Positions 1 to 64,000 of a stretch of DNA of 64,000 bases are shown here, piece after piece; position 1 is the first letter of the stretch, and every line of letters begins with the position of its first letter. The DNA is from Corallococcus exiguus (GTDB lineage: Bacteria; Myxococcota; Myxococcia; Myxococcales; Myxococcaceae), in NCBI RefSeq assembly GCF_017302975.1, contig NZ_JAFIMT010000003.1. One strand, 5' to 3'. A program made the translations under genes and the position numbers. The notes under the pieces were generated by a model, which was not told the DNA's origin, ran no database searches, and saw nothing but the letters and a program-made list of their open reading frames with translations.

Positions 1-6
1 GCGGAG

Positions 7-2391
7 GTGTACAACCCTACAAGCAACACCTGGGCGGCGACGGGCAGCCTGGCGGCGGCGCGCTACAACCACACGGCGACGCTGCTTCCTTCAGGCAAGG
101 TGCTGGTCGTAGGTGGCCGCAACGGCACCGGCCTGCTGGCGATGGCCGAAGAGTATGACCCGAGCACCGGGCAGTGGAGTGCGACGGGTGCGCTGGGTAC
201 GGCCAGGGAGCTGCACACCGCCACCCTGCTGAGCACAGGGCATGTGCTGGTGTCCGGCGGAATGTCTGGCAGTGCCGCGACGGCCGCACTCGCGAGCACG
301 GAGGTGTACGACCCCGCCACCCAGCTGTGGAGCGCGGCGACGCCGATGGCTGGTGCTCGGTACTCGCATGTGGCGGTGTCGCTGGGGGCGCAGGGCAAGG
401 TGCTGGTGGTGGGCGGCCTGGGCTCCAGCGGCACGAGCCTGAAGACGGCGGAACTGTATGGCTACGACGCGTGCACCTGGGTGACCTGCAACAGCTCCCC
501 GGGGCCCTGCTACGAAGCGACGGGGACGTGTGGCAATGGCGTGTGCAGCTACGCGCCGAAGGCCGCTGGAGTCACCTGCGACGATGGGGATACGTGCACC
601 ACCGCGGACGCGTGTAACGGCGCGGGAGAATGCGCGGGGAATGCCACCCAGTGCGGCAGTCCTCCGGGGCAGTGCTACGAGACGGCGGGAACGTGCAGCG
701 AGGGGACGTGCTCCTACTCGTACAAGGCGACAGGCAACGCGTGTGATGACGGGGATGCGTGCACGGTGGGCGAGACGTGCAATGGAGCGGGCGGATGCTC
801 GGGCACGCCGGTGACGTGCAACAGCCCGCCGAGCCAGTGCTTCGAGTTGGCGGGGACGTGCAGCGACGGGGCGTGCACCTATGCGCCGAAGGCGGCGGGC
901 ACGGCTTGTGATGACAACAATGGGGGCACCATCAACGACGTGTGCAGCGGAGCGGGCGTCTGCGCCGGAGTGCCGGCCTGCACGACACCGCCGGACGCCT
1001 GCCATGGCTCCCCGGGCACGTACTCCAACGGAGCGTGCACCTACCCGCCGAAGGCCGCGGGCACCCTCTGCGATGACAGTAACTCGTGTACGACGAGCGA
1101 CGTCTGCGACGGTGCGGGCATCTGTCGCGGCTCGGAGCTGAGCTGCAACAGCCCTCCCAATCAGTGCTACCAGTCCGCCGGCACCTGCTCCAACGGCACC
1201 TGCTCCTATGTGCCGAAGGCCGCGAGCACCAGCTGCGATGACAGCGACTCGTGCACGACGGGCGATGTCTGCAACGGTGCTGGCTCCTGTGGCGGCTCCC
1301 CCCTGAGTTGCAGCACCGCCAGCAACAACTACTGCAGCGGCAATGACATCCGGAGGACCACGGGTACTGGCACCTGTAGCGGCGGCTCCTGCCAGTCGAC
1401 TGACGTCCTCGTGCAGACGTGCCAGACCGGCAGCAGCGGTCCCTACTGCAGCGGCAACGGCGCCTACCAGACCGTCTATGGCGGCTGCTCCAACGGGGCC
1501 TGCACGTCCTCCCAGCAACTCATCGAGTCGTGCTCCACCTCCAGCAGCAACTACTGCAGCGGCAACACCGTCCGGAAGCTCACCGGCACCGGTTGCAGCG
1601 GCGGCAACTGCGGCTCCACCGACACCCTCGTCCAGACGTGCTCTACCGCGAGCAACGACTACTGCAGCGGCAACACCGTCCGCAGGACCACCGGCACCGG
1701 TTGCAGCGGCGGCTCCTGCGGCTCCACGGACACCGCCGTCCATACGTGCTCCCCGGTGGACAGCTATTCGTGCAGCGGCAACACCGTCCAGAAGACCACC
1801 AGCGGCTTATGCAGCGGTGGCGGATGTGGTGGCAGCACCACCACCAACGTCACGACGTGCTCCCCCTTCGACACCTATTCCTGCAACGGCAACACCGTCC
1901 AGAAGACCACGCTCGGCCTCTGCAGCGGCCGCGGCTGCGGTGGCAGCAGCACCACCACGGTCCAGACGTGCTCCCCTTATGTCTACTACTACTGCAGCGG
2001 CAACACCGTCACGAGGGTCACTGGCGGCCAATGCATGGGCGGCGGATGCTATGGCATCAGCACCACCAACGTCGCGACGTGCACCCCCGTGGACAGCTAC
2101 GTCTGCAACGGCAACACCGTCCAGAGGGTCACCAGCGGCCAATGCATGGGCGACGGCTGCTATGGCACCACCTACACCGACGTCGAAACCTGTGGCAGCG
2201 GACAGACGTGCAGCAACGGAGCGTGCGTTGCCGCCGGTGCAAGATGGGTCAACACGGGTACGTGCGACGACGGCTCCCGCGCCTGCCGGACCGTCAACTG
2301 CAACAACTTCTCCCCGGGTGGGCCCTGCGCACCACTGGGCTCTGCTTGTGCCATCGGCAGCAGCCCCAGATACCAATGGGCTTGTCTGTAG
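7..2391 (+). CDS. Secreted Kelch-repeat protein with two families of tandem Cys-rich repeats (5' partial, runs off the window start)
   Basis: Open frame from window edge. N-terminal Kelch-like repeats (YNHTATLLPSGKVLVVGGRNG.., YSHVAVSL..GKVLVVGG). Then about 6 copies of a roughly 50-aa repeat CNSPPxQC(Y/F)ExAGTCxxGxCxYxPKAAGTxCDDxDxCTxxDxCNGAGxC, and then about 8 copies of a roughly 40-aa repeat CSGNTVxKTTGxGCSGGxCGSTDTxVQTCS. High GC3. Confidence 0.7.
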   Translation: MYNPTSNTWAATGSLAAARYNHTATLLPSGKVLVVGGRNGTGLLAMAEEYDPSTGQWSATGALGTARELHTATLLSTGHVLVSGGMSGSAATAALASTEVYDPATQLWSAATPMAGARYSHVAVSLGAQGKVLVVGGLGSSGTSLKTAELYGYDACTWVTCNSSPGPCYEATGTCGNGVCSYAPKAAGVTCDDGDTCTTADACNGAGECAGNATQCGSPPGQCYETAGTCSEGTCSYSYKATGNACDDGDACTVGETCNGAGGCSGTPVTCNSPPSQCFELAGTCSDGACTYAPKAAGTACDDNNGGTINDVCSGAGVCAGVPACTTPPDACHGSPGTYSNGACTYPPKAAGTLCDDSNSCTTSDVCDGAGICRGSELSCNSPPNQCYQSAGTCSNGTCSYVPKAASTSCDDSDSCTTGDVCNGAGSCGGSPLSCSTASNNYCSGNDIRRTTGTGTCSGGSCQSTDVLVQTCQTGSSGPYCSGNGAYQTVYGGCSNGACTSSQQLIESCSTSSSNYCSGNTVRKLTGTGCSGGNCGSTDTLVQTCSTASNDYCSGNTVRRTTGTGCSGGSCGSTDTAVHTCSPVDSYSCSGNTVQKTTSGLCSGGGCGGSTTTNVTTCSPFDTYSCNGNTVQKTTLGLCSGRGCGGSSTTTVQTCSPYVYYYCSGNTVTRVTGGQCMGGGCYGISTTNVATCTPVDSYVCNGNTVQRVTSGQCMGDGCYGTTYTDVETCGSGQTCSNGACVAAGARWVNTGTCDDGSRACRTVNCNNFSPGGPCAPLGSACAIGSSPRYQWACL

Positions 2392-2451
2392 GATCCGCCC
2401 CACTCCTGGCCGCACCCGGCACTGACGGCTCCGCTCTCCAACACGGAGCCG

Positions 2452-3860
2452 TCATGCAGTGGAGGCCCGCGTCGCCGTCACCGACGGACGGGCCGGATAC
2501 ACGGCCGCCAATGCGCCCAAGAGGATGTGCAGCAGGAAGAGCAGTGGCGTCTGCCGGTACTCCCATTCGGAGAAGCTCTGGGCGAAGGCTCCCAGCAGGC
2601 CGAAGAAGACTCCGATTCCGAAGCGTGAGCGCAGCGCGGGCGAACGCTTGAGGAAGAAGCTGGCTCCCATCTTGAACCAGCTCAGCCAGACCGCCGCGAA
2701 GAGGATGACCCCGGGCCAGCCTGTCTCTCCCAGCGTGATGAGATACAGGCTGTGTCCCGGGGGCGCCTGGGCCGCGTCCACGTTCGAACCCGCCGGGATG
2801 GGTCCCTTCGGCGGTGCTTCATCCGTGCCTGTGTAGGGGATGTAGCCGAAGCCGATCATCCGGCCATACTGGTTGGACACCGCGTAGGACCAGTTGTTCA
2901 GCCCGACTCCGAAGACATGGTCCTCCTGCATCAACCGCGCGAGGTGGACGTAGGCGCCACGGCCTTCGTGCTCCTTGCCCCCGAACTCGCTGGAGAGTCC
3001 TCCTTCGGTATCGAAGCGGGCCTGGAAGGCCGGTGCCAGCTTGAGGCCCAGGGGAATGGCCGCGAGCAACAGCAGGAGCGCCACCCCTGCTGTCTTTGGC
3101 GTTGGCTTCAACGCCCCACACGTCAGGCCCACCGCCACCAGGAGCAGCCCTAGCGAAACCAGTCCCGCTCGCGACACGGTGCACAGCACCGAGATGGAGC
3201 CCAGGAAGGTGGCCACTCCGCACAGACGTTTGAGACGTGGCCCTACGTCCGAGAGCGCGACCGCTAGCAGCACCGGGACCGCGATGAGGTTGAACATCGA
3301 CACGGTGTTCGGGTGGAACAGCGTCCCGTCCGCCCGGCTGTGCCCCAGCACGACCCGTGAGTGGATCACCCAGAACCACTCGTAGATGACCGTGATGGCC
3401 AGCGCCGCGACGAGGCGCCGGAGGTCCCGCTCATTCTTCACGCAGGCCGCGATCGTCACGTACACCATGACGGCGCGGAACATCTTCGACAGCTCGAAGA
3501 GGCCGAACAACTGGGGCTCGGAGAGCAGGACGTTCACCGCGTTGTAGGCGAGGAACATCCCCATGATGCCCAGCCCGTGGGGCCACTCGCGCCTTGGCAT
3601 TGGCTTGCGGTGCCGCTGCTCGTCCACCCACAGGAAGATCCACAGGAAGTCGAGCCAGCTGAACTCGAAGCCGCGCGTGGTTCCGCGGTACCAGGCCCGG
3701 CTGAAGAAGTTGAGGGAGAAGGCCGTGGCGTGGGTCGTGCCCCAGACGAGCAAGGCGACGCAGAGATGTCTCAGGCGCTCGGACCTCCCGACGGCGTGAA
3801 TCCCGGCGGGAATGACGACCGCGCACAGGCCCAGGAAGAGGAGGGACTTCGTCTCCATCA
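2452..3860 (-). CDS. O-antigen ligase / Wzy-family polysaccharide polymerase (multi-pass membrane protein)
   Basis: About 10-12 hydrophobic segments. Large loop with HSLYLITLGETGWPG, which matches the H-x3-L-x4-E-x-G-x2-G O-antigen-ligase (Wzy_C) signature. Start taken at METKSLLF (ATG 3860..3858) because the upstream same-strand gene ends at 3858; the longer ORF-track 5' extension is Arg/Gly-rich junk. Confidence 0.65.
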
Positions 3861-4691
3861 GCGCGCCGCGATGTCGATGCGCCGGTAGAGCTCGTCTTCC
3901 TCGAAGAAGCACGGGAGGAACTCGCCTCCGTCCACGTCGTGCAGCGTGTGCCAGCGCGGCTCCGCGTCGCGGCGCTCCATCTGAGAGGCGTGCAGCGCCA
4001 GCGCGGCTCGCTTCTGCTCCACCACGCCCCGGAGGGACACCTTCGTCCGGAAGTCCTTGAGCATCCGCAGCCCCAGCCTCGTGGACACCGTTCCCGCGAG
4101 CACCGACCGCTGCTGCCTTCGCGTCCTCCCGAAGCCCACCATGGGCCAGTGCCTCCAGGCCCATACCGCGTACTCGAATACCGTGACGGGCCTCCCTACC
4201 CTTGCCACTGCCTCATGCACGAGGTGGTTCGTGCTCACGTGGTCCGCGTGTTCGCCCCGAGCGTACGGGACGAAGAGCTGCTCCGGCCGGTGCCTCCGCA
4301 GCAGGTCCTCCACCCTGGCCACTGCCGCCTCCTGGTTCGCGTGCAGCGCTCCGTCGGGAAAGCCCAGCAGGAAGACGTCCGCCTCATCCACTCCCAGGAC
4401 CTTCGCCGCGCCCAGCGCCTCTTGCGCTCGCTGTGCCTTCAGTTCGTCGCGTGAGATCAGGTGCGCGTGTGAGCTGGCACCGTCCGTCAGGAGGACGATC
4501 CGAACCGCCGCCCCCGCTCGCCGCTTCTGGAGGATGGCGCCCCCACACCCCAGCGTCTCGTCATCCGGGTGCGGCGCGAACACCATCGCGGGACACTGGA
4601 GTTCGTCCTCGTTGAACGTGCGGGCTCGCCGTCCCAGCGCCAGCCGCTGCAAGCGACGGAGTCCCCTCCTCACCGGGCTTCCGTCCATCAT
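3858..4691 (-). CDS. PIG-L family (LmbE-like) N-acetylglucosaminyl deacetylase
   Basis: HPDDETLGCGG motif and overall PIG-L layout. Start MMDGSPV at 4691 forms an ATGA overlap with the stop of the upstream GT1 (4688); the ORF-track 5' extension is an Arg/Gly-rich artefact. Confidence 0.75.
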   Translation of the reverse strand: MMDGSPVRRGLRRLQRLALGRRARTFNEDELQCPAMVFAPHPDDETLGCGGAILQKRRAGAAVRIVLLTDGASSHAHLISRDELKAQRAQEALGAAKVLGVDEADVFLLGFPDGALHANQEAAVARVEDLLRRHRPEQLFVPYARGEHADHVSTNHLVHEAVARVGRPVTVFEYAVWAWRHWPMVGFGRTRRQQRSVLAGTVSTRLGLRMLKDFRTKVSLRGVVEQKRAALALHASQMERRDAEPRWHTLHDVDGGEFLPCFFEEDELYRRIDIAAR

Positions 4692-5965
4692 CGCCGCGAT
4701 CCTTCCTCGAGGACCGCCTGGTAGAGCTCCGCGACCTTGCTCGCCACCACGTCCCAGCTGTAGCGCTGGCGCACCTGCGCGGCACCCGCTCGCGCCGCCA
4801 CGTCCAGCCGCACGGGGTTGGCGAGTGCCTGCCGCAGCGCCTGGGCCCAGTCCGCTACCTCCAGGGTCGGCACGCTCAGCCCTTCCGGACCAATGGCTCC
4901 GGCGAGATCCGCCAGACCCGAGTGCACCGCCAGCAATGCCGGCCTCCCCGCCGCCCATGCCTCCAACACCGCCAGCCCGAAGGCCTCGTGCGCCGAGGGC
5001 ACCAGCACGAGCCTGGAGAGCGCCAGGAGATCCGGAACCTCGCGGGCCGCGTCCAGATTGCCGAGGACATGGACGCGCTCGCCGAGCCCCAGTGCCTGGA
5101 TCTCTTGCTTCAGCTGTTCCCCATAGGCGGCGTCCACCGTCGCGCCCGCGAGGACCAGGTGGTGATCCTCGGGCGCCCCCACTGCGAAGGCCCTCACGGC
5201 CAACACCTGGTTCTTCTGCGGCGAAATGCGCCCCACCAGGGTGACCACGCGTGCGCTGGCGAACCGGGGCCAACGCTCTCTCGCCCGCTGCGCGCTTCCC
5301 TTGGCCATCCGCTCCAGGTCCACGCCCTGATCGAGCCTCACCGCCCGGTCCCCGACCACCTCGGCCAGGGCGCGACGCTCCTCTTCGTTGAAGGTGATGA
5401 CTCGCGCGGCGTCCTGGATGACGCGCCGGGCACCGAACAGCCATCCGATGGGCCGGCCCACATCGATGAGGCCGGACAGGCGCCGCGCGGTGTCCTGCTC
5501 CAGCCAGGACCTCCGCGCCAACAGCGGCCCATGCACCGAGATGACATAGGGGCGCCTCGTGAGCCTCATGGCCGTCCGCACGGATCCGCCGATGCGCCCC
5601 GCCGTGTGCAGGTGCGCCAGGGCCAGGCCCGTGTCCTTCGCGAGCCGGAGCGGCTCATCGAAGGTGGCCAGGTTGCCGGCATTGGCGACGAGCGCCCTTC
5701 GCTTCTCGGCCGGGCCCAGGAACGGACAGAACGCCTGATAGCGCAGCAGCGGCACCTCGGGGCCCAACGCTCGATCCGGCTCCGAGGGCCCCGCCGGTGC
5801 GTGCACCTCCGGCCCCCAGCCCAACGCCGCCAGCCGCCGCGTCACCTCCACGACGTGCGTCTCCGTCCCGCCCCACTCGCGCGGGTCGTACTTGCGAAGG
5901 ACATGCACCACGCGCCGCCCGGGGCGCTCCACAGCCGTCATATGCACGGGCAAGACGCAATTCAT
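4688..5965 (-). CDS. Glycosyltransferase family 1 (GT4-type)
   Basis: GT-B fold pattern, C-terminal E-x7-E-like region (SAHEAFGLAVLEAWAAGRPAL), typical length of 425 aa. Confidence 0.75.
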   Translation of the reverse strand: MNCVLPVHMTAVERPGRRVVHVLRKYDPREWGGTETHVVEVTRRLAALGWGPEVHAPAGPSEPDRALGPEVPLLRYQAFCPFLGPAEKRRALVANAGNLATFDEPLRLAKDTGLALAHLHTAGRIGGSVRTAMRLTRRPYVISVHGPLLARRSWLEQDTARRLSGLIDVGRPIGWLFGARRVIQDAARVITFNEEERRALAEVVGDRAVRLDQGVDLERMAKGSAQRARERWPRFASARVVTLVGRISPQKNQVLAVRAFAVGAPEDHHLVLAGATVDAAYGEQLKQEIQALGLGERVHVLGNLDAAREVPDLLALSRLVLVPSAHEAFGLAVLEAWAAGRPALLAVHSGLADLAGAIGPEGLSVPTLEVADWAQALRQALANPVRLDVAARAGAAQVRQRYSWDVVASKVAELYQAVLEEGSRR

Positions 5966-6020
5966 GGACCAGACACTCCGCGCCCCACCCGCGGCGTCCC
6001 TCCCTCCCCACTCCCATTCC

Positions 6021-6040
6021 GAGACGTCTCAATGCGAGAC
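6021..6040. promoter_or_regulatory. GAGACGTCTC palindrome plus GTCTC-AATGC-GAGAC motif in a divergent promoter region between two GT1 genes
   Basis: Located between divergent genes (5965 minus / 6112 plus); instance 1 of GTCTC-N5-GAGAC. Confidence 0.55.
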
Positions 6041-6111
6041 ATCCGGGCCGTGAATCAGCAAGGAGGCTGCTCGCGGGGAGGCATGTCCCCTGCAAGCGGC
6101 TGGGCCTGCCC

Positions 6112-7305
6112 GTGAGAGTCACCGTCCTCACCAACCTGTACCCTCCCGACGTCCTCGGCGGCTACGAACTGCTCGCACGGGATGTGGTGGAGGGGTTGGA
6201 GCGGAGCGGCCACGAGGTCGATGTCCTCACCAGCGGCGATGGCTCCGAGAACGGGCGCGTGCTGCGGACCCTGTGCCTGGCTCGCCGCTTCGGCTGGCCC
6301 GCGGGGAGGGATCGCCTCCGACACTTCGTGGCCGGTGTGCGGAACATGGCGGCGGTGCGCCGCTACCTGAAGGTCCGTGGCAGGCCGGACGCGGTGCTGG
6401 TCATGAGCCTGCGGAGACTGGGGCTCGCTCCGCTGCGAGTGCTCCAGGAGGCAGGCGTCCCAGCTATCGTCACGGTGAACGACGACTGGCCGGTGGCGTT
6501 CAGCGTGGGGCGCGACGCGCCGCCCTGGGCCCGGCTGGGTGGCGTCATCGACTCGCTGGTGGTGCCTTCACGAACTTGGAGCGGCATCCAACCCGCAGGG
6601 GTCGCGTGGCTTTCGGACGCGGTCCGGCGCACGTGCCTCGCGGCGGGTGTGCCGCTGGACTTCGGTGTCGTGCGGCCGCAGGGCGTGGACCTGTCACGCT
6701 TCACCCCACGTCCCTTCCGGCCCATGCGCCCGGAGCCTCGGCTACTCTTCGTCGGCCGGCTCCATCCGAGCAAGGCCCCCGATGCAGCCATCGACACCCT
6801 GGCTTCCTTGGAGAAGCGCGGCGTCCAGGCCACCCTCACGCTCGCGGGCGCGGCGGACGATCCCGCGTACCTCACGTCCTTGCGGCAACGGGCGCGGGGC
6901 CTGCGGGTGGACGGACGCGTGGCATGGGCCGGGCAGCTGCCCCGCGAGCAGTTGCTTCCGCTGTATCAGGACGCGGATGCACTCCTGTTCGCGTCGAAGC
7001 TGGAGCACGAGGGCCAGGGCCTCACGTACCTGGAGGCCATGGCCTGTGGCCTGCCGGTGGCGGCGTCCCCCAGCGGCGGGGCTCGCGACTTCCTCGAGCG
7101 GCACGATGCTTCCCTGCTGGTGAAGGCGTGCACGGGTGAAGCGTTCGCCGAGGCGCTGGCGGCCCTCCACCGGGACGCGGCGGCGCAGGAGGTGCTCGTC
7201 CAGCGGGCGCTCGACATCGTGAGGGAGCACGCGTCACTCGACGCCTACGTCCGCGGCATCGAGGGGCTGCTACTCGATGGGGCTCAAGCTCACTGCCTCC
7301 GCTGA
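6112..7305 (+). CDS. Glycosyltransferase family 1
   Basis: VRVTVLTNLYPPDVLGGYE N-terminus typical of GT1; FASKLEHEGQGLTYLEAMACGLPV E-x7-E region. Start placed at in-frame GTG 6112 (divergent from the gene ending/starting at 5965); the ORF-track start 5797 would overlap the neighbouring gene. Confidence 0.7.
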   Translation: MRVTVLTNLYPPDVLGGYELLARDVVEGLERSGHEVDVLTSGDGSENGRVLRTLCLARRFGWPAGRDRLRHFVAGVRNMAAVRRYLKVRGRPDAVLVMSLRRLGLAPLRVLQEAGVPAIVTVNDDWPVAFSVGRDAPPWARLGGVIDSLVVPSRTWSGIQPAGVAWLSDAVRRTCLAAGVPLDFGVVRPQGVDLSRFTPRPFRPMRPEPRLLFVGRLHPSKAPDAAIDTLASLEKRGVQATLTLAGAADDPAYLTSLRQRARGLRVDGRVAWAGQLPREQLLPLYQDADALLFASKLEHEGQGLTYLEAMACGLPVAASPSGGARDFLERHDASLLVKACTGEAFAEALAALHRDAAAQEVLVQRALDIVREHASLDAYVRGIEGLLLDGAQAHCLR

Positions 7306-7451
7306 CCCACGCTCGCATCCGAATGCCCGATCCGCAGGCGCGGCCTCGACATAAGAAACTTCTGCGCGGTGCGCGCTCAAACTCACTGCCTCCGCAGCAC
7401 CACCCGCTGACCGACGCTCGCGTCCGCGTTCCCGCTCCGCAGGCGCTGCTC
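7282..7451. repeat. Imperfect direct repeat of about 70 bp spanning the 3' ends of convergent GT1 (plus) and GT2 (minus) genes
   Basis: GCTCAAGCTCACTGCCTCCGC..TGACCCACGCTCGCATCCG..CCGCAGGCGC at 7282-7345 versus GCTCAAACTCACTGCCTCCGC..TGACCGACGCTCGCGTCCG..CCGCAGGCGC at 7375-7451. Confidence 0.6.
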
Positions 7452-8276
7452 TCCCCACTGGTGTCCCTTCCAATAAGCCCAGTGGTACACGAGTCTCCGG
7501 GGAACGGAGAGCGCCAGGCCCGCGGCATCTCGCGCCCGGATGTGCGCGACCGCATCCCTTGCCAATGATGCACCCAGCTTCCGGGCCAGACCTGTCAGCG
7601 ACGCGGCGTCCTCGCGGATGAAGGCATCCGCCTCCCCTTCGATGAAGCGGCGCCCGTACAGCTGTTTCAGCGTGTAGTTGTGCGAATGCATCACCCACGC
7701 GTCCGGCACGTAGCGCACCCGGAGCCCGTGGCCTCGCGCCCGGTGTCCCCACTCCGTGTCCTCGGAGCCCCATGCGTCCTCGTAGAACGGGTGCTGGAGC
7801 CACGCCTCCCGCGTCATTGCCGCGAACGGCAGCGAGTACGTCATCCATGGCGGCGGCGCTCCCTGCTCCGGGAATGCCACCTCGTAATCCCTTCGCACCC
7901 ACGTGTGCGCTTCGGGCCTCGGCAGCTGCCGCGCGAAGGTCGCGTCCGCCTCCGCGCGCTCGATGGGCTCCAGCAACCGGTCCAGCGCCTGCGGCGTCAG
8001 CGGCACCACGTCGGAGTTCTGGAAGACGATGATGTCGCCTTGCGCTTCGCGGATGGCTCGATTGAGCACCACGCCCGGGAAGTACGCCCCGGCGTCGATG
8101 CGGATCAGCTTGCAGGGGAAGCGCGAGACGATGTCCAGCGTCGCGTCCCTGGAGCCCGAGTCCACCACGAGCAACTCGAAGTCCTTGCGCGCCTGCGAGA
8201 ACAGGCCGGAGAGCGCCTGGCCTATGACCCAGGCCGAGTCCTTCGAGCGCATGATGACGGTGACCTTGCGACTCAT
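7383..8276 (-). CDS. Glycosyltransferase family 2
   Basis: MSRKVTVIMRSKD..LLVVDSGSRDATL..GAYFPGVVLNRAIREAQGDIIVFQNSDVV (GT-A fold motifs). ATG at 8276 overlaps the upstream gene stop (ATGA). Confidence 0.75.
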   Translation of the reverse strand: MSRKVTVIMRSKDSAWVIGQALSGLFSQARKDFELLVVDSGSRDATLDIVSRFPCKLIRIDAGAYFPGVVLNRAIREAQGDIIVFQNSDVVPLTPQALDRLLEPIERAEADATFARQLPRPEAHTWVRRDYEVAFPEQGAPPPWMTYSLPFAAMTREAWLQHPFYEDAWGSEDTEWGHRARGHGLRVRYVPDAWVMHSHNYTLKQLYGRRFIEGEADAFIREDAASLTGLARKLGASLARDAVAHIRARDAAGLALSVPRRLVYHWAYWKGHQWGEQRLRSGNADASVGQRVVLRRQ

Positions 8277-9481
8277 GGATGATCCCCCAAGCGCAGGCCG
8301 AGCTTCCTCGCCACGTGCGCGAAGTTGGGGTCGCCCGACTCGCCCCAGTACCTCAGATATGCGCGCCGCAAGGCCGCTGGCTCGCGGTTCGCGGCTCCCA
8401 GCAGTTGCCGCGCGAACTCGGCGTCCCGGGGCTCGCCCACTTCGAACGCCACGAAGGGGAACGCCGCCGCCAACACCCCTCGCGGCCCTCCGAGCCTCAG
8501 CCCCAGCCGCGCTCGGAGCCCCAGCTCGGGTGAAGCCTTTGGCTGGAACCTCACGCCGTTGCGCACCCGTCTCAGCCAGACCTTCGGATGGAGGCCGCCC
8601 TCCTTGAGGGAGTGTTTCAATGCCCGCTCCGCGTATCCGGACCACCTCAGCCCGGGCACTGACAGCCTCGCGGCCTCACACGTGAGGTGCACCTCCGCGA
8701 GCCTCGCTCTCCCCTCGTCCATCCAGGGCCCCAGTTCGCATGGGGCGAAGCGCGCGTAGTCTGGCTCCAGACGGAAGGCGCTCGCCTCGTCGTACAGCTT
8801 GCGGAACGCGGCCGGCACATCGTGCCTCAGCGCCATCCGCCGCCGCTTCTCCGCGTAGCTCCAGTCGTATGCCCCCAGGAAGTACAGCAGCGCGTCGCCG
8901 TAGCCGATGATGGCCTTCGCCGTGTGCCGGATGATGGTTCGGCGCGCGTCCTCATCCGGCGCACCCTGGTCTCGCAGCACCTGGTTGATGATCAGCAGCG
9001 TCCCCCGGTTCACCGCCAGGTTCCGCACGTCGTCGGGTGGGATGGCTTCTCGCGTGAAGTGCTCGAGCCCCGGCAGGAACGACGCATCCCCCGCCACCGT
9101 CTTGTGGCCGAACCGCATGTCGTACCAGATGACCTGACACGGGGACCTCCGCAGCGCCCGCACCGTCGTCACGCCCAGGTCCAATCCCAGCCCGTGCCGC
9201 TCGCGCAGCGGCTCCAGCGCCAGGTCCAGTCGCGCCTTCAGCCCCTCTCGCGGGGCTCGCTCCAGCACCAGGAGGAAGTCGAGGTTGTTGTGCGGCCTTT
9301 CGACTCCGTCCCGCCTCTCCACTCCTCCCTCACCACGCCCGTAGCCGCCAATGAGGGCCAGCGTCCGCAGTTCGTCCGGGCGCACGTGCCCGTGGACGAT
9401 GGCCGCCGCTTCGGCCACCACCTGGGAGATCCTCGCCTCCACCTCGGGCGAGCCCTTCAACGTGAAGCGTCCGTCCCTCAC
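8273..9481 (-). CDS. Hypothetical protein with nucleotidyltransferase-like motif
   Basis: LIGGYGRGEGGV..DLDFLLVLE resembles the GlnD/GlnE-type NTase G[GS]-x9-13-Dh[DE]h motif. GTG start overlaps the upstream stop (GTGA). No further family assignment possible by eye. Confidence 0.45.
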   Translation of the reverse strand: MRDGRFTLKGSPEVEARISQVVAEAAAIVHGHVRPDELRTLALIGGYGRGEGGVERRDGVERPHNNLDFLLVLERAPREGLKARLDLALEPLRERHGLGLDLGVTTVRALRRSPCQVIWYDMRFGHKTVAGDASFLPGLEHFTREAIPPDDVRNLAVNRGTLLIINQVLRDQGAPDEDARRTIIRHTAKAIIGYGDALLYFLGAYDWSYAEKRRRMALRHDVPAAFRKLYDEASAFRLEPDYARFAPCELGPWMDEGRARLAEVHLTCEAARLSVPGLRWSGYAERALKHSLKEGGLHPKVWLRRVRNGVRFQPKASPELGLRARLGLRLGGPRGVLAAAFPFVAFEVGEPRDAEFARQLLGAANREPAALRRAYLRYWGESGDPNFAHVARKLGLRLGDHP

Positions 9482-10665
9482 GCCGCCTTCCCTCCCGCTC
9501 CCGCCACCGACTCCAGCAGCGTCAGGAGGCGCGTCACGTGCCGCTCGGGGACGAAGCGCTCCTCGTAGGTCCTTCGCGCGTGCGCCTCCATCGTCCTCCT
9601 CTGGTCCGGCGCCGCCATCAACCTATCGATCGCCTCCGCCAGCGCCTCCGGATCGTTTGGCGGCACGCCCAGCCCCGTCTCGCCTTCCTTCAGCCACTCC
9701 CCCACTCCGCCCACTCGGCTGGCGATGACCGGCGTCCCGTGCGCCAGTGCTTCGATGCCCACCAGTCCGGACGTCTCCGGCGCTCGGCTGGGGAAGACGA
9801 CGCATGCGGCCCGCCGGTACTGCTCGGAGAGCGATTCGGGCGCCATCGGGCCCAGGAAGGCCACTCGCTTCGACAACCCCAGCCCGTCCACCTTCGCGCG
9901 CAGCTCCTCCTCCTGCCGGCCCCGTCCCACCACCGCAAGGCGGCACGGCTGCGTGGTGCGTGTCAGCGCGTGGAACAGTACGTCCAGACCCTTGCCCGTC
10001 GTCAGCTGCCCTACGAACAGGAGCAGGTCCTCTTCTCGGTCCACTGGCACCCGAGGCTGGAGCGGGGCTTGCGCGTACAGCGGGATGACGTGCGTCCGCT
10101 CGCGTGGGAAGCCATGCTCCGCCACGTGGTCCGCCATGTACCGCGAGCCCACCACGAAGGCGTGATGACTCCGGGCCAGCGCCTGCTCCTCCCGCAACCT
10201 CCCCAGCGAGGCCCACTTCAGCCCGGGCCAGTCGTCTGAACGGCCCACGAAGCCGAGACATGGGTAGCAGGCAGCGCCCACCGGCTTCGTGCAGGGCTCC
10301 TTTCCCAGCGTCGTGTACTTGTGCTCGCGCAGGCAGAACAGCCGGTGGTCGTGGAAGAAGCGGACCACCGGCGCTGGCGAATCCACCAGCGCGCGCTGTG
10401 CCTTCAGGCTCGCGAGCTGATGCACGTAGACGACGTCCGGCGCCAGCTCCCTCAGCTGTCGCGCCAGGTCCACGATGGGGAAGATGCCCTCGAACGGCTC
10501 CCGCATCACCGGGTGCGGATCCGGCGAGACGTTCACGTCGTAGAAGAGCAGCGACGTCACTCCCCGCCTGCCCAGCTCCCTCGCGGTCTCCCGCACGTAG
10601 CGCTCGGCGCCACCTACGGGGGTAGCGGCGTCGTTGAGCCATGCGACCCTCAAGCCGCGGCCCAT
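9478..10665 (-). CDS. Glycosyltransferase family 1
   Basis: MGRGLRVAWLND.. N-terminus, C-terminal FPSRAPETSGLVGIEALAHGTPVIAS E-x7-E region. Start ATG 10665 lies 12 nt after the upstream stop at 10650. Confidence 0.75.
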   Translation of the reverse strand: MGRGLRVAWLNDAATPVGGAERYVRETARELGRRGVTSLLFYDVNVSPDPHPVMREPFEGIFPIVDLARQLRELAPDVVYVHQLASLKAQRALVDSPAPVVRFFHDHRLFCLREHKYTTLGKEPCTKPVGAACYPCLGFVGRSDDWPGLKWASLGRLREEQALARSHHAFVVGSRYMADHVAEHGFPRERTHVIPLYAQAPLQPRVPVDREEDLLLFVGQLTTGKGLDVLFHALTRTTQPCRLAVVGRGRQEEELRAKVDGLGLSKRVAFLGPMAPESLSEQYRRAACVVFPSRAPETSGLVGIEALAHGTPVIASRVGGVGEWLKEGETGLGVPPNDPEALAEAIDRLMAAPDQRRTMEAHARRTYEERFVPERHVTRLLTLLESVAGAGGKAA

Positions 10666-11873
10666 GGCGGTCTCCCGTCCGGGTTCGTCTCCCCTTCCAG
10701 ACCCAGCATCGCGATCACCCATCCGGCCACGTCCATCAGCGCGCCACGGTCCTGGGGCAGCGGCGCATCCGAGGCGATGGCCGCATACGCCGAGGGGCTG
10801 TCCACGTCGTAGCCGTGCATGCCTCGCACCTGGCCCCCCACGAAGCTGGGGGCGAACAGGGCTCCCTCCCGCAGCACGAAGAGGGCTTGTCCGTAAGGCG
10901 CCCCCCGCACGGGCGCCTGTCGCTCCACCAGCGCCTCCTCGTCCAGCCATCGGCCCGGGAGCCCGTGCGCCACCATCCGCTCGCGGGCCTTCTCGCGCGT
11001 CCGCTCATCACCCCAGACCCGCAGCATCGTGCTGTCCACGAACAGCCGCGTGCCTCGCAGCTCCCCGAGCATCCGTCGTGGATCCACCACTTCGTGGATG
11101 TCCGCCATTCCGTGGTCCCCCACCATCACCGTCGTCACGTCACCCCCGCCCGCGCGCATCGCATCCACCGTCTGTTCGATCCGCTCGGTGAGCCGCCGGG
11201 CTGTCGCGAGCGCGTCCTGGCTGCCGTTGCCCGTACGGTGCAGGGCTCCGTCCAGGGCGGTGGCGTACGCGAAGGCCAGGTCTGGCTTGCTCGTCCGTAA
11301 CACCGCGCAGGTGTGCGCCCAGCGCTCCTCCTCCGGCATCTGCCACGGTGCAGCGAACACCCGCAGGCCCGCGCGCCTCGCCCTCGTGAGGAACGTCTCC
11401 ACCCCGCCGATGCGCTCGGCCTTGAACAGGTCCTCCCGCTCCGGCAGGTCGAGCCAGCGGAACAGCTCCGGTGGGACGCGGTACAGGTCCACGTACCCGG
11501 TCAGCCCCTCCGTCCTCTTCAGCACCCGCGCAGCCGCACGCCTCAGCATGCCCCGCTCATGCACCTGGCGCGGCAGCAGCCCCAGCCACCTCAGCGGCGA
11601 CAGCACGCCTTCGTCCTCTCGCTCCGCGTGCGCGAAGAGGCACATCCGCCCATGCCGCTCCGGCGGCGCGCCGGTGAGGATCGTCGGCAGGGCGCCACAT
11701 GAATAGCCGAGGATGCCGCGCAGGCGGCCCCGGTGCGGCAACCCACGCAGCCCTTCGAAGGTCTCCAGCTGGGACGGGCCCAGCGCATCTACGAAGACCA
11801 CGAGTACACGACGCGGCCGGATGGGCCGTGCTCCGGCGCTGTCTCCTCGTGATGTCGTCTCTTCCCGGGACAT
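10650..11873 (-). CDS. Alkaline-phosphatase-superfamily protein (type I phosphodiesterase / nucleotide pyrophosphatase-like)
   Basis: VLVVFVDALG near the N-terminus and VMVGDHGM metal-binding motif typical of ENPP/AlkP-fold enzymes. Confidence 0.6.
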   Translation of the reverse strand: MSREETTSRGDSAGARPIRPRRVLVVFVDALGPSQLETFEGLRGLPHRGRLRGILGYSCGALPTILTGAPPERHGRMCLFAHAEREDEGVLSPLRWLGLLPRQVHERGMLRRAAARVLKRTEGLTGYVDLYRVPPELFRWLDLPEREDLFKAERIGGVETFLTRARRAGLRVFAAPWQMPEEERWAHTCAVLRTSKPDLAFAYATALDGALHRTGNGSQDALATARRLTERIEQTVDAMRAGGGDVTTVMVGDHGMADIHEVVDPRRMLGELRGTRLFVDSTMLRVWGDERTREKARERMVAHGLPGRWLDEEALVERQAPVRGAPYGQALFVLREGALFAPSFVGGQVRGMHGYDVDSPSAYAAIASDAPLPQDRGALMDVAGWVIAMLGLEGETNPDGRPPWAAA

Positions 11874-11879
11874 GGTTCT

Positions 11880-11894
11880 GTCTCAATGTGAGAC
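11880..11894. promoter_or_regulatory. GTCTC-AATGT-GAGAC motif in a divergent region (phosphodiesterase / co-polymerase genes)
   Basis: Instance 2; 7 bp upstream of the minus-strand gene ATG at 11873. Confidence 0.55.
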
Positions 11895-11999
11895 GGGCTC
11901 CGAGCGCTCCCGCCGTCAGCGACGGTGTCTGACATTGCAAGAGCTCCGCCACCCGCTCCCATCCAGGCTGGCATCCACCGTGCAGCCGGTCCGCACTGG

Positions 12000-13859
12000 A
12001 TGTTCTCGCTGGAAGAGGGCCCGGAGCCCGAAACGCAGACGGCGCTCGTGCGACAGGAGTCGGTGCACTCCGGGTATCCCGTTGATCCCCTGCGCATCGC
12101 GCGGGTGCTGCGGCGCCGCTGGCGGATCATCGCCGGGTGCTTCGTCGCGGGGATCGTCCTGGGCGTGCTGCTGGCCAAGACCGTGATGCCCCGCGAGTTC
12201 ACCGCTCGTACCATCCTCGTCTGGGAGCCCACGGGCTCGCGCGCGGCGGCGAACCCCGAGCGGGAGATCCAGACGCTGATGGACACGCTCAAGCTCCCCA
12301 ACAACCTGGAGGCGCTGCGCATGCGCACGGGCCTGCCGGTGACGCTGGAGGCTCTGGCCCGGCGGGTGGACATCGCCGTGGCCCGCGGCTCCAACATCCT
12401 CACCCTCTCCGCGACCGCAGCGAGCCCCGAGGAGGCGGTCCGGCTCTCCGACGCCATGACCCAGGTGTTCCTGGACCATCAGCGGGACTCGGAGCGGACG
12501 CGGGCCGAGGCACAGCTGAAGGCGCTGGGCGAGGAGGTGCTCAAGGTCCAGGCGCAGCTGGAGGAGGCCCGGGCGCGCTACGACGGCTTCCGCCAGGAGA
12601 ACGGCATCGCGGAGCTCACGCTCGACCGGCAGTCCTTCATCGAGGAGGCGGCGCGGCTGCGCACCGAGAAGAACCGCTTCCGCATCGAAGCGGAGTCCTC
12701 GGACGCCAGGGCGCTGTTGCTGAAGCAGGCGGCTCGCGAGCAGCCCAGCCGGATGGTGCTGTCGGAGACCGAGAGCTACTTCGAGCTGCGCAAGCTGGCC
12801 GAACTGCGCGCGGAGCTCGCCGCCCGCGGAGCAAATCTCTCCATGGAACATCCCGAGGTGGTGCAGCTCACCGCCGCCGTGCGGGCCCTGGAGTCCCGGC
12901 CCGCGGGTGGCACCGTCTCCGACCGCGTCGTGGGGACCAACCCCTCCTGGACCTTCCTCCAGAACAGCCTGCTGGACGCCGGCTCGCAGCGGGAGCTGGC
13001 CCAGAAGAAGTGGCGCGCCTACGCCGAGGCGGAAGAGGCCGCGAAGGAGCGCATCACACGGCTGTCCGCACTGGAGGGCCAGGCCAGTGCGCTGCTCGCG
13101 CGGATCCACATCACCGAGACTCGCCTCACCGAACTCCAGCAGCGTCAGAAGGTAGTGGAGGGCGAGGTGCGCCAGCCCGCGATGGAGCTGCGCGTGCTCA
13201 CCTCCGCCACGCCGCCGACGCGTCCCTCGAAGTCCTATCGCCGCGCGGTGGCCCTGCTGCTGCCTCCCTTCTTCGCGCTGCTGGCCGTGGTGGCGCTCAC
13301 CGCTTCCTCGCTGCGCGGCTTCAAGCTGTGGACGCCGGCCGAGTTCTCGTTCTGGGGAAGCGGCCCGGTGGTGGCCGCCACTCCCTGGCCCGCCACCGCT
13401 GAAGGCCTGGAGGAGCTCGTCGTGGAACTCCGGGCCGCGCTGGACGCGGCGAGCGGCGTGACGCGGGTGTTACCGCTCGGGGAAGCGCAGCAGGAGCGGA
13501 CGCGGGAGCTGCTGTCCCGGCTTGGGGCAACGGACGTCCCAGCGCGGGATGACGTCCCGGGACGAGGCGCGACGCTCGTTTCGTGGGAGGAGGCGCGGCG
13601 TCCGCAGGCGCTGCGTCTCGCGGTCCGCAAGGGGGCTCGGGTGCTCGTCCTCGCCAGCTCCGGCGCGCACTCCGTGTTCGAGATGTGGGCGCTGCGGCGG
13701 CTGCTCGGGAGCGAGGCTTGCGTTGGCTTCGTGGTGGTGGGGCTCGGCACCGACCTTGCTACCCATCCGGATCGCGTGGGCGACGTCATGGGCTTCTGGT
13801 CCGGCTCCGGAGCGTCGAGGGGCATGGAAGGGCCCTTCCCGCGAAAGGAGCCGCGCTGA
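12000..13859 (+). CDS. Polysaccharide co-polymerase (Wzz/Wzc-like chain-length determinant) lacking a tyrosine-kinase domain
   Basis: TM1 (IIAGCFVAGIVLGVLL), long coiled-coil periplasmic region, TM2 (AVALLLPPFFALLAVVAL), no Walker A in the C-terminal domain. ATG at 12000 (MFSLEEG); the ORF track begins at GTG 11925. Confidence 0.65.
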   Translation: MFSLEEGPEPETQTALVRQESVHSGYPVDPLRIARVLRRRWRIIAGCFVAGIVLGVLLAKTVMPREFTARTILVWEPTGSRAAANPEREIQTLMDTLKLPNNLEALRMRTGLPVTLEALARRVDIAVARGSNILTLSATAASPEEAVRLSDAMTQVFLDHQRDSERTRAEAQLKALGEEVLKVQAQLEEARARYDGFRQENGIAELTLDRQSFIEEAARLRTEKNRFRIEAESSDARALLLKQAAREQPSRMVLSETESYFELRKLAELRAELAARGANLSMEHPEVVQLTAAVRALESRPAGGTVSDRVVGTNPSWTFLQNSLLDAGSQRELAQKKWRAYAEAEEAAKERITRLSALEGQASALLARIHITETRLTELQQRQKVVEGEVRQPAMELRVLTSATPPTRPSKSYRRAVALLLPPFFALLAVVALTASSLRGFKLWTPAEFSFWGSGPVVAATPWPATAEGLEELVVELRAALDAASGVTRVLPLGEAQQERTRELLSRLGATDVPARDDVPGRGATLVSWEEARRPQALRLAVRKGARVLVLASSGAHSVFEMWALRRLLGSEACVGFVVVGLGTDLATHPDRVGDVMGFWSGSGASRGMEGPFPRKEPR

Positions 13860-13938
13860 GAGGAAGACGCCTTCGCGCGCGTCATCACAGGGCTGCCCTC
13901 CGTCCGGCGGGCCCCCCAGGAACGGAACCGACGACACC

Positions 13939-14871
13939 ATGTTCGCCGTCATCCATCGCAGCGCCGCGGCTCCTGGCGCCGGGTTCCTGTCCGTGGCCGG
14001 GCCCCCGCTCGTCACCCGCCAGTTGCAGTGGCTGCGCGCGTCGGGCTTCGAGAAGGTGGCCATCGACATCGGCGCGGACGCCCATGGAGAGGAGCTGCGC
14101 AGCCTCATCTCTCAGCAGGAGGCGCTGGCCCGCAACGTCATCTTCGTCCCCACGGCCTCGCTGTTCCCGCCGGGCGTCATCGCGGACTCGGCGGGCTTTC
14201 CCGCCCACGCGCCCTTCCTCGTGGTGCCGGACACCGTCCTGGGCAACGCGGACCTCGCGGCCTTCTACCGACGGGCGCCAGAGCGGGGCGTGCGCGTGGG
14301 CCGACTGACGCCACCCCCGGCCGTGGAGCCCTTCGCGCCAGCCGAGGTGCACCTGATCACCGCGGCCACCGGTCCCGTCACGGAGGAGGAGCTGCCCGGG
14401 TGGGGCGCGCGCCTGGAGACTCCGGGCGCGGCCCTGCGGCTGGCCTGCAAGGCGCTGCTGGGGCGGCTGCCGCGGGCGGAAGGAACCTCACGGCTCCTCA
14501 TCCACGCGGCCGAACGGGCACCAGGGGTCTGGGTCGCGCGCGGCGCACTCCTCCAGCGCGGCGCCGAGGTGAACCCTCCGGTGCTCATCGGTCCCCAGGC
14601 GCTCGTGTGCGCCGGAGCGCGCATCGGACCGGGGGCCCTCATTGGAGCGCGCGCCATCATCGAGCGCGGCACCCGTCTGGTGAACGCCGTGGTGGAAGAG
14701 GAGACCGTGGTCGGCGAGGGCCTGGAGGTGCGCGATGCCATCGCCACGCCCGACGGACTGGCCTCGCTGGAGGGCACCGGTCCCCTGCTCCCGCTGGGAG
14801 ATCCCCTGTTGCTGGCGCGGCGCCGGCTCCTGTCGCGAGCGGCGTTGCGCCTGCTGGGGCTCTCCCGATGA
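13939..14871 (+). CDS. Sugar nucleotidyltransferase-like protein with C-terminal hexapeptide (LbH) repeats
   Basis: ATG 13939 (MFAVIHRS..) after the upstream stop; N-terminus weakly NTP-transferase-like; C-terminal hexapeptide repeats (LIGPQALVCAGARIGPGALIGARAIIERGTRLVNAVV). Confidence 0.5.
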   Translation: MFAVIHRSAAAPGAGFLSVAGPPLVTRQLQWLRASGFEKVAIDIGADAHGEELRSLISQQEALARNVIFVPTASLFPPGVIADSAGFPAHAPFLVVPDTVLGNADLAAFYRRAPERGVRVGRLTPPPAVEPFAPAEVHLITAATGPVTEEELPGWGARLETPGAALRLACKALLGRLPRAEGTSRLLIHAAERAPGVWVARGALLQRGAEVNPPVLIGPQALVCAGARIGPGALIGARAIIERGTRLVNAVVEEETVVGEGLEVRDAIATPDGLASLEGTGPLLPLGDPLLLARRRLLSRAALRLLGLSR

Positions 14872-14897
14872 CGGCGCCTCGCGCACCGGGGAGCGTG

Positions 14898-16313
<1,416 letters not shown>

Positions 16314-16414
16314 GGTTTCGGGTCTCCTGACAGGGGGATGCGCTTGACGGGAGCTCGCCTCCGGTCCCGGTGATGCGCGAGGCCGGGCACTCGCACATCG
16401 GAGTACGCGGGACA

Positions 16415-16572
16415 GCAAACGCATCCGTTTGCACAGACCATTCCCGCATGTCGAGACATCCCCTCTGGTTGATCCGGATGCGCTCGGCCAACGACTTGTC
16501 CTCTGGCCTGTTTGACAAATCCCGCCGTTGTCTACGTTTGAGACATCCCGGCGTCCCCAGATGAGACATCCC
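16415..16572. promoter_or_regulatory. Regulatory region upstream of the NtrC-like gene: GCAAACG-CATC-CGTTTGC palindrome, three direct GAGACATCCC repeats and GTCTA-CGTTT-GAGAC
   Basis: Palindrome at 16415-16432; GAGACATCCC at 16453, 16540 and 16563; GTCTA-N5-GAGAC at 16530-16544; lies between divergent genes (16313 minus / 16664 plus). Confidence 0.6.
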
Positions 16573-16663
16573 GTTTCGGGACGCAGACAGGCCTGCGGCG
16601 ACCTGACACGCACCGGCAGCGCGTGCGACGCCATGGTTCCTGCCTTGCAAGCGGCAGCCGCCC

Positions 16664-17218
16664 ATGCGTGCGTCAGCGAAGTCAATCCATGCCTGCATGG
16701 AGCCGTTGCGCGCCCTGCGTTCGGACGGGGCTCGGGTGGTGGATGCGGTCAGGGACCGGGGGGCGCGCTTTCCCAGAGCCGCGGCCCTGGCGGATCCATC
16801 CTTATGGGCGGTGGGCCTGCTGCGGTGGGGGGCGGTGCTCCGGCGCGGACTGGGCACTTCACTGGGCCTGTCCACGCTGTTGCGCGTGGGCTTCCACATC
16901 GATGTGTGGACGGATGATATCGGCCCCGGCCTGAGGCTGCCGCACCCCTTCAACATCGTCATTGGCGATGGGGTGGAGATTGGCCCGGAGTGCACCCTGC
17001 TCCACGGCGTCACCGTCCAGAGGGGCGCGGGCACACGCATTGGCCGGGGCGTGGTGCTGGCCAACGGGACGACGGTGCTGGCGGGAGCGTCCGTGGGCGA
17101 CGGGAGCCTGGTGGGTGCGGCCAGCGTGGTGCGCGGAGACATTCCCCCTGCGTCCGTGGCGGTGGGCGTACCCGCGCGCGTCGTGCGGGCGTCCCGTCCC
17201 GGGGAGGCGGCTCCGTGA
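16664..17218 (+). CDS. Serine-acetyltransferase (CysE/LacA) family O-acetyltransferase, hexapeptide repeat
   Basis: IDVWTDDIGPGLRLPHPFNIVIGDGVEIG..GVPARVV closely parallels the CysE catalytic left-handed beta-helix. Alternative start MEPLRAL at 16694. Confidence 0.7.
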   Translation: MRASAKSIHACMEPLRALRSDGARVVDAVRDRGARFPRAAALADPSLWAVGLLRWGAVLRRGLGTSLGLSTLLRVGFHIDVWTDDIGPGLRLPHPFNIVIGDGVEIGPECTLLHGVTVQRGAGTRIGRGVVLANGTTVLAGASVGDGSLVGAASVVRGDIPPASVAVGVPARVVRASRPGEAAP

Positions 17219-18357
17219 GGCTGGCCGTCGCGTTGGGGGGAACGGATTGGGGGCGCTCGGGCATTGGCACGTATGTGCGTGCGATGCTGCCCCGGCTGAC
17301 ACGGGGGCTTGCGCGAACCGGGGGCCGGCTGGTGGCACTCGGCACGGCGCGGGACTTCGCCGCGTATGACCCGGAGCTCGTGGGCGCGGAGCGCGCGGTG
17401 GCACCGGCCGTCGTCGACACGCCCGCGCTGGGTGCATCTTGGTACCTCGCCCGCTGCGGAGCGCACGCGCGCGGGGCCGGAGCGGACGTGCTGCTGCTGC
17501 CCGCCGCCAATCGCCGCGTCGCGCTGCGGCCCGGCCTGCCCACGGTGGGCGTGGTGCACGACCTGGCCCAGTTCAACGTGCCGGACAAGTACGACCGGCT
17601 GCGCACCACCTACGTGAGATGGCTTCTGCCCAAGGCGCTGAGGTCCTTCGAGGCACTGGCTGCCGTCAGCCAGGCCACCCGCGGGGACATGGTGAGCTTC
17701 CTCTCCTGCGCGCCCGAGCGGATCCACGTCATCCCCAACGGCGTGGACGCGGACCGCTTCGCGCTCGGGGACGGCGCTGGTGCCGCGTGGGCCCGTGAGC
17801 GGCTGGGTTTGAAGGCGCCGTATCTGCTGTACCTGTCGCGACTGGAGCACCCGGGGAAGAACCACTTGCGGCTGCTGCGGGCCTTCGCCGCGTCCCCGGT
17901 GCGGGAGGACCATCAGCTGGTGCTGGCCGGCGCGGATTGGGGCGCCGAGCAGCTCATCCGGGAGGAGCTCCAGCGGCTGGGGCTCCAGGAGCGCGTGAGG
18001 ATCCTGGGCTACCTGGAGGACGGCCTCATCCCGGGCCTGGTCGCGGGCGCGGAGGCCCTCATCGCGGTGGGGCTGTGCGAGGGCTTCGGCCTGCCAGCGC
18101 TGGAGGCCATCGCGGCGGGAAAGCCCGTGCTGGCGGCCCGGGCGGGTGCGCTTCCGGAGGTGGTGGGCGAGCTGGGGGTGTTGTGCGATCCGCTCGACGA
18201 GCGGGACATGGCGGCGGCTCTGACGCGGGTGGTGCGGGATGAGCCACTGGCCGAGCGGGTGCGTCGCGAAGGGCCCGGGCACGCGCGCCAGCGCAGCTGG
18301 GACCGCACGGGCGATGATCTGCTGGCCTTGTGCCGCGCCGTGGGAGGCGTTCGATGA
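17215..18357 (+). CDS. Glycosyltransferase family 1
   Basis: GTG 17215 overlaps the upstream stop (GTGA); VRLAVALGGTDWGRSGIGTY N-terminus; GLCEGFGLPALEAIAAGKPVLA E-x7-E region. Confidence 0.75.
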   Translation: MRLAVALGGTDWGRSGIGTYVRAMLPRLTRGLARTGGRLVALGTARDFAAYDPELVGAERAVAPAVVDTPALGASWYLARCGAHARGAGADVLLLPAANRRVALRPGLPTVGVVHDLAQFNVPDKYDRLRTTYVRWLLPKALRSFEALAAVSQATRGDMVSFLSCAPERIHVIPNGVDADRFALGDGAGAAWARERLGLKAPYLLYLSRLEHPGKNHLRLLRAFAASPVREDHQLVLAGADWGAEQLIREELQRLGLQERVRILGYLEDGLIPGLVAGAEALIAVGLCEGFGLPALEAIAAGKPVLAARAGALPEVVGELGVLCDPLDERDMAAALTRVVRDEPLAERVRREGPGHARQRSWDRTGDDLLALCRAVGGVR

Positions 18358-19346
18358 AGGCTCCCCTCCCCCGAGCCCCGCTGCGAGACGTCCTGCGCGG
18401 GCGCGCTCCGCTGGTGGGCGCGCGCTTCAACGAGGTGCTGCCGCGCGGCTACCTGTCGCCGGTGGAGGCACGGTGGCTGCTCGGCCTGCCCTATGGCGAC
18501 CTCGCCGCCGAGGAGGCGCGCTATCTCCAGGGCCGCACCCCCGCGACGGACTTCGGCGTGATGTTGCGCACGTCGGTGGCTCGCGCGTTGGCACCGCCCG
18601 AGAGCGCCCAGCCCGAAGTGCGCCCATTCATCGTCTCCGCGCGCGTGGACAACCTCACGCTCGAACAGGCGGTGGAGCAGCTCTTCACGCAAGGACAAGG
18701 CGGCCGCGCGAAGCTGGTGTCCATCGTGCACCCGCACGCCTTGAACCTGGCGGCGCGCGACGTGGCGCTCGCGCGGGCGCTGGCGGAAGCGGACATGGTG
18801 CTGCCGGATGGCATTGGCATCCGAGTGGGCGCGGCGCTGCTCGGCGTGGCCATGCGCCACAACCTCAACGGCACGGACCTGTTGCCGCTGCTCTGCAAGC
18901 ACGCACCCGCGCGAGGCTGGCCCGTGGTGCTGGTGGGGGCGGCCCCCGGCGTGGCGGAGGCTTGCGCTGAGAACCTGCGAAGGGCCCACCCGGGCCTGGA
19001 GCTCCCCATCGTCTCGCACGGCTTCCTCACCGCCGCTGGCTCCCGCGCGCTGGCGGAGTCCATCTCACGGCTGGGCCCCTGCCTGGTGCTGGTGGGCATG
19101 GGCAGCCCCCGGCAGGAGCTGTGGGCGCGCGAGTACCTCTCTGGAGCCTCGCAGGCCGTCATCCTCACGGTGGGAGGGCTGTTCGACTTCTACTCGGGCC
19201 GGATCCAACGCGCGCCCATTGCCTGGCGTGAGCTGGGCCTGGAGTGGATGTATCGCCTGCTCCAGGAGCCCCGCCGGATGGCCGTCCGCTACCTGCTGGG
19301 CAATCCGCTCTTCCTGCTCCGCATCCTCTGGCAGAAGCTGCGGTAG
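18354..19346 (+). CDS. WecB/TagA/CpsF-family glycosyltransferase (GT26)
   Basis: ATGA overlap with the upstream gene; LPDGIGI.. and LVGMGSPRQELW motifs typical of WecG/TagA. Confidence 0.7.
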   Translation: MKAPLPRAPLRDVLRGRAPLVGARFNEVLPRGYLSPVEARWLLGLPYGDLAAEEARYLQGRTPATDFGVMLRTSVARALAPPESAQPEVRPFIVSARVDNLTLEQAVEQLFTQGQGGRAKLVSIVHPHALNLAARDVALARALAEADMVLPDGIGIRVGAALLGVAMRHNLNGTDLLPLLCKHAPARGWPVVLVGAAPGVAEACAENLRRAHPGLELPIVSHGFLTAAGSRALAESISRLGPCLVLVGMGSPRQELWAREYLSGASQAVILTVGGLFDFYSGRIQRAPIAWRELGLEWMYRLLQEPRRMAVRYLLGNPLFLLRILWQKLR

Positions 19347-19349
19347 GCC

Positions 19350-20852
19350 TCAGGGTGCGTACGTCGGCACCTCGCTGCCCACCGGAGTGGATGCAGCCGC
19401 CGCGAGGCGTGCATCCCGCCGCCACCAGACGAGCAGCGCCATCCCGGTCCCCAGCAGCGTGACGAGCGCGCAGATGCACGCGCTTCCGAACGGGCCTCGC
19501 GAGGCGAAGGGAGCGAGTCCCCAGCCCACGACGAATGACACGAGGCCCGCGGCTCCGACCGGGGCCAGTGCCCAGAGCACCTCCCGGACGGTCCACTGGA
19601 CCAGGGCGCGGACCTTGCGCCAGACGAGCACGGCGATGACCCCGTTTCCGAGGACGGTGCCTCCGGCGACGGCCCACGCACCGGCGTACCTCACCCCGGC
19701 CATGGAGACGGCGACGTTGAGCGCGTGGCCGATGAGCACCGGGTGGGTCAGGTGCCACGGCGTCTCACCGCTCACGGCCAGGGCCGAGGACGCGCTCTCC
19801 TCCGCGGCCGCGATGATGGCCGCTGTGCCCAGGAGGACGACCGCGAGCATGGTGACGGAGTCGTGCGCGAGTGCGCCCACCCAGGCCTCCAGCAGGGCGG
19901 TGCCATCCAGGGCCAGCGCGATGACACCGCTGGAGGCCAGGCCGCCCAGAAGGGCCGTGCCGAGGCGCAGCGCGCTGGAGCGGTGCCGGGCATCTCCGAG
20001 GCGATGGATGAGCCATCCACCCGCTTGTTTCGCGAAGGCGAGGATCTGCTCCACTGCGCGGGAGGCCACCTGATACGCGCCCACCGAGCTCAGGGACGCG
20101 GAGCGGGTCAGGATGAGGACATCCGCTCGGACCGCCGCCGCGATGCCCACGTTCATGGCCAGGGCCGCGGCGCCCTGCCGGAACGCGCTGCGCACCTGGG
20201 CCGGATCCGCCGGCCATCCAGGACGCAGCGAGAGGTGCGGGTCGATGCGCCTGGACACCGCCGCGAGGAGCAGGAGCTCCAGCGTGGCTCCCGCGAACAG
20301 CCCCAGCGCCGGCGCAAGCAACGAGCGCGTGGTGCCGAGCACCGCCGCCGTCAACGCAATCTGGGTCGCGGCTCCGATGGCGCGCGCCCAGGCGAGCGAG
20401 GTGTTGGCGCCCCGCATCAGCAGGAACGCTCGCAACGGTGCCACCAGCGAGCCCGCGAGTCCCGCCGCGAGGACCGGAAGCGCGGCGCGGGCCACGTCCG
20501 CGCGCAGCGCTTCGGACGCGGACGGGAGGTGGAGGAAGAACACGTACGCACAGACGCAGAGACAGGGACAGACGAGCGTCACCACCAGCAGCGTGAGCCG
20601 GATGAGCTGGCGCGTGGCGGCATCGTCCGGTCTGGCCGCCGTGCGTTGGACCGCGATGCTGAGGCCCAGGTCCGACAACCCAAGGAGGAAGCCCGTCGTG
20701 CCAAGGACGCCCCAGGCGCCCAGACTCTCCGGACCGAGCAGACGCACCACCAGCGCGACCGTCGCCAGCCCCGTCACGATCTGCACCACATGCCGAGCGC
20801 ACGACGCGAGCACGTCGACGCTCATCCTCAGGAGCGATCTCTCAGGGGCCAT
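19350..20852 (-). CDS. Wzx-type polysaccharide flippase (MOP superfamily)
   Basis: About 12-14 hydrophobic segments across 500 aa; N-terminal region resembles the polysaccharide-biosynthesis (RfbX/Wzx) family. Alternative start MSVDV at 20825. Confidence 0.65.
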   Translation of the reverse strand: MAPERSLLRMSVDVLASCARHVVQIVTGLATVALVVRLLGPESLGAWGVLGTTGFLLGLSDLGLSIAVQRTAARPDDAATRQLIRLTLLVVTLVCPCLCVCAYVFFLHLPSASEALRADVARAALPVLAAGLAGSLVAPLRAFLLMRGANTSLAWARAIGAATQIALTAAVLGTTRSLLAPALGLFAGATLELLLLAAVSRRIDPHLSLRPGWPADPAQVRSAFRQGAAALAMNVGIAAAVRADVLILTRSASLSSVGAYQVASRAVEQILAFAKQAGGWLIHRLGDARHRSSALRLGTALLGGLASSGVIALALDGTALLEAWVGALAHDSVTMLAVVLLGTAAIIAAAEESASSALAVSGETPWHLTHPVLIGHALNVAVSMAGVRYAGAWAVAGGTVLGNGVIAVLVWRKVRALVQWTVREVLWALAPVGAAGLVSFVVGWGLAPFASRGPFGSACICALVTLLGTGMALLVWWRRDARLAAAASTPVGSEVPTYAP

Positions 20853-20899
20853 GCGCCCCTGACCATTGCAGCCGGTATGCCGGTGGACGAGGCGCTGGC

Positions 20900-21658
20900 T
20901 CAGCCCAGGGACTTCACGGCGCGGACGCCGATGACGACTTCGTAGTGGGGGTCATGCACGTCCAGGTCGGCGGTTCGCAGGTCCTCCCGGGCCAGGCCGT
21001 GCAGGGTCGCGACGGCGGCGCGGACGTTCCCGAAGGACTCCACCCACACGTTGCCGGGGCCGAAGGACTGCTCAAAGAGGCGGTGGACGGAGCGGGAGGT
21101 GAACCGCCAGCAGTCCGGCCACTGCTCCATCGCGCCCCAGTCCACCTTGATGATGCCGGGCACGGTCAGCAGCGCCACGCCGCCCGGCTGGAGGATGCGG
21201 TGCAGCTCCCGCACGGCGGCCTGGACATCGAAGACGTACTGCAACACCTGGGTGAAGAGGACGCAGTCGAACGCACCCGACGGGATGTCGACCGCGTGGG
21301 CGATGTCTCCCACGAAGGTGGCTTCCGGGTTCCCAGGAAGCGCGTGGAGGATGTCGGAGCGGGTGACACGGCTGGCGCCGAACCGCCGCGTGTAGCGCGC
21401 GTCCCCGACCTCCAGCGTTCTGCCCTGGACGTCGGCCGCGTGACGCTCCAGGAAGCGCTCGATGTAATAGCGATCAATAGGCTGGCCGCGGTCGTGTCCC
21501 CAGTGCGTGCCGATGGGCGTCTGACGCCCCAGGCTGCCCCACCGCACCCGCCCGCTGGAGACCTGGCGCTTGTGATGGGCCAGCCACTGATAGATGCCTT
21601 CGGGCACAACAGCCCGGAAGAGTCGCTTCGCCCCTGTGGGAGTCATTGGGCGATACAA
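20900..21658 (-). CDS. Putative SAM-dependent methyltransferase
   Basis: TLEVGDARYTRRFG glycine-rich region and LQPGGVALLTVPG resemble class I MTase motifs I and post-I/II; weak. Confidence 0.45.
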   Translation of the reverse strand: MYRPMTPTGAKRLFRAVVPEGIYQWLAHHKRQVSSGRVRWGSLGRQTPIGTHWGHDRGQPIDRYYIERFLERHAADVQGRTLEVGDARYTRRFGASRVTRSDILHALPGNPEATFVGDIAHAVDIPSGAFDCVLFTQVLQYVFDVQAAVRELHRILQPGGVALLTVPGIIKVDWGAMEQWPDCWRFTSRSVHRLFEQSFGPGNVWVESFGNVRAAVATLHGLAREDLRTADLDVHDPHYEVVIGVRAVKSLG

Positions 21659-21690
21659 TCAAACACAGCCACAGGGAGCAACTTCACCGG

Positions 21691-21715
21691 AACGTGTCTC
21701 GAATTGAGACACGTT
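21691..21715. promoter_or_regulatory. Perfect 10-bp-arm palindrome AACGTGTCTC-GAATT-GAGACACGTT (GTCTC-N5-GAGAC core); operator and/or terminator hairpin downstream of serC
   Basis: Lies in the 71-bp gap between the serC stop (21730) and the methyltransferase start (21658); no U-tract follows. Confidence 0.55.
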
Positions 21716-21729
21716 CGCCGGTGCGCGGG

Positions 21730-22818
21730 CTACCCGTTGCGCTTCGCGAAGTCGTCCATGAATGAGACCAGCGTCTTCACGTGATCCACGGTCACCGCGT
21801 TGTAGAGGGACACGCGGATGCCGCCCGTGATTCGGTGGCCCTTCATGCCCACCATGCCGGCCTTGGCGCCTTCGGCCACGAAGGCGTCCTCCAGCTTTTC
21901 GTCCGGCAGGCGGAACACGACGTTCATGTACGAGCGCGACGCCTTCTCCACCGGGGCCCGGTAGAAGCCCGCGTTGCGGTCGATGGCCTTGTACAGCAGG
22001 TCGCCCTTCTCGCGGTTCCAGGCCTCCACCTGCTTCAGGCCGCCCACTCCCTTGATCCACGAGAGCACGTTGCGGCAGAGGTAGATGGAGAAGGTGGGGG
22101 GCGTGTTGTAGAGCGAGTTGTTCTCCGCGTAGGTCGTGTAGCGGAAGATCTTCGGGATGTCCTTACGGCCCTTCGCCATGAAGGACTTCTCCACCAGCAC
22201 CAGGACGATGCCTGACGGCCCGATGTTCTTCTGGGCTCCGGCGTAGATGAGCGCGAAGCGGCTCACGTCGATGGGCTTCCACAGGATGTCGGAGCTCATG
22301 TCCGCCACCAGCGGCACCTGCCCCACTTCCGGGAACGTGTGCCATTGCGTCCCGAAGAGCGTGTTGTTGCTCGTCATGTGGACGTAGGCGGCCTTCGGGT
22401 CCAACTGGAGCTCGGCCTGGGTGGGGACGCGCGTGAAGCGCTTGTCCTTGTCCACCGTGTTCGCGGCGATGCGCGGCGTGCCGTAGTAGCGAGTCTCGTC
22501 CACCGCCTTCTCGCTCCAGCCTCCCGTCACCACGTAGTCCGCGGAGCCGCCCTGGGGCATGAAGTTCATGGGCACCTGCGCGAACTGCTGCGAGGCGCCG
22601 CCCTGGAGGAAGAGGATCTCGTGGGTGTCCGGAACGGCCAGCAGCTCCTTCACGAGGGCGATGGTCTCGTTGTGGACGGCCTCGAACGCCTTGCCCCGGT
22701 GGCTGTGCTCGATGATCGACATCCCCGTGCCCTGGAAGTCGAGCAGCTCGTCCCGGGCCCGCTCCAGCGCTGCCGTGGGGAGACCGGCCGGGCCGGGATT
22801 GAAGTTGATGACGCGCAT
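21730..22818 (-). CDS. serC: Phosphoserine aminotransferase
   Basis: [40 protein letters not shown].. collinear with SerC. Start ATG 22818; the ORF-track 5' extension is not coding-like. Confidence 0.9.
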
Positions 22819-22861
22819 GGCAGTGTCCTCTGGCAAGTGAACCGCCCCGGCATTCTCGCCG

Positions 22862-23851
22862 GTGGAACTCCGGGGGTCACGAGCAACGTGGGCTCGGGCG
22901 GACGGTGGCCTTCGTCCGCCCGGTGGGGGTGGTAGCGTCCCAGGCGTGTCCCCTGCTCCCACTCCTTTGGCCTCCGCCTTTCTCGCGGCTCCTGGCCGCG
23001 CGTCTGCTTCGCTCGCGGAGCCCTCGCGCCTGGAGGAGTTGCTCCGTGCGTCGCTCGAGCGCGCCCGGTCGCGCTGGCCCGGGCTGGAGCTGGAGGCGCT
23101 CGCCTTCGTGGTGTTCGTCGCTGAGCGATTGACGTCTCCAACGGGGCTGCTGGAGGCGCTCGAAGGGGCCTCGCCTGCCTTCTCGGAGTTGTACCTGGCC
23201 TTCGGGTGCCTGCGGCACGACCGCGCCGCGCTCCAGTTCTTCGAGGACGGCTACCTTCGCGATGTCGGCGCGTTCGTGTCCGGCGTGGACCGCTCGCCCG
23301 CTTTCGTCGCGGAGGTGCGGCAGGTGCTCCGGGAGAAGCTGTTCACGGCTGCCGCTGGCTGTGAGCCGAAGATTTCGGAGTTCACCGGCGGCGGCGCGCT
23401 GGGCGGATGGGTGCGGGTGGCGGCGCTGCGCATCGCGCTCAACTTGAAGCGCTCCGAGACCCGGGCCGACACCGCCGCGCAGGACTCCGTCGAGTCCGCG
23501 TTCGGTGAACAGCTGGGGCCGGAGCTCGAACACCTGCGCTCGCGATACCGCGAGGCCTTCACGGAGGCCGTGCGCACGGCGCTGGGTGAGCTGTCCGACC
23601 GGGACCGCACGCTCATGCGCCTGTATCACGTGGAGTCGCTGTCGCTGGACGCCATCGCGGCGCTCTACCGCGTCCACATGTCCACGGTGTCGCGGTGGCT
23701 CAGCCGCGCGCGGGAGCAGGTGGCGGAGGCCACGACGCGGCGGCTCTGCGAACGCCTGGGGGTGGGCGCGTCCTCGGTGGACAGCATCGCGGCGCTGGTC
23801 GTGAGCCAGGTGGACCTCAGCCTGACGCGGCTGCTCGGTCCGGGGGGCTGA
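22862..23851 (+). CDS. RNA polymerase sigma factor, ECF-like (sigma-70 family)
   Basis: Region 4 [47 protein letters not shown]; region 2-like segment upstream. True start is probably internal (329 aa is long for an ECF sigma). Confidence 0.65.
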
Positions 23852-23928
23852 ACTTTCGCTGCAAGGGATTTCCCGGCCGGTGTCAGGGCGTCGAAAGGCC
23901 CCTTCCGGGCCTCACCGAGGAAAGCCCC

Positions 23929-24891
23929 ATGCGCGTCTCTTCCTGGCTGTCCGTCGTCACCCTCGCCGCCACCGTCTCCGCCTGCGAGCCGGTCCCCGAC
24001 GATGCCCCCTCCATCCCCACCGAGGTGCAGTGGCCCGGCGAGGCCTTCTTTCCAGAGGGCATCGCGGCCTCGAAGGACGGCACGCTCTACGCGGGCAGCC
24101 TGGGCACCGGCGCCATCGCGCGCGCCAAGCCGGGCTCGCTGGGGGCCGAGGTCTTCGTCCCGGGCCGGGCCTCATTCGGCGTCTACGGGCTCGAGGTGGA
24201 TGAGGCCCACGACACGCTCTGGGCCTGCACCTACGACGACCTGCTGCTGCCCGCGCAGGCCTCGTACCTGAACGGGTATGCGCTCTCCACGGGTGCCCTG
24301 AAGGCCAGCCATGCCATGCCCAGCCAGGTCAGCTTCTGCAACGACGTCGCCGTCGATGCCGCGGGCAACGTGTACGTGACGGACTCGTTCGGGAACGCGG
24401 TCTTCCGGCTGGCCGTGGGTGGGACGGCGCTCGACACGTGGTCCTCGGATGCCGCGTACGAGCCCTCCGAGCCGGGCCTCATCACGCTCAACGGCATCGC
24501 CTACGACGGGGCGAACCGGCTCTACGTCGTGAAGAGCGACACGGGCGCGCTGTTCTCCATCGATATCCAGCCGGATGGCAGCGCGGCGGCGCCCGTGAAC
24601 ATCCCGGTGACGCCGGCGCTGGAGACGCCGGACGGGGTCGAGTGGGTGGATTCGGGCCGGCTGTTCGTCGTGGAGAACACGGTGGGGCGGGCTTCGCTGG
24701 TGACGCTGGGTGAAGGCGCTGGCGCGAAGGAGGTGCTCGCCAACGGCTTCGTGGAGCCGACCGCCGCCGCGATCACGAAGGACGGCGCGTGGGTGCTGGA
24801 GTCGCAGATGGGGTTCTTCTTCGGCACGCCGGGGACCCCGGCCCTGCCCTTCCGCGCGTACCGGGTCGCCGTCCCCCCTCTTCTGCCCTGA
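23929..24891 (+). CDS. Lipoprotein, putative six-bladed beta-propeller (SMP-30/gluconolactonase/LRE-like)
   Basis: RBS GAGGAAAG then ATG 23929. Signal peptide with lipobox (LAATVSAC), repeated YxxD/NVYVTD blade-like motifs. Confidence 0.5.
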   Translation: MRVSSWLSVVTLAATVSACEPVPDDAPSIPTEVQWPGEAFFPEGIAASKDGTLYAGSLGTGAIARAKPGSLGAEVFVPGRASFGVYGLEVDEAHDTLWACTYDDLLLPAQASYLNGYALSTGALKASHAMPSQVSFCNDVAVDAAGNVYVTDSFGNAVFRLAVGGTALDTWSSDAAYEPSEPGLITLNGIAYDGANRLYVVKSDTGALFSIDIQPDGSAAAPVNIPVTPALETPDGVEWVDSGRLFVVENTVGRASLVTLGEGAGAKEVLANGFVEPTAAAITKDGAWVLESQMGFFFGTPGTPALPFRAYRVAVPPLLP

Positions 24892-24921
24892 GCGCGAACA
24901 ATCCTAGAGTCGCGTCCCACC

Positions 24922-27645
24922 ATGTCGGGATGTCCCTCCGAGGAAACGATTCTCGCCTTCGTGGAGGACCGCCTGCCGCATGAGCAGCGCGCCCTCGCGG
25001 AGGCGCACCTGTCCCGCTGCGATTCCTGCGGGTCGCTGCTCGCGGCCGTCGCGGCGACGTGGCACGCGGAGGGCCGGTTCGTGGAGGCGGCTCCGCCCCG
25101 CTCGTTCGCTCCTGGGGAGCGGGTGGGGCCGTACGTCATCGTCGCCCATGCGGGCAGTGGCGCGATGGGGGACGTGTACCGGGCTCGCGATGGGCGGCTG
25201 GGACGGGACGTGGCCTTGAAGGTGCTCCCGCTCCGGTTCGCGCAGGACGCGGAGCGCCTGGCCCGTTTCCGACAGGAGGCCCGCGCGGCGGGCGCGCTGT
25301 CCCATCCCCACCTGCTCACGCTGTTCGACGTGGGGACCCACGAGGACGTGCCGTACCTCGTCACCGAGTGGCTGGAGGGGGGCACCCTGCGGGCGCGGCT
25401 GATGCGTGGGCCGCTTCCACCAGAGCAGGCGCTGCGGCTGGGCATCCAGTTGTCACAGGGGCTCGCGGCCGCGCACGCGCGTGGCGTCATCCACCGCGAC
25501 CTCAAGCCCGCGAACATCTTCCTGTGCTCGAACGGCAGCGCGCGGGTCCTCGACTTCGGGCTGGCCCGGCTCACCGAGCGCATCGAGGACGCCTCGCTCA
25601 CCCAGAGCGGCGCGGTGGTGGGCACCGCCGGGTACATGGCTCCGGAGCAGATCCGCGGCCAGGGCGTGGATGCTCGCGCGGATGTGTTCTCGCTCGGCGC
25701 GGTGCTCTACGAGGCCGTGAGCGGCCGTGCTCCCTTTGGCGGTGACAGCCCGGTGGAGCGGATGAGCGCCGCGCTCCGCGATGCGCCTCCCGTGCTGCCG
25801 GGAGAGCTGGGGACCGTGATTGCTCGCTGTCTGGCGAAGGATCCAGGCGAACGGTTCCAGTCCGCGCAGGACCTGGCCTTCGCCCTGGAGTCCATCGCGG
25901 CTCGTGGTGTGCCCCTGGCCTTGCGGCGCGGAGTGTTCCCACGCCCTGCCCTGTGGGTGGCCGCGGCGGCCGTGCTGCTGTCTGTCGTGGGTGGCTTCCT
26001 GGCGTTCGGACACAGGCCGGCGACTGCGGCGGTGCCAACGGCGCAGTCCTCACGCCCGACGTTCCGCCCCGTCACGTTCCGCCGGGGCCACGTGCTCAAC
26101 GCCCGGTTCTCCGCGGACGGACACACGTTGCTCTATGGCGCGGCGTGGGAGGGAGGACCCGCGGAGCTCTACAGCGCGCGCACGGAGCGTCCGCTGTCAC
26201 AACCGCTGGGGCAGCACGCGGATGTGCTCGCCGCGTCCTCGAAGGGGGAGCTGGCGGTGCTGCTCGAGCCCCGGTTCTTCGACGCCGAGCATGGCAGCGG
26301 GACGCTCGGCTTGATGCCGCTCGCGGGCGGCGCGCCCCGGGCCGTGCTCGATGGCGTGCTGGAGGCGGACTGGGGACGTGCGGATGGACCGCTCGCGGTG
26401 GTGCGCCGCGTGGGCGAGAACTTCCGGCTGGAGCAGCCCCCCGGCACGGTGCGCTTCGAATCCCAGGGATGGATCAGCCACGCACGCGTCTCCCCCGACG
26501 GAGCGCGGATCGCCTTTCTGTTCCATGCACATCCCAAGGACGACCGGGGCGGGGTCTGGGTGCTGGAGAAGGACGGTCCGCCCCGCGAGCTTTCGTCGGG
26601 CTGGGCGAGCATCCGGGGGCTGGCGTGGTCTCCCGATGGAAGCGAGGTGTGGTTCACCGCCTCGCGTACAGGCGCGGACTCCGAGCTGTTCGCGGTCGAC
26701 CTGCGCGGCACGACGCGGCCGGTGGATCGGATCGCCGGGCGGATGGTGCTGCATGACATCTCCCAGGACGGCTCCGTCCTGGTGGATCACCCGGTGATCC
26801 GCACGGGGCTGGCGTTCGGGCACGCGGGCACGGAGCGGGACCTGACGTGGTCGGACTCGTCGTTCATGACGGACATGTCCCGCGATGGCCGGACCTTCCT
26901 CTTCACCGAGGGCGCGGAGGTGGAGGGCCCCACCTACGGCGCCTATCTGCGCACCTCCGATGGCGCACCACCGATCCGCCTGGGCGACGGCATCCCCATG
27001 GCGCTGTCTCCGGACGGCAAGCAGGTGCTGCTGGTGCGCTACGGCGAACAGATGGAGTTCCTGCTGCTGCCCACGGGCGCGGGCGAGCCTCGGTCGCTGT
27101 CGCTCGCTCCTGTCACCACGGTGCTCACGGCGCGCTGGTTCCCGGATGGGAAGCGGTTGCTCCTTCGCGCGCACGAAGAGGGACGTCCTGCCCGGCTCTG
27201 GGTCTTCGAACCCGGCTCTGGAGCCCCCAGGCCCATCACAGAGGAAGGCACGGGCTTCCACACGGTCATCTCTCCGGACGGAGCACGGCTCGCGGCGGTG
27301 GATGCGGAGGGAAACCTTCGCATGTTCTCCGCGACCGGCGAGGCGCTGGAAACGGTCCCCGGTCAGTTCACGGATCAATGGGTCGTGGGCTGGGACGCGA
27401 GCGGAACGGCGCTCTACCTGCGAAGCATCTCGCTCCCGGTGCGCGTCTCCAGGGTCGACGTGAAGACTGGCGCGAGCACGCCACACCTGACCCTTCCGGC
27501 GGGGGGCGTCATGCCGGGCCTCATCTCCGTGATGACGCTGGCGATCTCCGAGGACGGAAAGTTCTACACATACAGTTACAACGAAGCGCTTTCCCGGCTG
27601 TATCTGGTGAAAGGATTGGTGGGAGCCCGGTCTTCCCCGCAATAG
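24922..27645 (+). CDS. Ser/Thr protein kinase with N-terminal zf-HC2 anti-sigma-like domain, one TM segment and C-terminal TolB-like beta-propeller
   Basis: N-terminus CPSEETILAFVEDRL..HLSRCDSCG (zf-HC2 anti-sigma motif). Kinase motifs GSGAMGDVY, VALKVL, HRDLKPANIF, DFGLAR, GYMAPE. TM (LWVAAAAVLLSVVGGFLAF). C-terminal repeated PDG..AF.. blade motifs. Confidence 0.85.
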   Translation: MSGCPSEETILAFVEDRLPHEQRALAEAHLSRCDSCGSLLAAVAATWHAEGRFVEAAPPRSFAPGERVGPYVIVAHAGSGAMGDVYRARDGRLGRDVALKVLPLRFAQDAERLARFRQEARAAGALSHPHLLTLFDVGTHEDVPYLVTEWLEGGTLRARLMRGPLPPEQALRLGIQLSQGLAAAHARGVIHRDLKPANIFLCSNGSARVLDFGLARLTERIEDASLTQSGAVVGTAGYMAPEQIRGQGVDARADVFSLGAVLYEAVSGRAPFGGDSPVERMSAALRDAPPVLPGELGTVIARCLAKDPGERFQSAQDLAFALESIAARGVPLALRRGVFPRPALWVAAAAVLLSVVGGFLAFGHRPATAAVPTAQSSRPTFRPVTFRRGHVLNARFSADGHTLLYGAAWEGGPAELYSARTERPLSQPLGQHADVLAASSKGELAVLLEPRFFDAEHGSGTLGLMPLAGGAPRAVLDGVLEADWGRADGPLAVVRRVGENFRLEQPPGTVRFESQGWISHARVSPDGARIAFLFHAHPKDDRGGVWVLEKDGPPRELSSGWASIRGLAWSPDGSEVWFTASRTGADSELFAVDLRGTTRPVDRIAGRMVLHDISQDGSVLVDHPVIRTGLAFGHAGTERDLTWSDSSFMTDMSRDGRTFLFTEGAEVEGPTYGAYLRTSDGAPPIRLGDGIPMALSPDGKQVLLVRYGEQMEFLLLPTGAGEPRSLSLAPVTTVLTARWFPDGKRLLLRAHEEGRPARLWVFEPGSGAPRPITEEGTGFHTVISPDGARLAAVDAEGNLRMFSATGEALETVPGQFTDQWVVGWDASGTALYLRSISLPVRVSRVDVKTGASTPHLTLPAGGVMPGLISVMTLAISEDGKFYTYSYNEALSRLYLVKGLVGARSSPQ

Positions 27646-27687
27646 CGGTGCTAGACTTCCATTGCGGTCCAAACCCAACCGGAGGTC

Positions 27688-27900
27688 GTGATGAAGCTCA
27701 AGATGGCGCTGGCGGCGGTGGCGGCATGTCTGGGATTCGCGGCGGGATTCACCAACACCCAGGCCGAGGCGGCAGGTCCCTGTCCGTACTGTATCGACAT
27801 GCGCGCCCGGTGCATGCGCAACGCGACGACGCCGGCGCAGGAAGCCGCCTGTGACGACCAGTACCAGATGTGCCGCATTGACTGGTGCGAGCGGCACTGA
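27688..27900 (+). CDS. Small secreted Cys-rich peptide (70 aa)
   Basis: GGAGG RBS 9 nt upstream; signal peptide MMKLKMALAAVAACLGFAAG (possible lipobox VAAC); mature region carries 6 Cys (CPYC..C..C..C..C). Confidence 0.5.
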   Translation: MMKLKMALAAVAACLGFAAGFTNTQAEAAGPCPYCIDMRARCMRNATTPAQEAACDDQYQMCRIDWCERH

Positions 27901-27972
27901 ACGCATCCGAGAACCGCGCCGCTCCGGACCGTGCCGAGCCGGGCCGCGCGGTTCCCGTCACTTCACTTCACA

Positions 27973-28557
<585 letters not shown>

Positions 28558-28603
28558 CGGGTGCGTCCTTTCCGGGTTCAGTGAGGTTTCAGCTACTCGT
28601 TCG

Positions 28604-29104
28604 CTACTTCGGGGCGGGCCCTGGCTCCGGGTGCGCCGTCAGCGCGCGATACCCCCGGTTCCAGTAGAGCAACGGTTCTTCGTCCACTCCCCGCTGGATG
28701 CGCTCCACGCGGCCCACCAGCAACAGGTGATCGCCGTAACGGTGCACATCCAACAGAGCGCACGCCAGACCCACCAGGCTGTCCTGCACGAAGGCTCCTT
28801 CGTCGAACACCCGGCCTTCGGCCTCCCCCTTCGCGCAGCGGACCGACACGTCGCGTTGGATGGTGGACAGCACGCTCACACTGAAGCGGCGGGCGGCCTC
28901 CACCCGCTTGAGCGTGCGGGAGGACTGCTGCAGCGCCAGGACGATGAGCGGAGGCGTCAGGGAGAGGGAGCTGAAGGAGCTGACCGTCGTCGCCGCGATC
29001 CCGTCCGCGTCACGGACGGAGACCACCGCCACCCCGCTCGCCCACCGGGACATCGCCTCCCGGAAGTCCAGGGCCGACACCCCTTCAGTACCACTCTGAG
29101 TCAT
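28604..29104 (-). CDS. Flavin reductase family protein (FMN-binding split barrel)
   Basis: 166 aa; GVAVVS..TTVSSFSSLSLTPPLIVL.. pattern of HpaC/NADH:flavin oxidoreductase-like proteins. Confidence 0.65.
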   Translation of the reverse strand: MTQSGTEGVSALDFREAMSRWASGVAVVSVRDADGIAATTVSSFSSLSLTPPLIVLALQQSSRTLKRVEAARRFSVSVLSTIQRDVSVRCAKGEAEGRVFDEGAFVQDSLVGLACALLDVHRYGDHLLLVGRVERIQRGVDEEPLLYWNRGYRALTAHPEPGPAPK

Positions 29105-29157
29105 GTGCCGGTCTCTACCACCCGCCCCGCCACCCGGTCAGCACTTCCTCCAATCCA

Positions 29158-31599
29158 TTGGCGGAATACCAACGCAGTGGAACCTGCCCTCCGGGCCCGT
29201 CCATGGCCGGATCCACCCGCCCTCCGTATGCTGGCCGGCTGGAGGCGCCCATGGATCCGTTGTGGGGGGAGACGCTGAGGCGTCTGGATGCGCTGCTCGT
29301 CCAGGTGTGTGACCTGGAGGAGGCCCGCGCTTCGAAGCTCCGGGGGGAACAGGAGAATGGCTGGGATGCCGTGCGCACCACCGTGCGCCCTTCCACCGCC
29401 GAGCTCGCCTTCAGCTCGGCGCTCGCGGAGACGCCGCTGCTGGGGACTTCGCCTCCCCTTCCCTTCGCGCGGCTGCGGGCTTCGCTTCGCGTGGACACCG
29501 TGGAGGAGGAGGCGCTGCTGCTCCTGCTCGCGACGTGGCTGGAGCCCCGGTACTCGCGCCTGTTCGCCGTGCTCCAGGACGAGACCGCGCAGGGATGGAA
29601 CGTGGAGCGGTTGCTGCTCACCGTCCTGGGCCGCACGCCTGCTCGCGCGCAGCGCTTGCTGGCGTCTCTGACCGACAGCGGACTCCTGGTGGGCGGTGGA
29701 TTGTTGCAGACGGGCGCTGGCGCTTTTCCTCCCATGCTCCGGCCCGTGGACCTGGCTCCGGAGGTCCGCGAGGCCCTGCTGGAACTGCCCCGGCCCTCCG
29801 TGCTGGGCGAGCTCTCGCTGGAATGGCATGGACCGGAGGTGCTGCCGTCTTCGTCACCCGGGACGTTCGCCGTCGTGCATGGCGAGGGGGAGCGGCTGGG
29901 CGTGGCGCTGCGCCTCGCTGACGAAGCCGGTGTGCCGCTGGTTCTCGCCCGGTGGGCGGGGGCTCCGGAGCCGGTTTCCATGGCCCGGGCCCTGTGGCGT
30001 CTGGCGTCCGTGCGCGGCGCGATGCTGGCCGTGGACATGGCCGGTGGTGAGCGGGGGCTGGCACTTTCCGTCACGGAGACGCTGTCTGGCTTGTGCCAAC
30101 GGTTTGGCGGGCGGGCCCTGGTGCTCGCGGACTCCGCGCAGCCTTTCGCCGTGCCGCACCATGAGGCTCCCGCGCCGGGCTTCGTCCAGCGGCGAGCCTT
30201 GTGGCTGGAGGAGGCCCGGGTCCGGGGACTGTCATTGACGGAAGCGGACGCGGGACGGCTGGCGTCTGGCTTTCGGGGCGGGCTTCAGGAGATCCGCCGC
30301 GTGTTCGACTCGGCTCCGGGCGGTGACGCGGATACGCTTCGTGCCGCTGCCTCGCGGCTCGTCCAGGTGCCTTTGCGCCATGGCTACCGGCTGGAGACTT
30401 CGCGGACGTTCGCGGACCTCGTGGTGCGTGACACCACTCGCGCGGCCTTGGAGCGGCTGCTGTTCTACGTGGCCCAGCGCGACCGCGTCGCCGAGGAGCG
30501 TGGCCTGTCTCGTCGATTCCGGATGAACACCGGCCCGGTGGCACTCTTCTCCGGACGCTCCGGCACGGGGAAGACCCTGGCGGCGGAGGTCATCGCTCAT
30601 GCGGTGGGCCGGCCGCTGTATGTCATCGACCTGTCCCGGCTCGTCAGCAAGTACGTGGGCGAGACGGAGAAGAACATCGACGAGGTGCTGTCCCACGGCG
30701 AGCGCTCCGGCGCCGTGCTGTTCTTCGACGAGGCGGACTCGCTGTTCTCCGCGCGCACGGAGGTCAGCAATGCCAATGACCGCTTCGCCAACCTGGAGGT
30801 CGGCTTCCTCCTCCAGCGCATCGAACGTCACGACGGGCTGATCATCCTCGCCACCAATCTGCAGACGGCCATCGATGAAGCCTTCCTGCGCCGCTTCCAC
30901 GCGCGCATCGAGTTCCCCTTCCCCGAGGTCGACGAGCGCCGCCGCATCTGGGAGCTGATGCTTCCAGAGGGAGTGCCTCGCGAGGGGACGCTCGACCTGG
31001 CGGGACTGGCGCAGCGGCACCGGCTGGCGGGCGGCGACATCCGCAACGCCGCGCTCAAGGCCATCTTCCTCGCCGAACAGGCGGGTGCTCCGCTGGCCCA
31101 GGAGCACCTGGAGCGCGCCGTCGCGCTGGAGTTGTATGAACTGGGCCGGCTCTCTCGGCGTCCGGAGGCGGAGGCTCCCTCGGACGCGGGCACACGCCTT
31201 CGTCGCGTGGCGGAAGTGTTCCAGGAGGCACTGGACTCGCAGCTCAGACAACACTTCCTCAAGGAGGTCCACATCCTCCACGGCTCTCCCACCCGGGAGG
31301 CGCTCGCGGGGAAGCGGCCCGCCGTGTCGCTCGCGCTCTACCGGCTGGCTGTCACCCAGAACGGTGCGCTGCGGCTGGGGCTCATCGTCTCCGCGTGGTC
31401 CCACCGCGCGGAGGAGGAACATGAACTGCTCGGTGTGTTGCATGGGTTGCTCTCCCGTGGACTCCCGCACGAGCTGGATGGCCGCAAGCTCACACCTCGC
31501 GTCCAGGAGAGTTATGACTTCGACCTGCTCCATCGCTTCTGGAGCAGTCATGGACATCCCATCCGGGCCTCGCTGGTCCTCGATGTGGAGATGACCTAG
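29158..31599 (+). CDS. AAA+ ATPase, single C-terminal AAA domain (domain layout like contractile-injection-system ATPases)
   Basis: Walker A GRSGTGKTLAAE, Walker B VLFFDEADSLF, sensor and arginine-finger region; about 480-aa N-terminal domain without recognisable motifs. Start uncertain (M at 29158, 29203 or 29251). Confidence 0.7.
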   Translation: MAEYQRSGTCPPGPSMAGSTRPPYAGRLEAPMDPLWGETLRRLDALLVQVCDLEEARASKLRGEQENGWDAVRTTVRPSTAELAFSSALAETPLLGTSPPLPFARLRASLRVDTVEEEALLLLLATWLEPRYSRLFAVLQDETAQGWNVERLLLTVLGRTPARAQRLLASLTDSGLLVGGGLLQTGAGAFPPMLRPVDLAPEVREALLELPRPSVLGELSLEWHGPEVLPSSSPGTFAVVHGEGERLGVALRLADEAGVPLVLARWAGAPEPVSMARALWRLASVRGAMLAVDMAGGERGLALSVTETLSGLCQRFGGRALVLADSAQPFAVPHHEAPAPGFVQRRALWLEEARVRGLSLTEADAGRLASGFRGGLQEIRRVFDSAPGGDADTLRAAASRLVQVPLRHGYRLETSRTFADLVVRDTTRAALERLLFYVAQRDRVAEERGLSRRFRMNTGPVALFSGRSGTGKTLAAEVIAHAVGRPLYVIDLSRLVSKYVGETEKNIDEVLSHGERSGAVLFFDEADSLFSARTEVSNANDRFANLEVGFLLQRIERHDGLIILATNLQTAIDEAFLRRFHARIEFPFPEVDERRRIWELMLPEGVPREGTLDLAGLAQRHRLAGGDIRNAALKAIFLAEQAGAPLAQEHLERAVALELYELGRLSRRPEAEAPSDAGTRLRRVAEVFQEALDSQLRQHFLKEVHILHGSPTREALAGKRPAVSLALYRLAVTQNGALRLGLIVSAWSHRAEEEHELLGVLHGLLSRGLPHELDGRKLTPRVQESYDFDLLHRFWSSHGHPIRASLVLDVEMT

Positions 31600-31630
31600 C
31601 GTCCCTCGCGCTGATGGTGCGGGGGGGACC

Positions 31631-34600
31631 GTGCGCATCCGTGACCAGGGCCCGAAGGCCTCCGCCAAGGCCATGCTCCGGAAGAACTCCGGGCGCACTC
31701 CCTCGTCCTCCGCGGCCCTTCCCCGTGCTCCGGGTGTCGTTCCCCGGGGCCCTTCCTCGTCCAATCCCGCGCGTGAGCTGGCGGCGCGGCTCGCGTCGCT
31801 GAAGGGTGCGGCCCCCGCCCTCCACGGGCCCGTACTTCGTGATGCCGCTCGTGACCTGGAGCGCCGATGGAGCGACCCAGCGTGGCGGATGCTGGGCGGT
31901 CCGCGCTCGCATCTTTTCGAGCCGTGCCCGGTCCACCCGCCGGAGGTCGCGCTGCTCTCCACGCCCGGCGCCGTCGAGGCGGAGCTGGGCATCCATGGGC
32001 TCGCGCCACAGCCGAACACCGGGCTCGCGCAGGCGGCTGGCGCGTCCCAGCCCGCGACCCTGGCGCAGCAGGAGGAGGATGCTCGACGGCGTGATGCGGC
32101 GCGCATGGACGTCCTGCCTCTGGGCTCCGCTGAGCAACTCGGAGACACCGCCGCGCGGCTCGCCGAGGCCCGTGCTTCAGACCTCGAACCCACCACGGGC
32201 ACCGCGGAGTCGGAAGCGGCGGGACTCGGGGGCAGCACTTCTCCCGCGCCCGAAGCCATTACAGCGACCACTGTCGATGCGCCGAGCGCGGGCGGCGAGC
32301 TGGCAGCAACTGAGCAAGCTCCCGCGCCCGCCTCCATTCCCACGGGGACCGCTCCCGGCGGCATGGACGACGCCGCGCGCATCGACACGCTGGTGTCCGC
32401 GCTTTCGAGCCAGAGCGATGTCCACATCGTCGTCCGTCAGGCTTCCCCTGGCGCAGGGCCCCAGGAGTCTCCTTCCCTCCAGACGGAGGCCTCGGTCGAC
32501 ACGGGTCCCAAGGTGCCCGTGCCTCCAGCCGCGATGGAGTGGCAGAAGGAGCTGGCCTCGGCTCATGCGCAGGGCGTCCAAGGCATCAAGCACGGTCTCG
32601 AAACCGCTCCGGATCCGACGGGTGCCGTCGCGGCGGTGGAGCCCCCTGCCAGCCTTCCCGCGCCGCCTCCTGCTCCGGCGGCACCTGTCACGGCGGGGCC
32701 CATCCCCGCAGCGCCAGCGGTGGGCGCGGACGCGGATCCGGTCGCCGCATGGAAGGGCCGCATCGCCAGCAGCACGGCGCAGGTCCCGGAGCCCCAGCTT
32801 CCTCCCGCGCCCCGCTACACGTTCAAGATCACCCAGGCCGCCGTGGACCCCAACGCGGTCCGCGCCGCGCGCCTCAAGCAACTGGAGGACGAAGGCAAGA
32901 AGGCCATCACCCCGGCGAAGCAGCCGAAGGACCTTCCAGCCATCCCGGACGATCCCACCGGCAAGGCCTCCTCGCTGGTGGATGCGAAGTGCGAGCGGAA
33001 GCTGGAGGTCAAGGAAGCCAAACTCCCCGACCTGCAGAAGAGCCCGCTGGGCCACGTGCCGGAGATTGGCGCGCAGCTCGTGCGCGACGACGGCGGGCAC
33101 ATGCTCATCAAGGGCCCGCTCGGCGACCTCGTCTACAAGCCCGGCGGCCCCAAGCCCACCGACCCGGAGAAGCTCAAGGACTGGACGCGCCTCCAGAAGA
33201 AGATCACCGCCGAGGCCGACAAGCAGAAGAAGGCGAAGGTCCAGCCCAAGGAACCCGCGAAGGGCATCACCGTCCTCGAACAGGCCGCCCCCGCGCCCAT
33301 CAACGTCCCCGACTTCGCTCGCGTGGACATTGGCGACGTGCTGGCCCGGCTGCTCGCCGCTCCGGACAAGTACGCGGACGCCTCCGTCCAGAAGGCCCGC
33401 GAGGCCTATGTCCCGGGCGGCCTGGATGCGTCCTGGGGCGTTGCTCTCATCACCGCGGAACGTCCCATCTTCGCCGCGGAGCTCCAGCGCGTCGCGGACG
33501 CCGCGCAGATCAAGAAGGCGGACCTGGACGCGAAGGTGGAGGCCCGCCGAAAGCAACTGGTGGACTCGCACGCCGCCACCACCGGCACGCTCAGCAAGGC
33601 CCACGAGGACGCGAAGAAGAGCCTGGAGGAGGGCGGCAAGTCGTTCGCTGATTCCCTGTCGCGCATGCGCGCCTCGCTCGACGCGCAGTCCGAGGCCAAG
33701 GCCGCCGCCATCAAGGGCGGCGTCGACCTGACCGAGGCCCGGCGCAAACGCGACGCGCTCATCGCCGCGGTCGACACCAAGGTGAGCAGCTGGGTCGTCC
33801 GGTACGACCAGAACGGCAAGCGCTTCAAGGAAGCCTTCGCGAAGGCCGCGAGCGACCAGATGCACGCCTACGAGCTCGCCGCGCTCCAGGACGAGTGTGA
33901 GCTCAAGAAGGACGCCGGCGATGATCCGGTGAAGCTCAAGGCCGCCACGGAGGCGTACCGGCCCACCAAGAAGTGGATGGACGACCGCCGCAAGGAGATT
34001 GGCGCCGTCGTCACGAAGGCGAAGCGCGACATCGACCAGAGCGTGGAGCGCTATCAGCAGGAGCTGCGCGACGCGGGCAAGGAGGCCCGGGAGGTCATCC
34101 GCGACTGGCACGCGAAGCAGATCGGCTACGAGCGCGGCTTCTGGGACCGGCTGCTCGGGTGGATCATCGACTGGCTGGCCGCCGCCCACGACGAGAGCCG
34201 CGCTTGGGAGACCGCTCGCGCGGCGGAGAACAAGACGTCGTTGGATCAGAACATGTTGTTCCTCGCGGAGGTGCGCCTGCGCCAGGGCGAGGAGCTGGAC
34301 GCGGAGACCATCAAGGGAAACAACGCCCTCAGCGAGGAGCAGAAGGCCATCCTGCTCTCCTACTACGGCAAGGGTGGCAAGGACGCGGTGCAGGCGCTCG
34401 CGGAGGGCCTGGCCGTGCGCATCTCCGGCCAGCGGCGCAAGCCGCTCATGGAGGCCCTGGAGAAGGAGCTGCTCGCGTCCACCGACCTGGAGCGGCTCAA
34501 GACCGTCGTCGACCAGCAGGAGCCCCTCTTCAGCAACCGCGCTCGCAACATCTCCCTCAAGGTCTGGGAGGGAGTGGACCAGTGGGGCACGGACGAGAAG

Positions 34601-37600
34601 AAGATCTTCGACGCGCTCGCCAACCTCAACCCGCTCCAGGGCCACTACATCGAGGTCCTCTACGAGAAGGAGCACGGCCAGAACCTGCGCGAGCGGCTCA
34701 AGAGCGAGCTGGACGACTTCTTCAGCACCACCACGCATGACTGGGACAAGGCGGAAGCGCTGCTCTCCGGCAACGCCTCCAAGGCCGCCGCCGTCGAGCT
34801 GAACGAAGCCATGGAGGGCGCCTGGTTCGGCCTCGGCTGGGGCACGGACGAGGCCGCCATCCTCACCCTGCTTCGCGGCAAGACGCCGGAGCAGATTGAA
34901 GCCATCAAGAAGGCCTACCAGCAGAAGTACGGCAAGGAGCTCGTCGCCCAGATGGACGACGAGCTGCGCAGCGGCGCGCTCAAGACGCACGACGTGGACG
35001 AGATGCACGCCCTGGTGGAGGGCCGCACCGAGGACGCGCGCGCCATCGAGATGGACCGCGCCATGCGCGGCGGGTGGTTCTTCGGCCTGGGCACCGACCG
35101 AAAGGCCATGGAGGGCGTCTACGACCGCATCCGCAAGGAGACGGAGGCCGACGCCCAGCAGTACGGCTGGGACACCAAGACATTCCGCGCGGAGCTGCTC
35201 AAGCGCAACCAGGCCATCGACGCGTCGTATGAGAAGCAATACGGCACGGATTGGACCGAGCGCACCGCGGGCGAGAGCGCGCTCAGCGCCGCGTTCCACG
35301 ACGAGATGAAGGGCGAGGACCTCAAGCTCATCGAGGGCCTGCGCGACGACAAGGGACTCCAGGTGGATGCCGCGCGCATCCGCATCGAGCACACCAGCGT
35401 CTTCTACGCGGACGACAAGATCATCCGCGACGCCATGTCCGCGCAGGGCAGGCGGCAGATCGCCGACGCGCGCCGAGATGGCTACCTGGACATCCAGGAG
35501 CGGATGGACATCGAGCGCACGCTGGACGAGGCGAAGGTCAAGCCCGCCAGCGAGGGCCCGCTCACGGAGGAGGACCGCCGCAAGGGCCGCATCAGTGAAT
35601 TGGAGTTCCTGGAGAAGTGGAGCCCTGAGAAGGTCCAGGCCCGCCTCGCGAAGGAACGCAAGGAGGTGGACGTCAAGGCGAAGGCCCAGGCCCAGGCCGA
35701 TGCCCCCGCGAACATGAAGGCGCTGGCGGCCGAGTACGACAGCGCCTACGTGGAGGGCACGCACCTTCAGGCGAGCTTCGAGCAGGCCGTCCTGATGGAC
35801 ACGTCCGGCGCGGACCGGGACGCCGTCGCGGCGATGCTGACGAAGGGCTACCTCACCGACGCGGAGATCGTTCAGTACGCCGTGCAGGGCGTGGGCACGG
35901 ACGAGGACGCGCTCAAGGAGGTCTTCGCCGGGAAGACGAAGGCGGAGATCCAAGCCATGGCCGAGGAGTGGGCCAAGGACCACCCCGCCGACCCTGGCGA
36001 CACGCGCACGCCCTTCGAGCGCTTCCGCGCGCGCATCGACGAGGAGCTGAGCGGACGCGAGGATTTCGACATCCTCGACATGGTGGACTACGGCGAGCCC
36101 GTCACGCCCCGGGAGAAGGCGGACCGGGCCTGGCGCCGGGTGCACTTCGAGGCGAGCTCCACCAACAGCCTGGCGTCGTCGGAGTACCAGCTGGTGCTGG
36201 ACCAGGCGTCCGCGCTCGACGCCGAGGTGAGCGCGCTGGAGCTGCACGAGCGGATGCGCCCCAAGCCCGGGGACAAGAACTACACCGTCGACGGGCTGCG
36301 CAAGTGGCAGGACGATTGGGAGAAGAAGTCCGAGCGCGTGCAGCGCCAGGGTGATTACGCCGACGAGTCGGTGCAGATGCACCGCGAGCAGGTGGACTTC
36401 ATCACCGACCGGCTGGTGATGGTCCTCACCGCGGTGGTGATGGCGGTGGTGATCATCATCGGCGTCATCGTCAGCATCTTCGCTCCGCCCGTGGGCGCGG
36501 GGTTCTGGGCCGCGTTCGGCGCGTTCATGGCCAGCACGCCGGTGCTGGTGGGCACGGCGGTGGCGACGGCCGCGGTGACGATGCTGACCAAGGCCGCCAT
36601 GAAGGGCAGCGCCTACGGTTGGGAGGAGGCGGCCGTCGACGCGGGCGTGGGCGCGGTGGACGCCCTCACCGCCGCGGCCACCGCCGGCATGGGCACGAAG
36701 CTGCTCAAGCTGGGGTTCCTGGCGCGCATGGCGGAGGAAGGCGGGGTGATGGCCCGCGTGGCGGCGCACGGCCTGGCCCAGGGCGCCGAAGGCCTGGTGC
36801 AGTCCGCGCCCTCCGCGTTCCTGGGCAACGTCCTCAACGACGAGAACTACAAGGGCGGCAACGCGCTCTTCAACGTGCTGGCCGGCACCGTGATGCAGGC
36901 GGCGCCGGGCGCGGTGATGGCCGGGGCCTTCGGCGCGCTGGGTGGCATCTCCAAGCCCCATGTCCCGCCGCGCACCCAGGACCTGCTCCACTTCCGGGGC
37001 ACGCCCAAGGAGCGGCTGACCCTCTTCAAGAAGTGGAAGGCGGAGAACCCCGCCGGGAACATGAAGGAGTTCCTGCGCGAGTTCGACGAGGGCCTGCTCA
37101 AGCAGATGTCCGGCGACTTCGACCGGCAGCAGCTCCAGCGCGCCATGCGCAAGGAGCTGCTTGAGCACATCCCGCCCGCGCAGCGCAAGGCGTTCGCAAA
37201 CACGCCCATCGAGCTGATCTCCGAGGTGGACTTCGAAGCCCTCACCGGCAGCAAGTCCGCGCAGGCCGTCGCGATGTTCCGGCGCGGCAAGCCCACCATC
37301 ATCGTCAAGGCGGGCGCGGACCTGTCCGACCTGGGCGAGGAGGGCCTGCACCTGCTCCAGCGCCACGACAAGGCCACGCGCGACCTGGTCAAGGCCCTGG
37401 ACGAACGGGCGCTGCGGCACTGGGACAAGCTGCCCATCGAGAAGCAGTTCGAGCTCTATCGCAAGAAGCTGCTCCTGGAGATCGACGCGCAGGAGTCGCT
37501 GCTCACGTCGCTGGAGGGCAAGCGCGGCGTGTCCATGGACCCGGAGGAGGCGACCCGCCGCATCCGGCAGGGAAAGAAGACGCTGGAGAACCTGCGCCAG

Positions 37601-39709
37601 CGGATGAAGGAGGTGGATGCGTTCACGCCCCTCGACATGGCGGAGTTCGGCCAGGGCGTGCGCTCGAAGCCGCAGTACCTGAATGAGCCTCCACGGCTGT
37701 TCAGCAAGAAGGAACCGCCCGGCACTCCGCCGACTTCGGAGGCGGAGGGGGCCAGGCAGCTGGAGATGGAATTCACTCCGGCGAAGCCACCAGCGCCGGA
37801 GGTTCCGACGCCAAAACAGCTGGAGATGGGGTTCGCCGCGGCGAAGCCACCGCAGGTGGTCGTTCCGGAGACGAAGCCGCCGGCGGTCAAGACGCGCGGA
37901 GGTGGGAAGAAGAAGGCCCCGGTGCTCACCGTGACGGACACGGAGCCAGTCATCCGGCAGTCCGGCCGGCCCAACAACGTATGGCCCAACACCGTGCTCC
38001 ACGGCGACCACCCGGAGGTGGGTCCGTTCTCCAAGGGGGGGCCTGAGCTGGATGATCCGTACATCAAGAGCGCACCGCGCCAGGTGTTCGACGACGCGCA
38101 GCGTGCGCGCACCACGCTGGATCTGGATCCGTCGGACACGGTGGCGCAGATCGGCCCCGCGTGGCAGGAGGTCAAGTACCGCCCCAAGGAGCTCCGCTAC
38201 TACAAGCTGGTGGAGGTGACGCGCGCCAGCGGTGAGAAGGAATACATCGAGCTCATCCTGTCCAAGCGCTCCGGCAACCGCTGGGAGCCGCGCGGCTACG
38301 GCGCCACCGAGGCGGGCGAGGTGGTGGAGAAGCAGAAGTCCCGGGCGTTCACGGAGGCGCTGCTCGGCGAACGGATGGGGCCGACGGAGCGATTCCGGCG
38401 GCTGGACTTCAAGCCCAGGGGCGAGGAGCAAGGCAGCGGCATCGACGAAATCATCGTCGAGTTCGACCACGCCGCGGATCCGACGAGCGCGAAGCTCCAC
38501 CTGGTCGAGGTGAAGGGCGGAAAGCACGCCCCCAGGCTCAAGGACTTCACGGCGGTGGGAGAGAACCTCCGCAAGAACCTGGACGACCTGCAAGCGCAGT
38601 TGTCGGACCTGGCCTGGACCCGGGCGAGAGGCCTGGGGCCGGCGCACCTGGAGGCGCTGACCAAGGCCATCGACGAGTGGCGGATCTCCATCGAGCTGCG
38701 CGTGGGGCCCATCACCCCCATGCCTCCGCCGGGCTGGGAGCTCGTCGACCGCGTCGAACGCATCGCGGACGCGTGGCGCAAGATGTCCCTGGTCCGGGAG
38801 GTCATGCCCCACGGTTCGGCCCCCCGCGCGGAACTCGATGCCCTGATGGTCGTCTTCCGGGACGAGCTGAAGAAGGGCCGCGTCGGGGCCACGCTGAAGG
38901 TGCTGAAGAAGGTGGAGGCGGCGCTCAAGGGCACGAAGCGCAAGCCAGGCCTGCTGGCCCAGTACAACATCGACCCCAAACAGCTGAAGGGGCTCATCCA
39001 CAGCCTGGACCCGAACGTGAAGCCGGGGGAGATCGCCCGGATCATCGAACCGTTCGAGACCGCGAAGCGCATTCGCACGATAGGTCCCACCGGCAACGTG
39101 CTGGGCTGGGGGGACTTCGACATCACCGTCTCGCGCAGCTGGAGCAGCCGCCGGTTCAAGCGCTTCGAGCTGGCGCAGATGCGGGACCTGCAAGCGGGGC
39201 TGGAGGACATCCCGGAGTTGGACCCTTCGACGTTCAGCACGCTGTCGCTCCGGGACCGGCAGCAGGCCCTCAAGAAGTCGGTGGGCGCGGCCATGGACGC
39301 GATGGGCATCCCCCGGTCGCGCCGTCCACAAGTCCAATTCCAGAACCTGCCGGCCGGGGACTACGGCTGGATGGAATGGGACTTCAACGTCACGCACCAG
39401 GGCCGGCTCGCGCCCGTGAGCCGGCGTGGCGTCATCGTCATCAACGAGAACCTGGACGTGGGCGACGCGGTGGGCACCGCCGTCCACGAGTCGCGTCACT
39501 ACTATCAGGCGTATCAGGCCTACCAGTACTCGATAGGCCGACAGTCGCATCCGTTCTCACGCCGGTGGTGGCGCAACCTGCCTGGCTCCGGCGGCCACTA
39601 CTACGGGCCGGGAGACCCCCGGTACTTCCGGCAGCCCATTGAAACGGACGCGGAGAGCTTCGGCCGCCGCGTCATCGATCTCTTGCCGCCCCGCTGGCCT
39701 CCTCCATGA
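31631..39709 (+). CDS. Giant multidomain protein (2,692 aa): acidic N-terminal region, four annexin-like repeats, hydrophobic multi-TM block, PD-(D/E)xK-like motif, C-terminal HExxH
   Basis: GTG start 32 nt after the ATPase stop; GC3 near 100% in this frame. Annexin-like repeats (GLGWGTDEAAILTLL..QIEAIKKAYQQKYGKEL; GGWFFGLGTDRKAMEGVY; GVGTDEDALKEVFAGKTKAEIQ). Hydrophobic block (VMVLTAVVMAVVIIIGVIVSIF.. through ..AGAFGALGG). GIDEIIVEFD..LHLVEVKGG (D..ExK). AVHESRHYY (HExxH). Confidence 0.75.
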   Translation: MRIRDQGPKASAKAMLRKNSGRTPSSSAALPRAPGVVPRGPSSSNPARELAARLASLKGAAPALHGPVLRDAARDLERRWSDPAWRMLGGPRSHLFEPCPVHPPEVALLSTPGAVEAELGIHGLAPQPNTGLAQAAGASQPATLAQQEEDARRRDAARMDVLPLGSAEQLGDTAARLAEARASDLEPTTGTAESEAAGLGGSTSPAPEAITATTVDAPSAGGELAATEQAPAPASIPTGTAPGGMDDAARIDTLVSALSSQSDVHIVVRQASPGAGPQESPSLQTEASVDTGPKVPVPPAAMEWQKELASAHAQGVQGIKHGLETAPDPTGAVAAVEPPASLPAPPPAPAAPVTAGPIPAAPAVGADADPVAAWKGRIASSTAQVPEPQLPPAPRYTFKITQAAVDPNAVRAARLKQLEDEGKKAITPAKQPKDLPAIPDDPTGKASSLVDAKCERKLEVKEAKLPDLQKSPLGHVPEIGAQLVRDDGGHMLIKGPLGDLVYKPGGPKPTDPEKLKDWTRLQKKITAEADKQKKAKVQPKEPAKGITVLEQAAPAPINVPDFARVDIGDVLARLLAAPDKYADASVQKAREAYVPGGLDASWGVALITAERPIFAAELQRVADAAQIKKADLDAKVEARRKQLVDSHAATTGTLSKAHEDAKKSLEEGGKSFADSLSRMRASLDAQSEAKAAAIKGGVDLTEARRKRDALIAAVDTKVSSWVVRYDQNGKRFKEAFAKAASDQMHAYELAALQDECELKKDAGDDPVKLKAATEAYRPTKKWMDDRRKEIGAVVTKAKRDIDQSVERYQQELRDAGKEAREVIRDWHAKQIGYERGFWDRLLGWIIDWLAAAHDESRAWETARAAENKTSLDQNMLFLAEVRLRQGEELDAETIKGNNALSEEQKAILLSYYGKGGKDAVQALAEGLAVRISGQRRKPLMEALEKELLASTDLERLKTVVDQQEPLFSNRARNISLKVWEGVDQWGTDEKKIFDALANLNPLQGHYIEVLYEKEHGQNLRERLKSELDDFFSTTTHDWDKAEALLSGNASKAAAVELNEAMEGAWFGLGWGTDEAAILTLLRGKTPEQIEAIKKAYQQKYGKELVAQMDDELRSGALKTHDVDEMHALVEGRTEDARAIEMDRAMRGGWFFGLGTDRKAMEGVYDRIRKETEADAQQYGWDTKTFRAELLKRNQAIDASYEKQYGTDWTERTAGESALSAAFHDEMKGEDLKLIEGLRDDKGLQVDAARIRIEHTSVFYADDKIIRDAMSAQGRRQIADARRDGYLDIQERMDIERTLDEAKVKPASEGPLTEEDRRKGRISELEFLEKWSPEKVQARLAKERKEVDVKAKAQAQADAPANMKALAAEYDSAYVEGTHLQASFEQAVLMDTSGADRDAVAAMLTKGYLTDAEIVQYAVQGVGTDEDALKEVFAGKTKAEIQAMAEEWAKDHPADPGDTRTPFERFRARIDEELSGREDFDILDMVDYGEPVTPREKADRAWRRVHFEASSTNSLASSEYQLVLDQASALDAEVSALELHERMRPKPGDKNYTVDGLRKWQDDWEKKSERVQRQGDYADESVQMHREQVDFITDRLVMVLTAVVMAVVIIIGVIVSIFAPPVGAGFWAAFGAFMASTPVLVGTAVATAAVTMLTKAAMKGSAYGWEEAAVDAGVGAVDALTAAATAGMGTKLLKLGFLARMAEEGGVMARVAAHGLAQGAEGLVQSAPSAFLGNVLNDENYKGGNALFNVLAGTVMQAAPGAVMAGAFGALGGISKPHVPPRTQDLLHFRGTPKERLTLFKKWKAENPAGNMKEFLREFDEGLLKQMSGDFDRQQLQRAMRKELLEHIPPAQRKAFANTPIELISEVDFEALTGSKSAQAVAMFRRGKPTIIVKAGADLSDLGEEGLHLLQRHDKATRDLVKALDERALRHWDKLPIEKQFELYRKKLLLEIDAQESLLTSLEGKRGVSMDPEEATRRIRQGKKTLENLRQRMKEVDAFTPLDMAEFGQGVRSKPQYLNEPPRLFSKKEPPGTPPTSEAEGARQLEMEFTPAKPPAPEVPTPKQLEMGFAAAKPPQVVVPETKPPAVKTRGGGKKKAPVLTVTDTEPVIRQSGRPNNVWPNTVLHGDHPEVGPFSKGGPELDDPYIKSAPRQVFDDAQRARTTLDLDPSDTVAQIGPAWQEVKYRPKELRYYKLVEVTRASGEKEYIELILSKRSGNRWEPRGYGATEAGEVVEKQKSRAFTEALLGERMGPTERFRRLDFKPRGEEQGSGIDEIIVEFDHAADPTSAKLHLVEVKGGKHAPRLKDFTAVGENLRKNLDDLQAQLSDLAWTRARGLGPAHLEALTKAIDEWRISIELRVGPITPMPPPGWELVDRVERIADAWRKMSLVREVMPHGSAPRAELDALMVVFRDELKKGRVGATLKVLKKVEAALKGTKRKPGLLAQYNIDPKQLKGLIHSLDPNVKPGEIARIIEPFETAKRIRTIGPTGNVLGWGDFDITVSRSWSSRRFKRFELAQMRDLQAGLEDIPELDPSTFSTLSLRDRQQALKKSVGAAMDAMGIPRSRRPQVQFQNLPAGDYGWMEWDFNVTHQGRLAPVSRRGVIVINENLDVGDAVGTAVHESRHYYQAYQAYQYSIGRQSHPFSRRWWRNLPGSGGHYYGPGDPRYFRQPIETDAESFGRRVIDLLPPRWPPP

Positions 39710-39721
39710 TGAGGTTCCGAC

Positions 39722-40246
39722 ATGCGCGTCGCTCCCTCCACTTCCGTCACCTGCTTCGTGTGCGGCTCCACGTTCACCGTCCACAACCGGGTGGACCTGG
39801 CCGAAGGCCGGCGGACCGTCCTCCAGGAACCGTCGGCCTGTCCCTTCTGTGATGCGCCCCTGCGGAGCATCCCCAGGCTGGACGTGGGCGTGGCCAAGAG
39901 CCTGTTGCTCACCGAGGCCGGCGCACCAGAGGAGAAGAAGACCTACGGAACGGTGGAGCGGTTCCTGGAGCGCTTCACCCGCACGGAGGCGGAGGTGGAC
40001 ACGTTGCTGACGTTGGCGCGCGAACTGGACCTGGAGGCCTGGGAGTCGGGCAACCTGGCGCGGCTCCAGCGGAGCAAGGATGCGGGGCTGAAGACGGAGA
40101 CGAAGTTCGTCTCGAAGCTCCGCGAGGAGGCGGAGGACGGTGGCCTCTTCGAGCGATTGCAGCGCGCCGCGACGGCCGTCAAAGATGCGCACCGCGCCCT
40201 GTGGAAGCACCACATGGCCCTCTTCCAGCAACGGCAGCAGCCGTGA
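39722..40246 (+). CDS. Hypothetical protein with N-terminal zinc-ribbon (CxxC..CxxC)
   Basis: CFVCGSTF..CPFCDAPL; 13 nt after the giant gene stop; helical C-terminal half. Confidence 0.55.
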   Translation: MRVAPSTSVTCFVCGSTFTVHNRVDLAEGRRTVLQEPSACPFCDAPLRSIPRLDVGVAKSLLLTEAGAPEEKKTYGTVERFLERFTRTEAEVDTLLTLARELDLEAWESGNLARLQRSKDAGLKTETKFVSKLREEAEDGGLFERLQRAATAVKDAHRALWKHHMALFQQRQQP

Positions 40247-40261
40247 ACGAGGCGGAGTGAC

Positions 40262-41032
40262 ATGGCTGGAATCCCCGTGAACGTTCCAGGCACCTGGGCC
40301 GGGCTCTTCTCCTCCGAGTGGGGAGAGGACACCCACGCGCGCGAGCTCATGAAGCGCTTCTCGCCCATCGCGCTGACGAAGGCGAACACGCCCGTTCAAT
40401 ACCTGCGGACGCTGGCGGATGTGCTCGCGTCACTCATCGTGTTGACGGGAGCCGAGGAGGCCCGCGCGGCGGCCGCGCCCCTGGTGCCGCAGTGTGCGGC
40501 CGGAATCGAGCAGGCCGGGGGGTTCTTCGACTCGGTGGATCCGCCGCGAGTCGCCCTGCAGGTGCTGTCCTTCGTGAACGCGGCGGAAACGTGCGGGGCC
40601 GCGCAGGGGCTGGTGCAGGCGTCGCCCGCGAAGGCGTGGCTGGAGGCACTGGCGAAGAAGGTGAAGAAGCTGGACGACGCGTTGCTCTTTCGCTGTGGGC
40701 TGGTGGCGCTCTGTCTGGGGGAACCGGACCTGGCGGCGAAACTGGTGGGAGGCGGGAAGCTTCCGGCGACGCTCACGCCCGGGGAGCAGTTCGGCTTCAA
40801 CGTCCAGGGCTTCGTGCGCTACCTGGCGACGGCGATGAAGGCTGGTGCTCCCTCGGAGGCCGTACGGCCCGCGTGGGAGTCCTTCGTGGAGGGCTTTCCG
40901 AAGATCAAGGCCGCGGAGCAGGTCTCGTGGAGTGACCTGCTTTGGGCGGCTCGGGCGTACTTCGTGGGCGTGGAGAGGCGGCCGGTGGCGCGGGTGGGTG
41001 AGTCGCTGCATGCACTCGTGAAACCGGCCTGA
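40262..41032 (+). CDS. Hypothetical protein
   Basis: 256 aa, coding-like GC3, 16 nt after the upstream stop; no recognisable motif. Confidence 0.5.
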   Translation: MAGIPVNVPGTWAGLFSSEWGEDTHARELMKRFSPIALTKANTPVQYLRTLADVLASLIVLTGAEEARAAAAPLVPQCAAGIEQAGGFFDSVDPPRVALQVLSFVNAAETCGAAQGLVQASPAKAWLEALAKKVKKLDDALLFRCGLVALCLGEPDLAAKLVGGGKLPATLTPGEQFGFNVQGFVRYLATAMKAGAPSEAVRPAWESFVEGFPKIKAAEQVSWSDLLWAARAYFVGVERRPVARVGESLHALVKPA

Positions 41033-42546
41033 TGCGCTCCCCTGCCCTTGTCGCCCGGCCGGAGGTTTCTTTCGAGGTGATGGACCGGGTGCTGTCCGCG
41101 CTGGGCTGGTTCCTCCAGTCCGAAAGCCAGACGCCTCCGCTCATCCCTGGTGAGCCGGAGTCCGCGGTGTATGTGAAGCGCGGGACGGACTCGGAGATCC
41201 ATTACACGTTCAACCCGGTGCTCCGGCTGCGGGTTCTTGATTTCTCCGGACCTGACGCCGTGGGGGAATGGATGGCCGTGCGCAAGGCGGTGCCGGTGAT
41301 GGAGGCTCCGGCGCTCGCGGCGCTGCTGGCGTCGTCGGAGACGCGGGAGGTTCTGCTGGGGTTGCTGGCCACGGAGGCGCTACGGGAGCGCTCGTCGATG
41401 GAGCGCGTGGCGGCGCTGCGCTTCCATCCGGAGTTCAGCGTGTCGCGGACCGCGGAGCGCGTGCTGGCGTCGCTGGTGCCGGATGGGACGGAGGAGGCGT
41501 TCGCGAGACTGAAAGCGGAGAAGGAGGCGCACCCGGACCGCTCCGTGCTGTTCGCGCACCTGCCGGGGGAGGAGCAGCGGCGGCAGGTGTTGCGCTGGCT
41601 CATCCATGATCAGACGGCGTCGAATCCGGACGTCGACGCGGTGCTGCGCTCCGCGCTGGTGGACGCGGACGCGGAGGTGCGGGTGACGGCGGTGATGGCG
41701 GCGGCCCGGCTCCAGGCGAGGGAGGTGCTGCCGGCGCTGCGCGAAGCTCGGATGCCCATGTCGACGCGGGAGGGCGCGGACCCGAGGGACCGGCAGTTCT
41801 ATTCGAACCTGCGGGACCTGGTGGCCCATGTGCTCGCGGGCCGGCCGCTGCCTCCGGAGGGTTCACCGAAACGCGAGCGGATGGCTCCGCTGCTGCGCGC
41901 GCTGTCGGGTCCCGCGGATGTTCGGGACGATCCCACGCTGCTGTTGCATGCGCTCACGACGCCGGTGGATCCGGGGCCGCGTCCGGTGGGACTGCCCGAA
42001 GCGGTGGTGGAACGGGAAGGCACGTACCGGCTGCACCGCTCCGGGTTGGAGGCGCGCTGGGTGCCTCCGGTGGAGCACTGGCTGGGGACGGGGCCGACGC
42101 TGCGGCGGATGACGTCTCCGGGGTTCTTCGTTGCTCGGGTTCCCGTGAGCCGGGCCGCGGCGGCCTGGGCGATGGCAGCTTCCCAGGGGCCGGTGGGGAC
42201 TGCGGGGCCGGACGCGGAGGAACCACTGCCGTGCACTCTCGTGGAGGCAGAGGAGCTGTGCTCGGCGCTGTCACGCATTGAAGGCGTGGAGCTGCGGCTG
42301 CCTTCCGGTGAGGAATGGGAGATGGCAGCCCGTGGGCCAGATGGGCGGCTGTTCCCGTGGGGCAATTCGATGCGGGACGACGGAGCGACTCGGGCTTCGC
42401 CCTGGGGCGTGGAGAAGCTCGTGGCTTCGCTTCCGCAGTGGGCGCGGGCGGGACTGCTGTGCGGGGGACGGGAACAGCCGCTGTGCGCTTCGCACCGCGA
42501 GGTGCCGACGGGGGTGGGCGCCTTGCGGTGGGTGCTGGCCTCCTGA
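41032..42546 (+). CDS. HEAT-repeat protein with C-terminal FGE-sulfatase (formylglycine-generating-enzyme-like) domain
   Basis: TGATG overlap with the upstream gene; HEAT/PBS-lyase-like repeats (AEVRVTAVMAAARLQAREVLPALREA); RLPSGEEWEMAARGPDGRLFPWGN matches the FGE-sulfatase core. Confidence 0.6.
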   Translation: MRSPALVARPEVSFEVMDRVLSALGWFLQSESQTPPLIPGEPESAVYVKRGTDSEIHYTFNPVLRLRVLDFSGPDAVGEWMAVRKAVPVMEAPALAALLASSETREVLLGLLATEALRERSSMERVAALRFHPEFSVSRTAERVLASLVPDGTEEAFARLKAEKEAHPDRSVLFAHLPGEEQRRQVLRWLIHDQTASNPDVDAVLRSALVDADAEVRVTAVMAAARLQAREVLPALREARMPMSTREGADPRDRQFYSNLRDLVAHVLAGRPLPPEGSPKRERMAPLLRALSGPADVRDDPTLLLHALTTPVDPGPRPVGLPEAVVEREGTYRLHRSGLEARWVPPVEHWLGTGPTLRRMTSPGFFVARVPVSRAAAAWAMAASQGPVGTAGPDAEEPLPCTLVEAEELCSALSRIEGVELRLPSGEEWEMAARGPDGRLFPWGNSMRDDGATRASPWGVEKLVASLPQWARAGLLCGGREQPLCASHREVPTGVGALRWVLAS

Positions 42547-42610
42547 AGCTGACTGGCAGTTCGTCGAGGACGCCGGGGCTGCCGCTCACGAAGCTGGGCC
42601 CCCTGGGATG

Positions 42611-42830
42611 TCGGGGAGTTTCAGGCGGGCGGCCACCTCCGGGGGCGAAGCGCCTCAAACCTGTCCGACTGTCGGACAGGTTTCCCAAGGCCGCAGCCGG
42701 CAGGTCCCCATCCTCCTGATTCGAGGAGTTTCAGGCGGGCGGCCACCTCCGGGGGCGAAGATCCTCAAACCTGTCCGACAGTCGGACAGGTTTCCCGAGG
42801 CCGCGGCCCCTGGGCCCTCTCCCCTCGGAG
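42611..42830. repeat. Tandem direct repeat (2 x about 110 bp), each unit carrying a 27-bp palindrome AAACCTGTCCGAC-N-GTCGGACAGGTTT; lies at the convergence point of two operons
   Basis: GGAGTTTCAGGCGGGCGGCCACCTCCGGGGGCGAAG is identical at 42615-42650 and 42725-42760. Palindromes at 42657-42683 and 42767-42793, with perfect 13-bp arms. Spurious ORFs translating to ..ETCPTVGQV arise from it. Confidence 0.85.
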
Positions 42831-42868
42831 CCACCAGCCACGGTCCTCGTCCGTCGAGTCGGGGCGGG

Positions 42869-43090
42869 CTACTTCTTCGGCATGCGGATGCTGGGGTTCG
42901 CCGTGACTCGGGGGGCGCTCTTCGCCTTGAAGCTGCCACCGGCCGCGGCCTTCATCGTGGGCCCCTTGGCTGTGGCTCCCAGTTGGGCCCGGGCTGTGTC
43001 CGTCTTGGGCTGCTGCGACGGCGCGATGGCCTTGTTCATGGCCGGCTTGCGGTCGGGTGTCTTCCGCGTCTGGGACGTCATTGTCTTCAT
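42869..43090 (-). CDS. Small basic protein (73 aa)
   Basis: Lys/Ala-rich; start overlaps the upstream gene stop (ATGA) in the coupled minus-strand operon. Confidence 0.4.
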   Translation of the reverse strand: MKTMTSQTRKTPDRKPAMNKAIAPSQQPKTDTARAQLGATAKGPTMKAAAGGSFKAKSAPRVTANPSIRMPKK

Positions 43091-43818
43091 GGGTTGCCTC
43101 CGGGAATGCGTCCGGCGGGGATGCCTTCCAGCTTGAGCGACACACCGGGCTGCGCTGGGACTTCCAGGTCCACCAGGCCCCCAGCGCCAGTGAGGTGCAC
43201 GTCCGGGCCGATCTCCAGACGGCAGCCCACGGCCGGACGTCCCGCGTGGTCCTGGACCAGAAGCCTGCGCCGGTCGTCGCTCACCACCACCGACGGGCGC
43301 CTCAATGTGATCTGCGCCTGCGCGATGAGCACGCAGCGCTGACCCTTCACGCTCGCTCGGACCTGGGCGCGGACCCGGGCGACTCCGGGTGTCTTGTCTT
43401 CGGGAGGTCTGGCGAGGAGCGTGGCCGTGGCCGAGGGTGGACCTGGGAGGACCGCGCCTTCCCAGACCGCTTCGAACCCTTCGTCCAATCCCACCGCCGC
43501 GAGCGACAACGGCACGCGGATGGGCTCCGCGCCCAGCCAGAGTTCGTCTGGCGCGACGATGGCCACTTCGGGCTCCAGTTGGACTTCGGCGATCCAGGAC
43601 CAGCGCTCGGTGATCAGGTCCGCGAGCCAGCCGGCTTCTTCTGGCGACATGCGTGTCAGTGCCTGCTCCACGTGCGCCTGGTCCGCCAGTCGTTGGAGCG
43701 CCGCGGCGCCGTCCTTGAACCTGGCGTTCTCCAATAGGCCGTCGAGCTGGCCCGGAAGCTGTTTCGCGAGGGAGCGCAGCAGGTGGCCCAGTCGCTGTCT
43801 TGGAGGAAGTGCGTTCAT
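43087..43818 (-). CDS. Hypothetical protein (tail-like operon)
   Basis: Start MNALPPRQ at 43818 with ATGA overlap to the upstream stop 43815; the 5' extension shown in the ORF track is not coding-like. Confidence 0.5.
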   Translation of the reverse strand: MNALPPRQRLGHLLRSLAKQLPGQLDGLLENARFKDGAAALQRLADQAHVEQALTRMSPEEAGWLADLITERWSWIAEVQLEPEVAIVAPDELWLGAEPIRVPLSLAAVGLDEGFEAVWEGAVLPGPPSATATLLARPPEDKTPGVARVRAQVRASVKGQRCVLIAQAQITLRRPSVVVSDDRRRLLVQDHAGRPAVGCRLEIGPDVHLTGAGGLVDLEVPAQPGVSLKLEGIPAGRIPGGNP

Positions 43819-45020
43819 CCTCGCCTCCTCCACAGCGAACGGCCGACCATCCGGCGCCGCAGTCGCTGTTCTGCTTGATGGAGCGCTTCGGCGTCTCTCG
43901 CCGTGAGGCGACGGCCGTTCACAAAGTAGGCCCGTGCGCTGGTTTCCATTGGGTGTTCCGGGGCTTCTTCCCACACGGGTTCTTCGTCCGAGACTTCGGG
44001 GCGTGGCGGTGCCTGGACTCGCGGCGGAGGAAGCAACGTCTTCACTTCGATGTGCACCGGGCCTGGTGCTGTGTGCCTCGTGGCCGGCGATGGGGAGCGG
44101 CTGGATTCGCCCCGTTCCTCCGATTGGGAAGGATGCGGAGTCAGTGACTCAGGTCTGTCGTGACGACGGAGCCCGAGTTCCTCCTGGAACGGGGGGGCCC
44201 TTCGTGTCTCCCGTGCCGGCAGTCGGTCCAGGGCTCGGGGTGTCCGGCTCCTCCGTAGCGATGCCCGTACAGGCGTCTCCGTTTGTTGCACTGGAGGAGC
44301 CTGTGGTGGCGCTTGGGTGGTGGCTCGCGCGACGCGATGGCGGCGTGTTGGGGACTCCGGGACCCGTGCGCTGATCCGTGGGGGTTCGGCGTTCCTCTCC
44401 ACGGCGGGTCTCGGCGCCCGGCTCCTTCGCGGACCTGGAGCCTTCACGCGTGCTTCGACGGTGAGAGGGACCTCAAGGGCCTTCTGGCTTTCAGGTTCGG
44501 GCCGGTCACCTCGTTGTGGAGGGATATCCCCGCCCTCGGTGCGAGGACGACGTGGTCGTGGCTCCGCGACCTCCGTCTGAAACTCCGGGGCTTTGGGGAC
44601 AACGGGGAGCGCGAGCGTTTGAGGCAGTCGCCCGTCTGGGCTTCGGGCCACGGGTTCGACCGGTGACCTTGGTTCCTGGAGCTGTGCCGACGTGCCGACA
44701 GGCCGGGGAACGCGACGGCGAATGGGGGCGATGGGTTCCGTCACGGTCGGGACTTCGACTCGCGCAGGAAGCACCGATGGAGTCACATCGCCAGGCTCCA
44801 TGAGCCCCATGGCCCTGGGGCCCGACGGGAGCGACGCGGTCTTCACCGCGCGGCCTGGCTCCCCTTCCCGCCTTCGCGCACCCGGCGTTGGGAGGGACGG
44901 TGGCAGCGGTGGATCCACCTTGAAGTCTCCGCGCTCTCCCCGCTCCAGGGGATGGAGCACCCGGTCCAGTTCCGCGAGCAGAGCGGCCACCGCGAAGAGG
45001 TCATCTCTGGCGTCGCTCAT
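43815..45020 (-). CDS. Pro/Arg/Glu-rich low-complexity protein (about 401 aa)
   Basis: Start MSDARDD at 45020, ATGA-coupled to the upstream stop 45017; long Pro-rich disordered region; short conserved-looking C-terminus (YFVNGRRLTARDAEAL). Confidence 0.5.
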   Translation of the reverse strand: MSDARDDLFAVAALLAELDRVLHPLERGERGDFKVDPPLPPSLPTPGARRREGEPGRAVKTASLPSGPRAMGLMEPGDVTPSVLPARVEVPTVTEPIAPIRRRVPRPVGTSAQLQEPRSPVEPVARSPDGRLPQTLALPVVPKAPEFQTEVAEPRPRRPRTEGGDIPPQRGDRPEPESQKALEVPLTVEARVKAPGPRRSRAPRPAVERNAEPPRISARVPESPTRRHRVARATTQAPPQAPPVQQTETPVRASLRRSRTPRALDRLPARETRRAPPFQEELGLRRHDRPESLTPHPSQSEERGESSRSPSPATRHTAPGPVHIEVKTLLPPPRVQAPPRPEVSDEEPVWEEAPEHPMETSARAYFVNGRRLTARDAEALHQAEQRLRRRMVGRSLWRRRG

Positions 45021-47179
45021 GTCGGCACTCCCAGCCAGGACTTGAGGACCGTGGTCGCGGCCCTCAGCTCCGGGTCCCTCAACACCGTCTTCGTTACGCC
45101 GCCGTCCTGCACCGTGAGGTTCGCCGTGCCTGAATCCAGCTCGATGGGGAGCATGACTCCCGTGGCGAGGCTCGGGCCTCCGAAGCCCTTGAAGTCGCGC
45201 CGCAGCGTCACGTCGCGCACCAGCGCCTTGGGCATCTGCAGGTCGCGCAGCGTGATGACCACGACCTCCTCGTCGTCCTCGCAGCACAGGGGCGTGGGCG
45301 TCGTTGTCACCTCGTCGTCCGCCCGGGCCGCCGCGCCTGTGCGCACGTCCACCGTGTCCACGGTGGCCACGCCCTGCCACCACGTTCCTTCGTCGTCCGC
45401 TCCACGCACGAGCAACAGCTCCCCCGGCCTTGCGACCTGCACCGGTTTGCTCGAGCCAGATGTGCTCGTCAGCGGGATGCCATCCAGGAACAGTCGCGTC
45501 GCGCCGACCTCCACCGGCGGCAGCAACTTGAACGTCTGGCCTGGATACGGCGCGGCCACCGATGCCGGCACCAGCCCCAGCGCGCCACCGCCCTGGCCCA
45601 GGATCAGGCTCAGCTTCGCGCCCAGGGCGATGATCTCCTGCACCACCCCGTCCGCCTGCGGACCCGCCGCCGCGTGCCCATCCATCAACTCCTGCGTGGA
45701 GATGGACACCGCGCTTCCACTCACGGGCGAGCCACTCCTCACCAGCCCGGCGACACCCGGCAGCTTCGCGTCCGTCGCGATGGACACATTCAGCGGTGCG
45801 ATTCGCAGGCGCTTCTCGGCTCCTTTCACCTCCCAGCCCAGCACCAGCGCCAGCGTGGGCCGGTCTCCTCCCACGTTCGCCACATGTCCCGGCTGCACCT
45901 GCCCCAGGTCCACCGTGGGCGTCACCGACAACGCCGTCGCCTGCGTGAGCGTGTCCTTCACCAGTGCCACCGGTCCCACCAGCGGGATTCCCGTGGACTG
46001 TCCAGCGAGCACTCGCGTCAGGCTGTCGCAGAATGGTTTCAGCACGAGCTTCAGTAGCGGTGCCAGCGCGGCCCGATTGCGTACATCGAACCAGCGCTGA
46101 CGGAACACCCAGTGGAAGCGCAGCGACCATTCCAATGTCCGGAGCATCCGCAGCGACCCGTCCGGATATGCCAGCCGCGACGCCACCGCCTCGTCCATTC
46201 CCTTCCCTCCCTCGATGTCCAACGTCGTCAGCTCGTTGGACAGCTGGCCGGGGATGCCCGGTGAATCCGCCCTCCTCAGCGTGGTCTTCAACGACGCCAG
46301 CCCTGTCACGGACGCAGTCACGGTGCGTGGCGGCTGGAGCGCCGTGGCCACCGCGCCGTAGTCCGTCGCCGACGCCTGAAGTGAATCCGCCGCGCGTTGG
46401 AGCGCATCCGTCAGCTCAGGGGCCGCGCCCTGCTCCTCCAACGTGGCCTTCGCCTGGAGCAGCACGTTCCGGTCCGACAGGCACTCGCCCTGGCGGGTTG
46501 AGGCCCCGGACGCCACCGGGTCGAAGGCGCTGGACGCCGACGAGACGCTCAGCCCATCCAGCACGCTGCTCAGGGACACCGTCTCCGATGTCGTCTTCAG
46601 CTCCGCCCGCCTCGTGGCGCGCAGGCCCGTCCAGGTCCCCAGCTCCGCGACGCCGCTCTCCGCCGCATCCTTCCGCTGGTCCGTGGTGAACAGCCCCGCG
46701 TCGATGGCGTCCTCGACGGTGCCGCTCGCCGACAGGGGCCCGAAGTCATACGTGGGCACCCGCACCGCCACTTCGCCGCCGTGCTTCTCGTCGCGGAAGG
46801 CGAACAGCGTCACCGTTCCCGCGAGCAATGCCGCACCCGTGAGCTTCCCGTCTCCATCCGCTCCGATGGTGCCCACCGCGAACTCCAGCTCCTCCACGCC
46901 CGGCAGCCGGCTCTCACTCCCCACGAGCGAACCGACGGACACATTCGGCAGTCCTTCTCCCCGAGGCGCGGCGGCCAGGGCTGGCGCGAGCGCGATGCCC
47001 ACCGCGCGACGACGGGCCCGCTCGATGACGTTGAACACGGGTAGGAGCGCGCATACCGTCTGGACCTGTGGCGCGTCCTGATCCGCCACGCCGTCCATGC
47101 GGTCCAGGAACGCCTCCAGCTGCTTCCAGGCCGCTGTCCAGCCATCCAGCTCCGCGCTCAGGCGTGTCACCGCGCTCAC
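45017..47179 (-). CDS. Hypothetical protein (720 aa), tail-like operon
   Basis: High GC3; ATGA coupling at both ends (47179/47176 and 45020/45017). Confidence 0.55.
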   Translation of the reverse strand: MSAVTRLSAELDGWTAAWKQLEAFLDRMDGVADQDAPQVQTVCALLPVFNVIERARRRAVGIALAPALAAAPRGEGLPNVSVGSLVGSESRLPGVEELEFAVGTIGADGDGKLTGAALLAGTVTLFAFRDEKHGGEVAVRVPTYDFGPLSASGTVEDAIDAGLFTTDQRKDAAESGVAELGTWTGLRATRRAELKTTSETVSLSSVLDGLSVSSASSAFDPVASGASTRQGECLSDRNVLLQAKATLEEQGAAPELTDALQRAADSLQASATDYGAVATALQPPRTVTASVTGLASLKTTLRRADSPGIPGQLSNELTTLDIEGGKGMDEAVASRLAYPDGSLRMLRTLEWSLRFHWVFRQRWFDVRNRAALAPLLKLVLKPFCDSLTRVLAGQSTGIPLVGPVALVKDTLTQATALSVTPTVDLGQVQPGHVANVGGDRPTLALVLGWEVKGAEKRLRIAPLNVSIATDAKLPGVAGLVRSGSPVSGSAVSISTQELMDGHAAAGPQADGVVQEIIALGAKLSLILGQGGGALGLVPASVAAPYPGQTFKLLPPVEVGATRLFLDGIPLTSTSGSSKPVQVARPGELLLVRGADDEGTWWQGVATVDTVDVRTGAAARADDEVTTTPTPLCCEDDEEVVVITLRDLQMPKALVRDVTLRRDFKGFGGPSLATGVMLPIELDSGTANLTVQDGGVTKTVLRDPELRAATTVLKSWLGVPT

Positions 47180-48786
47180 AGTCCGTTTCCCTTCTTCGGC
47201 GTGCCGGGTGGCGGAGTGGACGTGTCAGCCGCGGGGGGCTGCGGACCCGGCGGACGTTCGGACGCACCTGGACCTCCGAAGCCCATGGCCAGCGAGCGCC
47301 CTCCCCGGCGCTGGGCGTGCTTCGTGGACGCCATGCCCTCCAGGATCTCCTTCTGCTCCTCCACGTGCTCCTTCGACTGGTCCAGCACCTCCACCAGCGT
47401 GGAGCGGCTCCGCTCGGCGGCGGCCTTCAGTTCGTCCGGCGTGCGCCCCACCGCCTTCACGAACCTCTCGGGCGCCTTCTCCACCGCCTTCACGAACTTG
47501 TCGGCCTGCTTCTGGGCCGTTGTCTTCAGGTTGCCCCAGGCGTCCTTCACCTCGTCCCCACTCGCATCCAGCACCTGCGCGGCCTCGCTTTCCAGCAGGG
47601 CCTTCTTCACGTCCTGGAGCGTGAGGTCTCCCGATGCCAGCTCCATCGCGGCGGACAGGCCCAGCAGCTCCCAGAGCATCGCGGCCTTCGCCAGGTTGGG
47701 CCCCGCCGCCAGCAGGCAGATGCCTCCCACGTAGCCTCCCGGAGGCCGGTTCGTCGCCGTGAGGAAGGCCTGCTTCAGCCCCGCCACTCCTCCCGTCGTG
47801 GACACCGGCAGCGCGTACATGCCCGCGGACTTGAGCGCATTCAGCAGGTCGATGATGGCTTGCACCGCCTGCGCCAGCTTCATCAACACCTGCACCTTGT
47901 CCTGCATCGCGGCGGCGAGACTCCGGAGCAGCGTCGCCAGGTTGTCCACCGACAGGAGCAGCGCCCTCAGCGCCTCCGGGAGAATGAGCAGCTTCTCCAT
48001 GTCCGGGAACAGGTCGCGCATGCGCGCGGACTTCCAGTCCGGCTTCACCGATCGGCCTCGCGCCCGGCTGCGGCGTGGATCCAACGCGCCCTTCGGGTAC
48101 TTCTCGAACGCTTTCTTGAACGCGCTGATGTTGATCAGCTTTCCCAGCAGGTACAGCGCCTGCCGGAGCGCATCCAGCGAAGGCGCCGCCATCACGATGA
48201 ACACCGCCTGCACCGGCGCGCCGTCCGTCACCGTCGGGCGCGAGTCGTCCCCCGGATCATCGAAGGACGCGACGAACCGCCCCGCCCAGCGCGCGAAGCC
48301 GTCCGGCGTCACCGGCGGACGCTCCAGCGCGAAGCCCGCCTTGAAGTCCTTGGGGATGTTCGGGATGAAGCCCGTCTCCGCCAGGTTCGTCTCCGTGGGC
48401 CCGATGCCCGGCGCGTCCGCGTAGAGGTACGCGCCCGCGTTGAGCAGGTCGTTGATGATGTCCTTGAGCAGCTCATAGGCCGCGAGGATGAGCGCGCGGA
48501 ACGGATCCGGCAGCCCCAGGAGGATGGCCGCCAGCGCCTGGAGCAGCGCCTGCACGAACTGGAGCACCGCGATGATGATCTGCAGCGGCGGCTTGACGAT
48601 GCCCACCAGCTGCTCCAGCCCCGGCGGCACACCGATCAGCAGCGGACGCCACGCGGGCCCGGCCCCGGCGTCAGCGCCGGTGGCGTCCGTGCCTTCCGCA
48701 TCCTCCAATGCCTTCGCCAGGTCCTCGCAGCAGGCCTCCAGCGCGCCGTGGAGCTCAGCGATAGCGGCGTCGTTGAACTCGGCCAC
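47176..48786 (-). CDS. Hypothetical protein (536 aa) with hydrophobic helical segment
   Basis: Coding-like frame; hydrophobic stretch LQIIIAVLQFVQALLQALAAILLGL; Lys/Glu-rich C-terminus. Confidence 0.5.
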   Translation of the reverse strand: MAEFNDAAIAELHGALEACCEDLAKALEDAEGTDATGADAGAGPAWRPLLIGVPPGLEQLVGIVKPPLQIIIAVLQFVQALLQALAAILLGLPDPFRALILAAYELLKDIINDLLNAGAYLYADAPGIGPTETNLAETGFIPNIPKDFKAGFALERPPVTPDGFARWAGRFVASFDDPGDDSRPTVTDGAPVQAVFIVMAAPSLDALRQALYLLGKLINISAFKKAFEKYPKGALDPRRSRARGRSVKPDWKSARMRDLFPDMEKLLILPEALRALLLSVDNLATLLRSLAAAMQDKVQVLMKLAQAVQAIIDLLNALKSAGMYALPVSTTGGVAGLKQAFLTATNRPPGGYVGGICLLAAGPNLAKAAMLWELLGLSAAMELASGDLTLQDVKKALLESEAAQVLDASGDEVKDAWGNLKTTAQKQADKFVKAVEKAPERFVKAVGRTPDELKAAAERSRSTLVEVLDQSKEHVEEQKEILEGMASTKHAQRRGGRSLAMGFGGPGASERPPGPQPPAADTSTPPPGTPKKGNGL

Positions 48787-48949
48787 GCGCGTCCTCCCGG
48801 GTGCGTTGTTCCAGCTCCATCAGCTTCTCCAGCCGCTCGGCGTCCTGGGCCACGCCCACCGCCGCCGCCTGGAGCAGCAGGGCCTTCACCTCCTCCAGCC
48901 GCTCGCGCAGCACCGAGGCTTCCAGGGGCTTCCAGTCAGGAGCCTTCAT
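48755..48949 (-). CDS. Possible small protein (64 aa)
   Basis: Begins 4 nt after the spike gene stop; overlaps the next gene by 32 nt; may be spurious. Confidence 0.25.
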   Translation of the reverse strand: MKAPDWKPLEASVLRERLEEVKALLLQAAAVGVAQDAERLEKLMELEQRTREDARGRVQRRRYR

Positions 48950-48953
48950 CGCG

Positions 48954-50141
48954 TCACCCCACCGGCATGCGCTTGACGAAGCCGAAGTAGGACCAGTCCA
49001 GCATCGGCGTCATCGCCGCCCAGACATCCAGGAGCGGCCCGTACGCGGCCACCGTCATCGGGTTCACCGCCTTGAGGATCTGCGCCAGCATCGTGAAGTG
49101 GATGGCCAGCCCGTCCCCCAACACCATGGGCGAGATGGCGGTGAGGCCTCCCATCTGGCACACGCCCAGCATCGTGTTGATGGATACGTTGCCCGCCAGC
49201 GCGTCGATGGAGACAGCGTTGAGCGACGGGCCCGGCATGTCCGGCATCGCCGCGGCCACCTTCACCGCCTTGCCCGCCGCGAGGTTCACGTTGCCGCCGG
49301 ACGTGACGCCGTAGCCCCCCACCGCTGTCTCCTGCGACGCGCCGGAGACGATGCGCGTGTGGCTGCCCTGGATGCGGTCCTCGCGCGGGCCGCCGACGAT
49401 CTCCTTCAGGCCGCTGCCCCCCACCGTGCGCGAGTAGCCCGCTACGTCCACCTTCTCTGTCAGCGACCCCGTCACGTGCAGCGACACGTCCCCGCCCACG
49501 TCGCGGGTGTGGCTGCCGTCCACCGTCTCGTCCTGCGTGCCCGCCACCTCCAGGTGGTCGTCGCCGTCCACCTCCGCGGAGCGGTTGCCCTCGTTCACCG
49601 TGCGCTCGTTGCTGATGAGCCGGTCCAGCCCTTCCGCGGACAGGATGACGCGGTTGCCCTGCCGGTCGTGGATCTCCACGCGCGCGGTCTCCGGCCGGTC
49701 GTCCAGGACGATGTAGTGGCCCGTGGCGGACTTGAGCATCCGCACGCCCGGCACCGCGGACTGGGGCGGATAGTCGTGCTTGGGAATCTCGCTGACGTCC
49801 GGGGCCACTCGCGCGGTGGAGTCCGGTTGGCCCAGGTCCGCGAGCGAGGGCTGCCCCCACCACATGCCGCTCCAGATGGGTTGGGACAGGTCTCCGCCCT
49901 CGAACTCCACCCAGACGCCCGCGCCCACGTCCGGCACCACGAAGAGGCCTTGATCCGGTCCCGCGTAGGGCGTGCACGGCATGGCCCAGCCCGTGGCCAC
50001 GTCTCCCATCAGGCGCGGCACCACGCACTGGATGCGCCCCAGGTTGAGCGGGTCCGAGACGTTCGTCACGTAGCCCCGGTACTTGCCGAAGTAGCGGCTC
50101 TCCGTGCGTTCGATGAGCTGCTGCAGCAGTTGTTCGATCAT
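48954..50141 (-). CDS. Phage baseplate spike protein, gpV/VgrG-like (OB-fold N-terminus plus beta-helical C-terminal region)
   Basis: YRGYVTNVSDPLNLGRIQCVVPRLMGDVATGWAMPCTPYAGPDQGLFVVPDVGAGVWVEFEGGDLSQPIWSGMWW parallels the P2 gpV / gp5 N-terminal OB domain; downstream repeats (xTVxxG) resemble spike beta-helix repeats. Confidence 0.6.
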   Translation of the reverse strand: MIEQLLQQLIERTESRYFGKYRGYVTNVSDPLNLGRIQCVVPRLMGDVATGWAMPCTPYAGPDQGLFVVPDVGAGVWVEFEGGDLSQPIWSGMWWGQPSLADLGQPDSTARVAPDVSEIPKHDYPPQSAVPGVRMLKSATGHYIVLDDRPETARVEIHDRQGNRVILSAEGLDRLISNERTVNEGNRSAEVDGDDHLEVAGTQDETVDGSHTRDVGGDVSLHVTGSLTEKVDVAGYSRTVGGSGLKEIVGGPREDRIQGSHTRIVSGASQETAVGGYGVTSGGNVNLAAGKAVKVAAAMPDMPGPSLNAVSIDALAGNVSINTMLGVCQMGGLTAISPMVLGDGLAIHFTMLAQILKAVNPMTVAAYGPLLDVWAAMTPMLDWSYFGFVKRMPVG

Positions 50142-50350
50142 CGCGCGCTCCCCAGGTCGTCGTCCTCGTCGTACTGGCGCACGCCGGAGACGTCCGACAG
50201 GTTGATGTAGACGGGTGTGGCGCCATCCGGCCCGGTGAGGTGGACGACGTCGTCGATGAGCTCCACCACCAGGCCCACGTACACCTGGCCCAACGTGGTG
50301 AAGAGGTAGCAGCGCTGCCCCATGCTGGCTTCGAGCAGCTTGCGCATCAC
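50138..50350 (-). CDS. Small protein (70 aa), tail-like operon
   Basis: ATGA overlaps at both ends (50350/50347 and 50141/50138) support translation. Confidence 0.4.
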   Translation of the reverse strand: MMRKLLEASMGQRCYLFTTLGQVYVGLVVELIDDVVHLTGPDGATPVYINLSDVSGVRQYDEDDDLGSAR

Positions 50351-50691
50351 TCCTCCAGCTTCTGCACCAGCCGCGTGGCCAGCTTCACGCGCGTGTCCAC
50401 CCAGACGCCCACGTCGCGCTGACGCTCGGAGGCGAGCCTGCGGCGCGCGGCGCGAACCAGGTCCTGGAGCGTCACGGGCACCGTGGGCACCGGCGGCAGT
50501 CGGGAGATGCGCACGTCCAGCGCCCGGAGCACGGAGGTGTCCAGGTCCAGCTTCGCGCGCGTGCCGGCCAGGTTCTCCAGCGTCGCGGCCTTCGCGTCGG
50601 GCGCGTCCGGCGTGGCGGAGAGGGAGACCTCGGGCAGCGCCGTGCGCTGGAGGGCGACACGGCCACTGAGGGCGAAGGGGTCGGGCATGGG
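50347..50691 (-). CDS. Small protein (about 115 aa) immediately after the fibre-like gene; position analogous to a fibre-assembly chaperone
   Basis: Start MPDPFAL at 50691, 28 nt after the giant-gene stop 50720; the upstream ORF-track extension overlaps the giant gene. Confidence 0.4.
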   Translation of the reverse strand, partial: PMPDPFALSGRVALQRTALPEVSLSATPDAPDAKAATLENLAGTRAKLDLDTSVLRALDVRISRLPPVPTVPVTLQDLVRAARRRLASERQRDVGVWVDTRVKLATRLVQKLEE

Positions 50692-50719
50692 GGTGTCCTC
50701 GCGAAAGGGACTTCCAGCG

Positions 50720-53700
50720 CTACGGGTTGAGCTCCACCACGGCGTCGGCTTCCTGGACGTGCACACCGGAGGTGGTCGCGTTGCCGACGGCCGCCACGCG
50801 CGAGCCGCCCAGGATGATGACGGAGTGGGCATACGGATCCGGCACCGGCTCCGGCGGGAGGGGCCGGATGCCCGCGTCCTGCACCGGGATGGGGCCGGTG
50901 GTGCCGCCCGTGTAGAACGAGTCCGCCAGCACCTCGTGCAGCACGGAGACGTTGAGGATGCTCTCCTTCACCGTGGACGCCGCCGAGTCGATGCCGAGCA
51001 CGCTCTTGTCCACCAACTGGAGGGCCTTCTTCGGGTCGCCATCCGCCGCGGTCAGCACGGAGCGCACCTGGCCCTGCACGTCCTCGGGCTTGTCCGCGTG
51101 CATCGCGACGCGGTCCACCAGGTCCCGCAGCGCGCTCGTGGGCGAGTCGTCCTTGGTCACCGCGATGCCATAGAGCGTCCGGGCCGCCATGCTCACGTCC
51201 ATGGTCGCGGGCAGCTTCGAGCGGACGTCCTGCATCGTGGTGTTGTCCAGCACGACCTTGGCGGGGATCTCCGCCCGGGCCTGGGGCGGGAGGGGCGTGG
51301 GTTGGAAGACGAGCTCCGCGAGCAGCGTGGAGAAGGCATCGCTCGCCACGTCGCGGCGGCGCTGGAGTCCGCCCAGGAGCAGCTCCTGGTCCAGGGGCAC
51401 GCCCAGCGTGGAGCCTCCGCCCACGGGTATCTGGAGCGTCAGCCTGTCCGAAGGCATCAGCCACTGGGGACGTACCACCGGCGGGGGCGGCGTCACCGTC
51501 TCCGCTCCCAGCACCACGTTGCCGGTGAAGGTCACCGGCGCTTTCTCCACGCGCAGGACGACGACGTTCACCGCGTCCAGGCACTGGCACCGGTTGCCGC
51601 TGAAGACGGTGGAGTCCGCGCGGCGCAGGTACACCGCGCCCACTCCGCCCTCGCTGCGCAGCTCGTTGCCGGACACGGCGGCGGAGATGACCGCGCCGCC
51701 GTTGCCCAGCAGGAGCAGCGCAGGGCCTCGCGCGGTGATGTCGTTGCCCTCCACCTGCACGCCCCGCTTCGCCTTCACCACCGGCTTCGGGAGGATGGGG
51801 ATGGGCCTGACGAGGAAGTCCACCAGCGCGGGCTGCACCAGCGCCGTCGTCCCCGTGAGGTAGCGCGAGGCCGCCGTGCTGGCGCTCAAGGTGGGTGCGA
51901 AGTCCGCGGCCGTCACCGCGAGCGCGCGGTTGAGCACCGGCCCCGTGGCGAACTTCTGCTTCAACGAACCCAGCTGCACCAGGTCCTCCACGCGAGGCAC
52001 CGACGCGAGCGTGGCGATGGAGGACGGCGAGGAATTGCCGGCGACCGTGCGGCCATCCGTGCCCGGTTTGGGCACCGGGTCCGTGGCGAGGAAGGGCACG
52101 CGCGACAGCTTCGCCACCAGGTCCACAGGCAGCGTGTCGGTGACGACGAGGACGCCCGCGCCTCCACCACCGCCGCCCGCGTGGCGCACGGTGTTGCCGC
52201 GCACCACCGTCTCGCCTCGCCAGTCGATGGCCACCTCGTGGAGCACCGCCTGCGGTAGCGAGTTGCCGCTCTCCAGGAAGACGTTGCCCTTCACCACCAG
52301 TTCGCCGGAGCCCACGAAGGAGGCCACCGCCTGGCCCAGGCCGGGCTCGCCCGCGGTGGGCAGGCCCGCGCATGCGAAGAGGTGGTTGTCGGAGACCACC
52401 GTCACGGACAGGTCCGGCCGCAGCCGCAAGCCCGACACCGCGCAGCCCTCCAGTCGGTTGCCGTCCACATCCAGCAGCGAGCCTGGATCCGTGGGCGCCT
52501 CCGTCAGCAGGTGCCCCGCCGCGCCCAGGGCGGTGATGCCGGTGACGGTGTCGCGCACGGTGTTGTCCGCCAGCCGCACGCGGCCCTGCACGCCGGACAC
52601 GAAGAGGCCGTCCGCGGGCAACGGGAAGGTGTCGAAGAGGGGGTCCACCAGGTCGCCGGGGTCCGGGGCCTCGCCGCGCGCCAGTTGCTCCAGCGACTTG
52701 CGCAGCATGTCCAGGATGGCGTCCAGTTCCTGCATGCCGGTGACGACGGCGACGAGCGACGCGGAGACCTTGTCGGAGCGCTGGCGCAGGTACTCCTGGA
52801 GCCGCGCGACTCGCGATGCGTCGTCCTCGGCGGGATCCAGGGCCTGCTCCACGGCGCGCAGCAGGACCGCGGCGGCGTCCAGCTCGGCCGTCACCGTGCT
52901 GGATTTGGCGACAGCCTCCGCGGCGGTGGTCGCGGGCTCGTCCACCAGGAGGTGCAGGGCCTGGCGCGAGGGCACGCCGCCGTTGCCGCTGGTGAGCGCG
53001 GTGATGGCGTCGCTCACTCGCTGGAGCGCCAGCGTGCGGAGCCTCCCCTGGATGCCCGCGATGTCGAGCACGCGGTCGTACTGGGAGAGGTAGAGCTGCA
53101 ACGAGCCGCTGAGCACCGGCCCTGGTGCCATGCCGCGCACGGCCAGCACCAGCGCGCCCAGGGCGGAGACCCAGCGCTCCAGCGGCTCCGCCTTCGGCGT
53201 CACGGGCGGTAGGGGCATGGGCAGCACGTCCAGCGTCTGCACACGGATGCGGTCCAGGAGACTCCGGGCGATGGCCACCTGCTCCAGGCGCTTCTGCGGC
53301 TGGGCGATGGCGTCGAGCACCGCCTGGTGCGCCTGCAACGAAAGCGCGGACAGCTCCGCGTCGCCGCTCACCAGTTCGCCCAGCTGCCCCACCGCGGTGC
53401 CGAAGGCGCGCAGCTGCTTCTCCACTGTGTCGTCGGATTCCGTGACGAGGCCCGCCGCCTGCCGGTCCAGGTTCGTGGCGTACAGGCCGATGGTGGCGGT
53501 GAGCCCCTGCGCCGCGATGCGCGTGCCGTCCTCCGGCGCGACGTCCGACGGGGGCAGCACGCCGGTGGTGAAGTCCAGCACCTGCTTGAGCGTGGCGCGC
53601 ATGCGGTCCACCACCGGCTGCATCTTGCCGCCGGTGCGCTCCACGTCGCGGTAGTCCGCCTCCACCTGCGAGGCCAACGCGGGGTGGAGCTCCTGGAGTT

Positions 53701-56700
53701 GATCGGTCAGGGCCTCCTTGGACAGGCGCAGCTGCACGAGAACGTCCGTGTTGGCCTTCGCGTCCCGGGTGCCTGGCTGGAGCGGCAGCTGTTGTAGCGC
53801 GGCCTGAGCGAAGGTCCCGATGATGGTCTTCTTGGGTCCCACCGCCTGGCCGATGACGGGCTGCCGCGCGCGCTGCGCCTGCGCCTCGCGCAGCTGGGCC
53901 ACCTGGCTCAGCGCCCCCGCCAGCGTGACGATCGCGGTCAGGTCACCCGGCCCGCCCTGCACCCGGGCCAGGGCCTTGAGGAGGAATTCCCCCGTGTCGG
54001 AGGGCAGGCCCTGCACCAGCGAGTCGAAGGCGCCCTTGATGCGGTCCGCCGTCGCCGCCACGGCGTCCTTGCCGGACACGGTGGCCAGGTCGAACTGCGC
54101 CACCATGTCCCACGCGTCCTGGGACACGGGGTCCGGCGCGGTGAAGCTGGAGGCGCGGCTCAGCGACGAGCGCACCGCGTGCGCGGTCTGGGTGTGGTCG
54201 TTGAAGCTCTGGGCGGCGCGCAGCTCCGCGATGTCGTTCTCCAGCGCGGAGAGAATGGAGTCGGGCACGGTCCCCAGGTCCTCCAGCTCCACCACCAGGG
54301 TGTCGAGCGGGCCGTACAGGCCCCGGCCAGCCTTCTGGCGTCCGTCCACGTTCGCGCCCGTGTACTGCAACACGATGGAGTACAGGCCCACCACGGCGCC
54401 GTGCACGTCCGCGCGCTCCGGGCGGACGGTGGAGCTCGTGACACTGAGTTGCTGGAGCACCACGGTGATGGGCGGCAGCTTCACCGGGCCCGTCACGGGC
54501 GGCGGCTGCGTCGTCGTCACCGGCGCGTGCACGCCGTCCACCTCGTTGCCCTCCACGGTGATGCCGGAGCCGGACACCACCGCGATGCCCGCCGCGCGCA
54601 CCTCCGCGTCCGGGAGTCCGGGCGCGCCGTAGGCCTGCGTACGCCCCACCTGGAGCAGCCGGTTGCCGCGCACCTGCGCCTCGTCCACGCCCGCGAGCAC
54701 CACCGCGCCCCGGAGCGTCAGCCGCTCCAGCCAGCGCAGCGCCGCGTCCAGGGGGGCGCGCACGCGGGTCGTGGCGTTGGCGAGCAGCGCCTCCACGAGC
54801 GGCCGGGGACGGGCCTTCGCGTCCGCGCTCAGCACGGCCTCCAGGCCCGGATCCAGGCGGGACAGCGCCAGCGTGTTGTCCTCCTGCGACGGCACGTCCG
54901 CGAGCGCCACCTGTTCGAAGCGGTTGTCCTCCACGCGCAGGCGTCCTACCGCGCCGCCCGTGCCCCAGGTGCGCACGGCCGAGTCCCCCAGCGCGCGCAC
55001 CACGTTGCCCCGGATGCGCACGTCGAACACCGGCTGCGGACCGCCCAGCAGGATGCCGAAGCCCGGCGTGGACTCGCCGTCGCCTTCGATGCGGTTGTCC
55101 ACCACCTCCACGTCCGAGGCGGGGCGGCCGTTGGACGCGCCGTCATCCAAGCCGTCGCCCACGACGATGCCGGCCACCACGCCCAGCACGGACGCGGCGG
55201 GCACGGCTGGCAGGGAGATCCAGGACTCGCGCACTCGCAGCGCCCGGCCCGCCAGCTGGATGCCTACCTGGAACAGGCTGTCCGACACGGCGTTGCGGAT
55301 CTCATTGCCCACGACGTCCACGCCGTCGCCCGCGACCTGGATGCCCACGGCCGCGGAGCCCAGAATCTGGTTCTCCGCCACCACCACGCGGTCCACCGGC
55401 CCCGCGAGTCCCCCTTCCGCCAGGTCCTGTACCAGGATGCCCACGTGGAAGCCCTGGATGCGGTTGCCGCGCACCTCCACGCCCGCCAGGCGCCCGTCCG
55501 CCACGTGGATGCCGGTGGTCGCGTCCCCCAGCGGCTGGAGCCGGTTGTTGGTGATGGCCAGCGCGTCCACGAAGAGGCCCGCGCGCGGGAAGGACGCGAG
55601 GAAGCGCTCCGCGAGATACGGGGCATACGGCGCCACCGCGATGCCTGTCGCCGCGCCGACGCGGTTCTCGTCGATGACGATGCGCTCGCAGGTGCCCGTC
55701 ACCAGCACGCCTGTCGCCTCGGAGCCGGCCTGGTTCGCCTGGATGTGGCAGCGGCGCAGCGTCACGCCGCTGGAGTCCGCCAGCGTCACCACGCCGTGCG
55801 GCAGCGCAGCCAGCGCGTCGAGCAGCGGCTTCGCTTCCGGCACGTCCTCCAGTGGCTGACCCGGGTGCTGGCGTTGCAGCTTGCGCAGCTGCACCAGCGT
55901 GGCCACCACGGAGCCCGCCGCGCGGCCCTGGCCCGGGACGATGGCCTTGATGCGGTCGACGACCACGTCCACGAAGTCGGCTTCGGCGGACGGGTGCTTC
56001 ACGTCGTCCTCCTCCAGCACCCGGTCGTCGTCCACCTCCACCAGCGGCACGAAGCGCTGGCCGTTCGACATGGCCACGCTCGTCTTCACCGCCTTCACCA
56101 CGGGCTGGAGGCCTCCGCCAATCACCACGTCCTCGAAGGGGGCCTCCACCAGCTTGAGGTCCTCGATGCGCACGTCTCCATCCAGGCCGCAGCGGTCCAC
56201 GAAGAAGGCACCGCCGGAGCCCTGGGTGCGCAGCTCGGTGGCTTCGCCGTCGCCCAGGAGGTGCACGGAGGAGAGGCCGCGCAGGAGCACGGGGTGCTCC
56301 AGCTTGTAGCGGCCGGCTCGCACGAAGATGGATCCGCCCTGCCCTCCCATCCGGTCCACCGCCGCCTGGAGCGCCTCGTCGCCGGTGATGCCTTCGAGCA
56401 GATCCTGGTCGACGTCGCCGAAGCTGCGCACGCCGTCGCCCACCACCACCGTGAAGACGCCTGGGCCGATGACGCGCTCGGAGAGCTCCACCAATCTGTC
56501 TCGCACCTGGGCGAGCGGCAGGTAGCGCGGGCGCAGGTCCTCGAAGATTCGCGTCTCACCGCCTGTCACTCGCGCCAGGGGCACGCAGTGGTGCACTGGA
56601 CCGTGCACGGGCGCGTCCGTGAGCTGCTCGACCTCCCCACGGGCCGCGCCGTCCGCCGCCCGCACTCGCACGGTGAAGGACCAGTATTCGGTCGCGCGCC

Positions 56701-58327
56701 CCTCCGTGTTGCCGAAGGCCAGCGTGATGCCGTCGTCGAAGCGGTAGCGCGTATTGGGCACCAGCAGGTCGCCGCCGTCCCACCTACGCACCACCGCGCC
56801 CTGATCCGGACTGAAGGCCCGGCCCAGCGTGCCTCCCACGGGGAGCGGCACGGGGTCCGTGGTGAGCACGGTGCTCGCGTCCGCCAGCTCCAGCCTGCCC
56901 GTGTCCGCCTGGACGCCTCGCAGCCTCCGCAGCACTGGCAGCGACGGGCCTTCGGGCTGGAGCCGGGTGACCCGGTCCTCGATGACGACGAGGTCTCCCG
57001 CGCGCAGCTTCGCGGCGCTCGCGGGGGAGACCTGGAGCGTCATCGCATCCGCCGCCGCGGGCGCGGTGAGTGGGAGCACCGTGGAGCCGTTGTCTCGCGA
57101 CCACAGCACCACCGGCTGCGCGCCGCCTCGGAAGAACTCCACGCGGAAGTGGAGGTTGTCGGAGCCCGTGTAGCCCTCTCCCGTGGAGGCGCTCTCCGTG
57201 GACAGGCAGCGGTCTCGGCAGGGGTCCAGCGGCTCCGGTGGGAAGCGGTCCGGCAGCGCGCCCTTCGGGATGTTGGTGGTGAGGCGTGCGCCGCTGGTGG
57301 GCGTGGGCAGGACCTCCGCGCCGGCGTCAGCCAGCCCCTGGAGCGCGCGCACCTGGGTGACGAGCCGCAGGCGCACGGTGGTGTCCTGGCCGTCCAGCGC
57401 GGGCTCCTCCAGGAACGCGTCGTCGTACTGGGTGGTGGTCTGCTCCCAGCAGTCGAGGAAGAAGAAGTGGTGCCGCGAGCCGTCCGTGGGCAGCGCCGCC
57501 AGCGGATCCGCCTCCGGAAGATCCGGCTGCACGGAGTAGCGCAGGTCCTGCTCCAGGAAGATGCGCACGCCGTCGAGCAGCATGCGGCCCGCGCCCGGCA
57601 GCGTCCCGTCACCACCCCTTATAATGATATCGGCCCCCAGCGCCGCGTCCTCCACTCGCAGCGCGGCCACCCACGTGCGGGCCACGGGCGGCAGGCCCAG
57701 CACGCCCCAGGAGCTCAGCTTCGTGGGGTCCACGCCCGCGAACGCGGCGACGGGGAAGCGCACGTCGTTCCAGCCCGTGGGCCGCTGCCCCAGACCGGCG
57801 GACAGGACCGCTTCGTTCCCTTCCGTGTCCGCGACGACCACTCGCAGGTCGATGAACTCATCATCGGTGAGCGGTCGTTCGAAGCGCAGGCCGATGACGA
57901 GCACGGAGGCGGTGAAGGTGGTGCTGTCCGAGCGCGGCACGGCCGTGAGGTCCAACGGCGCGGGCAGCGTGCGGCGCAGCGCGATGTGGCCCCGGCTGCG
58001 CACCACGAACGGCAGCGTCTCCGAGTCGTAGCGGTCCAGGCGCAGCTCGCGCGGGATGATGCGCTCGTCGTCCGCGGGCAGGCCCTGCCCCGTCCACCCG
58101 AGCACGTTGCGGATGGGATCCACCAGGTACGTGTCGACGATGCGGAAGCCGTCGTCGGGCGAGCCCTCGGCGACGTCGGCGGAGCGGCGGCGCGAGTCCA
58201 CGGTGCGCAGCCGCACCTCCTCGTTCCAGTCAGCGTCGAGGCTCATGCGCCCCATCTGCTGATAGACGCCGGAGAATCGCCGGGCTTCGTCGAAGCGGGA
58301 CCTGGAGGTGTACGCTTTCACGGTCAT
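50720..58327 (-). CDS. Giant fibre/tailspike-like protein (2,535 aa) with right-handed parallel beta-helix (PbH1) repeats
   Basis: Start MTVKAYTSRSRFDEARRF at 58327, ATGA-coupled to the upstream stop 58324. The ORF-track start at 59698 adds about 460 aa of Arg/Gly junk that overlaps the upstream gene. Motifs: DADWNEEV; many NxIxGNxVxxxGxxAV-type beta-helix repeats. Confidence 0.65.
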   Translation of the reverse strand: MTVKAYTSRSRFDEARRFSGVYQQMGRMSLDADWNEEVRLRTVDSRRRSADVAEGSPDDGFRIVDTYLVDPIRNVLGWTGQGLPADDERIIPRELRLDRYDSETLPFVVRSRGHIALRRTLPAPLDLTAVPRSDSTTFTASVLVIGLRFERPLTDDEFIDLRVVVADTEGNEAVLSAGLGQRPTGWNDVRFPVAAFAGVDPTKLSSWGVLGLPPVARTWVAALRVEDAALGADIIIRGGDGTLPGAGRMLLDGVRIFLEQDLRYSVQPDLPEADPLAALPTDGSRHHFFFLDCWEQTTTQYDDAFLEEPALDGQDTTVRLRLVTQVRALQGLADAGAEVLPTPTSGARLTTNIPKGALPDRFPPEPLDPCRDRCLSTESASTGEGYTGSDNLHFRVEFFRGGAQPVVLWSRDNGSTVLPLTAPAAADAMTLQVSPASAAKLRAGDLVVIEDRVTRLQPEGPSLPVLRRLRGVQADTGRLELADASTVLTTDPVPLPVGGTLGRAFSPDQGAVVRRWDGGDLLVPNTRYRFDDGITLAFGNTEGRATEYWSFTVRVRAADGAARGEVEQLTDAPVHGPVHHCVPLARVTGGETRIFEDLRPRYLPLAQVRDRLVELSERVIGPGVFTVVVGDGVRSFGDVDQDLLEGITGDEALQAAVDRMGGQGGSIFVRAGRYKLEHPVLLRGLSSVHLLGDGEATELRTQGSGGAFFVDRCGLDGDVRIEDLKLVEAPFEDVVIGGGLQPVVKAVKTSVAMSNGQRFVPLVEVDDDRVLEEDDVKHPSAEADFVDVVVDRIKAIVPGQGRAAGSVVATLVQLRKLQRQHPGQPLEDVPEAKPLLDALAALPHGVVTLADSSGVTLRRCHIQANQAGSEATGVLVTGTCERIVIDENRVGAATGIAVAPYAPYLAERFLASFPRAGLFVDALAITNNRLQPLGDATTGIHVADGRLAGVEVRGNRIQGFHVGILVQDLAEGGLAGPVDRVVVAENQILGSAAVGIQVAGDGVDVVGNEIRNAVSDSLFQVGIQLAGRALRVRESWISLPAVPAASVLGVVAGIVVGDGLDDGASNGRPASDVEVVDNRIEGDGESTPGFGILLGGPQPVFDVRIRGNVVRALGDSAVRTWGTGGAVGRLRVEDNRFEQVALADVPSQEDNTLALSRLDPGLEAVLSADAKARPRPLVEALLANATTRVRAPLDAALRWLERLTLRGAVVLAGVDEAQVRGNRLLQVGRTQAYGAPGLPDAEVRAAGIAVVSGSGITVEGNEVDGVHAPVTTTQPPPVTGPVKLPPITVVLQQLSVTSSTVRPERADVHGAVVGLYSIVLQYTGANVDGRQKAGRGLYGPLDTLVVELEDLGTVPDSILSALENDIAELRAAQSFNDHTQTAHAVRSSLSRASSFTAPDPVSQDAWDMVAQFDLATVSGKDAVAATADRIKGAFDSLVQGLPSDTGEFLLKALARVQGGPGDLTAIVTLAGALSQVAQLREAQAQRARQPVIGQAVGPKKTIIGTFAQAALQQLPLQPGTRDAKANTDVLVQLRLSKEALTDQLQELHPALASQVEADYRDVERTGGKMQPVVDRMRATLKQVLDFTTGVLPPSDVAPEDGTRIAAQGLTATIGLYATNLDRQAAGLVTESDDTVEKQLRAFGTAVGQLGELVSGDAELSALSLQAHQAVLDAIAQPQKRLEQVAIARSLLDRIRVQTLDVLPMPLPPVTPKAEPLERWVSALGALVLAVRGMAPGPVLSGSLQLYLSQYDRVLDIAGIQGRLRTLALQRVSDAITALTSGNGGVPSRQALHLLVDEPATTAAEAVAKSSTVTAELDAAAVLLRAVEQALDPAEDDASRVARLQEYLRQRSDKVSASLVAVVTGMQELDAILDMLRKSLEQLARGEAPDPGDLVDPLFDTFPLPADGLFVSGVQGRVRLADNTVRDTVTGITALGAAGHLLTEAPTDPGSLLDVDGNRLEGCAVSGLRLRPDLSVTVVSDNHLFACAGLPTAGEPGLGQAVASFVGSGELVVKGNVFLESGNSLPQAVLHEVAIDWRGETVVRGNTVRHAGGGGGGAGVLVVTDTLPVDLVAKLSRVPFLATDPVPKPGTDGRTVAGNSSPSSIATLASVPRVEDLVQLGSLKQKFATGPVLNRALAVTAADFAPTLSASTAASRYLTGTTALVQPALVDFLVRPIPILPKPVVKAKRGVQVEGNDITARGPALLLLGNGGAVISAAVSGNELRSEGGVGAVYLRRADSTVFSGNRCQCLDAVNVVVLRVEKAPVTFTGNVVLGAETVTPPPPVVRPQWLMPSDRLTLQIPVGGGSTLGVPLDQELLLGGLQRRRDVASDAFSTLLAELVFQPTPLPPQARAEIPAKVVLDNTTMQDVRSKLPATMDVSMAARTLYGIAVTKDDSPTSALRDLVDRVAMHADKPEDVQGQVRSVLTAADGDPKKALQLVDKSVLGIDSAASTVKESILNVSVLHEVLADSFYTGGTTGPIPVQDAGIRPLPPEPVPDPYAHSVIILGGSRVAAVGNATTSGVHVQEADAVVELNP

Positions 58328-61300
58328 GGTCGGCTCATCCGAACGAGGTCGTCCTGGCTGCGGTCGGCGTGGAAGGGCGTGATGCCAATGGGCATGCTGT
58401 CGTCGGTGCGCGCGGAGAGTTCGCGCTCGTGGTCGGAGCGCTCGTCGTGGGCACCGGGGACTCCGCCGCGCTCGGAGGCGTGGAGCGCTTCGGGTCCGTT
58501 GTTGTCGCCCAGGACGAGGTAGCCCGGGTCCGTCTGGCGGTTCGACTGGAAGGACACGGTGTGCACCCGCGACTGGTGCGACACCGGAGGCTGTCCGCCA
58601 CGCGCGAAGAGGCTGTAGCGCAGCCAGCCCAGGTCCGGCCGGTCCGTGCGCACCTCGCCCGCGAAGGCGCAGGAGGAGGCCTCCAGCACGCCCGCTTCCG
58701 TGGCGCCCAGCACCGTGCAGTGCCGCAGTCGCACGGTCGCGCCCGCGGCTCGGATGGCGACGGCGTCGCGGTCTCCGGCGTCGAAGGTGCAGCCCGCGGC
58801 GATGAGGTGCACCCAGGGCGGCAGTTCGATGACGCCCACCATGCAGCCGTAGAGGCGCAGCTCCACGTCGGCGGGAGGCAGCGAACGCCGCGCGCTGATG
58901 TCCTGGTGCCCACCGCCCGGCATCCACAGGCCCACCTGTCCAGGCGCGCCCAGGTTGCACCAGCGCAGGTCCGCCTGCCCCCGAGCGAGCACCAGGTCCA
59001 GCCGTCCCGCGAGCCACAGGCCCGCGAGCCACACGCGCGTGGCCGCGCTGCCTCCGAAGCCCGGGTAGAGCGCCAGCGAAAGGCCGTGCTCGTCCGCGCC
59101 GATGCAGGGCGCCGCGCCCGTGTCCGCGGCGAAGAGGGACAGCCCGTTGTCCAGGCCCTGCGACAGACGCTCCGGAGCCAGCCGCGGCGAACCGATGAGG
59201 CCCAGCACCGGAGGCGCTCCGGATGGGCTTCCTTCCGCGACGTTCACGATGTCCGGCGGTGCATGGCCTCCAGTCACGAGCACCGCCGGCGCGCCGGTTG
59301 CGACGATGGGTCGCGCCTGGCCTCCAGCCGTCAGCACCGGAGATGCTCCGAACAGGAGTCCATCCGCGACGGTGGCGACGATGGGCCGCTCCTGGCCTCC
59401 GGCCGCCAGCACTCCGCCCGCGCGCTCCGGAGAGATCCACGCGGTGACAGGAAGGCCGGTGCCGGAGCGGTCGCCAGGACGGTCCGGCGGATCGATGAAC
59501 GGGAAGTCCGGCTCCGCCCACGCGGCGGGCGGACGGCGGTCCGGCGGAAGCAGCCCCGCTCCCAATGAGGCGCCCCGCCCTACCCGCGCGGAGACGGTGA
59601 CGCGGCCCACGGGAGCGTCGTCCTGGAGCACGACGCGGCCCAGGCGGGGATCCACCGCGACGATGCCGGCGGCGATGCTCGGAGCGAGCGTCGTCCACGG
59701 GCCCAGGCTTCGCTGGCGCAGCTGGAACGGGTGGCGACTCAGCCGTCCGGGCACCGAGTAGCGCCGCGCGCCGCCGGCCACGGAAGCATCCCGCGAGTGG
59801 TACGCGCCACCGGGCCGGGAATCGAGCGGGAGCGGCTGGCCCTCGCGAGGCTCGATGAAGGCGGCGCCGTCGTTGGCGACGTTGAAGCGCAGGAGCTCAT
59901 CCGGGAGCAGGGCCAACTCTGGCAGGAAGGCCAGGTAGCCGCGCCCGCCCAGTGAGAAGACGACCTCCGACGCGGGCAGCGGCGCCGGATCCGTGAGGAG
60001 CACGCGCCCATCGACGTACAGCGCTTCGCCCGGAACCGGAGGGTTCGTGCCCGAGGTCTCCAGCGGTCCGGCGACCCATGCATCCTCGCCTGCCTTCAGC
60101 GTCATCCGTTGAGGACGCGTCGTGTCCGCCCAGACGAGCGCCTCCACGCCGTCGGCGGTGATGGTCGCAACGAGCGTGCCGGGCAGGTTCGCGGCGATGG
60201 GCAGTGGGGCCAGGGGGCGCCAGACAGGGCTCGCGGAGGCCGGGTCACAGAGCATTACCGGCACGGCCAGTTCTCCCGTCACGGCCTCTCCGCCCAGGAG
60301 CATCAGTCCTTGCGCCGTGCTCAGCAGCGTCGCGGCCTTGCGCTCCTGGCGGTTGCGCACCGCATGGGGCCGCCACGGTCCGCCCGTGACCGACAGCGAC
60401 CAGAGGTCTCCGGTGGGCGCACCGCCCAGGTCACCGCCGAAGACGAAGACCCGGCCGCCACGCACGCACAGGCTGGGAGCCAGTCGCGCCGAGGGCTGCC
60501 GTGGGCTCGCGGTGTCCAACCGCGTCCCCGTCGGAGTCGCGGTGTCCAGACCCGTCACCGACCACACGCCCAGCTTCCCCGTGCCGTCCGGTGCCACCAG
60601 CAACAGCGAGTCACCAGCGATGGCCAGGGACATGCCTGGACCGTCTGGAGGCAACGCGCCGATGAGTTCCGCCACCTGCCAGGGCGCACCGTCAGCGCTC
60701 GCGTCGAAGCGGGCAAGGCGCAGGCTGCCGTCCGCGAGGTGTTGCTCGATGCGAGCGACCCACGGAGCACCGGCCAGGTCCACGCGGATGGCGTTGCTGC
60801 GAGGAGTCCCCTGGCGCAGACCCACGGTGAGGGTGCGCCACGTGCCGTCCACATCGCGCAGGCGCGGATCACCGCGCACCCGTTCAACGAGCAACGCCGC
60901 CGTGGTGCCCCCCAGGAGCTGGTTCGCTTCCGGCGTGACGGTGACGGTGTTCAGTGCATCCGACACCAGTTCGGTGGACAGGAGCACCGTGTCCGAGTTC
61001 TCACGCGCGGCCAGCAGCGTCAGTCGCCAGGTGTCTCCGGGCGAAGGCCTGCCCCGGTCCGCGAAGCGAAGCGTGGGGGCGGGCCCCACGGGCGCGGTGG
61101 GCAGCGGTCCACGCAGGAGCGGCAGGGCTTCCGGTCCCACCAGCGGAATGCCGTCGACGGAGACAGTGATGGCATCCGCGCGTTCAGCAGCGTTGGCGTC
61201 CTCGGCCAGCGAGGTAGGGGTCAGCAGCATCGCCGCCGTGCGTCCCGTGACGAGCGACGGAGGCGCGGGCTCATGGCGAGCGGTGAGGCCTCCAGTGAGG

Positions 61301-64000: not shown

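Follow-up and report, generated by a model that had tools for sequence, protein, structure and literature searches.

Efforts are under way to engineer the particles of eCIS-type contractile injection systems into programmable devices for protein delivery, and it is the fibre that determines their target. Nachmias et al. (Nat Commun 2026; PMC12923769) described DUF6519 as eBAP5, the domain by which tail fibres of eCIS are anchored to the baseplate. The eBAP5 genes sit downstream of Tail_P2_I, and C-terminal pectin-lyase beta-helices were reported for the class. In the same study eBAP3 resembles TssK and Tail_P2_I resembles TssG, while eBAP5 is partly similar to eBAP3 and eBAP4. The shoulder-like N-domain of the peripheral protein is proposed to dock on the loops of the gpI/TssG-type wedge protein (PMC12923769).

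Here we describe a giant protein from Corallococcus exiguus that belongs to the eBAP5 class. Its gene lies within a 64,000-nucleotide stretch of DNA, the whole of which is referred to as the window (Table 1). The protein shares with the class a DUF6519 anchor at the N-terminus that is interrupted by a probable beta-sandwich, a pectin-lyase beta-helix downstream of the anchor, and a gene position right after the Tail_P2_I baseplate gene of an eCIS-type locus. The class is already catalogued, and the giant protein is a variant within this known kind of fibre, conserved but oversized. We consider it probable that the protein is a peripheral fibre- or tailspike-like appendage of a Corallococcus phage-tail-derived contractile injection system of the eCIS type. 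The annotation is corrected from a P2-like fibre with chaperone to an eBAP5-class eCIS appendage.

Table 1. Position of the giant gene, the segments of its product and the neighbouring genes in the window
Feature	Position	Strand	Description
Giant gene	50720..58327	minus	2,535 codons and stop; 267 kDa, pI 5.0
Residues 1-55	58163..58327	minus	Start of DUF6519/eBAP5 anchor: RFDE..RF.GV..QMGR..LDADWNE and helix 28-52
Residues ~60-245	57593..58150	minus	All-beta insertion inside the DUF6519 domain, ~190 residues (strands 67-227 in the model)
Residues 246-600	56528..57592	minus	DUF6519 core, beta-rich; pLDDT about 90; conserved C370-R-D-R-C374 motif
Residues 625-1295	54443..56455	minus	Right-handed parallel beta-helix 1 with pectate-lyase-type N-cap
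Residues 1336-1884	52676..54322	minus	All-alpha helical-bundle chain, 24 helices, ~550 aa; pLDDT about 90
Residues 1906-2275	51503..52612	minus	Beta-helix 2; disordered insertion ~2085-2180
Residues 2314-2472	50912..51388	minus	Helical domain, an insertion close to the end of beta-helix 2
Residues 2503-2535	50723..50821	minus	Terminal beta-strands, conserved at 53% identity between phyla
Tail_P2_I (gpI/TssG-like) baseplate wedge protein	58324..62094	minus	1,256 aa, Kelch repeats; stop overlaps giant start
83-aa ORF	62091..62342	minus	Links J2 to Tail_P2_I, start and stop both overlapping; conservation within Corallococcus is weak
Second Baseplate_J-type protein (J2)	62339..64000	minus	C-terminal 549 aa, gene exceeds the window; TIGR02243 E 8.4e-41
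113-aa protein	50347..50688	minus	Conserved; no family match
70-aa protein	50138..50350	minus	Conserved; weak DUF6897-like match
gpV/gp5-type spike	48954..50141	minus	395 aa; Pfam Phage_base_V E 6.1e-24, Gp5_trimer_C
Helical protein	47176..48786	minus	536 aa; possibly a tape measure, by a weak PHROG match (E 2.4e-4)
Conserved protein	45017..47179	minus	720 aa; last gene of the conserved block

From its ATG at 58327 the minus-strand frame stays open throughout until the stop codon at 50720-50722, and its product begins MTVKAYTSR. This agrees with the initial annotation, as does the overlap with the preceding gpI-like gene. In ccgaccATGAccgtg the ATG of the giant gene and the TGA stop of the upstream gene form a 4-nt ATGA overlap, and the upstream product does carry a Tail_P2_I domain (Pfam E 3.7e-7, TIGR02242). 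A mechanically called ORF is longer at the 5' side, reaching as far as a GTG codon (59698). We place the true start at the ATG (58327), given that the N-terminal sequence lines up with that of the homologues (consensus M-KAYTSRxRFDE) and that the 4-nt overlap recurs in three of four other loci (L001, L035 and L036).

The giant gene is intact and under purifying selection. GC3 is 0.88 in its frame, and dN/dS against C. coralloides is 0.26 with each 150-codon window below 1. There are 89 near-full-length homologues, one of which is a 98%-identical C. exiguus protein of the same length. Spurious long ORFs are common in this 70% G+C DNA, for example an antisense ORF of 1,447 aa at 54179..58522. 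A chance frame or a decayed pseudogene nevertheless has next to no probability, being refuted by GC3, by dN/dS, by the roughly 90 equally long, collinear homologues and by confident AF2 models. No signal peptide and no transmembrane segment were predicted in the giant protein, and its sole hydrophobic stretch is a core strand of a beta-helix. This rules out a membrane-anchored or secreted protein and fits the expectation for a particle component assembled in the cytoplasm.

A DUF6519 (eBAP5) domain makes up the first ~600 residues and is the N-terminal baseplate anchor that the initial annotation had proposed to look for. The Pfam model (PF20129) matches residues 7-53 (E 5.6e-9, 35.5 bits against a cut-off of 22.4 bits), the only part of the protein to pass it directly, which sets it somewhat apart from the class. 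BLASTP against the canonical DUF6519 protein P0093 aligns residues 8-52 with residues 7-51 of P0093 (47% identity) and residues 246-559 with 145-452 (31% identity, E 4e-18). The first 55 residues hold the most conserved N-terminal motif and have low pLDDT in the monomer model, which may mark a segment that folds on assembly. The break in the P0093 alignment coincides with the insertion at ~60-245. Foldseek returned matches of ~188 columns to CBM4-2, CBM11, CBM22 and the HFTV1 turret (TMt 0.55-0.58). These presumably fall on the insertion, which is probably a CBM4/11/22-like jelly-roll beta-sandwich.

Fold assignments for the remainder come from AlphaFold (AF2) monomer models with pLDDT 84.5 and 80.9. 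The body had been described as dominated by beta-helix repeats. In the models this overstates their share, which is ~40% (about 625-1295 and 1906-2275 with 2503-2535), next to about 24% for the DUF6519 N-domain and about 28% for the alpha-helical parts (1336-1884 and 2314-2472). Beta-helix 1 opens with an N-cap motif (GDG...Q..V....GG.I....G.Y) and has a disordered or helical insertion at ~730-840 and a helical one at ~1150-1200. The two beta-helices lack sequence similarity to each other (BLASTP E 0.25) and so are not an internal duplication. Of the large regions, the 24-helix array between them shows the lowest conservation (20-30% identity), yet it is present and collinear in every homologue. 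Its structural matches are of the vinculin, alpha-catenin and spectrin type and all non-significant, and profile matches to apolipoprotein or designed bundles are weak.

Nowhere does the family vary more than in the helical domain at 2314-2472 (identity 12-25%, with indels). The location of this domain near the C-terminal end fits what is expected of a distal specificity region, for which it is a candidate. The terminal strands that follow appear to close beta-helix 2 in the model. The C-terminal 1,200 aa are confined to the giant-protein family, with 62 matches among 1.84 billion representatives. With the C-terminal half as query, Foldseek returned no PDB match at E <= 0.001. The whole protein and the family profile likewise gave nothing significant against PDB sequences, where only weak matches to helical bundles and pectin-lyase caps (E >= 0.015) were seen, and a search of NCBIfam with the giant protein returned no family. 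Any role given to the C-terminal 1,200 aa is guesswork, because no significant structural analogue was found.

Tailspike depolymerases (P22, Sf6, HK620 and Klebsiella phage K64-1/P560) and glycanases (GH87, RbmB and AlgE) are built on a right-handed parallel beta-helix with a pectate-lyase-type cap, and the giant protein shares this design. As in the phage tailspikes, an N-terminal particle-binding domain would join the beta-helix of the giant protein to a tail-like machine. The structural similarity to tailspikes that had been anticipated was indeed found in beta-helix 1, by Foldseek and in BFVD. The segment matches Pfam Beta_helix (E 4.6e-12) and, locally, a PHROG tail spike family (E 3.9e-6), which is the only PHROG result for the giant protein. 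Foldseek matches in the PDB include a GH87 alpha-1,3-glucanase (1.2e-6), Klebsiella phage depolymerases, the RbmB lyase and the Sf6, HK620 and P22 tailspikes. In BFVD 101 phage beta-helix proteins match, with phage pectate-lyase proteins at 4e-9. By its model, beta-helix 1 resembles the pectate-lyase fold of glycanases and phage depolymerase tailspikes. However, sequence homology to these proteins is undetectable: structural alignments give 7-13% identity, and tblastn against 50,697 phage records yielded no match to the giant protein. Unlike the tailspikes, the giant protein carries two unrelated beta-helices per chain with a large helical array between them, and it belongs to a non-viral injection system.

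These likenesses suggest that the giant protein may bind or degrade a polysaccharide. Whether beta-helix 1 would go beyond binding and act as a glycoside hydrolase or lyase, so that the protein would serve mainly to cut its way through capsule, EPS or glucan of the cell wall, is a more doubtful matter, and we hold active depolymerization as a tentative possibility. Enzymes are its top structural matches (the GH87 glucanase, Klebsiella phage capsule depolymerases, the RbmB lyase and alginate epimerases), and the N-cap motif is of the pectate-lyase type. Its conserved acidic and basic residues are D851, D944, D968, D1001, D1072, R1031, R1079 and R1119; the five aspartates and the arginines are conserved at >=90% across phyla, and the aspartates would be the candidate catalytic residues. 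However, identity to all these enzymes is as low as stated above, TM-scores are modest, and PfbA and similar non-catalytic beta-helix adhesins match equally well. Conserved Asn and Asp are also structural features of beta-helices.

The locus is a chromosomally encoded contractile injection system of the eCIS type. In the operon the genes run in the order sheath, tube, hub, two Baseplate_J, Tail_P2_I, giant gene, two small genes and gpV spike, and this order is identical in four phyla; sheath and tube were seen in the orthologous loci, as the window stops inside the J2 gene. Upstream in the orthologous locus L013 are genes for sheath, gp19 tube, CIS_tube, LysM, gpD and Baseplate_J. Proteins with eCIS_core/DUF4157 are encoded downstream in three loci (L002, L035 and L036). 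In the stretches examined we recognised no genes for head or capsid, for lysis or for integration, and no TssJLM or other T6SS membrane-complex genes were found in the window or its flanks. The Tail_P2_I protein is the presumed docking partner of the giant protein; an exact-sequence look-up of the window's own copy returned no record. In our search of the literature no studied contractile injection system with the giant protein was found for Corallococcus, Myxococcus or Micromonospora.

EPS genes at 1-24 kb had been linked to the function of the giant protein in the initial annotation. This link does not hold up: the EPS genes fall outside the synteny conserved in other phyla and are therefore uninformative on the target.

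The giant gene lies directly after Tail_P2_I in about 25 loci, which are strictly collinear in Myxococcota, Alphaproteobacteria, Chloroflexota and Actinomycetota. The protein itself is collinear over its full length across 71 distant homologues. In its N-domain, conservation equals that of the tube, and the divergence of the protein correlates with tube divergence (r 0.95) and with that of Tail_P2_I (r 0.92). Residues 2300-2500 are the only markedly variable stretch. The rapidly evolving, modular distal receptor-binding domains typical of eBAP5 fibres were not seen in the giant protein. Judged by this pattern of sequence divergence, the protein is unlike a fast-evolving receptor-binding protein and unlike typical fibres.

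The initial annotation drew a parallel with P2, in which the giant protein would be the gpH tail fibre of a P2-like prophage or tailocin with a gpG-type assembly chaperone encoded downstream. The succession of gpI gene, fibre gene and small gene is indeed shared with P2 gpH/gpG and the R-type pyocin fibres, as Tail_P2_I adjoins the giant gene on one side and a small gene on the other. We regard this reading as very improbable. The giant protein has no homologue in phage genomes by tblastn, neither it (Pfam, NCBIfam and PHROG) nor the 113-aa protein (Pfam and PHROG) matches a fibre or chaperone family, and neither has homology to P2 gpH or gpG. The small downstream gene is real and conserved, but its identity as a chaperone is unsupported, because searches of the small neighbours (113, 70, 64 and 83 aa) against Pfam and PHROGs gave nothing usable. 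The giant gene is followed by two small genes of no assigned function, the second encoding 70 aa, and then by the spike gene, an order absent from P2. The locus instead has eCIS hallmarks (TIGR02243 here, CIS_tube and eCIS_core in the orthologous loci named above), and prophage head, lysis and integration genes were not recognised. The eCIS context and the lack of a phage homologue contradict a P2-type prophage fibre.

A structural or anchoring role in the baseplate deserves more weight, although we consider it unlikely. The giant protein would then be a TssK-like connector, a baseplate-enlarging cage or a tether attached to some structure of the producing cell, and its conserved partners would be self components. 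Collinearity over the full length in four phyla, divergence that matches the core machine, the lack of modular swapping and a C-terminal half confined to the family all point this way. The neighbouring baseplate proteins are all inflated too, and the likeness of eBAP3 to TssK and Tail_P2_I to TssG, with eBAP5 partly similar to eBAP3 and eBAP4 (PMC12923769), suggests a connector. However, TssK is ~450 aa and bound to a membrane complex, whereas the giant protein has no membrane segment and its locus no T6SS membrane-complex genes. TssK was absent among the profile matches to PDB sequences and the top 50 Foldseek matches, both searches being dominated by the beta-helix. The eCIS_core/DUF4157 markers suggest a released particle, the CBM-like module and pectate-lyase helix are carbohydrate-active folds typical of surface recognition, and the most variable segment lies near the distal end. 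A related proposal, which strikes us as rather speculative, is that the giant protein marks a distinct, horizontally spread lineage with an enlarged baseplate, in which a fibre-position protein has turned into a conserved core part. The set would comprise two Baseplate_J, a Kelch-bearing Tail_P2_I and an appendage of 2.4-2.8 kaa. The C-terminal 1,200 aa, with the bundle arm and beta-helix 2, would then do a job other than that of a fibre, such as self-anchoring, sensing or triggering by mechanical means, or drilling by enzyme action through a glycan that is widely shared, and the protein would not be a fast-evolving binder of receptors.

The peripheral appendage remains the reading that we favour, and the DUF6519 anchor, the beta-helix and the gene position after the gpI-type gene support the fibre- or tailspike-like baseplate appendage first suggested. 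A possible mechanism can be outlined. The overlapping codons would tie synthesis of the giant protein to that of the Tail_P2_I wedge protein. The DUF6519 domain, probably trimeric, would dock on Tail_P2_I loops at the baseplate rim in the way that TssK does on TssG. The CBM-like module and beta-helix 1 could bind, and possibly cut, a target surface polysaccharide, with the 24-helix array serving as an arm that holds the second beta-helix and the inserted variable domain at 2314-2472 as the likely distal contact. Engagement of the target would be relayed to the baseplate and trigger contraction of the sheath, by which the gpV spike and the cargo would be driven into the target.

For the predatory myxobacterium Corallococcus this would make the system a candidate prey-contact weapon that has so far gone unstudied. 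The giant-protein family is an extreme case among eCIS appendages, at 267 kDa and with one layout in four phyla. If the protein does bind a receptor, that receptor should be conserved and widespread, such as a common glycan. If it does not, the fibre position has been taken by a structural or mechanical part, and the reading of such loci changes.

The size was rightly called exceptional. In the portion of the PMC12923769 catalogue considered here the eBAP5 examples are ~480-1,100 aa, and the "mega pectin lyase" of that study is 1,079 aa, whereas the giant protein has 2,535 aa. Canonical DUF6519 proteins found in this analysis span 422-1,835 aa, and shorter ones (422-917 aa) fill the same slot after Tail_P2_I in distant actinobacterial loci. 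What the giant protein has in addition is the C-terminal 1,200 aa, with the 24-helix array, the second beta-helix and the inserted helical domain, and it is conserved and collinear in four phyla rather than fast-diversifying. The catalogue lists one eBAP5 gene for C. coralloides (cluster 244, gene 2512828244; PMC12923769), with a fold domain at 88-249 that corresponds to the all-beta insertion at ~60-245, and its domain coordinates fit the giant protein. By gene-number offset and these coordinates, rather than by a sequence match, this gene is probably COCOR_03275, the C. coralloides orthologue.

The giant protein of 2,535 residues is an oversized and unusually conserved variant of a known, recently catalogued fibre class, the eBAP5 (DUF6519) tail fibres of contractile injection systems (CIS) of the eCIS type. 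The CIS lineage to which its gene belongs is distinctive: its baseplate is inflated, and it occurs in four phyla. The fibre class is already known and the function is an inferred one. What sets the family apart is a C-terminal half of its own and a lack of diversification.

The giant gene is a real gene. Its minus-strand frame opens with the ATG at 58327 and continues without a break until the stop at 50720-50722, and its product begins MTVKAYTSR. The mechanical ORF extends upstream to a GTG at 59698, and this extension overlaps the preceding gene in a different frame. The start is placed at 58327 because the N-terminus there can be aligned with the homologues (consensus M-KAYTSRxRFDE). At the junction with the upstream 1,256-aa Tail_P2_I gene the DNA reads ccgaccATGAccgtg, and four bases (ATGA) are common to the giant gene ATG and the upstream TGA stop, the overlap that the initial annotation had described. 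The G+C content of this DNA is 70% and long chance ORFs are common. One of these, a 1,447-aa antisense ORF inside the giant gene, fails the GC3 criterion and was rejected as a high-GC artefact. The authenticity of the giant frame follows from its GC3 (0.88), its homologues and its dN/dS. It is matched by 89 proteins of 1,675-2,836 aa (E <= 1e-276), most of them 2,400-2,800 aa, including a Corallococcus exiguus protein of 2,535 aa that is 98% identical. In comparison with COCOR_03275, the orthologue in C. coralloides DSM 2259 (locus L001), dN/dS is 0.26, with a maximum of 0.64 over 150-codon windows, so that it stays below 1 in every window; the interruption of the frame that had been considered is not present. 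These matches assign the window to a Corallococcus genome.

The N-terminus carries a baseplate anchor. Pfam identifies DUF6519 at residues 7-53 (E 5.6e-9) and Beta_helix at residues 939-1125 (E 4.6e-12). A BLASTP alignment to P0093, a canonical DUF6519 protein (Pfam E 1.1e-48), covers residues 8-52 with 47% identity and residues 246-559 with 31% identity (E 4e-18). From these two segments the domain is read as reaching roughly from residue 1 to residue 600, with additional sequence inserted at about 60-245. In the literature DUF6519 is treated in one study and its preprint (Nachmias et al., Nat Commun 2026; PMC12923769), which call it eBAP5 and describe five such N-terminal domains that anchor eCIS tail fibres to the baseplate. 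The 658 eBAP5 genes are typically encoded after a Tail_P2_I gene, their signature is a beta-barrel/beta-sandwich insertion, and C-terminal pectin-lyase beta-helices are often present (PMC12923769). The same study likens Tail_P2_I to TssG and eBAP3 to TssK. The giant protein shares the anchor, the insertion, a pectate-lyase-type beta-helix and the position after Tail_P2_I, but differs in size: the canonical DUF6519 proteins found in the analysis are 422-1,835 aa, whereas its family is 2,400-2,800 aa. The "mega pectin lyase" example of the catalogue has 1,079 aa, and the 2.5-kaa form is not discussed there (PMC12923769). For C. coralloides DSM 2259 the catalogue contains one eBAP5 gene (cluster 244, gene 2512828244; DUF6519 at residues 1-156, fold domains at 88-249 and 352-450). 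It is very probably the orthologue of the giant gene, judging by gene-number offset and domain positions rather than by a sequence match. In the DUF6519 core a C-R-D-R-C motif is at least 90% conserved across phyla and may be a disulfide or metal site.

AlphaFold2 models were built for the two halves of the chain. For residues 1-1200 the model, based on 45 diverse homologues (mean pLDDT 84.5), has an all-beta N-domain with a helix at 28-52, followed from about residue 625 by a right-handed beta-helix with insertions at 730-840 (disordered or helical) and 1150-1200 (helical). The beta-helix pattern is carried on in the sequence over 1200-1295, past the end of the model. The model of residues 1336-2535 (pLDDT 80.9) contains a second beta-helix, which has no sequence similarity to the first. 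The protein had been described as dominated by beta-helix repeats; two such modules are present, but they make up only about 40% of the chain. The protein has neither a signal peptide nor a membrane segment.

Features of the giant protein and of the loci
Feature	Position	Strand	Description
Polysaccharide set	window 1..27645		two GT4 glycosyltransferases, Wzz-like protein, WecG/TagA, flippase, phosphodiesterase-family protein; also sigma-54 response regulator, Ser/Thr kinase with PD40 repeats
AAA+ ATPase gene	window 29158..31599	+	winged-helix N-domain
2,692-aa protein gene	window 31631..39709	+	annexin repeats (E 4e-21), DUF6782 metallopeptidase-like C-end
720-aa gene			unknown protein; after 536-aa gene
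536-aa gene			downstream of 64-aa gene; weak tape-measure match
64-aa gene	window 48755..48949	-	downstream of spike gene
gpV/gp5 spike gene	window 48954..50141	-	Phage_base_V E 6.1e-24
70-aa gene	window 50138..50350	-	weak DUF6897-like match
113-aa gene	window 50347..50688	-	directly downstream of giant gene
Giant gene	window 50720..58327	-	2,535 aa, 267 kDa
C-R-D-R-C motif	residues 370-374; window 57206..57220	-	DUF6519 core
Helical array	residues 1336-1884		24 helices; C-terminal-half model
Beta-helix 2	residues 1906-2275		disordered insertion; C-terminal-half model
Helical domain	residues 2314-2472		C-terminal-half model
Terminal beta-strands	residues 2503-2533		C-terminal-half model
Antisense ORF	window 54179..58522	+	1,447 aa; rejected
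Tail_P2_I gene	window 58324..62094	-	1,256 aa; Tail_P2_I E 3.7e-7, TIGR02242 match, Kelch repeats
J2 gene	window 62339..64000	-	cut by window end; TIGR02243 "putative baseplate assembly protein" E 8.4e-41
Upstream genes, in order	C. exercitus locus L013		652-aa unknown, sheath (Phage_sheath_1 and 1C), gp19-type tube, 291-aa protein, CIS_tube protein, LysM/tail-X protein, gpD-type hub, J1 (1,256-aa Baseplate_J protein, repeat-rich N-extension), J2
gpD-type hub gene	L013 7532..8806		upstream of Baseplate_J genes

Sequence and profile searches of the giant protein against PDB sequences returned nothing significant. In structure searches of the PDB the N-terminal half matched GH87 alpha-1,3-glucanase (E 1.2e-6), Klebsiella phage capsule depolymerases, the adhesin PfbA, the Vibrio polysaccharide lyase RbmB, alginate epimerases and the Sf6, HK620 and P22 tailspikes, in agreement with the proposed tailspike likeness. 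Against viral models it gave 101 matches at E <= 0.001, to phage pectate-lyase-superfamily proteins, tail spikes and depolymerases. Alignments of about 188 columns to CBM4, CBM11 and CBM22 jelly-roll modules and the HFTV1 turret protein (TMt 0.55-0.58) came from search output that carries no query coordinates and presumably belong to the 60-245 insertion. The C-terminal half had no significant PDB match, the best being vinculin and alpha-catenin helical bundles (E 0.02).

The locus is a chromosomal CIS of the eCIS type and not a P2-like prophage, because capsid, terminase and T6SS membrane-complex genes were not seen in the stretches examined, a tblastn search of 50,697 phage records gave no homologue of the giant protein, and CIS synteny is conserved. 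The initial annotation, which saw a P2-like fibre, was right in kind and wrong in frame of reference, the system being an eCIS and not a P2 phage. Genes upstream of J2, inside which the window ends, were read from orthologous loci. In a tblastn matrix of 34 loci, the stretch that begins with the 652-aa gene and ends with the giant gene is strictly collinear in Myxococcota, Alphaproteobacteria, an Anaerolineae MAG and Actinomycetota. Gene order and near-equal protein sizes recur in Cryptosporangium (Actinomycetota), a Rhodospirillaceae MAG and Mesorhizobium (Alphaproteobacteria), where large eCIS_core (DUF4157) proteins follow the conserved block. The supposed parallel to P2 H-G, with a possible chaperone, is unsupported because a further small gene and then the spike come after the 113-aa gene, whose product, conserved at 37% identity in Cryptosporangium, matched no chaperone or other family. 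The neighbouring EPS locus had been taken as a pointer to the target. The EPS-type genes at 1-24 kb of the window (GT4, Wzz, WecG, flippase, sigma-54 activator) do not belong to the gene neighbourhood that other phyla conserve and so are uninformative on the target.

The C-terminal half is exclusive to the family. HMMER, run exhaustively with residues 1336-2535 over 1.84 billion cluster representatives, found only 62 proteins, each of them a family member or fragment matched at the equivalent position. Among 71 homologues below 60% identity, each 50-aa window is occupied, and identity averages 51% (N-domain), 44% (beta-helix 1), 26% (helical array), 37% (beta-helix 2), 20% (residues 2301-2500) and 53% (final 35 aa). 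Marked variability, indels included, is confined to the helical domain at 2300-2500. At nine non-Myxococcaceae loci the N-domain (51%) is as conserved as the sheath (51%) and tube (55%) and more so than J1, J2 and Tail_P2_I (41-43%). Divergence of the giant protein correlates with that of the tube (r 0.95) and Tail_P2_I (r 0.92). Given this occupancy, the conservation of the N-domain and the correlated divergence, the sequence pattern points to a core machine part, not a swapped receptor-binding module.

This conservation favours a baseplate component that is structural or serves as an anchor and plays no part in target recognition. The structural or anchoring reading is nevertheless unlikely given the carbohydrate-type folds of the protein and the eCIS markers at the loci. 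The gene, its CIS operon and fibre position, the DUF6519 anchor, the pectate-lyase-type beta-helix folds and the CBM-like fold matches are established, and the protein is probably a fibre or tailspike-like baseplate appendage. Translation of such an appendage would be coupled to Tail_P2_I through the overlapping codons. The DUF6519 domain, probably trimeric, would dock at the rim of the baseplate onto loops of Tail_P2_I. The CBM-like module and beta-helix 1 would bind, and perhaps cleave, a target polysaccharide. A catalytic beta-helix 1, which the conserved D851, D944, D968, D1001 and D1072 would suit, is a tentative proposal and less likely than not. The helical array may serve as an arm for beta-helix 2 and the variable helical domain, which would make the distal contact, and target engagement would trigger contraction and so deliver the gpV spike with the cargo.

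Several other features of the loci were observed. The spike gene is placed after the fibre-position gene, far from the hub gene, and this split and order are kept in four phyla. It is flanked by the 113-, 70- and 64-aa genes in all loci examined; their products have no family assignment apart from the weak match of the 70-aa protein. The peripheral baseplate proteins of the lineage are all inflated (L013 9263..13033 and 13030..15570; Tail_P2_I and J2 genes of the window): J1 has 1,256-1,545 aa with a repeat-rich, possibly beta-helical N-extension, J2 about 820-846 aa, and the Kelch-repeat Tail_P2_I protein 1,213-1,284 aa. All genes noted in 1..27645 lie outside the conserved CIS synteny. The AAA+ ATPase and 2,692-aa protein genes, convergent with the CIS structural operon, are candidates for an Afp15-like loader and giant effector. 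Just past the 720-aa gene this strain and C. coralloides DSM 2259 seem to differ: a 410-aa gene is called within L001 24525..27614, whereas window 41032..43974 has a gene on the plus strand for a 504-aa FGE-sulfatase/HEAT protein.
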